DNA of 64,000 bases, taken from positions 2,728,001 to 2,792,000 of the forward strand of contig NC_043003.1 in the NCBI RefSeq assembly GCF_006345805.1, read 5' to 3'. How positions within the stretch are numbered: position 1 is the stretch's first letter; each line of letters starts with the position of its first letter. A program made the position numbers and the translations under genes. The stretch is from Octopus sinensis. Its lineage: Eukaryota. Positions 1-64,000 of this stretch are shown one piece after another. The notes beneath the pieces are model-generated. The model made no database searches. It was not told the DNA's origin and saw nothing but the letters and a program-made list of their open reading frames with translations.

Positions 1-1247
1 ATTATTATTATTCAGGTCACTGCCTGGAATTGAACTCGGAATTTTGAGGTTAGTAGCCCATGCTCTTAACCACTATGCCATAATAATAATAATATAACCT
101 CGAAAAATTCCTTAGGAATGAGAACCCAGGAGGGTATATCAGCCAAAACAGTGTGTTAACAACAAACAAGATGAGGACAAATATCCGTCAAATGTAAATA
201 ATGTAGAGATAGAAATGTCAGGATTAACAATATACATATATATACTATGCTCAGTATAGAATTGAACATACCTATGGTGGGGGGAAAGAATGAGATTAAT
301 AAGGATCAATAATCCCACTCTGTTAACATACATCATCATCATCATCATATTACAAATACTTCGAAGAACTTAAAGATGGAAATACTGAAAACATAAAACT
401 GAATTTTCTTTAAAGTTTACAACCCATTTTGCTTTGGATAGGGTCCTGCTGGTAAATTTGTGTATTTCATTGTTGAAGTCGAAATGCTCTTCCTACTACT
501 ACAAGACCACTCAACTAATTAATAAGTAGCACCTGTTAATTAAGAAATTAAAAGAATTACTCAATCCAATATTGGTTTCAAATTTTGGCACAAGGCCAGC
601 AATTTCAAGGTAGGGGACAAATCAGTTACATCGACTCATCTGGTACTTATTTTATCAACCCCTAAGCACGAAAGACAAAGTCAACCTCTGCAGAATTTGA
701 ACTGAGAATGTAAAGACGGACGAAATGCCACTGAGCACTCTGCCCACCGTGCCACCGAATCGGACAACTCTTTGCCTCACTTGATCCAATATTACCAAAA
801 AAAGTGAACAAAGTAAAATATTCTAAGTGTTTCTGATCAATTTTCGAATGTAACAACCACCAATCCTATCCACAAGAAAAACTGTGTTGCTATGTTATTA
901 AATATGTGAATGGATTCACTTCATGGTTAGGGATAAGAAAAAAACCCTAACCGCAGTAGTTTTTGAGGGATCAGGGCAAACAAAGAAGACATCACCAAAA
1001 CATCAACAACAAATTTCTAGCTAAGTCGAACGAGAAGGTCGAGGGTTTTGTTACAATAAAAAGACAGCTGTAATACAAATTACAGCAACAGGATAATGGT
1101 TGGGGTGAAGAACCCCCTTTAAAACACACAGGGACAGATGTGAAATACTTTAATCTCACTCTCAATATTTTTGACATAGTAATTAGGAATCAATACTGAA
1201 ATTAAAAACAATATAATGTTAATTGAGTGGAGAGATGAAATACTTGC

Positions 1248-4200
1248 CTGGCTAGAAATTGAAGAATATTTCACAATAGGCTTGCCTTCTCGTTGAGCGG
1301 TAGCAAAACTACGAGAACAAGCCAAACTGCAGAAGCGCTTAGATTTCGAGTAGAAAGCATGCTTTACACCAACAGTACCACACTTTTCACAAGTTGCTAT
1401 ATATGGGTAAATAAAAAAACAAAAACAAGTAACTTGCATGAAAAATCTGTTTAAAGGTCTGAAAAGAATTAAAGATATGACACTGGGCGGGTACTATGCG
1501 TGACAATGGGCGGGTACTAAGCTTGACATTGGGCGGGTACTATGCGTGACAATGGGCAGGTACTATGCGTGACAATGGGCGGGTACTATGCTTGACAATG
1601 GACGGGTACTATGCGTGACACTGGGCGGGTACTATGCATGACAATGGGTGGGTACTATGAGTGACAATGGGCGGGTACTATGCATGACATTGGGCGGGTA
1701 CTATGCATGACATTGGGCGGGTACTATGCGTGACACTGGGCAGGTACCAAGAGACAAAGGGCGGGTACTATGAGACACTAGGGGAGATGTTATGTGACAT
1801 TGGGCAGTGTGGGGTGCTATGAGACATTGGGCAAGTATTATGTGCAAAAAGTGAAGTGAAAAGTTGCTTCAGCCAGATTCATTACAATCAAAGAGAGATG
1901 TAGGAAGTCTTGATATGTTTAGTAATTTCAAGAGAAAAATGCCATCCAACTAGATATTCTTCATTTAGAATTAAATATCCATTCTGACAAAAAAGTGAGG
2001 CAAGAAACTACAAAGTGGTGAGTAAGATGTTTCTGAGATATTTCCTATCCCATGTTCCTGACAAAGAATTTCCTTTTCTCTGCAAAGATTAAACTTCCTC
2101 GGCACTTCTTGCCATTGTTGTGGCCACCAACAATGAAGACTATAATCACTACTCAACATGCTAGAAACCTCAACCAAATTTCCTTCAAACACTCAGGCTA
2201 TCATCTTAAAAAACAATAATGGAATATTGCAGTTCAAAGTAAACTATCTGACAGAAGAACTCAAAGACAAATGGTCAGGGATAGAATTGTGGGTCTGCTT
2301 AATCATTGCTGACTTGAGGCTAAACAAAACAACAACAAAAATAAATAAAAAAAAAAAATATATAGATTGAGCAGCAGAAAAAATTTTGCAGTTCCATTTT
2401 GCTTCCAATGCCATATTGCACACACCACACACACTTCCAAATTTCTTTCTCACCTCCACTTGATTCACTGCCATGTATCCGGTGCCAAATGTGATGAGTT
2501 CTCTGATCATCACAACCTAACAGATCAACCAGTCCTGATGGGTTTTCCTGCAGTCCCAAACAGGCTCCCATATAAACTCTTCAACCTTAAATTCCCAGTG
2601 GACCCTCACACACCCCAATTTAAAGAAACATGCGATAGTGTGTCCCATTCCTCAAAATCATCTCTATGACTAACAACTATCAACTTATTGCCAACTCTTC
2701 CAATCTCAAACATGATGGAAAAAAATGGTAAACAGTTATCCTTTAATTCCCTTTTTACCAACGGTAACCAATAATATGGTTTCCAAAGAGCTGGATCCAC
2801 CAGAGATTTGTTTTTCTCAATTCAGACATCAGTGGCCTCTCACTCACAAAAACTTGGTAAAAGCAATGTGGCACCTTTGGCTCAATCCATCTTTCATTTC
2901 TTCTAGAGAAAGTTTCCTTACAGACTGCACCATGCAACAGGAATCAATACAGAAATATTTCTCTATCCAATCTACTCTGGTGTTCAATTATAGAACACTT
3001 CTGCTACTTATTAATGGATTGCTGTCAATTTTAAAAACAAATCCTCCTAAACACATGATACTGACCTTCACTGTCACTGTTGTTATCAACATACAACTTG
3101 GACACTTCACATCTTGCACTGCCCCCCTAAACAAAGACCTTAACCCTTTCATTACTCTATTTATTTTGAGATGCTCCGTGTTTCTTCCAATTAATTTTAA
3201 ATATAACAAAGGATTTAGTAAAATAACTTAGTTATCATTCAGCTAGTTTGAGGAACATAAATTGTGGCTAAGGTTTGGTGGAAGATTTTAATTCAAAACT
3301 TATGAAAACAAGACATTTGTACTACAGAACCAGAGGCAGTTTCAGCTGGGTTGGTAACGAAAGGGTTAAAATCATCCATCAATGAAGACTTGATAAACTT
3401 TGTCTCTTCAACACCAAAATACAACCACTACACATGCCAAGTTAACGCTATATCTTCCATAACATTCAACACTAGATTAAAACCTTCAATTTTGTTACCT
3501 TCCTGTCATCTCAAAACTACATAAAACATATATATACATGTCTATTATATACGTGCCAGCAAATAAAGGGCGTTCACGACTGTATCCTACACCAGTGTCG
3601 CATAACCAGCCCCAGGCCATTCAAAAGTACCTTGGATCGTAGGGCGACAGACCATGCTTGAGGAGACCTATTGAGTCAAGTACATCAACATCAAAATAAG
3701 AATCAAATGGAAATAGTAGTTGTGATACCTGTGCCGGTGGCACATAAATAGCACCATTCAAGCATGGTCGATGCCAGCGCCACCTTGACTGGCTTCAGTG
3801 CCAGTGGCACATTAAAAAAGCACCAACTGATCGAGGCTGTTGCCAGCCTCCTCTGGCTCCTGCGCCAGTGGCATGTAAAAAGCACCCACTACACTCATGG
3901 AGTGGTTGGTGTTAGGAAGGGCATCCAGCTGTAGAAACACTGCCAGATCAGACTGGAGCCTGGTGCAGCCTCCTGGCTTCCCAGGCCCCGGTCGAACCGT
4001 CCAACCCATGCTAGCATGGAGAACGGACGTTAAACAATGATGATGTAGTCTGATCAATAAGTATCTGGACTGTTGCCATAGTAACGAAGCTAAAGCAAGC
4101 AGAGTGAAGCTGCTTTGCACAGATTGACCTTGAACTCTGCTGTGCATGTGCACTAAGTTTTAACATTCTGGCTCACTTCCGCTGTTTACAGCAGTGCTTG

Positions 4201-7200
4201 GAAGGAAAGTGTGTAGCATGTGATCGTTGCATTGACCATTACAGAAAAAAGTTGAGCAGAGAATCTGCATCGAATTTTGCCAAAAGCTTGATGATACCTG
4301 CTCAGAGGCCTTATGCAAAGTTTTCAAAAAGCTTTCTTTGTTCTCGACACAATCAAGGAAATCTTGTGCAACTGAAACCCAAGTGTCTTCTTGGTCAGTT
4401 GAAAGCAGTTTTGGCACAAACTTGGCAGACACATATTTCATACCCAGATCTTCAGGGATAATGGACTCTCACTAATCTGCACAGCTTCTGATAACTCATG
4501 GATGGTGATTCGATGATTTCCCCTCACATCTACGATGTTTTTCTCAGTTCTGCTGGTTGCGTGTCTCCCAGAACGTTCGTCAATATCAACATTTTTGCAG
4601 CCATCCTGGGAACATCTGAGCCACTCGTACACATGTGGACAGCTCATACACCGCTCTCCATATACTTTCTGCAACTTTGTGTAGGTCTCTGAGCAGGTAT
4701 TGCCATGACAACTTTCTCTGTCATGGTCAATGCAATGAACACATGCTACACACCTTCCTTCCAAGCACTGCTGTAAACAGCAGAAGTGAGCCAGAACGTT
4801 AAAACTTAGTGCATATGCACAGCAGAGTTCAAGGTCAATCTGTGCCGAGCAGCTTCACTCTGCTTGCTTTAGCTTCGTTACTATAGCAACAGTCCGGCCA
4901 CTTATTGATCAGACCGTGTATATGCAGCTATGAAATCGCAACGCAAGCACTCTCAATGCTCTGCACAAATACAACAACATAAATGTATCTGTTTGTGTGA
5001 TTGTATATAAAAGTAGTTATGTAGATGCAAGCAGAATCAAAGTTGACTCGGTCAATAATAGTTGGGAATTTCTGTCCAATAACAGGTGTTTGTGTTGTGC
5101 TTATGGTTAAACTATACCAGTCTCAATAGTCCGGCCCACCTAGCTGTGAACATGTAACAGGATAGGTCTAGCTTGCTGCAGTTAGTCAAGTAAGAATTGT
5201 AGACTCTGGGATTTTATATTAAATTGCAGAGGTCAAACCCACCTTTCGCTAAGAGAATAAGTAGAAAAGAATAAGATTGAGGGAATCTTAGACTATTAAC
5301 TTCATATTTTAGAGATGAAAGGTTTTTTTAATATTTACCTCTCTGCTTTGATCAAATTGATCTGCAATCATTATCAGATATCTTATTCCTGGCTGACTAC
5401 ATACTATTAAACTGGATTCAAACTAGGACATTTTGTTAAATATCAATACAGACAGCTTGTACAACATCATCAACTTTTATATGCTTGTCCAACCTGCTAG
5501 AAACAGTAGCCAAATTAACCTTAATTCACACACTACTATCTTAAAAACAGTGGTAACTAGAATCAGTCACCAGTTACTTCCATTCATTGTTCAGCTCTTT
5601 CCAAAATAAATCCTTACACAGAACATCATCATCGTTTAACGTCTGCTTTCCATGCTGGCATGGGTTGGACAATTTGATTGAGGACTGGCGAACCAGATGG
5701 TTGCACCAGGCTCCAATCTTGATCTGGCAGAGTTTCTGCACCTGGATGCCCTTCCTAATGCCAACCACTCCGAGAATGTAGTGGGTGCATTTACGTGCCA
5801 CTGACACGAGGGCCAGTCTGGCAGTACTGGCAACAACCTCACTCAAATGTTTTGTTCAAGTGCCAGTAATGGAACGCTGGTAACGATCACGCTCAAATGG
5901 TGCCTTTTACGTGCAACCGCCACGGAAGCCAGACAGCTGCTCTGGCAGAGATCCCGGTCAGATGGAGCTGTGAGCGCTCCACTAAATATGCCTCAATGAA
6001 ATCCAGGCTTGCCCCACCACGTTTTTTTCGCAATAAATGTAGTAAACGAACATTAGGAAATTATCCAGGATCACAAACCACTGAGGTACAAGCGAACCCT
6101 TTCATAACTATGTCCTATGACCAGAATAGGGGTTTTTAAAGCTAGCCTAATATTTTCATTCACTTTAGTGTGTGTGTGAGGCTGGCACACAAAGTAGTTT
6201 TGGGAATAGTCTTGTCACATACGTATTCTTTTATTTGTTTCAGTCATTTGACTGTGACCATGCTGGAGCACTGCCTTTAGTCAAACAAATCGACCCCAGG
6301 ACTTATTCTTTGTAAGCCTACTACTCATTCTATCGGGCTCTTTTGCCTAACCACTAAGTTATGGGGACGTAAACACACTAACATCGTTTGTCAAGCGATG
6401 GTGGGGGGGACAAACACAGACACACGTATATATATCATCATCATCATCATCATCGTTTAACGTCCGCTTTCCATGCTAGCATGGGTTGGACGGTTCAACT
6501 GGGGTCTGGGAAGCCATATATATACATCTATACGACAAGCTTCTTTCAGTTTCCATCTACCAAATCCACTCACAAAGCTTTGGTCAGCCCGAGGCTATAG
6601 TAGAGGACTTGCCCAAGGTGCCACGCAGTAGGACTGAACCTGGAAACATGTGGTTGGGAAGCAAGCTACTTACCACATGGCCACTCCTGCGCCTATGTAA
6701 GAACTTTCTGTTTAAATCATGCTCCAAACATCACATCGATATAGAAATACATGTTCTTTCTTTTAAAAATGAATTAATTAGAAACACAGTAATGAAAACA
6801 CTAGTTTCAAATTTTGGCATAAGGCCAGCAATTTTCAGTGGATGGGGTGGGGGCAAGTCAATTACACTGACCCCAGTGCGTAACTGGTACTTATTTTATC
6901 AACCCCAAAAGGATGAAAGGCAAAGTAGACCTTGGTGGAATTTGAACTCAAAACATGAAGACAGACAAAATGCTGCCAAAGCCTGTTGCCTGGCATGCTA
7001 ACAGTTGAGCCATCTCAGCACCGTTGGCAATAAATCAATATCATTGGAAAGAGAGGAATTTCACTATCTCAAGAGACATATTGGAACAGACATGAAGAGA
7101 ACAAAATGACTGAATATTTGGGAAATAATTAAATTTTCGTATTCAAGAAATTAAAATACAAAATTTTGCAAATAACAACTAAAATTCAAAATGGATAACC

Positions 7201-7395
7201 GAATGCCGACTTACCCATGCCATCTTTGCCATTGATAAAATGTAAAGGGGCAGGTTTCTCTAGAGTGATGGGCTTAGTGTCTGTTGGAACTTGAGACTCA
7301 ATGATTTTCTCTGCAGACCTTTCCTTGTCAGAACTATTACTCTCATTGTAACTGTCGTATCCATCAATTAAAGACAAGTTGTAATCATCTTCAGC
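1248..7395 (-). CDS. MBTD1: MBT-domain protein (MBTD1/L3MBTL2/Sfmbt family), two N-terminal exons including the FCS-type zinc finger; partial
   Basis: Exon 7215-7395 (tttccag|GCT ... ATGG|gtaagt) encodes AEDDYNLSLIDGYDSYNESNSSD...NGKDGM. It joins in phase 1 to exon 1248-1396 (atatag|CA), encoding ATCEKCGTVGVKHAFYSKSKRFCSLACSRSF...SSQ. This matches my recollection of MBTD1 (FDGYDS...GKSGM-ATCEMCGMVGVRDAFYSKTKRFCSVSCSRSY). MBT repeats were not seen and are presumably left of base 1. Confidence 0.8.
1480..1845 (+). repeat. 23-bp GC-rich minisatellite (ACAATGGGCGGGTACTATGCGTG), about 12 good plus several degenerate units
   Basis: Directly visible tandem units starting at 1480, 1503, 1526 and so on. 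Confidence 0.95.
3144..3365. mobile_element. piggyBac-like MITE (other copies at 40285-40506 in reverse and 52279-52483)
   Basis: TTAA|CCCTTTC ... GAAAGGG|TTAA termini; the same ~220-bp body occurs three times in the window. Confidence 0.8.
4048..4918 (-). mobile_element. Internally deleted mariner element with ~210-bp terminal inverted repeats
   Basis: 4048-4256 is the reverse complement of about 4705-4918, flanked by TA. Minus-strand transposase remnants are ETYTKLQKVYGERCMS..VYEW...DERSGR and VSAKFVPKLLSTDQ. Confidence 0.9.
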
Positions 7396-9889
7396 CTGGA
7401 AACGAAACAAAAAAAATAATAAAAGACAATTTTTTTTACTCACATTTCAATTTTATAAACACATATTTTTATCATCATCTTCTGATGCCTGCTTTTCCAT
7501 GCTGGCATGGATCGGACAGAATTCATTGAGGTAGCTTGTCTATGATCAAGTGCACACGGGCCGTCAAACTTTACCGGCTTCCAAGCAAAGGTAACCTTTC
7601 TCCTTGGCCAGACATTTTTGCATAGAAAATTGGAGTCCATTTCTATGAAGGTGACATACAATCAACATAATTTTACCCATGTAATTTTTATCTACACATT
7701 CAAAAATGTGACCCTGTAAAGTTTCATTGTAAAATAAGCCCTTTTCAGAAAGTTATGAGCAAACAAAAATGGGTGGGGTTTCCTGTGGATAAGCCTGTGG
7801 GTGAGTGTGCCGAGTAGGTTCAAATTTTGAAGTGACTGCCACATCCCTTCTTGTAAAACGGTTGTGTGGTAACTGAACCCAACCACAAGGTTCTGGGTTC
7901 AGTCCCATTGCATGGCACCTTGGGCAAGTGTCTTCTACTGTAGCCTCAGGTCACCCAAAGCCTTTAGAGCATTGGTTCACAAACTGGGGTTTGTGGACCT
8001 CTAGGGGACCAGAGAGTGATTTTAAGGGGACCATGAAGGGACGCTGAAGAATTGTGAAAATGAGAGGCATGAGACAGTTAAGTTTTAAAATTTCAAGACT
8101 TCCAATTTTTTGCATGCTATCATCCTTTTTGCCTCTCTTACATGCTCATTTGCTAATCACACCTGTTGTACAACAGGTATGACTGGCTGATGGAAAATAT
8201 GCAGGTACAACGGTTGATCGTGCAATGTGCTGTATTCTACACTCACATGATTCACCACTCCACATGTTGCATGTCTCTTGAAGTCGTTATCCTCACTGGT
8301 ACATGTTCCCACATGACCTTGCCCCTCGCCAGACACCCATTTTCATCCCAGTTCATAGTCTGGAAATTACAGTACACGAGTGTATGTCATTTTCCCCATG
8401 TTAATTATCCTGCATTTTATAGGGGACCACGAATCATCAAAAAAAGTACAAGGGGACTGGCACATAAAATTTTTCTGAAAAGTCTGAGAACCACAGTTTT
8501 AGAGTTTGGTAAATGGAAACTGAAAGAAGCCCATCATATGTATATATATATCTGTATGCGTCTTTGCATCTGTCCCTGCTCCCCACCCCTTCACAACTGA
8601 TGTTGGTGTGGTTATGTCCCCATAACCTAGCAGTTTGGCAAAAGAAAGAGACCAAGAGAATAAGAACCCGGCTTTAAAAAACCAATGAGAATTAGGGTCG
8701 ATTTGTTTGACTAAAATCTTCAAAAGTGGTGCCCCAGCATGGCCACAGTTTGATGACTGAAACAAGTGAAAGAATAGGCATTCAATCGTTTTGAGTCTCA
8801 GACTTGTCAAGATTCATGACAGCACGTGTCGACGACTGTAAACACACAAAATATTATTATTAATACAGCTTTTTCAACGTCGATCTCGGTTTTTTCTTGG
8901 ACATTTAAAAAAAATATTTTATCTAGTTTCAGCTCACGAGCTGTGGCCATGCTGGGGCACCGCCATTTACAGATTTTACATCCACAAATGAAGCAGACAA
9001 CGCCGAAAATGGGTTGTGTGTGTGTATTCTTTACCTTCGCCACTATTTTTGTAATTGATACAAAAGCAAACGCATGTGTGTGTGTGTGTGCTCAACCCCA
9101 GTGTTCGACAACTGGTGCAGGTTTACATACGTACACGTAAAAAGCACCCAAGCCAGTGCCGCGATTAAGGCACCCAGTGCCACTCTGTAAAGTGGTTGGC
9201 GTTAGGAAGGGCACTCAGCTGTAGAAACCAGGCCAAAACAGACAATTGGAGCCTGGTGCATCTCTCCAGCCATGCCAGCTCCTATGAAACCAGCAAACCC
9301 ATGCCAGCATGGAAAACAGATTTTGTCGGTGGCATGTAAAAACCACCAACTGATCGTGGCTGTTGCCAGCCTCCCCTGGCACCTGTGTCAGTGGCACGTA
9401 AAAAGCACCCACTACACTCTCGGAGTGGTTGGCGTTAGGAAGGGCATCCAGCTGTAGAAACACTGCCAGATCAGACAATTGGAGCCTGGTGCAGCTCTCC
9501 AGCCATGCCAATTCCTGTCAAACCACCTAACCCATGCCAGTATGGAAAATGGACGTTAAATGACGATGATGAGGTTGTAACTTAGCGGTTTGGCATAAGT
9601 GACCCGTAGAGAAAGTACTGAGGTTGATTCGTTTGACTAAAACCCTTAGAGTCAGTACCCCAGCATGGCCTCAATCAAATGACTGATACAGTATATGTAT
9701 ACATATGTGTGTGTGTGTGCGTCTGTCCCCCACCCCCACCGCTTGACAACCGGTGTTGCTGTTTATGCCTCCATAACTTGGCGGTTCAGCAAACAGGTCG
9801 ATAGAAGCGGTACCCGTCTAGTTAATGTTTACTCTAACACTCGGCCACCAAAACAAATAAAGCAAGTGAATTCAACGAAGATGAGAAGA

Positions 9890-10670
9890 AAAATTTGTGC
9901 CAACGAACCGATTTTTCAAGAAATTTGTGGGGGGGAAAAAATTTTCCAAGGTGGGTGGGGAGAGGACTTTCAAAGAGAAAGAAAACCATAATTTTTTGTT
10001 TGTTTGTTTGAATATAAGGGAAAAAAGTCTGAAAAAAAATTTGGGGGATTTGTTTATTTTTCGTTTGAGTAATAGAAAAAGGTATTTAAAAAAATCCCAT
10101 TTATCATAATGAGAGAAACAAATTCATAAATACGGTGGGAAAAAAATTAAGGGCGATTTAGCTGTTGCTTTTAGCACATCTCACGACCATTTGATACCTT
10201 CCTTGTTTGGTTAATATTTTCTCCCCATAAACACATTTGAGTAATGAAAACAATTTAAGAAAAAAATGTGGCATATGTACCCCCACCCCACACCGACTTT
10301 GTTGCCTCATAACTTCCAACAAAAAAATATTTCATTAACGAAAAAAAGAAAGAAATTTGCGCACATGTCTAACAGCCCTTAACTTTTTCCCCAAACTGAA
10401 ATCCTATTCAACACCCGAATTTATGAATTTGTTTCTCTCGCCATGACAAATGGGATCTTTTTTTAAAACCGTTTTCTATTGCTCAAGCGGGAAAATAAAT
10501 GATTCTAAAAATTTTTCTTCAAACTTTTTTTCCATTACACTCAAACACACAAAAAAAATTATGAATGTCTTTCTCTTCGAAAGTCCTCTCTCTATCCCCC
10601 CCTCGCAAAAAAAAAAAAAAACAACTTTCCCCACAAATTTCTTTACAATCGGTTCGTTGGCGCAAATTTT
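9890..10670. repeat. Diverged long inverted repeat (arms about 9890-10137 and 10412-10670)
   Basis: AAATTTGTGCCAACGAACCGATT...CAAATTCATAAAT is mirrored by ATTTATGAATTTG...AATCGGTTCGTTGGCGCAAATTT. The ORF track shows KICANEPI on both strands. Confidence 0.85.
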
Positions 10671-11033
10671 GGTAAATCCTACTTTCTTTCTTTCTCTCTC
10701 TCCCCACCATCTATCAAGTTTTTCGCGAAGTAATTGATACTTCTTCACGAAACGCCTCTCTCCTCACACTAGCCACCTCTCACTGAGTGAACGGCATCTC
10801 TCTGCTGCAAGACAAATGGTAACTAAGACACACAGAAGGAGGGGGAGGAGGGGTGAATTCTTGGCGGCCCAGCAACAAATATCATTTTGCACTGCTTCTT
10901 TTGTATCGCTGTTTCACAATATTTTCACCCATTTAAGGAAGTTGACAAGCAAGTTCGTAGGTATGATGTCTCGCTGATAACAACGATGCCTTGTATAGAG
11001 TTTGCTCGACAAGCTAGACATAGAAACCAAATG

Positions 11034-11273
11034 GGTACTACTTGAGAACAGTGGTCCCGGTTCGCGTAGTCGCGCAAGCTAGTCGTGACTAGTCGACCCT
11101 ACAACAACTACCTAGCAAAGTAAATAAAACACAAAATAAATAATTTTTTTTACACAAACTAAATAATTTTTTAAACAAAGTAAATAAAACACAAAGTAAG
11201 GATCGACTAGTCATGACTAGCTGGCGCGGATGCGCGAGTGCGCGCACCGGGACCACTGTTCTCAATTAGTACC
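11034..11273. mobile_element. Palindromic MITE with GG termini, possibly Merlin-like; copy 1
   Basis: TIR GGTACTAcTTGAGAACAGTGGTCCCGGT, extending imperfectly to about 65 bp; 8-bp flanking direct repeat ACCAAATG. Confidence 0.8.
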
Positions 11274-12811
11274 ACCAAATGTTCTTCCTGCCAAAGCCCG
11301 TCTACCGTTTTGAAGCAAATATAAGTCAATGTAGTTCTTGGACAACCAATTAACAGGATAGTCACCACTGATATATTGGTAACTTCCTATTATCGGCGAC
11401 CAATTTTTAGTTAGTATTAGTAAATAAATTATTAAACAATCCCCACCTGACCAATCCTTCGCTAGTTTCTTCTCCACGAAGCAGCGATAACTATTCTAAA
11501 AGTCCGTCGATCTACTATTACAACCATTTCACACGTGGTAAGAAGCTTGCTTCCCAACCGCATGGTACTGGGTTCAGTCCCACTGCGTGGAGCCTCGAGC
11601 AAGTGCTTTCGGGGCTAATGCAGATTCGCACCTCACCTTGAAAACAGCACACTACGGGCCGACCAAACCGTTGTGAGTGGATTCGGTAGACGGAAACTGA
11701 CAGAAGTCCGTTCGTCAGATATATATATATATATATGAGTGTCTTTGCATTTTCCCCTACCCTCAGCTTGACAAACGGTGCTGGGGTGTTTACGTCCCTG
11801 TAGCTTAGCGGTTCGGTAAAACAGACTGCTAGAATAAGTACTAGTACTTTTTTTAAAAAATAGCACTGGCTCCGATTCATTCAACTAAACTTTTTGAAGA
11901 CGATGCCCCCTGCATGGCCGCAGTCTACTGATTGAAATAAGTAAAAGATGCAAGATCCGACCATTCTACATTAGGAAAGAGACACACGGACACGTTTGTG
12001 AATGTACTCCTTCCCTTACATAGCAAAGCATCCCGTTGGGTCATGTAGGAGGACAAGCAACGGCCCCGTGGTGGTCGAGATTCTCAGAAACGTCTGTCCA
12101 CTTAACATCGTGAACAGGAAAAAATTATAATGAAGAGTTAAAGAACGATCACAAATGAGATTATGCAAGTAAATAGGAGTTAAAAACTCCCTCGGGGGTT
12201 TAAAATCGAAAACCAACAAGGACAATTTCAATAAAATTATTTGATTGAAATTTCCGAACTCCACTGATGACACAGGTTGGAATGGAATTTCATTCATTCA
12301 ACAGAACGCTTTCTCATATAAACACTTCGTTATTTTAATCAATTAACACTGATTGCTGAATAATTAAAGCAGTTTAGTAAAATTAACGACCAGGTAATTT
12401 CGCAGACAAAGAAAACGGTTAACATGCTGTTTACGACCGTACGGGTCCTACATGTGAAGTTGGTCCTCTCAGAGGCTAATTTTCTTTAAATGCACTAAAA
12501 AGTCCCACCACCACCAAAAAACGGTATGTGATGAATGAACTCTGCTCCGGGGTCAATCCTGGTGGAAGCAAGATCACTGATCAGTGAAAGACGGAGGATC
12601 GTTAGAAAAACAAAAAGAAAAAAAAGGGCCGACAATGTTTATACAGGCTTTTTTACGTTCTGAGTTCAAATCTTATCGAGGTCAACTTTGCCTTTCATCC
12701 CTCACGGGGTTGATAAAGTACAGGTGCCTGAATTAAAAACGAGTAGTGATAGGCTTAATGTGTCGCCTGGTTTAAACTTACCACCTGGTCCTTAGGAATC
12801 CGAAGTGAATC

Positions 12812-12909
12812 GGCGGAGGTAAAGAATACGTACACCACCCGTTTTCGGCGTAACAAAAACCCTAACCCCTAATCCTAAACACCGGATGTGCGTATTCTTT
12901 ACTTTCGCC
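12812..12909. mobile_element. ~98-bp mini inverted-repeat element with a CCCTAACCC core
   Basis: GGCGGAGGTAAAGAATACGTACA pairs imperfectly with TGTGCGTATTCTTTACTTTCGCC; no clear target-site duplication. Confidence 0.5.
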
Positions 12910-13609
12910 AGTTATTGCTTCTAGCTAGCACCCACGTTACATGACTTACTCCCGCAAATCTCGAAGGGCCTAAATAAAAGGAGCCATTCTTTGTCCTCAA
13001 CACTGGCCAATGCATCATTTTTATTTACCCTATTTGCCAGCAGGAATGTGATTATAAAGGGATTTAGTTGCTCTTTCTAACAAATCGAGTGACTAAAGAG
13101 CTCAACAAATTGCTTTCGCTTTTATCTGTTTGGTTCCTAACCATCGTCTGATGGAACAGATCTTTGATCAGACAATCCAGACGTGACCACCACCACCGTC
13201 TTTCTTTCTTTCTTTTTTTCAGGTCGTCTTTCCCTTGAAGACGGTAGGATGTGATTCCCTCGCATACAAAGTGAACCATCACGAAAATAAAGGGCCGTAA
13301 CTAAACACTGTAAAGCGGTCCTAGTTCCACAATGAAATCCCGCCTTCACCTTTCATTTTCTTTAAGGATCAATAAAATAAAGAAACAAATTCGAGGAACG
13401 ATTTAAACCTTATGCTGTCCAAAGAATTTTCCTGCTAGTTTTCAAATTTTTAGCCCTTCTTGTTCTGGGTACTACAAAGCTTTCCTTTCATAAGTCCTAT
13501 GTGTGTCAGATATGATGTACAAAGCCCAAGGGAAATGGTCTTGTGTATCATGTGATATACAGGACCAGCAGGTAGTCCTACACACCTGTCTTCCTCACCT
13601 ACATCCAAG

Positions 13610-13837
13610 GGGTACTACTAGCGAACGGTGGTCCCGGTGCGCGCACACGCACTAGCTAGTCGTAAGTAGTCGATCCTACAACGACTACCTAGCAAAGTAA
13701 ATAAAACACAAAATAAATAATTTTTGTTAAACAAAGTCAATAACACACAAAAACACAACGTAAGGATCGACCAGTCATGACTAGCTGGCGCGGTAGCGCG
13801 AGTACGCGCACCGGGACCACTGTTCTCAAATAGTACC
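13610..13837. mobile_element. Same MITE family as 11034-11273; copy 2
   Basis: Same TIRs and A-rich core; flanking direct repeat CATCCAAG. Confidence 0.8.
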
Positions 13838-14389
13838 CATCCAAGATTTTGTGGCCTCGTAACTTACTGAAAAAAGGATACTTTTTGATAAAATTTGCTA
13901 CACTTTTCAGATGGTATAGATTAGGATTATATCAGAATTTAATGCAAATGGTGGGCACACACACCTACTCACATAAATCGTATTTTTACGAAACTTCAAG
14001 TTTCATTTTGTATATAGGCCTATGTGATGTCAGTGTGTCCACCCTTTTATTTTTTGGGGGGTTTTTTCATGTAAAATTCCGATATAATCGTAATCGACAT
14101 CATCTGAAAGAAATTTGCAGAAAATTTTATGAAAAAATATCGATTTTTCTGAAAGTTATGAGGAAACATAGATCACTGAGGGTAGACGGACGGGTGGGGA
14201 GTTAATATGCCTGTAAGCCATCCGGGATGTGATTGGGATTATCAGATAAGAAGAAGACCAGGTCGAAACCTCCGTCGCTAGTTTTATTTTCTGTTTTAAA
14301 ACGTTGTTATTGTTTACGTTTAATGAGTTTCACTAATTAACTCCCTTATTAGCTCCCTTCTTTAATAATGGAGGGACAACCGCAAAACA

Positions 14390-14393
14390 CCGC

Positions 14394-14424
<31 letters not shown>

Positions 14425-14529
14425 CATACACACATATATATATATACACATACATATACATATACACACACACTTACACACATATATATATACACATACT
14501 TACACACACACACACATATATATATATAT

Positions 14530-14594
<65 letters not shown>

Positions 14595-14602
14595 CACACA
14601 CA
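14390..14602. repeat. Mixed (AC)n/(AT)n microsatellite
   Basis: Directly visible. Confidence 0.95.
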
Positions 14603-15029
14603 CAAGGCTTTTAGACGAAAATGGAATATTTCGCTTAGTTTCATACTAAAAAAAAAATCATATTTCCCACAGTTTTTGGCAGCATCGATGGATGAATGTA
14701 ATTAGAACGATGCAAATAAATGCAACATAAAAATAATAATAATAATAATAACGATGGGTTTAAATGTGGTGCAAACAGAAATGGACAGAAAAGGAGAAGA
14801 TTGCATTAGATTCAGCAGGAATCGTTTAGATCGCTGTTTCTCTCCATCGGATGTGGAATAAACAGAAATGTAAGGAATGGAGCGTGCAACGCAGTTAATT
14901 AGAAATGCAACAGTTACAGAATTTAAAACAGAGAAACATAAATGTCGACATTAAAGAGAAATAGATTGGAAAAAGGAAAATAAATGAAAGCACTTTGGAT
15001 GATGAAGGATCGAATGAATAAACTTCCAC

Positions 15030-15760
15030 TGACCATTTTAGTATTTGCAATCCATTTCCTAAGCTAAGAAGCTTTGCGTATGAGGCTCGGGTCAGGCTTT
15101 TTTGTACACAATCGCAATGGCCCTGTGGAGAGTGAGGTCGTCCTTGAGTCTGCAGAACCAGAGTTTCGCTTCGGATTTTGGGGGAAGAAGGAAAAAAGCA
15201 GCAGAAATATTCGACGTTGTTATTTGCGTAATACGCTTCTTTGATTCTTCGATGTTGTATCTTATATTAGGATATCCAGATCTTGAGGTTTACCGTCGAC
15301 AGGAACCCCAAAACGACGATGCTTCCGTCGAACAACAACGATCGTGTTACCAATTCCTTCGGTTCTCTTATCTTTTTTTTTTTCTTGCAATAATATCGAT
15401 AATATTCCTTAAAAACTGTGGAAATCCTGATATTGGAAGAAACGAAACTGGCAGAAAGCTGTCATGAACTGAACACACAACAACTGTTGTTAATAGCAGC
15501 AGAATTGGTGGGTCTGGTTGGGTTTAGTCGGGAGGAGAACGGGAGAGAGCCTCGACAGCCGAGAAGCCTGCGCCATGACACCTTCCAACAGATTCTATTT
15601 ATACATCGCAGCCAGACGGGCCTGCTTCCGGTAGCCTCGCACCCAACCACTAACGGCCGTTCTGATTGGTGGAGAATTTTAAGCGGGTCACGTTGTTACT
15701 TCTCATCGCCGAGCAACTCGATATTATTAACCTCCTCCGATATTTACGTCGGCTGCTTTC
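15030..15760 (-). promoter_or_regulatory. CpG-rich putative promoter and first exon, probably of the MBT gene
   Basis: CpG density is well above background, with a CCAAT box (CTGATTGG near 15662). AAAATG|GTCAGT at 15036-15028 is phase-compatible with exon 7395, and T-rich intron-like sequence follows on the minus strand. Confidence 0.4.
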
Positions 15761-15764
15761 ATAC

Positions 15765-16603
15765 ACACACACACACACACGCATTCATATACACATACAT
15801 GCATACGTACATACATACATGCATACGTACACACATACACACATACATACACGCATACATACATACATACATACATACATACACACATACATACACGCAT
15901 ACATACATACATACATACATACACACATACATACATACATACAAACATACATACATGCATACATACATACACACATACATACATACATACAAACATACAC
16001 GCATACATATATACATACATACATACATACATACACGCATACATACATACATACATACATACACACATACATACATACATACATACATACATACATACAT
16101 ACACACATACATACACGCATACATACATACATACAAACATACACGCATACATATATACATACATACACACATACATACACGCATACATACATACATACAT
16201 ACATACACACATACATACATACATACATACATACATACATACACACATACATACACGCATACATACATACATACATACATACACACATACATACATACAT
16301 ACAAACATACATACATGCATACATACATACACACATACATACATACATACAAACATACACGCATACATATATACATACATACATACATACATTCACGTAC
16401 ATACATACATTCACATACATACATACATAGATGCATACATACATACGTGCACACACACATACATACATACATACATACAAGCATACATACATACATAAAT
16501 AACATACATACATGCATGCATTCATACGTACGTACATAACACACATACACACATAAACACACACATACATACATACATACACATACATACATACATACGT
16601 ATA
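15765..16603. repeat. Long (ACAT)n compound microsatellite with an internal 360-bp duplication
   Basis: Lines 15901/16261 and 15961/16321 are identical. This repeat explains the spurious 220-370 aa ORFs. Confidence 0.95.
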
Positions 16604-17689
16604 TATATCTTTTTACTTGTTAGTCATTGGACTGCGGCCGTGCTGGGGCAATGCCTTTAAGGGTTTTTAATCGAAACAAATCGAGCCCAGTACTTATTTT
16701 ATTTTTTAGCGTAGTACTTAGTCTATCGTCTTTTTTTGTCGAACGGCTAAATTACGGGGACATAAACAAACAAACGCCGGTGGAGGGGGGAGAACGAAGC
16801 ACAAAGACATGCATATGGATATATGCACACCCATGTATGTATGTATCCAACGGGCTTCTAACCATGCACACATAATGCATGCATGCATACATACAAACAT
16901 ACATACATACAAACATACATACACACACACATACATACACACACACATACATACACACACACACACATACATACATACATACATACTTACACACATACAT
17001 ACATACCCTGTTGTTGCTGTTGAACTTCCAGTGAAGGAACCTTGGATCTGGGTTAGAAACCGGTTCTTTCTCCCTTGGAAAGAAATCTTGAAATAAAAGC
17101 GAACAATGGCATAGATACAACTTTTACTTTTTTTTGGCGCTTTTAGAATAAAAATCGAACGAGGAAGAATTATGGATTTGTCTCTGACTTTAAGACAATT
17201 TAATTTACATTTGCAACAATTAAACGATCATTTAAATAAGATTTGCTGAGATTGTTGCGTCGTGTCAACCTCAGCTGATTCCGATTTGAAATTAAATTGG
17301 TTTTAATTTGTTACAAGTGATTCTTTAATAAATTTTATTACTTCTTTATAAAAAGTGATTGCGGGAATTAGTTATCCGAAAATATTGCATATTAATAATT
17401 TTATTACGATTATTCAGAATAAAATAATTTTTAAAAAATTACATTATATTCTACGAGACATTCCTTAATTCCCTCCACACACACATACAAAAAAAAAGCC
17501 ACGAATAGTTCTTTATTTAAAAAAAACACCAGCTTCGAGCATTCAGTTTTATTTTCAGTTGGAAGTACATTAGTTATGTTTTTCTATTTTGTGATAATGT
17601 GTGATTTGAGGGAGGTTTAGCTGCTGTTACTAGCAAATCATGGCTAGTCCCTCCCTCTCGCTAAGTAACCATTACGACTGTCTCATTAA

Positions 17690-17691
17690 GA

Positions 17692-17722
<31 letters not shown>

Positions 17723-17810
17723 ATGTTGCTGTTGCTGCTCTGACTGCTGCTGCTGCTGTTGTGGTGGTGCTTGTTGGCGCATGCGTACTATAAACTTCTG
17801 GTGGAACCAT
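17690..17810. promoter_or_regulatory. WBP4 promoter/5' region with a (CTG)n tract and NRF1-like palindrome GCGCATGCG (17777-17785)
   Basis: The motif is directly visible about 25 bp upstream of the split start codon; function is inferred. Confidence 0.5.
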
Positions 17811-20800
17811 GTAAGTTTCTCTTGGCTCTCATCTCAGACCAATTCCTTAAAGAGTTTTGCTTTATTTTCCTCCTTTAAGAACAAATATTTAATAAATAAC
17901 TTAAAATTACGAAAAGAGAGTGGCGTAAAAGAAAAAAACACTTTGAAAAGCATATTCATATTTAATAAGAATGAAATTAGCCCTCATAATATTTCAATTA
18001 TGAAGAATATTTCCAACTTGTGTTCTTCAGAATATTGTTGATTCTTCTCATTATCTCTGAGAACTTCTTATAACTTATAAATTGCATTAAAATTATTATT
18101 GTTATTATTTGCCATAATTAACTAAACCCGTTTTTAAAATCGATAATTGAAACCTAGATTTATTGTAATTTTTTCACCGAAAATAATAATAATTATCATA
18201 ACAAAAAATAATTAAGGATGACCTCCCAGACCTCCAATTAAATTAAATTTTGTATTCGAATTAATAATTTCTTAATTGAAGTATTGCTTAATAGATTTGG
18301 TTTTGTAGGAGCGGAGATTATGCCAGGCAAATCGGTTTTTTTTTTTTGTTGAAATCGTTCATTTGTTGACATTCTTTGCATCTTTTACAAATAACAGGTT
18401 CGTTTTAAAAACAACACTGCTTATAAGTTAAATCGTCAATACTCTTATGATTTTTTATAATTTATCTGCAAGTTTAGGTGTAGGCCGACCTTCTTTCTTC
18501 AGTCCAACCCTCTGTTGTCAAATACTGAAGAAAATTACTTGATCAAGGAGTGATCAGCCCTATTCACCGGAGTGGACCCTAGCAGCTCTTTCGACTCTAT
18601 CTACAGGAAGAGATGAACTCGGCACTGCATGTCAACGAATTAAGTTTTATAGGGTTATAGCTGCGAGTTGTTCCTATGGGACCTATTTTTAGCAAGAAGG
18701 ACTGGACGTTTCTGAAGTGTCTTGTCCTTAGACACAACGCAGAGCTAACACGCTGATTTCTGATCAAGTTGCCTAGATAGCCTTATCCGCTTTTCACCTG
18801 GGCTCTGAGTCAACCTTGTTTTTATTGAAACCCGTTCTTAATAGTTCAGATTTTTGTACATAGTGCTTAATACTAGTTATCCTTTTGAAATTGAATCTTG
18901 CTCTTGTTAATAAATGCCCCAAACAATCTGTATTAAGTCAGTACCATCTTAAAGTATTGACACACTGGACAGTTGCCCGGAGGCCTCGGTGATGTAGGGG
19001 CCCAATTCTAGTCTTGATATACTGTGGCTTAGTGTTAAATAAACATTATAGGACTTCGTGCATTGATTTTTCCCAAGGGCCTAGCATGCTACTAAGACAA
19101 CCCTACATTGAGAACATCATTTCTTCTCTGAAGTTATCCTAGGTGACTTCAATATTCAACACTCCTCTTAGATCTGACACTGGTACAGACGTTGCTTGTT
19201 TCTGCCATTCTAAATTCTCTACAAGCAACAATTAATGTTTTCACCTATTCATAAGTGAAAATCAACCATTTCAAATGGTTGATCACTTTCTCATGACCAA
19301 TTCCAGCCTTTAACTAAACCATTACTGTCCTTGTAACTATCAGATTGTCCAACCACAGACCAACCCTAGCTACCCACCACGTACCCATGGACTTCAAGTC
19401 AGCTATTTAGTTGGTGCTCGACCAGTTTCACACTAACTACTCTCCCTGTGGAAGCAAACGTGTTTCAATGCTGACATAGCAAAGACAGCATCACCATCAT
19501 GCAAGCAACATTGTTTGTTTCTAGTCTCCCATGAAAAACATGTCTGGCCATGGGGAAATATTACCTGGCTTGGGAACAGGGAGGGCATCAGGCTGTAGAA
19601 GACAACCTGGCAACCACACCTGCATCTATGCATGCCTACATACAAACAGACAAAGGAAATGGATATAAGCTACAGTTAATGTAATAACATAATGAACTTT
19701 TTATAGGATAACACTGAATTTAAATACTAATATGAGAAACTTTGTGTGACTGAATGAAAACATTGACAAGGTAATCTATAAAGGTAACATAAGCTAACAT
19801 ATGTAATATAAAGATAATGTTAGCTAACATATGTAATATATATAAAGATAATGTTAGCTAACATATGTAGTATATATGGTTAGAGCGTCGAGCTTACAAT
19901 CGTGAGGTTGTGAGTTCGATTCCCGGACCGGGCTGCGTGTTATGTTCTTGAGCAAGACACTTTATTTCATGTTAACTCAGCTGTAGAAATGAGTTGTGAC
20001 ATCATTGGTGCCAAGCTGTATCGGCCCCTTTGCGCACAGTGGTGTGGAGAGGGGAGGCTGGTATGCATGGGTGACTGCTGGTCTTCCACAAACAACCTTG
20101 CCTGGACTTGTGTCACAGAGGGTAACTTTCTAGGTGCAATCCCATGGTCATTCATGACTGAAGGGGGTCTCCTCCTCAATGTTAGCTAACATATGTAATA
20201 TATATACAAAGGTAACGTAAGCTAACAAATTCGTTTTTCTAAAGGATACTTAAAATCTGTGTAATGTAATGTTGGTTCCTATTTTTTTCCTGCTTTGTCG
20301 CAGAAGTCTGGTGCAGGCTCCTGCCTGACCGGCTCTTGTGAAACCGTCCCACCCATGCCAGCATAAAAGGCAGACGTTAAATGATGATGATGACGATGAT
20401 GTACATTTTTTTTAGGGCTGATTATTGGAAATCCCAGCCAAGGAAGTTTTGTGAATTCTGTAAATGTTGGCTTACTGAAAATAAACCAGTTGAGTATAAG
20501 TTTTGGCCAATTTCATTTTGCCATTTTGATATTTATTATTTTGTTATTGTTTGATATCTGTTTGCATTTGGGTTTTGCAGTCATTCACAGAGCAACCATG
20601 GGTTGAGGCTGTGTGCAGGCACAGGGATGTGGCTGTGTGGTCAAGAGATTTGCTTCCCGCTCGTATGGTTTTGGGTTCACTTCCACTTGTCTGGCACTTT
20701 GGGCAAGTGTCATCTGCTAGAGCCCTGGACCATTGTGACTGGATTTGACAGATGGAAACTGAATGAAGCCCATCATGTGTGCGGGTGCATGTGCGTCTTG

Positions 20801-23800
20801 TTTCAGTCATCATTAGACCATGGCCATGCTGGGGCATCAACCTCAGTCTTTTTTTTTTAAGCCTCGTACTTATTCTGTTATCTTTCATCTTTTACTCATT
20901 CCAGTCTTTGCACTGTGGCCATGCTGGGGCACTGTCTTGCAGAATTTCTACTCAAACTTATTTTTTAAGCCTGGTACTGATTCTGTTGGTCTCTTTTTGC
21001 CGAACCACAAAATAAAGAAACCAAACTCTATGATGTTTCCATCTATCAAATCCACTCACAAAGCTTTGGTTGGCCTGCGACTGTTATAAGAGTAAAAATA
21101 ATATTTCTTCCACATAATTAAATGAAGGCAAACAGAATGCTATTATTTTTCATGACAGAAATAAACTATAGTCTAATGGCTGTTATTCACTTTAAATATT
21201 TCTACACTTGCAAATTCCTGCCTATTTGAGAAAAAAACAAATGAAATGATTTTAAATTTAAAAACATTTTTTTCAGAGTATCGAATTTCATGAGAAGGGA
21301 AAACGTCATCAAGAAAATGTGCGGAAGAAAATTGATACAGTTAGTAAAAATTTCTTATATTTTTCTCAACTATTTCAAATCTAGATGTATAATGTTTAAT
21401 ATTTCTATTTCATTAAACCTTCAGTATTTAATCCAACTTTATCTGGCCCCAAAACTCTACCCATTCTATGTTGATCCTGGCCATATCCAATCTCTCACAC
21501 ATTCACCACAATGTCATTCTAAAAATTTACAATCACATTATTGAAATCCCAGAGCTACAAGATAATAAAGGATTAATTCAAAATGATCTAACTAAATCAA
21601 ACTCGGTGACTGGCATCCATACTAGTGAAGTGCTAAGAGTACCATTATGAGTGAGATCGTTGCCAGAGCAACAAGCTGGCCCTTGTGCCAATGGCACTTT
21701 AAACACACCATTTGAGCGTGATCGTTACCGCATCGCCTTACTAGCACTTGTGCTGGTGGCATGTGAAACATTCGAGTGAGGTCGTCACCAGTGCCACTGG
21801 ACTGGCTCCTGTGCAGGTGGCACATAAAAAGCACCATTTGGGCATGGCCGTTGCCAGTACCACCAAACTGGCCTTTGTGCAGTTGGCACGTAAAAGCACC
21901 CACTACACTTTCGGAGTGGTTGGCATTAGGAAGGGCATCCAGCTGTAGAAACTCTGCCAGATCAGATTGGAGTCTGGTTCGGCAGACCTCAATCAAATCG
22001 TCCAACCCATGCTAGCATGGAAAGCGGACGTTAAATGATGATGATGATGATGATAACTAAATAAGATTACGTTTAACAGGATAATCTGAATGCCAAAGGT
22101 CTGATGTGGCCCCCTTTTTCTCTTCTAAATAATTTGAATAAGCAGTAAATATTTTAAGGGGTTGTTGTTATGGTTGTTAGGCCATCGATCTGCTCCAAGT
22201 ACATAGAGGATCAAGTGTGTTCCAACTATGACCATCCCAAATCTTTTATCCAAGCATAGGACTGTCTTATCCAATGTGTCATGTCCTTCTTAAAGATGGT
22301 ATAATTTGAGGAAAATTTTGTTACGGATTGAAGCAGGATGAGTAAATGTATAAGGAATAAAGACAGCAAGATGAAGGGAATGAAGTCAGGTGTAGGAAGT
22401 CGCAATTAGGCCTGAAGCTAATTCCCACACGTGCCTCCTTGCCAAAATGTGATTTCAACTCAAAATTCCTACATTCAAGTGTTGAATGTAGCTTAATGCG
22501 TATCGTTTGTAAAATATAGTATCATTAATATTTGAAATCACACCACATTGAGTATTTTCTAGCAAATAAGTTGCTTTAAATTACAATATTTGCGTCATCT
22601 GACCCGAATAAAGATCATTTGGAATTTCAGAGGAGAAAAATGCTTGCACCTTGAATTGATATTCTAAAGCCAAGGTGTTCTGTAAAGAGCATTGGTGATG
22701 GTGCCTTGTGAAAAGCACCCAGTACACTCTCTAAAGTGGTTGGCATTAGGAAGGGCATCCAGCTATAGAAACCAAGCCAAAACCAGGCTATGGAACCTGG
22801 TGCCGCCTTATGAGCTCCTGTCAAGCTGTCCAAACCACACCAGCATGGAAAATGGTATTTAAATGATGGTTAATGATGATGTGTGTCTGCCTGCACACCT
22901 GTATCCGTGTCTGTCTCCAACAGTAAGGAATACTGAGCCCAAAAATAACTTCTATTTATTCTTCCCAGGTTATAAACCCCCACCTCATCGTTATTGCCTT
23001 CATCATAAATACAGTGGAACAATGCTTACTCTGATGGAGACCCGTAAGCAACGACACTAGTTTTCACAAAAATCAATCATATAAGAAAAAATATGACAAA
23101 GTCTGCAAATTTATAAGCATGTGACTTGATTCAGTTTCAACAACAAAATAGTTGACTTCTTTGTCACTTGAAGGCATTTCCTTTGCAAACTTTAACATAA
23201 TTGTTTACATTACGGCACATCATATCTTTTCACATGATTTGACATATTTTGACATATCCACAAAACATTGTTTATGAAAACAATACAAGTTTCATCACAT
23301 TGCTTTGTTCTTCAAGTTACTATATTGGCAGGTAGCACTCAATGCTGTTATTTATTCAGAAACTCAGGTGTAGAATGAGACCCATAAGTGGATGTGACAA
23401 CCTTTCTAGTGTGCCAGCGTCACAATAATATGCACCCAATATGCTCTGTTAAGTGGTTGGAGTCAAAAAAGGCAACCGGTATAGAAACCATGCTGAATAT
23501 AGAATGTACAAAGAAGATGTGTTCCATACTGGAAGACAGTTAGCCTCAACATGAACTAATTTAGATTGTGACAATCAGTGAAATCTATGCAAGCCAGAAG
23601 AATTAGTAGCAATGATGATTGTTAACAGCAACAATGCCAACATCGCAATAACTGGCATTTCCCTTGTCTTTGGGCTGTTGAATATAAAGTGATCGGTGAG
23701 AATTGGTACACAAGATGGATGTACTATTGTATGCTTCCTTAAATCAATTTAAATATATTTGGTGGCATGAAATTCTTTGTGGGGGGGGGGAGATTTTTTG

Positions 23801-26800
23801 GCAGGGGTGGGGATGTGTGTAAAAAGTGCTTCTTGTTTTCCATCAAATGCTCTGAATAATGATTCTTGGACCCAAAGATATAATTTTGTTAATCCTAATT
23901 TTCATTTGTTCAATAGATCAAAAAGAACAGCCTGTCTGAGTCAAAGAAAAGAAAAGAAATGGAAAACGACATGGAGAGTCTTAATAAGGTAAATGTTTGA
24001 ATTTAGGGCAGTGAGCTGGCAGAATCGTTAGCACGCCAGACGAAATGCTTAGCGGTATTTCATCTGCCATTACGTTCTGAGTTCAAATTCCGCCGCGGTC
24101 GACTTTGCCTTTCATCCTTTCGGGGTTGATAAATTAAGTACCAGTTACGCACTGGGATCGATGTAATCGACTTAATACCTATGTCTGTCCTTGTTTGTCC
24201 CTTCTGTGTTTAGCCCCTTGTGGGTAGTAAAGAAATAGGTATTTCGTCTGCCTTTACATTCTGAGTTCAAATTCCACCGAGGTCAACTTTGCCTTTCATC
24301 CTTTCAGGGTCGATAAATTAAGTACCAGTTACGCACTGGGGTCGATGTAATCGACTTAATCCGTTTGTCTGTCCTTGTTTGTCCCCTCTGTGTTTAGCCC
24401 CTTGTGGGTAATAAAGAAATAGGTATTTCATCTGCCTTTACATTCTGAGTTCAAATTCCACCGAGGTCGACTTTGCCTTTCATCCTTTCGGGGTCGATAA
24501 ATTAAGTACCAGTTACGCACTGGGGTCGATGTAATCGACTTAATCCGTTTGTCTGTCCTTGTTTGTCCCCTCTGTGTTTAGCCCCTTGTGGGTAGTAAAG
24601 AAATAGGTATTTCATCTGCCGTTACATTCTGAGTTCAAATTCCACCGAGGTCGACTTTGCCTTTCATCCTTTCGGGGTCGATAAATTAAGTACCAGTTAC
24701 GCAGTGGGGTCGATATAATCGACTTTATCCGTTTGTCTGTCCTTGTTTGTCCCCTCTGTGTTTAGCCCCTTGTGGGTAGTAAAGAAATAGGTATTTCATC
24801 TGCCGTTACATTCTGAGTTCAAATTCCACCGAGGTCGACTTTGCCTTTCATCCTTTCGGGGTCGATAAATTAAGTACCAGTTACGCAGTGGGGTCGATAT
24901 AATCGACTTTATCCGTTTGTCTGTCCTTGTTTGTCCCCTCTGTGTTTAGCCCCTTGTGGGTAATAAAGAAATAGGTATTTCATCTGCCTTTACATTCTGA
25001 GTTCAAATTCCACCGAGGTCGACTTTGCCTTTCATCCTTTCGGGGTCGATAAATTAAGTACCAGTTACGCACTGGGGTCGATGTAATCGACTTAATCCGT
25101 TTGTCTGTCCTTGTTTGTCCCCTCTGTGTTTAGCCCCTTGTGGGTAGTAAAGAAATAGGTATTTCATCTGCCGTTACATTCTGAGTTCAAATTCCACCGA
25201 GGTCGACTTTGCCTTTCATCCTTTCGGGGTCGATAAATTAAGTACCAGTTACGCAGTGGGGTCGATATAATCGACTTTATCCGTTTGTCTGTCCTTGTTT
25301 GTCCCCTCTGTGTTTAGCCCCTTGTGGTAGTAAAGAAATAGGTATTTCATCTGCCGTTACATTCTGAGTTCAAATTCCACCGAGGTCGACTTTGCCTTTC
25401 ATCCTTTCGGGGTCGATAAATTAAGTACCAGTTACGCAGTGGGGTCGATATAATCGACTTTATCCGTTTGTCTGTCCTTGTTTGTCCCCTCTGTGTTTAG
25501 CCCCTTGTGGGTAATAAAGAAATAGGTATTTCATCTGCCTTTACATTCTGAGTTCATACTCCACCAAGGCCAACTTTGCCTTTCGGGGTCAAATAAGTAC
25601 CAGTCATGTACTGGGGTCGATGTAATCGACTTAAAACCCTTTGTCCCCTCTACGTTTAGCCCCTTGTGGACAGTAAAGAAATAAATGTTTGAATTTATGT
25701 TATCATTGTTTTGAAATAACTTTGAAGTCTCAGGTAATCTTTCTGCTGCCAGCTTTGACCTGAGAACAGAAAAGTTATACAGCCACTTTTTTAGCATACC
25801 AATAAGTGCAGACGTGGCTGTGTGGTAAGTAGCTTGCTTCCCAACCACATGGTTCCAGGTTCACTCTCACTGCATGGCACCTTGGCCAAGAGTCTTTTAT
25901 AGTCTCAGGCTGACCAAAACCTTGTGAGTAGATGTAGTAGATGGAAACTGAAAGAAGCCCATCATATATGTATGTTGTGTATGTATTTGTCCTCCACCAC
26001 CCCTTGACAACCAGTGTTGGTGTGTTTATGTCCCTATAACTTAGCAGTTCAGCAAAAGACACCAATAGGCGCAGGAGTGGCTGTGTGGTAAGTAGCTTGT
26101 TTACCAACCACATGGTTCTGGGTTCAGTCCCACTGCGTGGCACCTTGGGCAAGTGTCTTCTACTATAGCCTCAGGCCAACCAAAGCCTTGTGAGTGGATT
26201 TGGTAGATGGAAACTGAAAGAAGCCCGTCGTATATATGTATATATATATGTGTGTGTGCGTGTATGTTTGTGTTTGTCCCCCTAGCATTGCTTGACAACC
26301 GATGCTGGTGTGTTTATGCCCCCGTCACTTAGCAGTTTGGCAAAAGAGATCGATAGAATAAGTACTGGGCTTACAATGAATAAGTCCCGGGGTTAAGTTG
26401 CTCGATTAAAGGCGGTGCTCCAGCATGGCTGCAGTCAAATGACTGAAACAAGTAAAAGAGTAATAGAATAAGTGTCAGGTTTAAAACAAACTAAGTACTG
26501 CAGTTGATTCATTCAACTAAAATTTCTTCCTGGTGGTGTCCCAGCATGGCCACAGTCTGATGAGTGAAGCAAGTGAAAGATAAAAAAAATGTCCATTGAA
26601 GTTAATCTTTTAGAATGAAAATATAGATTATAGTTTTTGTTTGATGGGGATACAGACTCAAAACCCTTTATCTGCTCCTGGCAATTATGCATTTCATTAG
26701 CAATCACCAAATTTCTTTTAACAGGCACAGGAGTGGCTGTGTAGTAAGAGGCTTGCTCCAAAGCCACATGGTTCTGGGTTCAGTTCCACTGCATGGCACC

Positions 26801-28274
26801 TTGGGAAAGTGTCTCTTTTACTATAACCTCGGACCGACCAGAGCCTTGTGAGTGGATTTGGTAGACAGAAACTGAAAGAAGCCTGTCTATGAATGTGTGT
26901 GTGTATGTTTAGTGGTATTTCATCTGTCTTCAGGTTCTGAGTTCATATTCTGCCAAGGTCAACTTTGCCTTTCATCCTTTCAGGGTCGATAAACTAAGTA
27001 CCAGTTGCAAAATGGGGTTGATCTAATCGACTGGCTCATTCCCTCCAAAAATGTCAGGCCTTGTGCCTAGAGTAAAAAAGTATATATATATTTATGTATG
27101 TGTCTGTGTTTGTCCCCCCACAACAACACTTGACAACCAATGTTGGTGTGTTTATGTCCCCGTAACTTAATGGTTCAGCAAAAGAGAATAATCCTGTGAT
27201 TCAGAACGAAATCTTGTCTTTTCTCTGTTTTACAGGCAGCTTTAGAAGCTTTTAAGAAAGACATAATTAATGACCCTTCATTAGCCAAACAATATGGTAT
27301 CTCTCTACCAACCAAAAAACAAAGTAAGTAGTGAATTCTTTATTTAATTTGTGTTTTTGTTTCTAATTTGTTCTTATTTCAGTCCGTGTGTCAACATTCT
27401 CTTCTTAAAACTATATTCGTTGACAAAGCTTAGAAAAGAATTTTTAACGATAAAACTTCCTGTCATTTCAGGCATCTGTCAAAAGTGACCTGAATTAAGA
27501 TTTAATCTATAGAGGAAAAGTTTAATTTATACAAGAAAGATATATAAAAAATACTTTATTTATCATCACCATCATTTGACATCCATTTTCCATGCTGGTA
27601 TGGGTTGGACGGTTTGACAGGAACTGACTAGCTGAAGGGCTGTTCAGGCTCCCCTGTCTGTTTTGGCATGGTTTCTATGGCCGGATGCCCTTCCTAACAC
27701 CAACCACTTTACAGAGTGTACTGGGTGCTTCTACAAAATACTGGCATGGGTGCTTTTATGTGGCACCAGCCCCTATGAGCCTGCAAAATTAGGGATGTTC
27801 AGCTGGAGAGGGTTGCAGGGGACGAGCCTGTATGCAAGGGCAACTTCATATGTAGGAGGAGTGGCTGTGTGGTAAGTAGCTTGCTTACCAACCACATGAT
27901 TCCAGGTTCACTCCCACTGTGAGGCACCTGGACAAGTATCTTCTACTATAGCCTCAAGCCAACCAAAGCCTTGTGAGTGGATTTGGTAGACGGAAACTGA
28001 AAGAAGCCCATCAAATATATATATATGTGTGTGTGTGTTTTTGTCCCCCCCCCCCACCATCGCTTGACAAGCAATGGTGGTGTGTTCACATTCCAGTTAC
28101 ATAGCAGTTCAGTAAAAGGGACCGATAGAATAAGTCCTAGGCTTACAAAGAATAAGTCCCGGGGTCGATTTCCTCAACTAAAGGCAGCGCTCCAGCTTGA
28201 CCACAGTCAAATGACTGAAACAAATAAAAGAATCAGCATCATCGTTTAGCGTCCGCTTTCCATGCTAGCATCAA

Positions 28275-28334
<60 letters not shown>

Positions 28335-31300
28335 TACAAATATATATAAGCATCATCATCATCGATGTAACATCCACTTTTCCATGCTCAAAAAGATCAG
28401 ATGGGATTTGTTGAGGTGGATTTTGTAGAGCCAAATCCTCTTCCTGTCATCACCCCCCGCCTCCGTTTCTAAGTTAGTCAATATTCCCCCATGACCAGAC
28501 GTTTCCATGAAGGATTGGAAATGGAGAACACTGCTAGCACGACAATAACATTCTTTTACAACTATTACACAGTGTCAAGGCAAGGAGACAGTAACACACA
28601 CACACGACAGGCTTCTTTCAGTTTCCAGTGCTGGTGCTAAGAGAAAAAGCATCCAGAACACTCTGTAAAGTGGTTGGCATTAGGAAGGGCATTCAAGAGA
28701 CATTAGGACTCAATGCAGCCGTCTCTCTGGTTCATTGGTTTCTCAAAAACTGTCTGACCCATGCAAACCCGGAAAAACTAGCACTAAATGATGATGATGA
28801 TGGTGATGATGTTGTGGTTCAATAAACTGCATAAACCTTTTAAATGCTTTGACAACTTATTGTGTAATTATATTTTTTTAATTCAGGTGATTCTGATAAT
28901 GATGTTCCTGTCAACAAACCAGTTCTTGAGGCAGAAACAGTGGTTGCAGAAACTACAGATTCCCAAAATCCAGACATTATTGGTAAACCCGAAGAGGAAG
29001 AACATCCAATTGAAGAGGAAACAACAGACTGGTATGAAGCTGTCTCAGACGAAGGCTACCATTATTATTGGAACACTAAAACTAACGGTAGGTTCTTTGA
29101 ATGCCTCTTATTTGTCTTTGCATTTTAAGCCTTGAATCTTGTGGTTAGTTGTGTCAAATGGCCAACTCTGTCAGACTTTACACATTATTAGCCATCCCAT
29201 CCTCCTCATCATTATCATCATTTTAATGTCCACTTTGCCATACTCACATGGGCCAGATCGTATTTGTTTAAGGCGGTGAGCTGGCAGAAACGTTAGCGTG
29301 CCGCTACGTTCTGAGTTCAAATTCCACCGAGGTCGACTTTGCCTTTCATCCTTTCAGGGTCGATAAAATAAGTACCAGTTACACACTGGGGTCAATGTAA
29401 TCGACTTAATCCGTTTGTCTGTCCTTGTTTGTCCCCTCTGTGTTTAGCCCCTTGTGGGTAGTAAAGAAATATGTGTTTGTTGAAGTAGAATTTCTACAGT
29501 CAGATGGATGCTCTTCCTGTCACCGACCCTTACCTCTTCCGAGTAAAGTACTACTTCCCTATAACCAGACATGTCTCAAAAGACCGGAAATGAACGACAC
29601 TGCTTGTATGACAGCAACACTCACAACGATTTCTTGATATTCAGGAAAGGAAGTGGCCACAAAAACAAACACACATATACATGTATAAATATATATATGC
29701 ATACACACACACACACACACACACATATATAGCAAGCTTCTTTCAGTTTCCACTTACCAAATCCACTCACAAGGTATTGGTTGGCCCTAGCTACCATGCA
29801 GTGGGACTGAACCTGGAACCATCTGGTTGGGAAGCAAGCTTCTCACCACACAGCCATGATTGCACCTTTGTTAAGTGTCTTTCAACCATTCACCTATTTA
29901 CCATAATTTCTTGACAAATCTATTTTTATTCATTATTTCATTCCATTATTTGTTTCTGTCTTCAGAATCTGTTTGGGAAAAACCAGAGCAGTTCCACAGT
30001 CTTCAAGAACAAGGTCTCAATGAAGATGGAACGGAAATGACAGCCGAAAACAATGAAGTTACAGATTCAAAAGTAAATTTTAAATATTAGATTGCTTTAC
30101 CTCATGGTCTTTTCTGTAAAACTAGTTATTTACTAAATCATTTAGTAGCCTGTGTATTGAATATTTGGTAGCCATCATCATCATCATCATCATAACGACC
30201 ACTTTTCCCTACTTTGATGGGTCAGGCAGATTCTCTACAGCTGGGTGCCCTTCCTGTCACCAACCTGTTTCCAAACAAGGTAATATTTCCCCATGGCCAG
30301 ACATGTTCTTCATGGAAGACTGGGAATGAATGACTTCACTTGTGTGACGAGGAAGCTCTTATTTACAATCATCGTGTGACATCAAAACACAGGTACACAC
30401 ACATTACACATATATCCATCATTCCATTCATCCACCCAGTCATCTTCTCCACCCGCTGTTTCTGGGATAATCATGGGATAGCATCCTCAGGCCTCCTCTA
30501 TAGGCTTCTTTCAGTTTCCATCTACTAAATCCACTCACAAAGCTTTGCTTGGCTCAGGGTCATTGCAGAAGAGACTCTTACCCTTGGATAAGTGACAAAC
30601 CACCCAGTAAGAGAGACTCCTAGTCCATAAGGTTGCAAAACAAGCTTCTTAAACATGCAATCACACCTGCATCTATTTATGAAGACATAAGACGTACTTT
30701 TGCCTGTCTCTTCTCAAAGCTCATTTCTCCAGCGTTCACCACTTCACCTCATCATGGCTTAACAGCCCTCACCGTTTGTTTTCACTGTTTTGCTCTTACT
30801 CTCCTGTTTTTGTTACCACTTTAACCCTCCGCAAAAAATCCCAAATTTTATTTAATTTGCTTTGCAGAAAGGCCTGTTTTAACGAAATCGTGTCTTGTCC
30901 CTACATTTGAAACATGGAGTAGATAAAACAGGGGACAACCAATGAAGGGATTGTTCTTTATGTTGCCGGTCTCATTTCTCTATTTGTTTCTTTCGTTGTT
31001 TGAAAAAAAAGTTTGTTTTTCATGTTCTTGTTTCTCATTTTGTTCATGTTTTTTTTTATGTTCTGTACCCATATATGCATGTATATATACATATATATGT
31101 AGGTATGTACATATATATATGTATATATGCATATATACATACACTTATATATATATATCGCGTGTGTATCATTGGCGATTTTCTTTCTCCGTCTTCCCTT
31201 CCTTGGATCTTTCCTTTTTCTGTTTCTGATGAAGAGCTCCGCTCGAAACGTTAAATCCTCCTTCTTTCTTTCCTTTCCTGAGCGTCCAATAACACTATAC

Positions 31301-31354
31301 TGGTTCCACATCTTCGCGTTGTTGTGTTTTCTCTTTGTTCATGTTTGGATTAAC

Positions 31355-31397
<43 letters not shown>

Positions 31398-31768
31398 GGT
31401 AATTCAAATGTTGCCATACATAGGAACAATTTATTTTTTTTTATTAGAAACAGTTTATAAGAACAGTTTGTATTTTATTTAACAGGTTCTATATGGTTAC
31501 CATTGTTTTGAATACACATTTCAATACGTTTACCCCACTCATTGTGAACTTGTAATAATAGCACATCTGGTGATACGTGTGCAAAGGAGTTGGTGATGCA
31601 TTCCTTCAAATGATTTATGTCTTTTATCTCTCTGCAATAAACCATTCCTTTCAAATGTCCCCAAAGATAGAAATCAAGAGGGGGCAGATCAGGGTATCAA
31701 GGGGATCTTATAAACCACTTCTTATAAAAAAATAATTTTTTCCTATGTATGGAGACTTTTGAATCACC

Positions 31769-31807
<39 letters not shown>

Positions 31808-31930
31808 TATTTGAAAGAATGAATAGGAATGGTTTTTCTGAGTGTTATCATCCATTCACATATGTTCTTATCTTCAGGGACTAGATCAAAATCTATGTAG
31901 TTGAGAAAAGAAGTTCGTAACTATACCAAC

Positions 31931-31961
<31 letters not shown>

Positions 31962-32498
31962 AATATTTGTTGTGCAAGATTTTTTATGTGAAGTCGTGTG
32001 TTGAAACAGATATTGTTATATTTCGAAATGGTCATTTTGCCAGTTTAGCCAATAAAAACACACGCACTATATATTTGGTGTTATTTTGCTTCAGTGTTAT
32101 TTATTTTTTACATTAATCTTAATCTTATTTCGGCCAGAGTTCTTTCGTCACACTCCTGTGACCGCATCAGTGGTCCTTTGCTTTCTTCTTTCTTATTTGT
32201 GTGTCTCTCCTTACTAACCGTCATATATATATATAGCTAGCATGGAAGGCAGACATTAAACGATGATGTCGATGGTGCTCCAGCATGACCGCAGCCACAT
32301 GGCTGAAACGAGTAAATGAATAGAAGACTAACAATATATATCTATATATATATATATAATATATATATATATATATAACAAGCAGATGTAAGAATTAACT
32401 GTAGTGACATTCTTTCTTAGTTATGTCCCTTTACATTCATTTTAACTTCGTCTCTCTCTCTTTCTCTCTCTCATTTTCTCACTCTCGCTTTCTCTCTC

Positions 32499-32538
<40 letters not shown>

Positions 32539-34615
32539 GTTGATAAAATAAGTACCAGACAAATCCTGTGGTCAATGTAATCAATTAAAACCTCTCAAGA
32601 CGGTCCAGGGAGTGAAACCAGTTCAAAGATGGACAGAGTTGAGCTCTGCTGTACACTCGCCATGTGCACTGATTACACAATATTCAATTCCTTCTTACCA
32701 TTCTCTCCTACAAGTGGAGTTGGAATTCTGTAGAACTCATTGATTATTCTGTTTGTACAGATTAAAAAGCAATAAAGAAATATCATGAGGGTCTGCTGGA
32801 AAGTTCCTGGTTTTGGGTAAAAGAAAATACAGGAGAATCAGTTCTAATTTTATTCAACATATTCCTCTCTCAGATTGCAGCTGTTCTTCGGTTTTTCTAA
32901 GCCCCATAAAAGAACTGGGAAGTTTGGGCCTCCGACCATACCTTTTGCAGGACCCTTAAAACCAGGAACTTTTCAGCACCTCCTCATATCTGTTTAATAA
33001 TAGTTGGGTTTTATCACCTTTGAATTTTACTGAATTGCTTTGTAAAGCTGTTTATTGATACTTCTAATTTATTTTAGGAATCTGAAACTGAAAAAGAAGC
33101 AGAGAAAACAGAAGAAGTCAAAACAGAAGTCAAAACTGAAAAAGTCAAAACTGAAAAAGTCAAAACTGAAAAAGTCAAAACTGAAAAAGTCAAAACTGAA
33201 AAAGTCAAAACAGAAGCAGTCAAAACAGAATCAGATTTGAAGCCTTCATCTACTCCTGCAAGATCTCAGACAAATCGCAGTTCTTCCCGCTCTGCCTATG
33301 GTCAATGGACAACATATGAAAAAACAGCGTATGCACTTTCAACATATTTCATGAATCCCTCCATTTTCTTTGTTCTCAATTATATTGCAGGAGCATCGTT
33401 AGTGGGGACGAGGGTAGTCTGTTCTGGACGATGCTTTTCTGGATGTGAGACTTTTGGGTCTGCCATATAAGCCTGTGTGTGTCTGGTGGGGGAAGGTCAA
33501 CTGAAGGCCTGCCCCTGGTGCAGCCCTCAGTCAAACTGTCCAATCCATGCCAGCATAGAAAGCAGACATTAAATGATGATGATATATATGTGTGTGTGTG
33601 TGTGTCTATATTTGTCTCTCCCCATCGCTTCACAACCGATGTTGGTGAGTTTACTTATTGGTTTGGCAACAGAGACCAATAGAATAAGTACTAGACTTTA
33701 AAAAGATAAGTACTGGGGTTGATTTATTGAATTATAACCCTTCAGGGCTGTGCCTCAAGCATGGCTGCAGTCTAATGACTGAGACCAGCAGAAGATAAAA
33801 ATGTTTCTATTGAAATTTTGGCACAAGGCCTGCAAGTTTGGGGGGGGGGGGTAAGTCAACCCTGGTGATCATTCTTTTACTTGTTTCAATCATTTGATTG
33901 TGGCCATGCTGGAGCACCACCTTTAGTTGAACAAGTCGACAACAGGAGTTATTCGTTGTCATCTAGTACTTATTCTATCGGTCTTTTTTATCGAACCGCT
34001 AAGCTACAGGGACATAAACACACCTACATCAATTGTCAAGTGATGGTGGGGGACAAACAGACACACAAATACATGCATACATATATATATATATATTCGA
34101 CGGGCTTCTTTCATTTTCTGTCTACCAAATCCACTCACAAGGCTTTGGTTGGCCCGAGGCTATAGTAGAAGACACTTGCCCAAGGGTGCCATGCAGTGGG
34201 ACTGAACCCGGAACCATGTGGTTGGGAAGCAAGCTTCTTACCACACAGCTACTCCTGTGACTCAAATAGTATTTAATTTATCGACCTCGAAATGATGAAA
34301 GAGATAATCTCAATAAAATCTGAATTCTGCCAATCTTTGTATTAAAGACAAAAGTATTTGTAAAAATTTTCCAGTCTTTGTATTAAAATATAAATTAATT
34401 TTCTTTTTTACAGAGAATTTGTTGATTATGAGTTGCCTTCGGTTCCCGAAGAAATGCCTCTACTGACATTTTCCTCAGAAGAACCAGCCAAAATGAAATT
34501 CAAAGAAAAGCGACTAACACTTGCAGATCTTCCTGACGGCGAAATTATTGCATTTAAAAAGCGTAAAATTTCTAAAGGTTCACGGAATATCCGTGGGAAA
34601 TTAGACGACGACTGA
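17809..34615 (+). CDS. WBP4: WW domain-binding protein 4 / FBP21 (matrin-type zinc finger plus WW domain; spliceosomal), 9 exons, about 352 aa
   Basis: Exons: 17809-17810 (AT), 20416-20488, 21277-21339, 23917-23988, 27236-27323, 28887-29087, 29966-30072, 33078-33328, 34414-34615. All junctions are AG/GT and phase-consistent. Translation: MADYWKSQPRKFCEFCKCWLTENKPSIEFHEKGKRHQENV...AALEAFKKD...WYEAVSDEGYHYYWNTKTNESVWEKP...AYGQW...FKEK...FKKRK...RNIRGKLDDD*, matching hallmark WBP4 motifs. Confidence 0.95.
24005..25684 (+). repeat. tRNA-derived SINE head followed by nine tandem 184-bp copies of its 3' part
   Basis: Unit starts (GGTATTTC) at 24054, 24238, 24422, 24606, 24790, 24974, 25158, 25341 and 25525. 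A monomer of the same SINE lies at 29272-29471. Confidence 0.95.
26068..26462 (+). mobile_element. tRNA-headed SINE with a central microsatellite; representative of more than 10 full or partial copies (e.g. about 8490-8770, 11535-11950, 27860-28230, 33880-34255 reverse)
   Basis: A-box-like TGGCTGTGTGG and B-box-like GGTTCAGTCCC; the shared body GTGAGTGGATTTGGTAGA.GGAAACTGAAAGAAGCCC recurs across the window. Confidence 0.85.
29272..29471 (+). mobile_element. Monomeric tRNA-derived SINE with a CTTTCATCCTTT..GGGTCGATAAA core (related copies at about 600-760, 6800-7020, 26915-27080, 44130-44300, 45850-45990, 58100-58300, 60480-60660)
   Basis: A box TGGCAGAA, B box GAGTTCAAATTCC, and a conserved central domain in all copies. 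Confidence 0.85.
31222..31256 (+). ncRNA. Minimal hammerhead-ribozyme-like motif inside a Penelope-like terminal repeat
   Basis: GTTT-CTGATGA-A-GAGC(TCC)GCTC-GAAA-CG-TT-AAAT: catalytic core boxes, a 4-bp stem II, a palindromic stem III and a short stem I. Confidence 0.5.
31395..31771 (-). mobile_element. Non-autonomous Tc1/mariner-superfamily element inserted in (TA)n
   Basis: TA|CAGGGTAATTCAAA ... TTTGAATCACCCTG|TA. The minus strand has a transposase C-terminal remnant resembling HLKECI...RIEMCIQNNGNHIE. Confidence 0.8.
32786..32986. mobile_element. Mariner-like MITE
   Basis: Imperfect TIR: GAGGGTCTGCTGGAAAGTTCCTGGTTTT and AAAACCAGGAACTTTTCAGCACCTCCTC, followed by ATA. Confidence 0.6.
33117..33233 (+). 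repeat. Coding 15-bp minisatellite in WBP4 exon 8, encoding VKTE-(VKTEK)x5-VKTEA-VKTES
   Basis: GTCAAAACTGAAAAA occurs as 5 perfect units plus 3 variant units, in the frame fixed by the flanking splice phases. Confidence 0.9.
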
Positions 34616-34626
34616 CATTTTTACTT

Positions 34627-34650
34627 AATAAAATAAAATTTAAATAAAAA
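34627..34650 (+). terminator. WBP4 polyadenylation signal cluster
   Basis: Overlapping AATAAA hexamers 12-35 nt after the stop codon, with T/GT-rich sequence downstream. Confidence 0.6.
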
Positions 34651-36019
34651 TACTACAAATATTTATTTTGTAAAAACCATTTTACAAAGTGTGCTTTTTG
34701 TGGTTAAACACCATTTTTAGTATCCTGAGGAACAATGGTATTACTTTGCTTGTGTGGAACAGGAATCTTAAGCTGTTGCCATCATCATCATCATCATGGA
34801 ATGACTGTTTTCCATGCTGGCATGAGTGGAAGAGAGTTCATTGAGGTAAGTTTTCTATGGCTGGATGCTCTCCCTGTTGCCAACCTTTGATTCTGTTTCT
34901 AAGTATGGTAATATTTCGCCATGACCTGACATAACAGGAAATAAACATGGTTTGTATGATGGTGATGCTCTCTTAGAACCATGATCCCAATTCTAGTATG
35001 AAATAGTGATATTTGAACTGTGTCCTACATGTGAAGAACTGCGATATTTGAACTGTCCTACATGTGAAGAACTGGCATTTGAACTGTGTTCTACATGTGA
35101 AGATATCTGAAGACTGAAAACAAATGGGTTGAGTGTGTCCATGTAAGAAGTTTGCTTCCAACCACATGGTTCTGGGTTCAGTCCTACTTGGACAAGTGTC
35201 TTGCTATAACCTTGGGCTGACCAAAACCCATGAGTAGATTTGGTAGACAGATTGCTTCAACATCAGTGAGGCCTAAAAATGCACGTGTACAAACAACAAC
35301 AATATGATGGAGGAAGTGAACTAATTCACAGCACAAATTAATCAAATCACCTGTGCAGGTTGCAACAAATTACAGAACCTTCACCTGTTGTCTGCAACAA
35401 GAGAGTCCATCACTGTACTGAACTGGACTGGTGATGTGTGTGTGTGTGTGTGTAGGAGCAGTGACAGGTGAGTAAGAAAGTGTCAAACCTTGCAGATTTG
35501 AGGAAGTTGAAGAAGACGTGGTAAGGTCTCATCTCAGCCCATGCTGGACCGTACAAACTGTGAGACACTGTTGAACGTATGCCAAATAAAATGGCATACA
35601 TAAAATGATGATAAAAGCTTTTAAAAAATGTCTTTTCAAGAGCTCAGAGAACCTCTGCCTCAAGAGGTGGTTACTATTGTATAGCTGCACGAGTTAATAA
35701 TAATAATTAATTCGTTTATTGGCCACAAGGGCTAACAAAAATCAGATAAAACATGTAGGGACAAAACAAGACGAAAGTTACAAAAGGTTTTGTCCGTTTG
35801 AAAAGTCCGTGTACAAATGCAAGATAACGAAAATATGTAACAATTAAAACTCCCAATGGGGAGGGGGGCGCTTCGAAAGGTTACTCGTGGAAAAAGCCAT
35901 GGGAGCCTGGTCAAAAGTGGGGTAGAGAGCCCCTTTCTCCTTTTATATTTACCTCTTTTGTTACAGGTGTAACCTCAGAATTGGTCCATTCATACTGGCC
36001 ATTCTTCCGACATAATAAT

Positions 36020-36431
36020 AATGAAATTATTGTGTACAATGCTCAGGTGCACTACAATTTATCAAAGGTGCATGTGCAGTACATAGAATTATGGGGAAAA
36101 GTCAGGAAAGTGAACAGTGTATGAGTCATGATGTACAGGTGTGCATGTGTATGGAGTGGGGAGGGATGTCAGGTGTGACATTGGTGAATTTCAGGAAGCA
36201 TGGAGGTTTTAAAGGATGCAATGTCTTGGCAACTAACAACTGATGCAGGTAGTTTGTTCCATGCTTCAGTGACTCTGAGTGTGAAAAAACTGTTTCTGGA
36301 AGTCGTGGGGTGCTGTGCTGTTTTCTGACTTTGTAGCCATGCCCACATGTGTTAGACACATGGAGCTCAAAAAGGTGCTTAATAAGGTGGTTGTTGGCAT
36401 GAGGGTTAATAATTTTGTGGGTGTTTACCAA
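36020..36431 (-). mobile_element. 3' end of a CR1/L2-type LINE with a (TAT)n tail on the minus strand (related pieces at 45554-45842 and about 46870-47040)
   Basis: Minus-strand peptide TCGHGYKVRKQ...VFS resembles the TRGH..K...FFS.RVV..WN.LP C-terminus of CR1 ORF2; three copies abut trinucleotide tails. Confidence 0.65.
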
Positions 36432-37467
36432 GTCAGTTGGCAGACGTCGGAGCTAGAAGCTTACTAAATTACTTTTGCACTAGGAACTAAGAAACATGAT
36501 GGTGAAGCTGCATGGCTTTGTGGCTAGGGTATTCAGCTCACAGCCATCAGGTTGTGAGTTCAAGTTCCAGCAATGCATTGTATCCTTGAGCAAGACACTT
36601 TATTCCACGTTGCTCTTGTCCACTCAGCTGGCAAAAAACGAGCTGTACCTCTATCTCAAAAGACCAGCTTTACCACATTCTGTGTTAGGCTGAATCTTCT
36701 TGAGAACTACATTAAGGGTACACGTGTCTGTGGAGCGCTCATCCACTTGCACGGTAATTTCGGGAGCAGGCTGTTCCATTGATCGGATCAACTGGAACCC
36801 TCATCATCATAACTGATGGAGTACCAGTGTTCTCCTGGTGCTATTATACGATAGAAAAATACAAGAGGCATGAAAAAGATATTTAGACGTATTACTGAAG
36901 CATGTGGTTATTATAAATATGGAACAACTGATGCCAAATGGAGACGACTTTAACTCCTCTTCGGTCATATTTCTAATAAAACACTGCTTTATGTATCTCT
37001 TATTATAAAAGGCAGATTTTATCTGCCTCCCTTTGGGAGTTATACAAATCTACAATATAGGATTTCTTCAATTACAATTTACCTAGCAGTTTTAAGAGTA
37101 CAATGCATCGCGTCATGCCAGGTCCAGTTTTTAAAATTTAAACTCCAATTAAGCAAAATTTACAGAAAACTCACATTCTGGTGTGTGTGTCAAATGCTTT
37201 TCTTAGTCTGGTTTACACCACACGCAAACGCACACACACAGTGGGCAACGAATAAAATGAAAGTAATTGACTTACTGTAGTGAGTGATTCTTTCACTCTG
37301 CCTCCCACTTCCTCTTTCCACATATACACACGCAAATATATAAATAAAATTGTAAGCTAACGTGCGTGGGTGTGCGCGTGTGTGAGGGTGTGTGTGTGTG
37401 CGTGTGCGTGAGTGTGTGACAGGAAAGTTTTTTACGACGAATATAACACCTATATCCAAGTAGCAGA

Positions 37468-37735
37468 AAGATAAGACAGTAAGGTGTGATTTGAGGGAGA
37501 TTTGGCTGCTATTTCTACCATGTCTAGCTGCCATGTAGGGGTCTCCCTCATAGGCTCATACATACATATATACATAGATAAGACAGTAAGGTGTGATTTG
37601 GGGGAAATTTGGCTGCTATTTCTACCAGGTCTAGCTACCATGTAGAGGTCCCCCTCATTGGCTCATATATATATACATACATAAGACAGTAAGGTGTGAT
37701 TTGAGGGAGATTTGGCTGCTGTTTCTACCAGGTCT
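37468..37735 (+). repeat. Three tandem ~105-bp units (AAGACAGTAAGGTGTGATTTGAGGGAGATTTGGCTGC...)
   Basis: Directly visible near 37470, 37578 and 37682; the third unit is truncated. Confidence 0.85.
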
Positions 37736-38102
37736 GTTAGGCCTTCTCATGTAAACTCAAGCTTTCTCATGCCTTGAACATAAGACCAAAGCAGAGAATG
37801 TATTCTTTTATTCTTCTGCTTTTTCCAGCCATTGGTCTGTGGCCATGCTGGGGCAATGCCTTGAAGAATTGTAGTTTAATGAATCAACTCCAGTTTTATT
37901 TTTGTAAGCATTGTACTTATTCTATCTGTTTCCTTTGTCAAACCACTAGGTGACAGGGATGTAAACAAACCAACATTCGTTGTCAAGCAGTGGTGGAGGA
38001 CAATCACAAGCACAGACACGCACACACACACACATACATGCATGCACATATACACACATACATACATACATACATATATATATATGTGTGTATATATATA
38101 TA

Positions 38103-38361
38103 TTGCAGCCTGGAAGGTGTTTGTAAGCCATTTAAGAAACACACAAAAACCGTTAGATTCACTTCAACATTTAAATTTAATTTGCCAAAATATTTTCGTC
38201 GCTTTGAGACCGCGACCTGTTCACTGACAAAAATATCGTGCTAACAGGTCGCGGTCTCAAAGCGACGAAAATATTTTGACAAATTAAATTTAAATGTTGA
38301 AGTGAATCTAACGGTTTTTGTGTGTTTCTTAAATGGCTTATAAACACCTTCAACGCTGCAA
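38103..38361. repeat. Near-perfect palindrome with 119-bp arms and a 21-nt loop
   Basis: 38103-38221 is the reverse complement of 38243-38361 with about 4 mismatches. Confidence 0.95.
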
Positions 38362-38523
38362 CTGTTTTCGTTCCAGCACACGATCTCAGATCAAGTCACT
38401 TGCTATGCAAGTACATCTCTGTAACTATATATATATTTATATATATATATATATGTATATTGGTAAAAACAGTAAGATAACAAAAGAAAGAAAGAGACCT
38501 CAATATTATGTAAATAGAGGAAA

Positions 38524-38918
38524 TCTTTATATATAAAAGTGAGGTTGTGTGTCTGTCTCCTACGATTTAGATTCCTAACTACTCCCACATTTTGCGGTGC
38601 AGTTTAACCAAAACCGGGTATCTTATAGTCGTGATTCATATCGAGACCGTCTGGGTATTAGCGCGCGTCTACGATGAGTCTACGATTTAAAAAAAAATTT
38701 ACCATCAATTTTTCCCATTTTTAATCCATTTTTGACATATATAAGGGAAGTAACTCTCTAAAATTTATTATTAAATCTCAGAACGTAAAAAGCTACAGTA
38801 ACACCCCTCCCCCTTTGTGGTTAGCCATATTGAGATGGCTATTATACTTTACATCTCTAAAAATGCTTATATAATTATTTCCCTTACAAACCCGAGCAAC
38901 GCCGGGCGATACTGCTAG
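38524..38918 (+). mobile_element. Non-autonomous Helitron
   Basis: A|TCTTTATATATAAAAG 5' end; subterminal hairpin CCCGAGCAACGCCGGG followed by CTAG|T; no TSD. Confidence 0.8.
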
Positions 38919-39244
38919 TATCAATTAAAATAACCAAGAAACTGAAGGAATTTAATAAAATATCATCTCCATTATTTAGTTTGGAAAATACATAAAGTTT
39001 CTCATGTAAAATTATGGTAAAAAGATTAAACTGACATCAAACACTTTAAAAGAGGTGAATTTATATTATATGAATTGTGCCAAATGTTGGCTTGAAATGG
39101 TAGTCATTTTACTAATTCCTGCTGAATTCTTGATCATTTTCAAAACTAACTGAAACTCCAAGATTATATATTTCATGAAAGATATATAAAGCAAAAGAAT
39201 CAAGACTAAATATTTCTTTTTTCTTTATTTCTTTAAAAGTTTTG

Positions 39245-41988
39245 TTATAATAATTTGCTCATATACATTCCAAATATCTGAAGAAGGACCAAAAACGTCA
39301 TCATTGGAACAGTCACATGATTTTCTGGACCACCTTCTGCAAAGAAAATAAAGAGAAAGGCTCATTACTCAGTTAATGTATTAATACAAGTTTGACACTA
39401 AAAGACAAGCAAAATAAATGGCAGATTGGGGGAGGAGGAGATGATAGGGGTGGCAGGGGTGAGCCCCAAGCCATCCCTAATCAAGCAGACCCATGTCCAA
39501 AGGTATTCTAGTCGTGGCCATCTGGTCTTCTTTTTGGCACAAGCTGTATCTAGGTCACTGATTCTCAACCCTTTTAATATCCAGGCCAGATCCCAAACCA
39601 GGACTTTTATTTTAGGGGTCTGCACAAACAAATGTAAAACACAAGTCAATTAAAGAAAATTTGATTATAGAGGGAAGACTGCCAGGGGCTGCTGGAAGGA
39701 CGCTTGAGGGGAACATGTGGCCCTAGGAGCTGCAGTCAAGAACTGCTTGTCTAAGTTCACATTAACCAACATATCCCTGTTTTCTTTAAGGGTGTAATTT
39801 TGAGTGAGATTTGGTCGCCATCTTCAGCAGTTTGAGCAACCATTTACTGTACCAAATACAGTGTGGATTATAAATATACAAAGTCACTTCTATAAATATG
39901 TTTCTTCAGAAAATACCATAAACAGTTTACTTGGGAACTGATGAATTCAAAATAAATCAAAAATATTGAGAGAGGAATACTTACTGCAGCCAAGAAAATC
40001 ATGAAGTTTCACAGACAGTTGGTGGACTGTTTCACAATATCTACAAAATGGAATAATAAAACAAGTTAAATTTAATCCTTTGGCATTCAGATTACGCTCT
40101 TAAATCTAATCCTTATTTAATCACATTGTTTTGAATCAACCATGCATTGTCTCATAGCTTCAAGGTTTCAATAATGTAACTATTTATTTTTAGAATAACA
40201 TTATAGTGTTGCTATGAGAAGTCAGATTTGGTCAACTTGAGCACAAACCAAGCAGAACATTTGAGCTGGACAATGCTGGTTTAACCCTTCCGTTACCAAC
40301 CCAGCTGAAACCACCTCTGGTTCTATAGTACAAATGTCTTGTTTTCACAAGTTTTGAATTAAAATCTTCCACCAAACCTTAGTCACAATTTATGTTCCTA
40401 ACACTAGCTGAATGATAACTAAGTTTTTTAACTAAATTCTTTGTTATATTTAAAATTAATTGAAAGAAGCACAAAGCATCTCAACAGAAATACGGTAATG
40501 AAAGGGTTAAGATGATGAAGGGTTAAGCTATTGTTATGGATATTCATCAAAGTGTTCATGTGAGCAGAATTGTTAGAGAGTCAGGCAAAGTAACTACCAG
40601 AATTTAGTTACAGCCATTTAGATTCTGCATTCAATTCAGTTGTATTTAGCTTTCCATTCTTCCAGGGTTGACAGAATTCCAGTTGTGTACTTGCACACTT
40701 GAATTACTCTGTCAAATGTAATGTGTATTTATTTGCATCGTGTTTAGTCATGATATATTGTCATCATGTTACTGGTGTTGGGGTGAGGTTGGCTAGGGGG
40801 TCCCTGTGCAAGGGTCTTTGTCTTCATTATGTTTGTGGTCAGACTAAAGCAGACATACAAATTTTCAAAGAGGTTCACAGCCTCCTGAAGATAGGAAACT
40901 GAATGTGTGGGAGGCTTTCCCGTTCTTTGGAAGCTACCTGTCCAGTGATTGCACCATTCAGGAAGACAACAAGAATAGGATCAGCACAACCTGTAAGCCA
41001 CTGTCAATGCCTCTTTGTGGGATTGGCTTCAGGCGCCAGACCACGCAAGGACCCCAAAATGTGTTTCCGATGCCAGCTCACGGATACTCTCCTTTGCTGC
41101 TCCATTAACCCAAGGACCCTCTAAAGTGGCATTATGTCATTGTGGGAACAGACCAGATAGAAAATAATAGACGCCAAGGGGGCAGGGATCAGATGTCAAA
41201 GACACAAAAAGCCTGAGCAACCACCTCAGGCACCAGCACCCATCAGGATGAAGAGGCTCAACCCCTCATTACAGATTAACTATTCAGATACAAGTTATTG
41301 CCAACGGAGTCAGTATATATTGTCAATACAGCGAGGTTGTTGCCAGTGTCACTGGACTGGCTCCTGTGCAGGTGGCACATAAAAAGCACCATTTGAGCAT
41401 GGCCGTTGCCAGTACCACCTGACTGGCTCCTATGCCAGTGGCACGTAAAAAGCACCCACTACACTCTTGGAGTGGTTGGCGTTAGGAAGGGCATCAAGCT
41501 GTAGAAACTCTGCTAGATCAAGATTGGAGCCTGGTGCAGCCATCTGGTTCGCCACACCTCAGTCAAATCGTCCAACCCATGCTAGCATGGAAAGCGGACG
41601 TTAAACAATGATGATGATATATATATATATAGGTGTGGAAAGGTTGAATGTAGATTCATCCTTTACTTTGGAGGTTTCCAAAAAAGATTTCTAATGTTGA
41701 TTCTTCATATTTTACTGGGAGTTTACAGGCATAAATTTGTGAAGATATAAAGATAATACTTGTATAGGATGTGTTGTGAATTTATGGAAAGAAATCCTAT
41801 AAAACTCAACAATTTAGTTAAAAAGGGAGAAGAGAAGTTGTTAAGATACAGAAGAGAATTTTAATTCATGCAGACAATCGTTTCATACAGAGATATAAAA
41901 TTCATGATTGAATTAAATTAAATTAAATTAATTAATTATATAACAGTGTACTCTTCAGTGCAGGAAGTATATATATATATATATATAT

Positions 41989-42027
<39 letters not shown>

Positions 42028-45000
42028 CGAGGTCTGATCAATAAGTATCCAGATTGTTGCTATAGTAACAAAGCTAAAGTACACAGAGTAAGGCCCTTTG
42101 ACAAAGATTGACCTTGAACTCTGCTGTGCATGTGCACTAAGTTTTAATGTTCTACCTCACTTCTGTTGTATACAGCAGTGCTTGGAAGGAAGGTGTGTAG
42201 CATGTGATCGTCGCATTGATCTTGACAGAGAAAGTTGTCATGGCAACACTTGCTCAGAGGTTTATGCAGAGTTGCAGAAAGTATATGGAGAGCAGTGTAT
42301 GAGCTGTACACAAGTGTATGAGTGGTTCAGATGTTCCCAAGATGGCTGCAAAAATGTCGATAGTGATGAACGTTCTGGGAGACCCACAACCAGCAGAAGT
42401 GAGAAAAGCATCGCAGCTGTGAGGGGAAATCATCGAATCATCATCTGTGAGTTATCAGAGGCTGTGCAGATTAGTTGTGGTTCAGTTCAGTCCATTATCC
42501 CTGAAGGTTTGGGTATGAGATTTGTGTCTGCTAAGTTAGTGCCAAAACTGCTTTCAGCTGACCTAAAAGACACTTGGGTTTCAGTCGCACAAGATTTCCT
42601 TGATTGTGTCGAGAACAAAGAAAGCTTTGCATAAGGCCTCTGAGCAGGTATCATCATGCTTTTGGCAAAATTCGATGCAGATTCTCTGCTCAACTTTTTT
42701 CTGTAATGGTCAATGTGACAATCACACGCTACATACCTTCCTTCCAAGCACTGCTGTAAACAGCGGAAGTGAGCCAGAATGTTAAAACTTAGTGCACATG
42801 CACAGCAGAGTTCAAGGCCAACAGGTGCCAAATGGCTTCACTCTGCTTGCTTTAGCTTCGTTACTATGGCAACAGTCCAGATACTTATTCATCAGACCAT
42901 GTATTTGGTGGATTTTAATAACAAATTTTTACTGAAATGTTAAATAGTAAATGTTAACGATCCATTAATTACAGTACTAGAGATGGAATCTAATGATCTT
43001 ACCCGGTGCCAATGGAGACTTTATCTGTTTCTGCAGCATTAACTCCAATCTTAGTTGAACAGACTACAAAATTAAGAACAAGAAATTCGAAAATACATTC
43101 AAATGTTTACATATTTTTTTGCTTAGCCACTCTATAGGGCAGTGGTTCTTCTAGACTGACCGTTCTATGTCCATGCCAAGTAATATAAACGAGAGAAACG
43201 TTGTAAACGTATCGCTGTGGTCATTTGATACATTGTACCTAACGACCTTCTGATCCCTATTCCCCTCCCCACACTATATTTCAACCCTTCACCTCAATGG
43301 TAATTCTTTGTGTGGTTGTTTGATGGACGCATTGATACCTTCCTGTTCCACTTCCCAAAAGTTCACCATCGTTCACCTCATGTCTTGTTTTCTCACCATC
43401 CTAAGCCATTCCTGTTGCATGGCCTTCAGTTTTGCCACCATACCAAACCAAACCCTCATTTTCCTACATTTCCTCACTCCCAGAGAAATAAAATTCCACA
43501 TTCCCACATTCCTCTCATGGAATTCTTTACAATGTTCCAAACTTTCTACTGATTAATGTTTTTCTGGAGGCGCAATGGCCCAGTGGTTAGGGTAGCGGAC
43601 TCGCGGTCATAGGATCGCGGTTTCGATTCCCAGACCGGGCGTTGTGAGTGTTTATTGAGTGAAAACACCTAAAGCTCCACGAGGCTCCAGCAGGGGATGG
43701 TGGTGATCCCTGCTGTACTCTTTCACCACAACTTTCTCTCACTCTTACTTCCTGTTTCTGTTGTACCTGTATTTCAAAGGGCCGGCCTTGTCACTCTCTG
43801 TGTCACGCTGAATATCCCCGAGAACTACGTTAAGGGTACACGTGTCTGTGGAGTGCTCAGCCATTTGCACGTTAATTTCACGAGCAGGCTGTTCCGTTGA
43901 TTCGGATCAACCGGAACCCTCGTCGTCGTAACCGACGGAGTGCTTCCACCAATGTTTTTCTGCCAGATTCTGCTTTCACTAAACTTTAATGTTTATTTTC
44001 AAACTATTTCACAATAAAACAATATTCTATTCCTGACATTAGAACGATTTTAGACAATGGTTAAAATTCTGTTAGCAAAGCAAACCGACTAAAGTCTGTG
44101 TTACTAGTTTAGTGTAAAGTGACCAACTGGCAGACTCGTTGGCAGACTTAGCGGCATTTCATTTATCTTCATGTTCTGAATTCAACTTTACCTTTCATCC
44201 TTTCAGGGTTGATAAAATAATTATCAGTAAAGCACTGAGGTTGATGTAATTAGCTTCCACCCGGCCTGAAACTGCTGGCCTTGGGCTAAAATTTGTAACC
44301 AATGTTTGTTAGGTTAGTGAACCTGTTTTCATAATTTTGGTAGCTCAATGAACTGGTTGTTTAAATTATGGCAGGCCGTCACTGTATGTGACAGTAACCA
44401 AAGTTTGACTAGGGTTTTCATGAAAGAAATAGAAACCCAATTAGGGTCTGCAGGAGCAAAGAGAAGCTAAGAAAGTTTGCAAAATTACATAAGAGGAGGA
44501 CATCATAGAATTGCAGAAAGACCTGAATGCAATCTACAAATGGGAAAATAAAGATAACATCCAGTCCAATGCTATGAAATTTCAGGCAGTCCACTATCGG
44601 TCCAACACCAGGCTAAAATCGGAATACACTGGACCAGAAGGTAATACGATCCCAGAGTCAGAGTCGGTGTATGACCTGGGGGCTCACATGAGCAATGATG
44701 CAACATTACATGTCCATGGCAACACTGTGGAGGCGAGTGGCTGGCTGGATTCTGAGGACATTCAGAGCCAGGAAAAAGGAGGCCCTGCTACTCCGACGGG
44801 AGACTTTCGTTCTCAGCCGCTTGGACTACTGCTCTCAGCTATGGTCCCCAGAGAGTGTGAAACAAACTGTGGAACTCGAAGCAATCCAGCGCCAATACAC
44901 AAAGAAGATTGATTTGATGCAAAAGATGGGAAACTGGGAGAGGATAAAGGAGGTGAGTCTCTGTTCCCTGGAGAGAAAACGAGAGAGAGATGCAGTGAGA

Positions 45001-46088
45001 TATATTTGGAAGAACTTGGAGGATTTAGCTTCCAATTTTGGAATTAACAATTATATCAATCCTCAAACTGGATGGCACTGCATCATACCAAAGATCGTGT
45101 CTTCCCCATCTAAAATAAGGACACAGTACAATAATTGTCTGGGTTTCAAGGGCCCACAATTGTTCAACATCCTTCCAGGCAACCTTAGAGATCTACATGG
45201 TGTTGATGTGGAAGTTACCAAGGAACGTCTGGACAAGTTTCTGTCTGAGACACCAGATGAACCCACATGGCGGCAGGAGACACAAAGAAGAGCAGCTCTG
45301 TCCAACTTGCTACTTCACCAAAAACATTACCGGAAACAACACAGAGTAACTACATGTGGTGCTCCAGCATGACCGCAGCCCTGGGCTGAAATCAGCAAAA
45401 GATTAAAGTTCATACTCTTGCTTATTTGCCTACAAAATAACCCAGAGCGATTGCCAATAAAACCAAAATCCAATAAAACATGTGAATCTGTAACTACAGT
45501 CAGTAATAATCCCTTTCCATGATAGACAGAAGGCCTGGAATCTTAAAGGAGAAAGTTATAATAATAATAATAATGAAATTATTGTATACAGTGCTCAGGT
45601 GCACCACAACTTGTCAGAAAGTGCATATAGAGTATATGCAGTAATGTACAAATGTCTGGAAAGCGAACAGTGTATGAGTCAGATACATGCTTGCGTGTGT
45701 ATGGAGGGGAGAAAATCAGGTGTAGTGTTGGCGAATCTCAGGAAGCATGGAAGTGTTGAAGGATGCAGTGCTCCGACAACTAACAACTGATGCTGGCAGT
45801 CCGTTCCATGCTTCAGCAATTCTTAGCGTGAAAAAATGTTTTGACCCCAGTGTTCACCTGGTACTCTATTTCATTGACCCTGAAAGGACGAAAGGTAAAG
45901 TCGACCATCGTGGAATTTGAACCCTGAGGAAATGCCACGAAGCATTTCACCTGGCATGCTAGCAATTCTGCCAGCTCACCGGATCATTTACCAATATACC
46001 GTCTTTACAATAAGGCATAAAAATGTTAAATATAAATACACATACCTATTAGAATTAAGAACAAAGCAAGGTAATATCCTTTCGTCAT
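39245..46088 (-). CDS. Putative 83-aa secreted, GPI-anchored or single-pass small protein, 4 exons (no family recognised)
   Basis: Exons 46046-46088, 43003-43063, 39985-40040 and 39245-39336. Donors GTATGT, GTAAGA, GTAAGT; pyrimidine-rich TAG, TAG, CAG acceptors; phases 1-2-1 give MTKGYYLALFLILIVCSTKIGVNAAETDKVSIGTGYCETVHQLSVKLHDFLGCKGGPENHVTVPMMTFLVLLQIFGMYMSKLL*. Start context CAAAATG. No homology evidence. Confidence 0.5.
40890..41300 (+). mobile_element. Decayed RTE-clade LINE fragment
   Basis: Peptide FPFFGSYLSSDCTIQEDNKNRI resembles RTE RT F.YLGS.LS....I..EI..RI; interrupted by stops and frameshifts. Confidence 0.6.
42028..42901 (+). mobile_element. Second copy of the long-TIR deleted mariner, in the opposite orientation to 4048-4918
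   Basis: TA|CGAGGTCTGATCAATAAGT ... ACTTATTCATCAGACCATG|TA; transposase remnant SEVYAELQKVYGEQCMSCTQVYEWF...DERSGRP...VSAKLVPKLL. Confidence 0.9.
43567..43950 (+). mobile_element. Intact young tRNA-derived SINE with a 12-bp target-site duplication
   Basis: A box TGGCCCAGTGG, B box GGTTTCGATTCC; AATGTTTTTCTG at both 43555-43566 and 43951-43962. Confidence 0.85.
44500..45360 (+). mobile_element. 5'-truncated, frameshifted CR1-type LINE ORF2 (C-terminal part of the RT)
   Basis: LQKDLNAIYKW...KFQAVH...YDLG in one frame, then FVLSRLDYCSQLWSP...LEAIQR...SLERKRER...YIWK...FN.LP in another. Confidence 0.85.
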
Positions 46089-49000
46089 TTTGGCTGGTAA
46101 ACTATATTCTGTTGCTTTCCACTCTAATTTATCTTTTTAATTGTTGAATATATCAAATATTTGGATAATAAAATAACAGCAGTCAACTTAATGCATGTTT
46201 AGTGAACAATAGATAATAAGGAGGAAAAACAACAACAAAAACAAACAGCAAAAGCGGTTTTTAGTGGTGAACAAAAGTCAATATTTCTTATCTGTTTGTA
46301 GGAAATTGTGTCAAAAACCAACTCTGCCATTATCTTTGGCATTTGAATTTTGACCTAATTGTTTCAAATTTTAATAGGTCTACAATTTTGAGGGGAGGGG
46401 GTTGGTAGATTACACTAACCCCAGTACTTGACTGGTACTTTGGTTTATCGATCCTGCAATGGTGAGAGGCGAAATCAAACTGGGTGGGACTTGAACTTAT
46501 AGCTTAATGAATCAGAAGAAATGTCGTTAAGCGTTTTATTCGATATTCTAACGATTTCACCAAATAAAACTGTGTAAGAATTTGTTGAATTCTGGGAGTC
46601 AAGAGGAGAAGAAATGGTGGAACTGTAATTATAGAATATTATACAGTAGGATAGACTCAAGCTGACCAAAGCCTCGTGAATGGATTTGGTAGATGGAAAC
46701 TGAAAGAAGCCCATCGTATACATATGTACATATGTATGCATGCATGTATGTATGTATGTATATATGTATGAATGTGTGCATGTATGTATGTATATATGGA
46801 TGTATGACTGTATGTATGTATGAATGTGTGTATGTATATATGTATGTATGCATGTATGTATGTATGTATGTATAATAATAATAATATAATAATAATAATA
46901 ATTGTGTACAGTGCTCAGGTGCACTACAACTCATCTAAAGTGTATATATAATCAGGTGTAGTTTCGACGGATTTCGGGAAGCATGAGGGCCTTAAAGGAT
47001 GCAGTGTCATGGCAGTCAACAACTGATGCAGGCAGTTTATTATGAATGTGTGTATGTATGTATGCATATATGTATATATGAATGTATGTATGCATGTATC
47101 TATGTATGCATGCATGTATGTAAGTGTGTATGTATGTATGTATGTATGTATGCATGCATGCATGCATGTATATATGTATGAATGTGTGTATGTATGTATA
47201 TATGAATGTATGTATGTATGCATGCTTGCATGTGTGTGTATGTATGTGTGTATGTATGCATGCATGTATGTATGTGTGTAAGTATGCATGCATGAATGTA
47301 TGTCTGTATGCATTTACGTATGTATATGTGTGTGTGTCTTTGTGTCTGTGTTTCTCACTCGATAACTGGTTTTGGTGTGTTTAAGTCTTTGTAACTTAGC
47401 TGTTCAGCAAAAGAGATCAATAGAACAAGTATCATGCTTTAAAAAAGCAATAAGTCCTGGGCCTCAATTCATTCAACTAAAAATTCTTCAAGGCAATGCC
47501 CCAGCATGGCCACACTCTAATCACTGAAACAAGTAAAAGATGAGAGATCCCAGCACAAGGCAATGCCCCAGCATGGCCACAGTCTAATCACTGAAAATAG
47601 TAAAAGATTAAAGATAAGAGATAAAAGATTATCTCTGAAAGTTGTCAACTTTCTTACATAAAGGAAATTTATTGGAAAATTATTTCCCTTTACACTGTCG
47701 TGCATAAGCCAGGCACCTGCTGTCAGTAAATACTCAGGGTAGGCAGTTGGTGCTGTTTATGTAGTAAAACAGAAAAAAAATCAAAACACAGGGAAGCGAC
47801 TGAGTTGGAGGCAGATTTACTTCTGCCTTTCATCATCATCATTTAAGATTTGCTTTCCACGCTGGCATGGGTTCGACGATTTTGACTGAGGTCTGGCAAA
47901 CCAGATGGCTACACCAGGCTTCAATCTTGATCTGGCAGTGTTTCTACAGCTTGATGCCCTTCCTAACGCCAACCACTCCGAGAGTGTAGTGGGTGCTTTT
48001 ACATGACACTGGCACGAGGGCTAGTCAGGAGGTACTGGCAAGAGCCATGCTCAAATGGTCTTTTTTTACATGCTACCTGCACAGGAGCCAGTCCAGTGGC
48101 ACTGGCAACAACCTCGCTCGAATATTTTTCATGTGCCACCAGCACAAGCACCAGTAAGGTGACGCAGGTAATGATCACGCTTAAATGGTGCTTTTTACGT
48201 GCATGGAAGCCAGATGGTGCTCTTAGCGCTCCACTAGCACAGATGTCAGTCATTGAATTTGCTTTCGATTTCACTTGCCTCAACAGTTCTTCGCAAGCAG
48301 AGTTTAGTGTCCAATGAAGGAAAGGCACACATAAGTGGGCTGGTTACACCCCTAGCATAGGCCATGGGTTATGGTCTCACTTGGCTTGCCGAGTTTTCTC
48401 AAGGACAGCATATTTCCAAAGGTCTTGGTCACTAGTCATTGCCTCAGTGAGGCCTAATGTTCGAAGGTTATGCTTCACCACTTCATCCCAGGTCTTCCTA
48501 GGTCTACCTCTTCCACTTTTTCACAGGATCTGGTTTGACTTTTGTCCTTTGATGAAAAGACACCCAACGGATTTTACTTGGTCAGTACAGAACTGATATT
48601 CCTTTTAAGCCAATATTTCTACACTGTTGCAAGACAGTGTAGAAATATTTGTAATGTTTGCTTCCTAATTTAGAGTACACCAGTGTCACATAACCAGTCC
48701 ACTCAAAAGTACCTTGGATCGTAGGGTGACATGCCATGCTTGAGGAGACCTATTGAGTCAAGTACACCAAAATCAAATGGAAATTGTAGTAATGATCCCT
48801 GTGCCGGTGGCACATAAAAAGCACCATCCGAACGTGGCTGATGCCAGCACCACCTTGACTGGCTTCCGTGCCAGTGGCACGTAAAAAGCACCAACCGAAC
48901 ATTATGTTATTTTGGTACAGTTTCTATGGCTGGGTGCCTTTCCTAATGCCAACCACTTTAAAAAGTGTAGCAGCTGCTTTTTATGTGGCACCAGCACTGA

Positions 49001-49299
49001 CAGGGTCACCAAGTACATTGCAAGACAAAAAACCCTCATCTGAGAGTGGTGAGGTATATTGAGAAGCCAGTTGAGAGATTTAAGGCAAGCAGGGAACAGG
49101 AATAGATGCCTCGTTGTAGTGTGATACTGGAAAGTTTCCAGGAGGATAATTCTTTGTAGAAATACTAATGACATCACAAAACAGAAATCATTGAAGTGGA
49201 AGAATGCAGCTGAAGATGTTTAATGGTGTTAAACAAGAAAAATGAAAAATAACCCAAAGCATTTTGGATAGGTTAATCAACATGTATAAAGATTATAAA

Positions 49300-49305
49300 T
49301 TTATT
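49300..49305 (-). terminator. Candidate PARS2 polyadenylation signal
   Basis: AATAAA on the minus strand about 80 nt past the stop codon. Confidence 0.45.
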
Positions 49306-49382
49306 AATCAGGGGTCATATTACAAAAAAATAATTCTAAAATCAGTTTTTCAACAATTTAAATATTAAATACAAACAAATCT

Positions 49383-50111
49383 TCATATAGTTTCCGCTTG
49401 AGAGAGTTCGTAAGAAATTGAGTCAACCGACATGAAACTAGAGTTTGTTCCACCAGCTGAGATCACTTCAAACTGTGGAGGGGATTCTAAAGACTGCAAA
49501 AATAAATAATAAATTGTAATGAGTTACAGAATTAATATTCACAAACAAACTTATGTTTATACATACACACACACACACATAAACAGATGTAAACTCAGTA
49601 ACAAAAGACACCTCTATGTAGGCACAAGATATGCTAGAAATAGCAGCCAAATCTGCTGCAAGAGTTACTCTGCTCCTTTACAAAAAGGGAGGAGATATTG
49701 AACAACATTGATGCATCCTCATCACCAGCATTGTTATCATCACTATCATCCTCATCATCATTATCCTCCTCCTCCTCCTCGTCATCATCATCATCACTAT
49801 TCTCCTCCCTCTTATCATCATCATCATCCTCACCACCACGCCACCACTGACCCCCCCTCCTGCCATCCACTTTTCATGCTGATATAGACAGGTCATCATA
49901 GTCCAAGGTAGTCCTTATTTTAGAGCAGCATTTCTCAACCTTTTTTTTACCCTTGTGTAACCCTTAAAATAAATTTCATGTCTCAAGTAACCCCTGCACA
50001 AAAAAAATTATACACCATAGTCCAACCCATGCTAGCATGGAAAACGGACGCTAAATGATGATGATGATCCTTCTCATAACTTTTTCATCAGAGTTCATGT
50101 AGTAAATATCA

Positions 50112-50164
<53 letters not shown>

Positions 50165-51795
50165 TAGCAGAAGCACCCGGCATTGCCTGGGAATGAAATT
50201 TTTCCTTACGCATTGGAAGAAAAAAGCAAAATATGCTCTATAGAAATTTATCATTGTAAATTCAATTTATTCTTCAATCGGGCCACCGCCGCCGCTGCCG
50301 CTGCTGATGACAACAACAATAATAATAAATGAAAATCCAAAATTTACCACTTTTATGAAAGGAGATAAATTCCACCACATATATTGAAGGAAATTCTGTA
50401 AGAGCTTCTGGGAAAACAACATTCTTTCGTTTTGTGGTTTGGGAGCACAAATAAGTCCTGCAAACCACCTACCCTGGAGCAACCAACATAAAGGTGACCA
50501 TGAGAAAATCAAGCCAGTAGATTTCAAAGACTGACCCTTGACCTTTATGTCTAGACTTGCAAAGTGAATTCACACTGGGAATTGTGTTTGTTTGAAGTGA
50601 AAGGACATGTCTGTTGGTTTGGTTGTAATTCTTGGAATGACAGCCTCTTCCCCAGAGGCACATCCAGTGATGAGGGTAGCTTCTGTCACATTAGGTGATA
50701 ATGTCTTCACAATCAACCTTGTGCCATCGCATAATTTAGGAGGATCTAAATTTCTTAGAAGCATTATTGGGACTCCTACCTTCAGAAAATGTTTATGTGG
50801 TGGAATTCCAGGTGGCTCCAGAGAATTAATGAACTCTGTCCAAGGTGCCAAGCTGTGGGACTGAACCTGAAACCATGTGGCAGGAAAGCAAGCTTCTTAC
50901 CACACAGCCATGCCAGTGTCCATTAATATTATGATAGATCATTAGCCACTACACACATTTTTCTCTCTCCTTGTTTATTCTGTGTCCCTTTCTGTAGAAG
51001 AGCGTAGGCTCGAAATGTAAAAGACTTTTTCTTTTCCCGAGCGTTATACTAATACATCTGTTTGTTTTGTACACCACCTGTCTTCGTCTTTTGTTTTTTT
51101 TGTAAACTCTCCATTAATATTATGCATTGATCAGAGTTGAGAAGAGGCTGGACTAAATCAAGATGGAAATTACAATCTCTACTTTGGATAAACATTTATG
51201 TTTAACAAACTTGAGTGAAAAACAATTTAAAAGAACAATGGATGAAGACAATGAAAAGAAACTGAGCAAACTCACTCGTTTTCCAACGATAACAATGTAA
51301 GGGTAACCGATTCGTTTGGCTTCGTACAACCTTCTGCCAACCGTCATTTGTAGTCTGTCATCAATCACAACTTCTCCGTTGATATGTGGTCTGGAGGTCA
51401 ACTGGTCACTGAGGGAAACGGCCAAATCAAATGTTTCGTCACTCTTGTAACCTTCCTACAAAGAGAGCAGAAAAGTGGACGGATTTGAAACTAAGTAAAA
51501 AATGGAGGTAATTTATAAGACTTAATAAATTAACGCTGAAAGAATATTGTTGAAACGTTTTATTTTCTCTCCTCTTCCCTTTGCTCAGCAGTCACCAAAT
51601 CTGCTGGTGTAGAAGATGTGCTTCTACCATTTCCAGATCTATCAAAGAACCTCTCGGCATCTAATACAGCCGTAGTACTAATAATAAAATACCAAAGCCA
51701 AATTATTACAAACTACTACTACCACCACCACCACCACTACTACTACTACCACTACTACTACCACCACTACTACTACTACTAGCACCAGCACCACC

Positions 51796-51836
<41 letters not shown>

Positions 51837-54800
51837 CGCTGCTACTGCTGCTACTACTACTACATCAGCAGCAGCAACAATATAATTTAATGTTTGTTTT
51901 CCATGCTGGCATGGGTCGGATGGTTTGCTAGGAGCTGGCAAGGCTGGAGGGCTGCACTAAGCTCCAGTTGTCTGTTTTGGCATGGTTTTCTATGGCTGGA
52001 CGCCCTTCCAAATGCCAACCACTTTACAGAGTGTGCTGCATGCTTTCTACATGGCACCAACACCAGTGACATCACTAAGTACCTCACAAGACAAGACCAT
52101 CACCTCAGAGGAAGTAATTGAAATAAGAAATATTATGAAAGGGTGGTGGAAGGTGGTGCTGGTAACATCTCCCCAGCAACCTAACAGGCTGGTGTCCTAA
52201 ATTTCATGGTTCATCAGTTTCAAAATGACCAAATGACCCCTCACAACACAACCATATTTACTGAATCAAACAACTTAACCGTTTTGTTTCCATATTTCTG
52301 TTGAGGTGCTCTGTGTTTCTTTCAGTTACTTTAAATATAACAAAGAATTTAATAAAATAACTTCGTTATCATTAAGCTAGTGTTAGGAACATAAATTGTG
52401 ACTAAGGTTTGGTGGAAGATTTTTAGTTCAAAACTTATGAAAACAAGACAGAGGCACTTTCAGTTGGGTTGGTATCAAAAGGGTTAAGAATTGTTTCTCT
52501 TTTATATATTTTATATTTTAAAATAATCAAAAAATCAAACTAACCTTCTGAGGAATGATACAAACTTGATAAGGAGCAATGATACTTGGCCATGAAATTT
52601 GCCGTTCTGAAGACAAAACCTCAATGGCAGCTTGAAGAATTCGAGTAACTCCCAAACCAAAACAACTCATCTCAGCAAAACTTAAAAAGAGAAAATATTT
52701 AAGAAAAATATTCTTAACAAGAATTGAACTGGTTTTATTAAAAATAAAATTGTAAGTTATTGTTTTTGGAGTTAAATACATAAACATGGAGAATAAGTTA
52801 AGAATATTTACACTTCAACTGGGAATAAACAACATAATCTTTTGACATTGCTGGTCAGTTTAGAGCAAATAAGGTTCTTCATTTCGTACTCATTGAGTGT
52901 CGTACTTTACAATGTAGAAAGATAATGAAGGACATATTTCAGTAAAGCAGTTTTTTTAAAATCTATTTTTCTACTCTAAATTTTTATTTTATCCTAAGAC
53001 AATATTATTTTATTTGAAAATTTAATTCAGGCTTCTACACAAGGTGTTTTATATTTATTTATAGGGCTTGTGTATATATAGTTAGAAATATTGCATTTCT
53101 ACTAGCACTTGTGCTGGTGGCATGTGAAACATTCGAGCGAGGTTGTCACCAGTGCCACCTGGACTGGCTCCTGTGCAGGTGGCACATAAAGAGCACCATT
53201 TGGGCATGGCCGTTGCCAGTACCACCAAACTGGCGCGCGTGCCGGTGGCACGTAAAAAGCACCCACTACACTCTCGGAGTGGTTGGCATTAGGAAGGGCA
53301 TCCAGCTGTCGAAACTCTGCCAGGTCAGATTGGAGTCTGGTTCACCAGACCTTAGTCAAATCGTCCAACCCATGCTAGCATGGAAAGTGGATGTTAAATG
53401 ATGATGATGATGATGATAAATCTCTCTCAGAGACTTACACAGTAGCAGCACGATAAAGTGATGATTTGTTGCCAACTTAATATGGCAGCCCTAGGAAAGG
53501 GAAGAATGCTGCACCAGGCTCCAATCCGAGCTGGCAATGTTTTTACTGCTGGATGTCCTTCCTAACGCCAACCCCTCCGGAAGTGTAGTGGATGCTTTGA
53601 TGTGCTACCAGCACGAGGGCCACTCAGGCAGTTCCGGCAATGATCATGCTCAAAAGGTGTTTTTACGTGCTACCTGCATGGGAGCCAGTCTGGCGGCACT
53701 GGCAACGACCAAACTCGAATGTTGTTTTTCACATGCCACCAGCACATGTGCTGGTAAGGTAACACTGGCAGCAGTCATGCTCGAATGGTGCTCTTCACGT
53801 GTCACCAGCACGGGATCAAATCCGTGGCAATGAGCATGCTCAGATGTGCTTTTCACTTTCCACTGGCACAAGTGCCAATCAGGTGGCACAGTCATCAGCC
53901 ACATCAGAGATTTTGATTTAGTTATGTAAGTATATATAAATATAAATTATTTAATTACCATATCTTGTTATCGCTGTTGACATATGTTGCATTGAATAAA
54001 GATGAATACTTTTGGCTAAGATAAAAGGAATGACCAACCTGAAAAAGAAACGAGGGAAAGAAATGAAGAAAAAACACTTCTTTAAACCGAATGAAATGTT
54101 ATTAATTTATAAGGAAATTTTTCAAATGTCCAAAACCAGATAATTTATTATAAAGCACAACTCGGTTATTGCCCCTTGTCCGTTCAATTCAAATGTCAGA
54201 GGATTCAATTGGAACCCGTCTGTATCGAAGTATGTACTAGCAACATCTTTGGATTAACCATTAAGCAAGATAAGTATATGCTTAGGGCATCAAGAGAATT
54301 TGGGGGGCACCACAGAGATGGTAAATGGTCTACGGCTCAAAAGAAATCACTTTAAAACCTGCTAAAACAATATTGAAAACGGTTTATGTGATTGAAAACA
54401 TTTCAAAATGTTTATGGTGCCATGTTGAGGTTCTGACCAAAGACTTTGCAATTCAAAAAAAGTAGGAGGAATCTTTTCAAATATAAACAGAGTGGAAGTC
54501 ATCATCATCATCGTTTAACGTCCGTTCTCCATGCTAGCATGGGTTGGATGGTTCGATCGGGGAACTGGGAAGCCAGATGGCTGCACCAGGCTCCAGTCTG
54601 ATCTGGCAGTGTTGCTACAGCTGGATGCCCTTCCTAATGCCAACCACTCCGTGAGTGTAATGGGTGCTTTTTACGTGCCACCTCCACAGGTGCCAGGCTA
54701 GGCTGGCAACGGCCATGGTCGGATTGGTGCATTTTACGTGCCACCGGCACGGAAGCCAGTCGAGGCGGTACTGGCTTCGGCCACGATTCGGATGGTGCTT

Positions 54801-56132
54801 TTTACATGCCACCAGTCCAGGGGTCCTGGCATCTGCCGGGTGCCAATCATAGGATTGGTTCAATTTCGATTCCGATTTCGATTTCGATTTCACTTGCCCC
54901 AACAGGTCTTCGCAAGCAAAGGGGGGTTGGCATAAGTATTATTTTCCATCTTGCTGTTAGTTTTGTTTCGTTTCGAAACATTTGTTTGCAAGTGTCACAT
55001 AATGTCAGGGCAAGTAGACAACAACACACACACGTGCACGTACACACACACAACAAACGTCTTTCAATTTTTGTCTGCGATGTTCATACTTTTTCCAAGA
55101 ATAACAGTTAAATAAATATAAAATCCAAGTTTGAATATTTTCATAGAAAATGTTTTGTTTTTTTCTACCTCAATACCAGCTGAAGTTTTACATTCTGATC
55201 CACATTTTGGGCAAATAGTTTGTTTATTTCTGTCTGAAAAAAGAAATAAGACATTTTAAACAAGTGGCTTAAAAATATATGAATGCAATCATTTCATTTT
55301 AAGTTTTAAAACATGGAATCTACCATCAAGTTTCTTTATCTCTGAGATATTTAGAAATGTAATATTTCTATTTTTGTAATCAGTGGATTTATTTCACTAG
55401 AATACTTATAGGCTTACAAGGGCTAGATAGGCATCTCCAGCTAGCAGGCCATGCTACCCCAGACTGATGACGAGCAAGATTCAGAAACTAGTCTCTGAAT
55501 GCTGGCTTAGCTGGGTGGAGGTGCTTGTCTCACCCTGTAAGCATAATGACACAGGAAATGTGTCAAGGCCGACAGGAAGCGTTGATGCTTCCTAGGGCTA
55601 AATAGCAGTGGTGTGATTCCCTTCATGGCACTGTCACATTAAGTCGACAGTATACAACTACTCTCTCTCTTTCTCTCTCTCTCTATATATATATAGTAAA
55701 GATTATTTGCTAACATAATGCGGCAGTCCTGGTTAGGATGATTGTTACTGTTATTTAGCCCCAGGAAACACCATCTCGAGCTGGTTACACAACACACTAT
55801 CTGTATCCATATATTTTCAAACAAGGGATCTATATATATATATATATATATATATAACCGCCATCACTGTTACACTTTACTTTGCAACTTCACTAGTGCC
55901 AGTGGCACAAAAGAAGTACCCAGTACTCACTATAATGAGGTTTGCAATAGGAAGGGCATCCAGCTGTAGAAACCATTCCAAAGCTGATATCTGAGCTTGA
56001 TGCAACCCTGTGGCTCACCAGATCCTGTATAACCATCCAACCCATGCCAGCAGGGAAAACAGATGTTGAATGTGTGTGAGTGTGTACATACATACATACA
56101 TACATACATACATACATACATACATACATACA

Positions 56133-56164
<32 letters not shown>

Positions 56165-59100
56165 CACACAAATATACTAGTGTGTACAACAGTTGCCTCA
56201 GAGAAACTTCTCAAAGAGACATCTGTTTTTTTTTTAACATAGAGCTTCACTTAGAATCCTTGCAGACCACCAGACACAATGTTTCAAACTGATTTGGTCT
56301 CTTCAGTGAATACTTTCAGTATTCTGAGCTAAGCTGAAAATACCTGGTCTGATATAGAAATTTACAGATTTGCATATTCGAATATGCACTTAAACATTAT
56401 ATTAAAATACTGGTGTATATACACATTATAACATAATGTATATACAAGTGTGCAACCATATTAGTGGCAGGAGTTTGTTTGAGAGAAATTTACCAAGTAA
56501 ATACATGTGTAAAAATTCATTCTTACTTACCGACAAGTTCTATATTTCTTCCATATTTACAACTAGAAAAGAAGAAAGTTAAAGAGAATTGGTGAATAAC
56601 TAGGCACATCATCATCATCGTTTAACGTCCGCTTTCCATGCTGGCATGGGTTGGATGGTTTGACTGAAGGCTGGCGAGCCAGTAGGCTGCACCAGGATCC
56701 AATCTGATCTGGCAAAGTTTCTATAGCTAGATGCTTTTCCTAACACCAACCACTCTGAGAGTGTAGTGGGTGCTTTTTACGTGCCACCGGCATGAGGGAC
56801 CAGTCAGGCAGTACTGGCATCAACCATGCTCAAATAGTGCTTTTTACGTGCCACCTGCACAGGAGCCAGTCCAGTGGCACACTGGCAACGATCACGCTCG
56901 AATGGTGCTTTTAACGCTCCACTGGCACGGGTGCCAATCAGGCGGTACAGTCATCGGTCACAAGAGCATATATATATATATATAAAATATATATAAATAA
57001 ATATAACAGTGTGTGTGTGTGTGTGTGCGCATGTGTGTGAGTATGCGTGTATTTGTTCAGTCATTCACTGGAAATACTCTTTTCCATGCTAGCATGGGTT
57101 AGGAGAGTGCATATTATTGACGCATTATAAAACAGTTGAATGCTCTTCTTCTCATTAGACTTTACTTGATCTTCCAAGTATAATATAATAAACTTCATTT
57201 GTTCCCTAAGTATCATCATCATCATCATCTCCCATCATATCTCAACACATGCCCACCATCTTGCACAAATCACTTTTTAATGCTTAGGTCCTTCCTTTCC
57301 AACAAGATTCTAAAATTACAGATGAAATATATAAAGCCACATCAAACAATTTATGAAATATTAATTTTAAGGAATATGAAAAAATAGAATTAAAATTTCC
57401 AAATACCTTTCACAAATAAGCAAATAATCTTCCCCAACAGAAGACGGTAAATGGAATTCATGAGATTTTTTTCCACCGATATCTCCAGTATCTGCTTCAA
57501 CTGTAGGAATAAAATGGATGAAAGTTTACCAAAGATTAGTTTACAATCTCTAAATTATAACAGAATATTTAATACTCTGATAAAAGACTGTGGGAAATTC
57601 TATATTCGGAACAATTGGAATCAGTTTAATGATCACTTCTTAGCAAAAGATTGATTCCTGCTCAAAATATTTGAAAGCCGAATATCTAAGTAAATGGTTA
57701 ACAGTGAGGTTTATATTTTGGGAAAATATTTCCTTAAAAGTAAAAAAAAATGTGTGTGTGTGTACCTTTGTCTAATCCTTATGGAATGGTTGTAAGTGAG
57801 TATCATCCCCATACTAGTGAGGTGGTTTGTTTCCAATTTTCCATGAAATCATGTGTGACCATGGGGAAATATTACTTTGCTTGGAAACAGATGAAGGTTG
57901 GAGAAAGGAAGGGTATCCAGCTGTGGAAAAATCTACCGCAACAAATTCCTCAAACTAAGCATCAAATACTTTTCCAATTCTTCCAATCCAGAATCTCAGG
58001 CATCAAAGAAGTTGAACAACAACGATCTCACTTTTCTGAGAATGTACACATACTCCATCAGCATTTTGCACATACCTCAAACTAAATATTCTTTACTACT
58101 CTAGGCACCGGGCCTGAAATTTTGGGAGAAGGGGTCAATCGATTAGATTGACACCAGTACGCAACTGGTACTTAATTTATCAACCCCAAAAAGATGAAAG
58201 GCAAAGTCGACCTTGGTGGAATTTGAACTTAGAACGTACAGACAGATGAAATACCAAGAAGCATTTCGCCCGGCATGCTAACGTTTCTGCCAGCTCCTTA
58301 CCTTCCTCTGACTAAATATTAAAAAAGAAATCATTTATTTTCAGTGAAATCCTTTGAAAGAATTTTTCAACATCTGTCACCCCAAGTTTCTCCTTGTTGC
58401 ATTTATTTTCCAATTTTCATTTTCAACTTAGAACGGTTATTCCTTTTTCTATGTTGAGGTGGAGGTACTTTACACAGCAGGGGGAGACTTGGTGTTCACA
58501 ACCATTTGCCTGTTTTCCTTCCTTCAGCTGGCTTCTATGTCCACCAAAAAAAGTAGTTGACCAGTTTTGGCTGGCAGGGTTTCTTTTGTGTTTTTGTGTC
58601 TGAGACACACATTGCAAATGATAAGATCCTTTGTATCAGAATTCCTCAAAGGTGGAGGCATGGCTGCATGGTAAAGAAGCTCAATTTGCAACTACATGGT
58701 TGCAGGTTCAGTCCCCCTGGGAAGCACCGAGGGCAAGTTAATTTTAATTTTATTTAATTTTTTTAAAATGTTACAAGAATTCAAACTTGCTTATTTGAAA
58801 GAAATCGATGAAATTCATATCAGATAATAGAGATGATGTCTTACCAGCAAAAATCTGAATTTAAAATGATCAGAGCTTGTTCCCAATTTAAGAAGTTCAT
58901 CGTTATCATCATTTAGTGTCCATTGTTCATGTTGGCATGAGTTGGACAGTTTGACTGGGCTGGCATGCTGGAAGGCTGCACCAGACTCCAGTCTGATTTG
59001 GCATGGTTTTCTATGGCTGGATGCCCTTCCAAACGCTAACCACTCTGAGAGTGTAATGGGTGCTTTTACATGCCACCAGCACGGGTGCCACTTGCATAAT

Positions 59101-60435
59101 ACCAGGGTGCATTTATGTGCCATCAGCACGGGTGCCAATTTGTGTGACACCGGTATCTGCCACAACTGTGATTTTGCTTGGCTTGATGGGTCTTCTACTC
59201 AAGCATGACATAATGCCAATGGTCTTGGTCATTGCGTCCGTGAGGCTCAACATTTGAAAGGAACTTTGCCTCTGTGAGGCCCAACACTCAAAAGGAACTC
59301 AGCCACTTTGCCCCCTGCTTATTTTTCAACACTAAAGTTATTACTAAAACACAAATGTTGATGGTATTTTAATTAAGCCATGTTAAGCTTCTTAAGAGAT
59401 AATAAGTTTACAGACAATAAAAATTTTTAAAAAAACAACTTTTTCATAACAGTAGTTAATACCAACCTTTTATGAATGGCAATTTAAGACGATTAAAAAT
59501 GCGACAATATGCTTCACAAATTTTTTCATATGTTTCTAATGCTGAAGCCTCTGAACAATCAAATGTGTAAAGGTCTGAAAATTGGAACAGAAAACAATTT
59601 TTAAGGATAAAAAAAAAAAATTGAAACTGAAAATTTTAAATAAGTGCTTTATTACTCTATATTAGTCATACACACTATTAATACACAGTAATTTTTGCAG
59701 TAAATATAATATTATCATGTGTTTTCTATGGAGACCTAGCAGAGGATAGAGTATCTTATTTTGACATCATTTAACTAAATAATTCTTTTACATGTTATTT
59801 ATATTATAATGAAAAAAGCTGCTTATTTATTAGTTTTGGTTATGTAACTTCTAAAAGAAAGCAACTACTAAAGTTTACTTTGTCTAAAAAATTCTTTAAA
59901 ATTCTGATTTTAATATATTTTTATCAAAATGTGGTTTAAGTGTGTTTTATTATTGAAAATTTCAACTACATAAAACGAATTACAATTCATTGCAAGAGAT
60001 CATTTTTTAACACTGTGAGTTCTCTCTCTCTCATGCACTTCATTCAGCTACTTTCCACAGAAACATCAGTAAAAACATTTTCCCAAATTATAATTTTAAC
60101 CTAATCAGACAAATTATATGGCTTCTAGTATCCTCTCATATTCGTCGGGTGTTTTTGAGGAAACAGAAAGCTGATGAAGAAAAGTGGTTTTAATTTACAT
60201 CAATTGCACCAAATATAAACGGGTGAAAATAATGAACAAATACGAAGGAATCGCATAAGAAATAAAAAAGAAAAAAAGGATAGGAAATGCTAAAATCTAT
60301 TTCATTGCTTAGAACAAATAAAAGGAAATATAAAATTAAAAATAAAATTACAAACCACAGACCTTTCATTTCAAATTCTCTACATCTCAATAATGCATAT
60401 TTTGGTGAAATTTCATCTCGGAATTTTGGGCCTAT
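49383..60435 (-). CDS. PARS2: Mitochondrial prolyl-tRNA synthetase, last nine coding exons (5' part not found in the window)
   Basis: Exons 60363-60435, 59467-59574, 57407-57500, 56531-56562, 55169-55233, 53959-54038, 52545-52680, 51276-51455 and 49383-49493, all phase-consistent. Motif 2 [51 protein letters not shown], motif 3 [28 protein letters not shown], and anticodon domain DDR...[13 protein letters not shown]. The large editing (INS) domain is absent, as in PARS2. Confidence 0.93.
50164..50840 (-). mobile_element. Helitron 3' remnant with a Pif1-like helicase fragment, in the last PARS2 intron
   Basis: Minus-strand peptide [11 protein letters not shown]...[23 protein letters not shown]...IPRI...QFPV. 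Minus-strand hairpin CCCAGGCAATGCCGGG then CTAG|T at 50164, inserted in (TA)n. Confidence 0.9.
51710..51880. repeat. (ACT/ACC)n trinucleotide microsatellite
   Basis: Directly visible. Confidence 0.9.
53104..53417 (+). mobile_element. Most abundant retroposon-like repeat, with an (ATG)n tail and internal GTGCC.GTGGCAC subrepeats; representative of about 15 copies (e.g. 3570-4045, 5625-5960, 9140-9570, 21640-22050, 41330-41615, 47830-48240, 54500-54920, 56610-56960, 58900-59300, 62800-63400)
   Basis: Shared 3' block GAGTGGTTGGCGTTAGGAAGGGCATCCAGCTGTAGAAAC...CCAACCCATGCTAGCATGGAAAGCGGACGTTAAA(C/T)GATGATG on both strands. Confidence 0.85.
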
Positions 60436-60910
60436 CTACAACAACAGTAAAATAATTATTTAATTATGTTGATGATTCTTAAGGCGATGAGCTGGCAGAA
60501 TCGTTAGCATGCCAGGCGAAATGCTTAGCAGTCCTTCGTCTGTCTCTGTGTTCTGAGTTCAAATTCTGCCACGGTTGACTTTGCTTTTCATCCTTTCAGG
60601 GTCGATAAATTAAGTACCAGTTCCATACTGGCCTCCTCCCCCAAAATTTTGGGCCTTGTGCCTAAAGTAGAAACGATTATATTGATCCTTAACTTTGGAT
60701 TGTTACAAGATGACAAATGTTTGGGGAGATAGTAACAGATGATTAAATCCTCACAAGTACTTGGTTGGTTCTTCATTTTATTAACCCCACAAGAAGATGA
60801 AAAGCATAGCTAACCATGGGATTTGAACTCAGAAGATAAGGGACTATGACTAATATTGCAAGGTATTGAATCCAATGTTGTAATGAATCTATAAACAGAT
60901 TAGACAACAG

Positions 60911-61860
60911 ATGTAGAAAGACATGATATTAATTTTATTCCATGGCCTACAATTGTTTCAATAATGTGTGGATGAGGAATCAAATTATATGCCTAAAGAC
61001 ATGGATGAGAAGAACATTAATATTGTTGCATCGATTGTATAAAACATATTACATGATTATCAACACACAGCCATTTCATCATAACTGTAGTTAATAAATA
61101 AATATGTATTTATTATTCACTAGTGTCGTGATTAAATGGCTGTGGGTCACTCACTAAGTGGTGCATGCTATATAATCAATATGACAATATCACTGTTCTC
61201 ATCCAGGTCAACATGCTTATAGTTTGATTGATCAGCCACACATCATTGGAACAATTGCAGACCATGGAATAAATGTAACTCCATTCTTTGCTGGTTATTT
61301 ATATCCACTTCCCCATCCTGCAAATGAAGACAGTCTTCCAGATTTTCGGTTTCTACTGAGGAAATTTTATTTCCAACACATTTGGAGAGCTGTAGTTTGC
61401 TGCATTGCTGCCAGACATATATATATATATACTCATAATAAGCAACAAGGATATCCAAGGTAGTGTAGTACAATCGTTTCATGCTACTTCATTTTATTAA
61501 ACACCGTAAGTATTACATCAGTTTTAAAATGTCGAGCAATCTTCAGCCACATATAGAATTTTTTTAATTAAATGGACAATGTACATTTTTATATTCATCT
61601 GAATCTATGTATATATATATATATAAAGAGAAAAAAAGAAAAGCCATTGGAAAACTGATTATAGCAGCGACTCCATCTAAGAATATCTGAAGAAGGAATT
61701 TTATTCCGAAATATTATCAGAGTAGGGATGACTAAATTACAACAGGTATACACAGCCCATTGTTTGTGTTATAGTGCATTATTGTACCATTCAAAACTTT
61801 AAAACTTTTTACTCTTTACAAACAATACACATTGCTTCAAGCAAACTACAATACTCTCCT

Positions 61861-61901
<41 letters not shown>

Positions 61902-62392
61902 GGGAGAGTTTACAAAAAAAAAAAAGATGAAGACAGGTGGTGTACAAAACAAACAGATGTATTAATATAATGCTCAGGAATAGAAAAAGTCTTTTACGTT
62001 TTGATCCTACGCTCTTCTACAGAAAGGGACACAGAAAAAACAAGGAGAGAAAAAATGTGTGTAGTGGCTAATAATCTATCATGGCGACTGCCAGACATGT
62101 GTGTAGGGCAGTTTATGGGATTACCTTAGGTTTGCCATCCATAAAGGGTTTTGAGATCATTAGAACCCAAAAACTTGTTAGCCCATAAACTCTTAAGTCA
62201 TGGGCCAACATTCACTACGGTTATGATGAAATGGCTGTGTGTTGATAGTTAATGTAATATGTATTGTACAATCGACACAGCAATATTAATGTTCTCATCC
62301 ATGTCTTTAGGAATATAATTTGATTCCTCACCCACACATTATTGAAACAATTGTAGACCATGGAATAAAATTAATATCGGGTCTTTCTACAT
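60911..62392. repeat. Inverted pair of ~175-bp repeats (60911-61085 and 62220-62392)
   Basis: ATGTAGAAAGAC..GATATTAATTTTATTCCATGG...CAGCCATTTCATCATAAC and its reverse complement, with few mismatches. Confidence 0.9.
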
Positions 62393-62503
62393 TCTTATGG
62401 ATGGGAAACCTAAGGTAATCCTATAAACCATCCTTCCCCATTTTTAATATGTACTTCTCCACATCTTAGAGGGTGCTTCTTTCGGATCTATGTTTTTTAC
62501 AAA

Positions 62504-62558
<55 letters not shown>

Positions 62559-64000
62559 TATATATATAAAATACAAAAATGGGACAAGAACGCAAAACAT
62601 CCAGACAGGTGATACAAAAAAGGGACAACAAAACATCCAAACACACGATACAAAGGAAACAAGGACGAGTCATTTGGAGTTTTCTGTCCTCATTCAAGTT
62701 CCAGATTATCTTTGCAATTTCAGCTGGTTATACTCGAGATTGCTCCAATCTGGCCAGGCCCAATATATATATATATACCTTTTCCTTCTTTGGACACTAA
62801 ACTCTGCTGCGAAGACCTGTTGAGGCAAGTGAAATCAAAATCAAAATCAAAATCAAATTCGATGACTGACGTCCGTGCTAGCAGGGTGCAAAGAGCACCA
62901 TATGAGTGTGATCATTGACAGAGCAGCTAACTGGCTTCCGTGCCAGTGACACTTAAAAGGCACCATTCGAGTGTGATCGTTACCAGCGTTGCCTTACTGG
63001 CACTCAAGCCCCGTGCTAGTAGGGTATTAAGAGCACCATCCGAGTGTGATTGTTGCCAGAGCGGCTATCTGGCCTCCATGCCGGTGGCACATAAAAGACA
63101 CCATTCAAGCGTGATTGTTACCAGCATCGCCTTACTGGCACCTGTGACGGTGGCATGTGTAAAAGATTTGAGCGAGGTCACTGTCAGTACCGCCTGACTG
63201 GCCCCGTGCCGGTTGCATATAAAAGCAGCCACTACACTCTCGGAGTGGTTGGCGTTAGGAAGGGCATCCAGCTGTAGAAACTCTGCCAGATCAAGATTGA
63301 AGCCTGGTGCAACCTCCTGACTTTCCAAACCTCAGTTAAACTGTCCAACCCATGCCACCATGGAAAGCGGATGTTAAACGATGATGATGATGATGATGAG
63401 ATATATATATATATATATATCACTTCTGAGGTGGTTGTTGTTAGGAAGGGCATCCAACTGTAGAAACGGTGCCAAATCAGACTGGAACCTGTTGCAGCTC
63501 TTCGCCTTATCAGTTCCAGTCAATCCGTCTAACCCAAGGAGAGTGGACATTAAATGATAGTGATGATGATGATGATAGTTACTCGTACATATTTTTTACA
63601 CACATACACACGTAAATTGATGTACATACACATGTACATACACGTACATGAGCAAATATATACATACACTTTCACTTGAAGAAAAAAAATCAACAACTGT
63701 CGATCGAATATCAAACATAAAGTTGATGGAAATAGCAAAAATGTTTTTTTAATGAAGATGAGGTTAATAGTTTAAAAAATTATAATCTTCTGGGATAACT
63801 TATCTCCATATATTATTCAATTAACAAAGCAAATGATTAACATAGTGATTAGCCTTTTCCATCATTGGTTGACCGTGTTGCAGAGACAGTGACTTGACCA
63901 CTTCTGCTGGGCCTGAACTGTTTCCAGAGGCAAGTTCTCAGCCCCCAACTTACCACCTCTCACTCATGGATGTGTCACAAAGGAAAAAACTAGTTAATAT

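Follow-up and report, generated by a model that had tools for sequence, protein, structure and literature searches.

Four short exons on the minus strand, each below the usual open reading frame (ORF) cut-off, raise the question of whether they make up a single gene in Octopus sinensis, and if so, what kind of product that gene encodes. They lie in a 64-kb stretch of contig NC_043003.1, the whole of which was analysed and is referred to here as the window.

Exon-intron structure of the minus-strand micro-gene

An earlier note, made from the DNA alone, had proposed four exons joined in phases 1-2-1 into one frame, and we reproduced the exons, their splice sites, the phases, and the joined frame at the same coordinates (Table 1). 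The coding sequence amounts to 252 nt (43 + 61 + 56 + 92 nt, the last exon including the stop), and the four minus-strand exons give one stop-free ORF of 83 amino acids, the conceptual product beginning with MTKGYY and ending with MYMSKLL before the stop. The splice sites are canonical GT-AG; the donors read TAG/GTATGT, CGG/GTAAGA, and GCA/GTAAGT, and the acceptors, which end in TAG, TAG, and CAG, are rich in pyrimidines. The start ATG has an A at position -3 and an upstream in-frame stop at -15. All of the exons are unique sequence, free of repeats. AATAAA-like motifs are also found near the gene in Octopus vulgaris and Argonauta hians, and the ATATTTGATATATTCAACAATTA block upstream of the ATG, which has two mismatches in O. 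vulgaris, is a candidate promoter or 5' untranslated region (UTR) element.

Table 1. Coordinates of the micro-gene and associated features in the window
Feature	Position	Strand	Details
Exon 1, coding part	46046-46088	-	43 nt; ATG at 46088-46086; M1-I14 plus first base of codon 15; donor G/GTATGT
Intron 1	43064-46045	-	2982 nt; GT-AG; holds ORFs 44511-45372 (+) without Pfam match
Exon 2	43003-43063	-	61 nt; end of signal peptide, V-N-A/A site, variable N-terminus of mature part
Intron 2	40041-43002	-	2962 nt; GT-AG; holds Mos1/mariner-type transposase remnant, 42098-42831
Exon 3	39985-40040	-	56 nt; core Y36-C53 (C-x3-H-x6-H-x4-C; predicted amphipathic helix)
Intron 3	39337-39984	-	648 nt; GT-AG
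Exon 4	39245-39336	-	92 nt including stop TAA (39247-39245); K54-G-G-P spacer; tail V61-L83 (39248-39316)
Candidate poly(A) signal AATAAA	39224-39229	-	16-21 nt past the stop
23-nt block ATATTTGATATATTCAACAATTA	46138-46160	-	50-72 nt 5' of the ATG; Argonauta copy identical

The chance expectation for such a structure was assessed by scanning the whole window under splice rules set just loose enough to admit the real sites. The count was 62 four-exon chains running from ATG to stop over 70 amino acids or more, arising from 19 start codons; those that are hydrophobic at both the N- and the C-terminus number 2 of the 62, namely, the real gene and a microsatellite artefact that begins at position 35434 on the plus strand. 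Given 62 comparable chains in the window, splice sites and an open frame alone do not rise above chance, and it is the comparative evidence (the coding sequence in O. vulgaris, the orthologue in Argonauta, and the signature of selection) that lifts the micro-gene above it.

Conservation in two other octopods

O. vulgaris has an 83-residue orthologue (P0001; 99% identity, 100% coverage, E = 2.7e-47) in assembly GCA_951406725.2, chromosome OX597820.1, where it is annotated as "Hypothetical predicted protein"; its automatic UniRef name is "Transmembrane protein." The orthologue from A. hians (P0002, Ahia01_000272100) is 61% identical over 100% coverage (E = 1e-25); its gene model, labelled "partial," differs in having 36 additional N-terminal codons taken from the 5' flank. 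Residue 58 is E in the window's protein, G in O. vulgaris, and A in Argonauta. The description of the gene as hidden consequently holds for this window's ORF track only, as the same coding sequence is publicly annotated in both relatives. The exact 83-residue product was absent from the public protein collection searched, and the window's own genome is therefore evidently without an annotation of the protein. Gene models for O. vulgaris and A. hians came from pipelines combining RNA-seq, homology, and ab initio prediction (PMC10700109; PMC12682272). The A. hians pipeline drew on O. vulgaris proteins for its homology evidence (PMC12682272), so the annotations in the two species lack full independence; our analysis of the conservation of the sequence is independent of annotation.

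Exon lengths, phases, and GT-AG sites are the same in all three genomes. The O. vulgaris coding sequence differs at 3 of 252 nt, with the surrounding DNA about 95% identical. Argonauta and Octopus align over the 252 nt with zero indels, and both have all six splice sites; the exons are 51 to 82% identical, as against 23 to 50% in the intronic flanks, and the introns barely align. Exon 3 (75% nucleotide identity) matches up to the exon borders, where the match ends, and exon 4 reaches 82%. The earlier note had staked its proposal on exon conservation in related octopods, and the exons are indeed kept in both species. The neighbours of the micro-gene are a tRNA-synt_2b (class-II aminoacyl-tRNA-synthetase) gene, upstream on the same strand, and a convergent zf-U1/WW (WBP4-like) gene; these flanking genes are shared with O. 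vulgaris and Argonauta, and the window is collinear with both. A tblastx comparison of the window with the Argonauta locus was dominated by SINE-like repeats, with only a few exons of the neighbouring genes discernible.

The ratio dN/dS on the orthologous exons, which had been named as a check, was about 0.18 between Octopus and Argonauta (dN = 0.245, dS = 1.36; pN 0.21 versus pS 0.63, Fisher p = 3e-8), as expected of purifying selection, in a comparison that spans two divergent lineages only and for which per-segment statistics are thin. The differences are distributed 18, 19, and 38 over the three codon positions, an excess at the third. The frame proposed earlier proved correct, being the only one open in both Octopus and Argonauta, exon 2 included; the alternative phase-0 reading is interrupted by stops in Argonauta and was excluded. 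These alignments indicate that the micro-gene is under purifying selection, with frame and exon structure conserved in Octopus and Argonauta, and we conclude that the four exons are almost certainly a real coding gene.

Wider searches did not extend the family. An exhaustive HMMER profile search of 1.84 billion representative proteins returned only the two input octopod proteins, in keeping with the lineage restriction suggested at the outset, which holds in the databases searched. The O. vulgaris and Argonauta proteins had no Pfam match at E <= 10, a sequence search of the PDB gave noise only (best E = 1.3, a hydrogenase), and a metagenome scan with an exon-4 peptide profile produced 184 pattern matches, 0 of them confirmed. 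No paralogues were detected by tblastn in the window and the two orthologous loci, and a literature search with peptide strings from the protein retrieved no papers. Rfam identified no family in the entire window, and a snoRNA or miRNA host gene was rejected as far as Rfam can tell. On current data, the micro-gene appears to represent an uncharacterised, octopod-restricted family. A gene too small for the usual ORF and annotation cut-offs was thus recognisable in raw sequence and confirmed through cross-species exon conservation; it adds a missing gene model to the window's genome, the same gene being already listed, uncharacterised, in two relatives.

Layout of the product and its probable attachment to the membrane

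The N-terminus has K3, then a hydrophobic core of 12 to 13 residues, and a -3/-1 cleavage-like site, V-N-A in Octopus and V-S-A in Argonauta, so that V-x-A is conserved. By rule of thumb only, these are the features of a cleavable endoplasmic reticulum (ER) signal peptide, and the signal-peptide-like N-terminus with a small-residue cleavage site, as first described, is borne out. The segment is 11/24 identical between Octopus and Argonauta (46%; dN 0.32) and was used as an internal yardstick of how a segment evolves when hydrophobicity is its only constraint.

The mature part contains two cysteines, C37 and C53. The pair singled out earlier is conserved, 16 residues apart, within a core motif, C37-x3-H41-x6-H48-x4-C53, that is itself conserved and followed by an invariant GCKGGP. 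An AlphaFold2 model built on a two-sequence alignment has helices at residues 3-25, 35-51, and 62-82, with low confidence (pLDDT 51.5); C37, H41, and H48 lie on one face of the predicted helix, and because the helix is continuous between the two cysteines in this low-confidence model, C37 and C53, which the earlier note had joined in a disulfide loop, would be held far apart. The stretch L43-G52 is amphipathic and conserved, and the same model predicts a helix there rather than an unstructured polar linker. A neuropeptide precursor was considered and rejected, the product being without dibasic sites.

The C-terminal hydrophobic tail that had been described is present. It is 23 residues long and the best-conserved segment of the protein, with 19/23 residues identical between Octopus and Argonauta, 13 of them consecutive, compared with 11/24 in the signal peptide (Fisher p = 0.015); dN is 0.094 versus 0.32, and dN/dS for the tail is about 0.11. 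Almost every position of the predicted helix is kept, including its polar residues T62, P64, T67, Q73, G76, and Y78. The best 19-residue Kyte-Doolittle window, residues 61-79, scores 1.76 in Octopus and 1.88 in Argonauta, the usual threshold being 1.6; a signal peptide together with a helix above threshold, followed by S-K-L-L, which would put a basic residue on the cytosolic side, is the layout of a type I single-pass protein. Q73 and P64 make the tail only marginally hydrophobic. Summed on the Hessa biological scale, its insertion free energy is estimated at about +1 to +3 kcal/mol. A peroxisomal SKL signal was rejected, as the C-terminus is S-K-L-L in Octopus and S-K-F-L in Argonauta, with no terminal S-K-L, and so was a KKXX ER retrieval signal, the single lysine being at -3.

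We reasoned that a product of this kind is probably tethered to a membrane of the secretory pathway. It would enter the ER through its cleavable signal peptide, probably cut after V-N-A24; as the 83-residue product is so short, entry would probably be post-translational, by a Sec62/63-type route. Once mature, at about 59 residues, the product would remain tethered to the membrane. Its head, luminal or extracellular, would consist of a variable N-terminus and then the conserved amphipathic helix Y36-C53 with its Cys and His residues; a single transmembrane helix would be kept at about V61-M79, with S-K-L-L as a cytosolic stub. Whether the helix is retained or replaced by a glycosylphosphatidylinositol (GPI) anchor is, in our judgment, evenly balanced, and the explanation as a whole, a membrane-tethered peptide with a retained helix, is offered tentatively, as a little short of an even proposition.

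It is quite possible, if somewhat doubtful, that the product is instead the GPI-anchored micro-peptide envisaged in the earlier note, with K54-L83 removed by GPI transamidase, the anchor placed on C53, and a peptide of about 29 residues, A25-C53, left at the surface. The rules for GPI signals call for a small attachment residue (Cys being accepted), a residue other than Pro at +1, a small residue at +2, a hydrophilic spacer of 8 to 12 residues, and a hydrophobic stretch of 15 to 20 residues up to the C-terminus (PMC10491789). C53-K54-G55 would conform to them as the sole candidate, because P57 stands at +2 of G55 and at +1 of G56 and makes both unfit; beyond it come a spacer of 9 residues (G56-P64) and a hydrophobic stretch of 19 (M65-L83), in a signal of 30 residues in total, all of it encoded by exon 4. 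The classic layout pairs a signal peptide with a C-terminal hydrophobic segment, which here stops 4 residues short of the end, the product has no real cytosolic domain, and efficient GPI signals are described as needing marginal hydrophobicity (Galian et al. 2012, as summarised in PMC10491789), such as that of the tail. Poor conservation is, however, expected of the part of a GPI signal that inserts in the membrane (PMC10491789), whereas this protein is at its most conserved in the tail, with all of the polar residues invariant and conservation significantly above that of the signal peptide. The 10 residues before C53 form the conserved predicted amphipathic helix in place of the usual unstructured polar linker, there is only one possible attachment site, and attachment would take up one of the two conserved cysteines. 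The layout fits the original proposal, as the candidate site C53 would, and the conservation of the tail is what a cleaved signal would not lead one to expect. A GPI anchor is plausible but unproven, and we regard it and a retained helix as two nearly equal readings, with a slight lean to the retained transmembrane helix.

A two-pass hairpin, in which the N-terminal stretch would be an uncleaved signal anchor, both hydrophobic segments would span the membrane, and the Cys/His helix would form the loop, is improbable: the model does contain two hydrophobic helices of about 20 residues each, and the c-region leading to the proposed cleavage site is, at 8 residues, on the long side, but the small-residue V-x-A site is conserved in both species and the N-terminal segment evolves as a signal peptide does. 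That the ORF is non-functional, arising by splice-compatible chance or in a non-coding transcript and spread by homology-based annotation, would suit the number of chance chains in the window, the use of O. vulgaris proteins in the A. hians pipeline, and the lack of an annotation in the window's own genome, but appears very improbable and already largely refuted by the conservation data, that is, the low dN/dS, the indel-free coding sequence with its six splice sites amid introns that barely align, the closure of the other frames in Argonauta, and the third-position excess.

If the tail is kept as a transmembrane helix, a role as a partner-docking accessory subunit is favoured, because the helix and its polar residues are conserved and its hydrophobicity is marginal. 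Such a small accessory or partner subunit would dock on another membrane protein through the transmembrane helix, and its Cys/His helix would be free to dimerise or to bind a ligand or metal. This role is speculative, and its full form, an octopod-restricted accessory subunit whose polar helix docks a partner and whose Cys/His helix, facing the lumen or the cell exterior, binds metal or dimerises through disulfides, is unlikely as it stands. Were it true, octopods would have in this product a small regulatory membrane subunit that is new and peculiar to them, and if the helix and Cys/His motif do mark a partner-binding subunit, the gene would give useful access to an octopod-specific membrane complex. 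The protein adds to the taxon-restricted micro-proteins of the cephalopod secretory pathway, and such proteins are candidates for lineage-specific functions at the cell surface or in membrane complexes.

Comparison with known membrane-tethered proteins

CD24 and CD52 are made as precursors of about 60 to 80 residues, with a signal peptide, a short mature peptide, and a C-terminal hydrophobic signal. The micro-protein is like them in size and overall layout, and to that extent the analogy drawn with them earlier stands; it does not extend to homology, a glycosylation sequon, or mucin-like composition, as there is no sequence similarity and no N-x-S/T sequon, and the mature part, with 14% Ser/Thr, is not mucin-like. 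Where CD24/CD52-type proteins have a mucin-like stretch, the mature micro-protein has a conserved amphipathic Cys/His helix, and here the GPI anchor is a candidate.

Proteins of the Ly6/uPAR type and of the vertebrate prion-protein family have a similar topology, with a signal peptide, a Cys-bearing ectodomain, and a hydrophobic C-terminal signal. Members of the prion-protein family have a signal peptide, one disulfide, and a GPI anchor, and Ly6/uPAR domains need 8 to 10 cysteines. The micro-protein differs in that it is much smaller, has 2 mature cysteines and no Pfam match, and has no relative beyond the two octopod proteins.

Membrane IgM and the alpha and beta chains of the T-cell receptor have very short cytosolic tails, and their transmembrane helices are conserved, polar, and dependent on a partner. 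The micro-protein has no homology to them, and its ectodomain is about 36 residues rather than Ig domains; by analogy, however, it would resemble them in combining a signal peptide, a marginally hydrophobic, highly conserved polar helix, and a cytosolic stub of 3 to 5 residues.

Gene structure and chance expectation

Re-reading and joining the minus-strand stretches reproduced the four exons of the earlier note to the base. Joined, they form a 252-nt ORF encoding MTKGYYLALFLILIVCSTKIGVNAAETDKVSIGTGYCETVHQLSVKLHDFLGCKGGPENHVTVPMMTFLVLLQIFGMYMSKLL and a stop codon, interrupted by introns of 3.0, 3.0, and 0.65 kb. The donors are G/GTATGT, G/GTAAGA, and A/GTAAGT, and the acceptors, TAG, TAG, and CAG, each lie behind a pyrimidine-rich tract. 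An A occupies position -3 relative to the ATG, which an in-frame stop precedes by 15 nt; an AATAAA follows on the 3′ side at 39224-39229, and the exons are single-copy.

Chance expectation was assessed with splice rules relaxed only as far as the micro-gene's own six sites demanded: GTRAG or GTATG as donor and, as acceptor, YAG behind a 15-nt stretch with 11 or more pyrimidines. Under these rules 19 start codons on the two strands of the window lead into 62 four-exon chains that run from ATG to stop and encode 70 aa or more; when hydrophobic N and C termini are also demanded, 2 of the 62 remain, the micro-gene and a microsatellite artefact. The artefact, a chain from 35434 (+) through microsatellite sequence of the CVCVCV and IYIYIY kind, shows at what rate the pattern on which the earlier note relied yields false positives. 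That pattern is suggestive, exceeding chance only weakly with about one false positive per window, and outside evidence was therefore needed.

Features of the window and regions of the 83-aa product (identity, Octopus versus Argonauta)
Feature	Position	Strand	Remark
Exon 1	46088-46046	-	43 nt
Exon 2	43063-43003	-	61 nt
Exon 3	40040-39985	-	56 nt
Exon 4	39336-39245	-	92 nt including stop
Class-II aminoacyl-tRNA synthetase neighbour	about 49400-55300	-	conserved exons 55160-55264 and 53952-54041
zf-U1/WW-domain (WBP4-like) neighbour	about 27700-34600	+	convergent; WW exon 28997-29092
Mos1/mariner-type transposase remnant (HTH_48)	42098-42831	both	within intron 2 of micro-gene
Mos1/mariner-type transposase remnant (HTH_48)	4441-4764	-	
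ORF with FCS-type zinc finger	1122-1439	-	Pfam zf-FCS_1, E = 2.5e-11
Signal-like region	residues 1-24		11/24 identical
Variable stretch	residues 25-34		2/10 identical
Core	residues 35-57		18/23 identical
Tail	residues 61-83		19/23 identical

The two mariner remnants are about 90% identical to one another, as judged from the O. vulgaris alignment, and the intron ORFs at 44511-45372 have no Pfam match. A microsatellite block (46470-47320) lies about 400 nt upstream of the micro-gene ATG; in several frames of this long array and of a similar one at 15400-17150, spurious ORFs of 100-370 aa arise (HTYIHTYI... / CMYVCMYV...). The translated genome comparison is dominated by a SINE-like repeat family common to the window and Argonauta, with recurrent frames including FPCWHGLDG; examples lie at 3890-4045, 5630-5780, 9410-9550, 21900-22050, 41460-41610, 47920-47990, 53270-53400, 54520-54660, 56630-56770, and 63240-63490. 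Rfam gave no RNA family across the whole window. At the left window end, a polyhomeotic/SCM/L3MBTL-like gene probably contributes the zinc finger ORF as one of its exons.

Orthologues and selection

The exact product is absent from a collection of 15 billion proteins. Homology search returned two matches: an 83-aa "Hypothetical predicted protein" of O. vulgaris, 99% identical and automatically named "Transmembrane protein" in UniRef, and, from Argonauta hians, "hypothetical protein Ahia01_000272100", a partial model of 119 aa that is 61% identical across the whole query. The gene model is thus already in databases through two annotated, uncharacterised orthologues, and is apparently missing from the annotation of the window's own genome. 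O. vulgaris models are an EVidenceModeler consensus of protein alignments, ab initio predictions, and transcripts assembled from RNA-seq and Iso-Seq data (PMC10700109); those of A. hians come from GINGER, which merges ab initio, RNA-seq, and homology evidence, the homology inputs including O. vulgaris proteins (PMC12682272), so the two annotations are not strictly independent. The conservation analysis is independent of both. The "partial" Argonauta model takes 36 codons from the 5′ flank and has the look of a transcript-derived ORF call.

O. sinensis is closely related to O. vulgaris (PMC10700109), whose coding sequence has the same four exons and differs from that of the window at 3 of 252 nt, two of the changes being synonymous and the third E58G; the DNA around the micro-gene is only about 95% identical. 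The Argonauta exons are likewise 43, 61, 56, and 92 nt, in the same phases and with canonical GT-AG sites (donors G/GTGAGT, G/GTAAGT, and A/GTAAGT), and the coding sequences align with zero indels. Its introns measure 7.9, 2.1, and 0.8 kb, and their flanks align at just 23-50%, versus 51-82% for the exons. In both relatives the micro-gene is preceded, on its own strand, by a tRNA-synt_2b/HGTP_anticodon gene encoding 464 aa and followed by a zf-U1/WW gene convergent with it; collinearity between the window and the O. vulgaris locus extends over both neighbours.

Exon conservation and dN/dS, two of the comparisons that the earlier note had proposed, both came out in favour of the gene. Nei-Gojobori counts for the window versus Argonauta gave a dN of 0.245 and a dS of 1.36, a ratio of about 0.18 (pN 0.21 versus pS 0.63; Fisher p = 3e-8), with 18, 19, and 38 differences at codon positions 1, 2, and 3. 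The proposed frame is the sole one open in both Octopus and Argonauta; the phase alternative SVQLRLELML..., also entertained at first reading, is ruled out by stops in Argonauta (CTALMLE*VQLASVMS*LEM). We conclude from these sequence comparisons that the micro-gene is real and under purifying selection.

Two observations concern its flanks. At 50-72 nt upstream of the ATG stands a block of 23 nt, ATATTTGATATATTCAACAATTA (window 46138-46160, minus strand; 10054-10076 in L001, a relative's locus retrieved for comparison); its Argonauta hians counterpart, at 33-55 nt upstream, is identical, and that of O. vulgaris has two mismatches (TTCTGCAATTA). The block includes an AACAAT (Sox-like) core and could be a promoter or 5′UTR element; further upstream, GATAAG-like and TGACTTTTG motifs align too. 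Directly 3′ of the TAA (39244/39245) the window lacks about 35 nt present in O. vulgaris and Argonauta (…atttatttgatc…aaagtaag…), a lineage-specific deletion in the 3′UTR.

Anatomy of the product and its anchor

At the N terminus, K3 and a hydrophobic core 12-13 residues long lead up to the cleavage-like site V-N-A/A noted at first reading, which is kept as V-S-A/T in Argonauta; this site conforms to the -3/-1 rule in both species, and cleavage after C16 is a possible alternative from the sequence. The core reads G-x-G-Y-C-E-x-x-H-Q-x-S-x-x-L-H-D-F-L-G-C-K-G-G-P. A weak AlphaFold model (pLDDT 51.5) predicts helices at 3-25, 35-51, and 62-82. Plotted on a helical wheel, C37, H41, and H48 fall on a common face, and Y36, L43, L47, V40, and L51 form the hydrophobic face; the hydrophobic moment comes to 0.36-0.38 for Octopus and Argonauta alike. 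Speculatively, if the segment is one helix as modelled, C37 and C53 would be too distant for the intramolecular loop of the earlier note, and it would be more natural for them to form a disulfide between molecules or for the segment to bind metal. Neither an N-glycosylation sequon nor a dibasic processing site is present in the product.

For the anchor our slight preference is for a transmembrane helix that is retained and makes sequence-specific contacts, to which the sequence would give not quite an even chance, because tail conservation, the single candidate site, and the helix ahead of it speak against a GPI anchor. No part of the protein is better conserved than the tail: V61-Q73 are 13 consecutive invariant residues, and all tail polar residues are retained (T62, P64, T67, Q73, G76, Y78, S80, and K81). 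With the signal peptide as an internal control for hydrophobicity-only constraint over equal divergence, the tail is significantly more conserved (19/23 versus 11/24 identical, Fisher p = 0.015; dN 0.094 versus 0.32). In GPI signals the membrane-inserted part is expected to be poorly conserved; their pattern is a small attachment residue, any residue except Pro at +1, another small one at +2, 8-12 residues of hydrophilic spacer and then 15-20 hydrophobic residues, with about 10 unstructured polar residues ahead (PMC10491789). The GPI-like layout described in the earlier note does fit this pattern well: with C53 taken as attachment site, K54 and G55 fall at +1 and +2, followed by a 9-residue spacer (G56-P64) and 19 residues (M65-L83), a 30-residue signal whose hydrophobicity is marginal (KD 1.76; central Gln and Pro), as GPI signals require. 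However, C53 is the sole usable site, since P57 blocks G55 and G56; it is one of two conserved cysteines, and the ten residues ahead of it are a conserved, predicted amphipathic helix rather than a polar linker. GPI attachment would thus be a tenable but somewhat less probable reading. Membership of Ly6/uPAR was rejected.

Reach of the family and a proposed mechanism

A two-protein HMMER profile matched nothing beyond its two inputs among 1.84 billion representative proteins; Pfam gave no match at E <= 10, the PDB noise matches only, and a metagenome scan with the exon-4 peptide none, and none of four peptide strings from the protein turned up in the papers of the library searched. Proteins of 83 aa split over four exons are easily overlooked by annotators, and "octopod-restricted" here means not annotated elsewhere, as judged from protein collections. 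The product is without detectable relation to any described family.

The short precursor would reach the ER, probably by the post-translational route known for secretory proteins shorter than about 100 aa. Once the signal peptide is removed, about 59 aa would remain as the mature peptide, seated in the membrane with some 36 aa as a head on the outer or luminal side and four residues as a cytosolic stub. The Cys/His helix could serve dimerisation or binding. The conserved, polar, marginally hydrophobic membrane helix suggests dependence on a partner membrane protein.

The family is undescribed, and its architecture is familiar. Its likeness to CD24 and CD52 is one of layout only; membrane IgM and T-cell-receptor chains, whose helix behaves in a partner-dependent way, offer an analogy for the helix proposed here.
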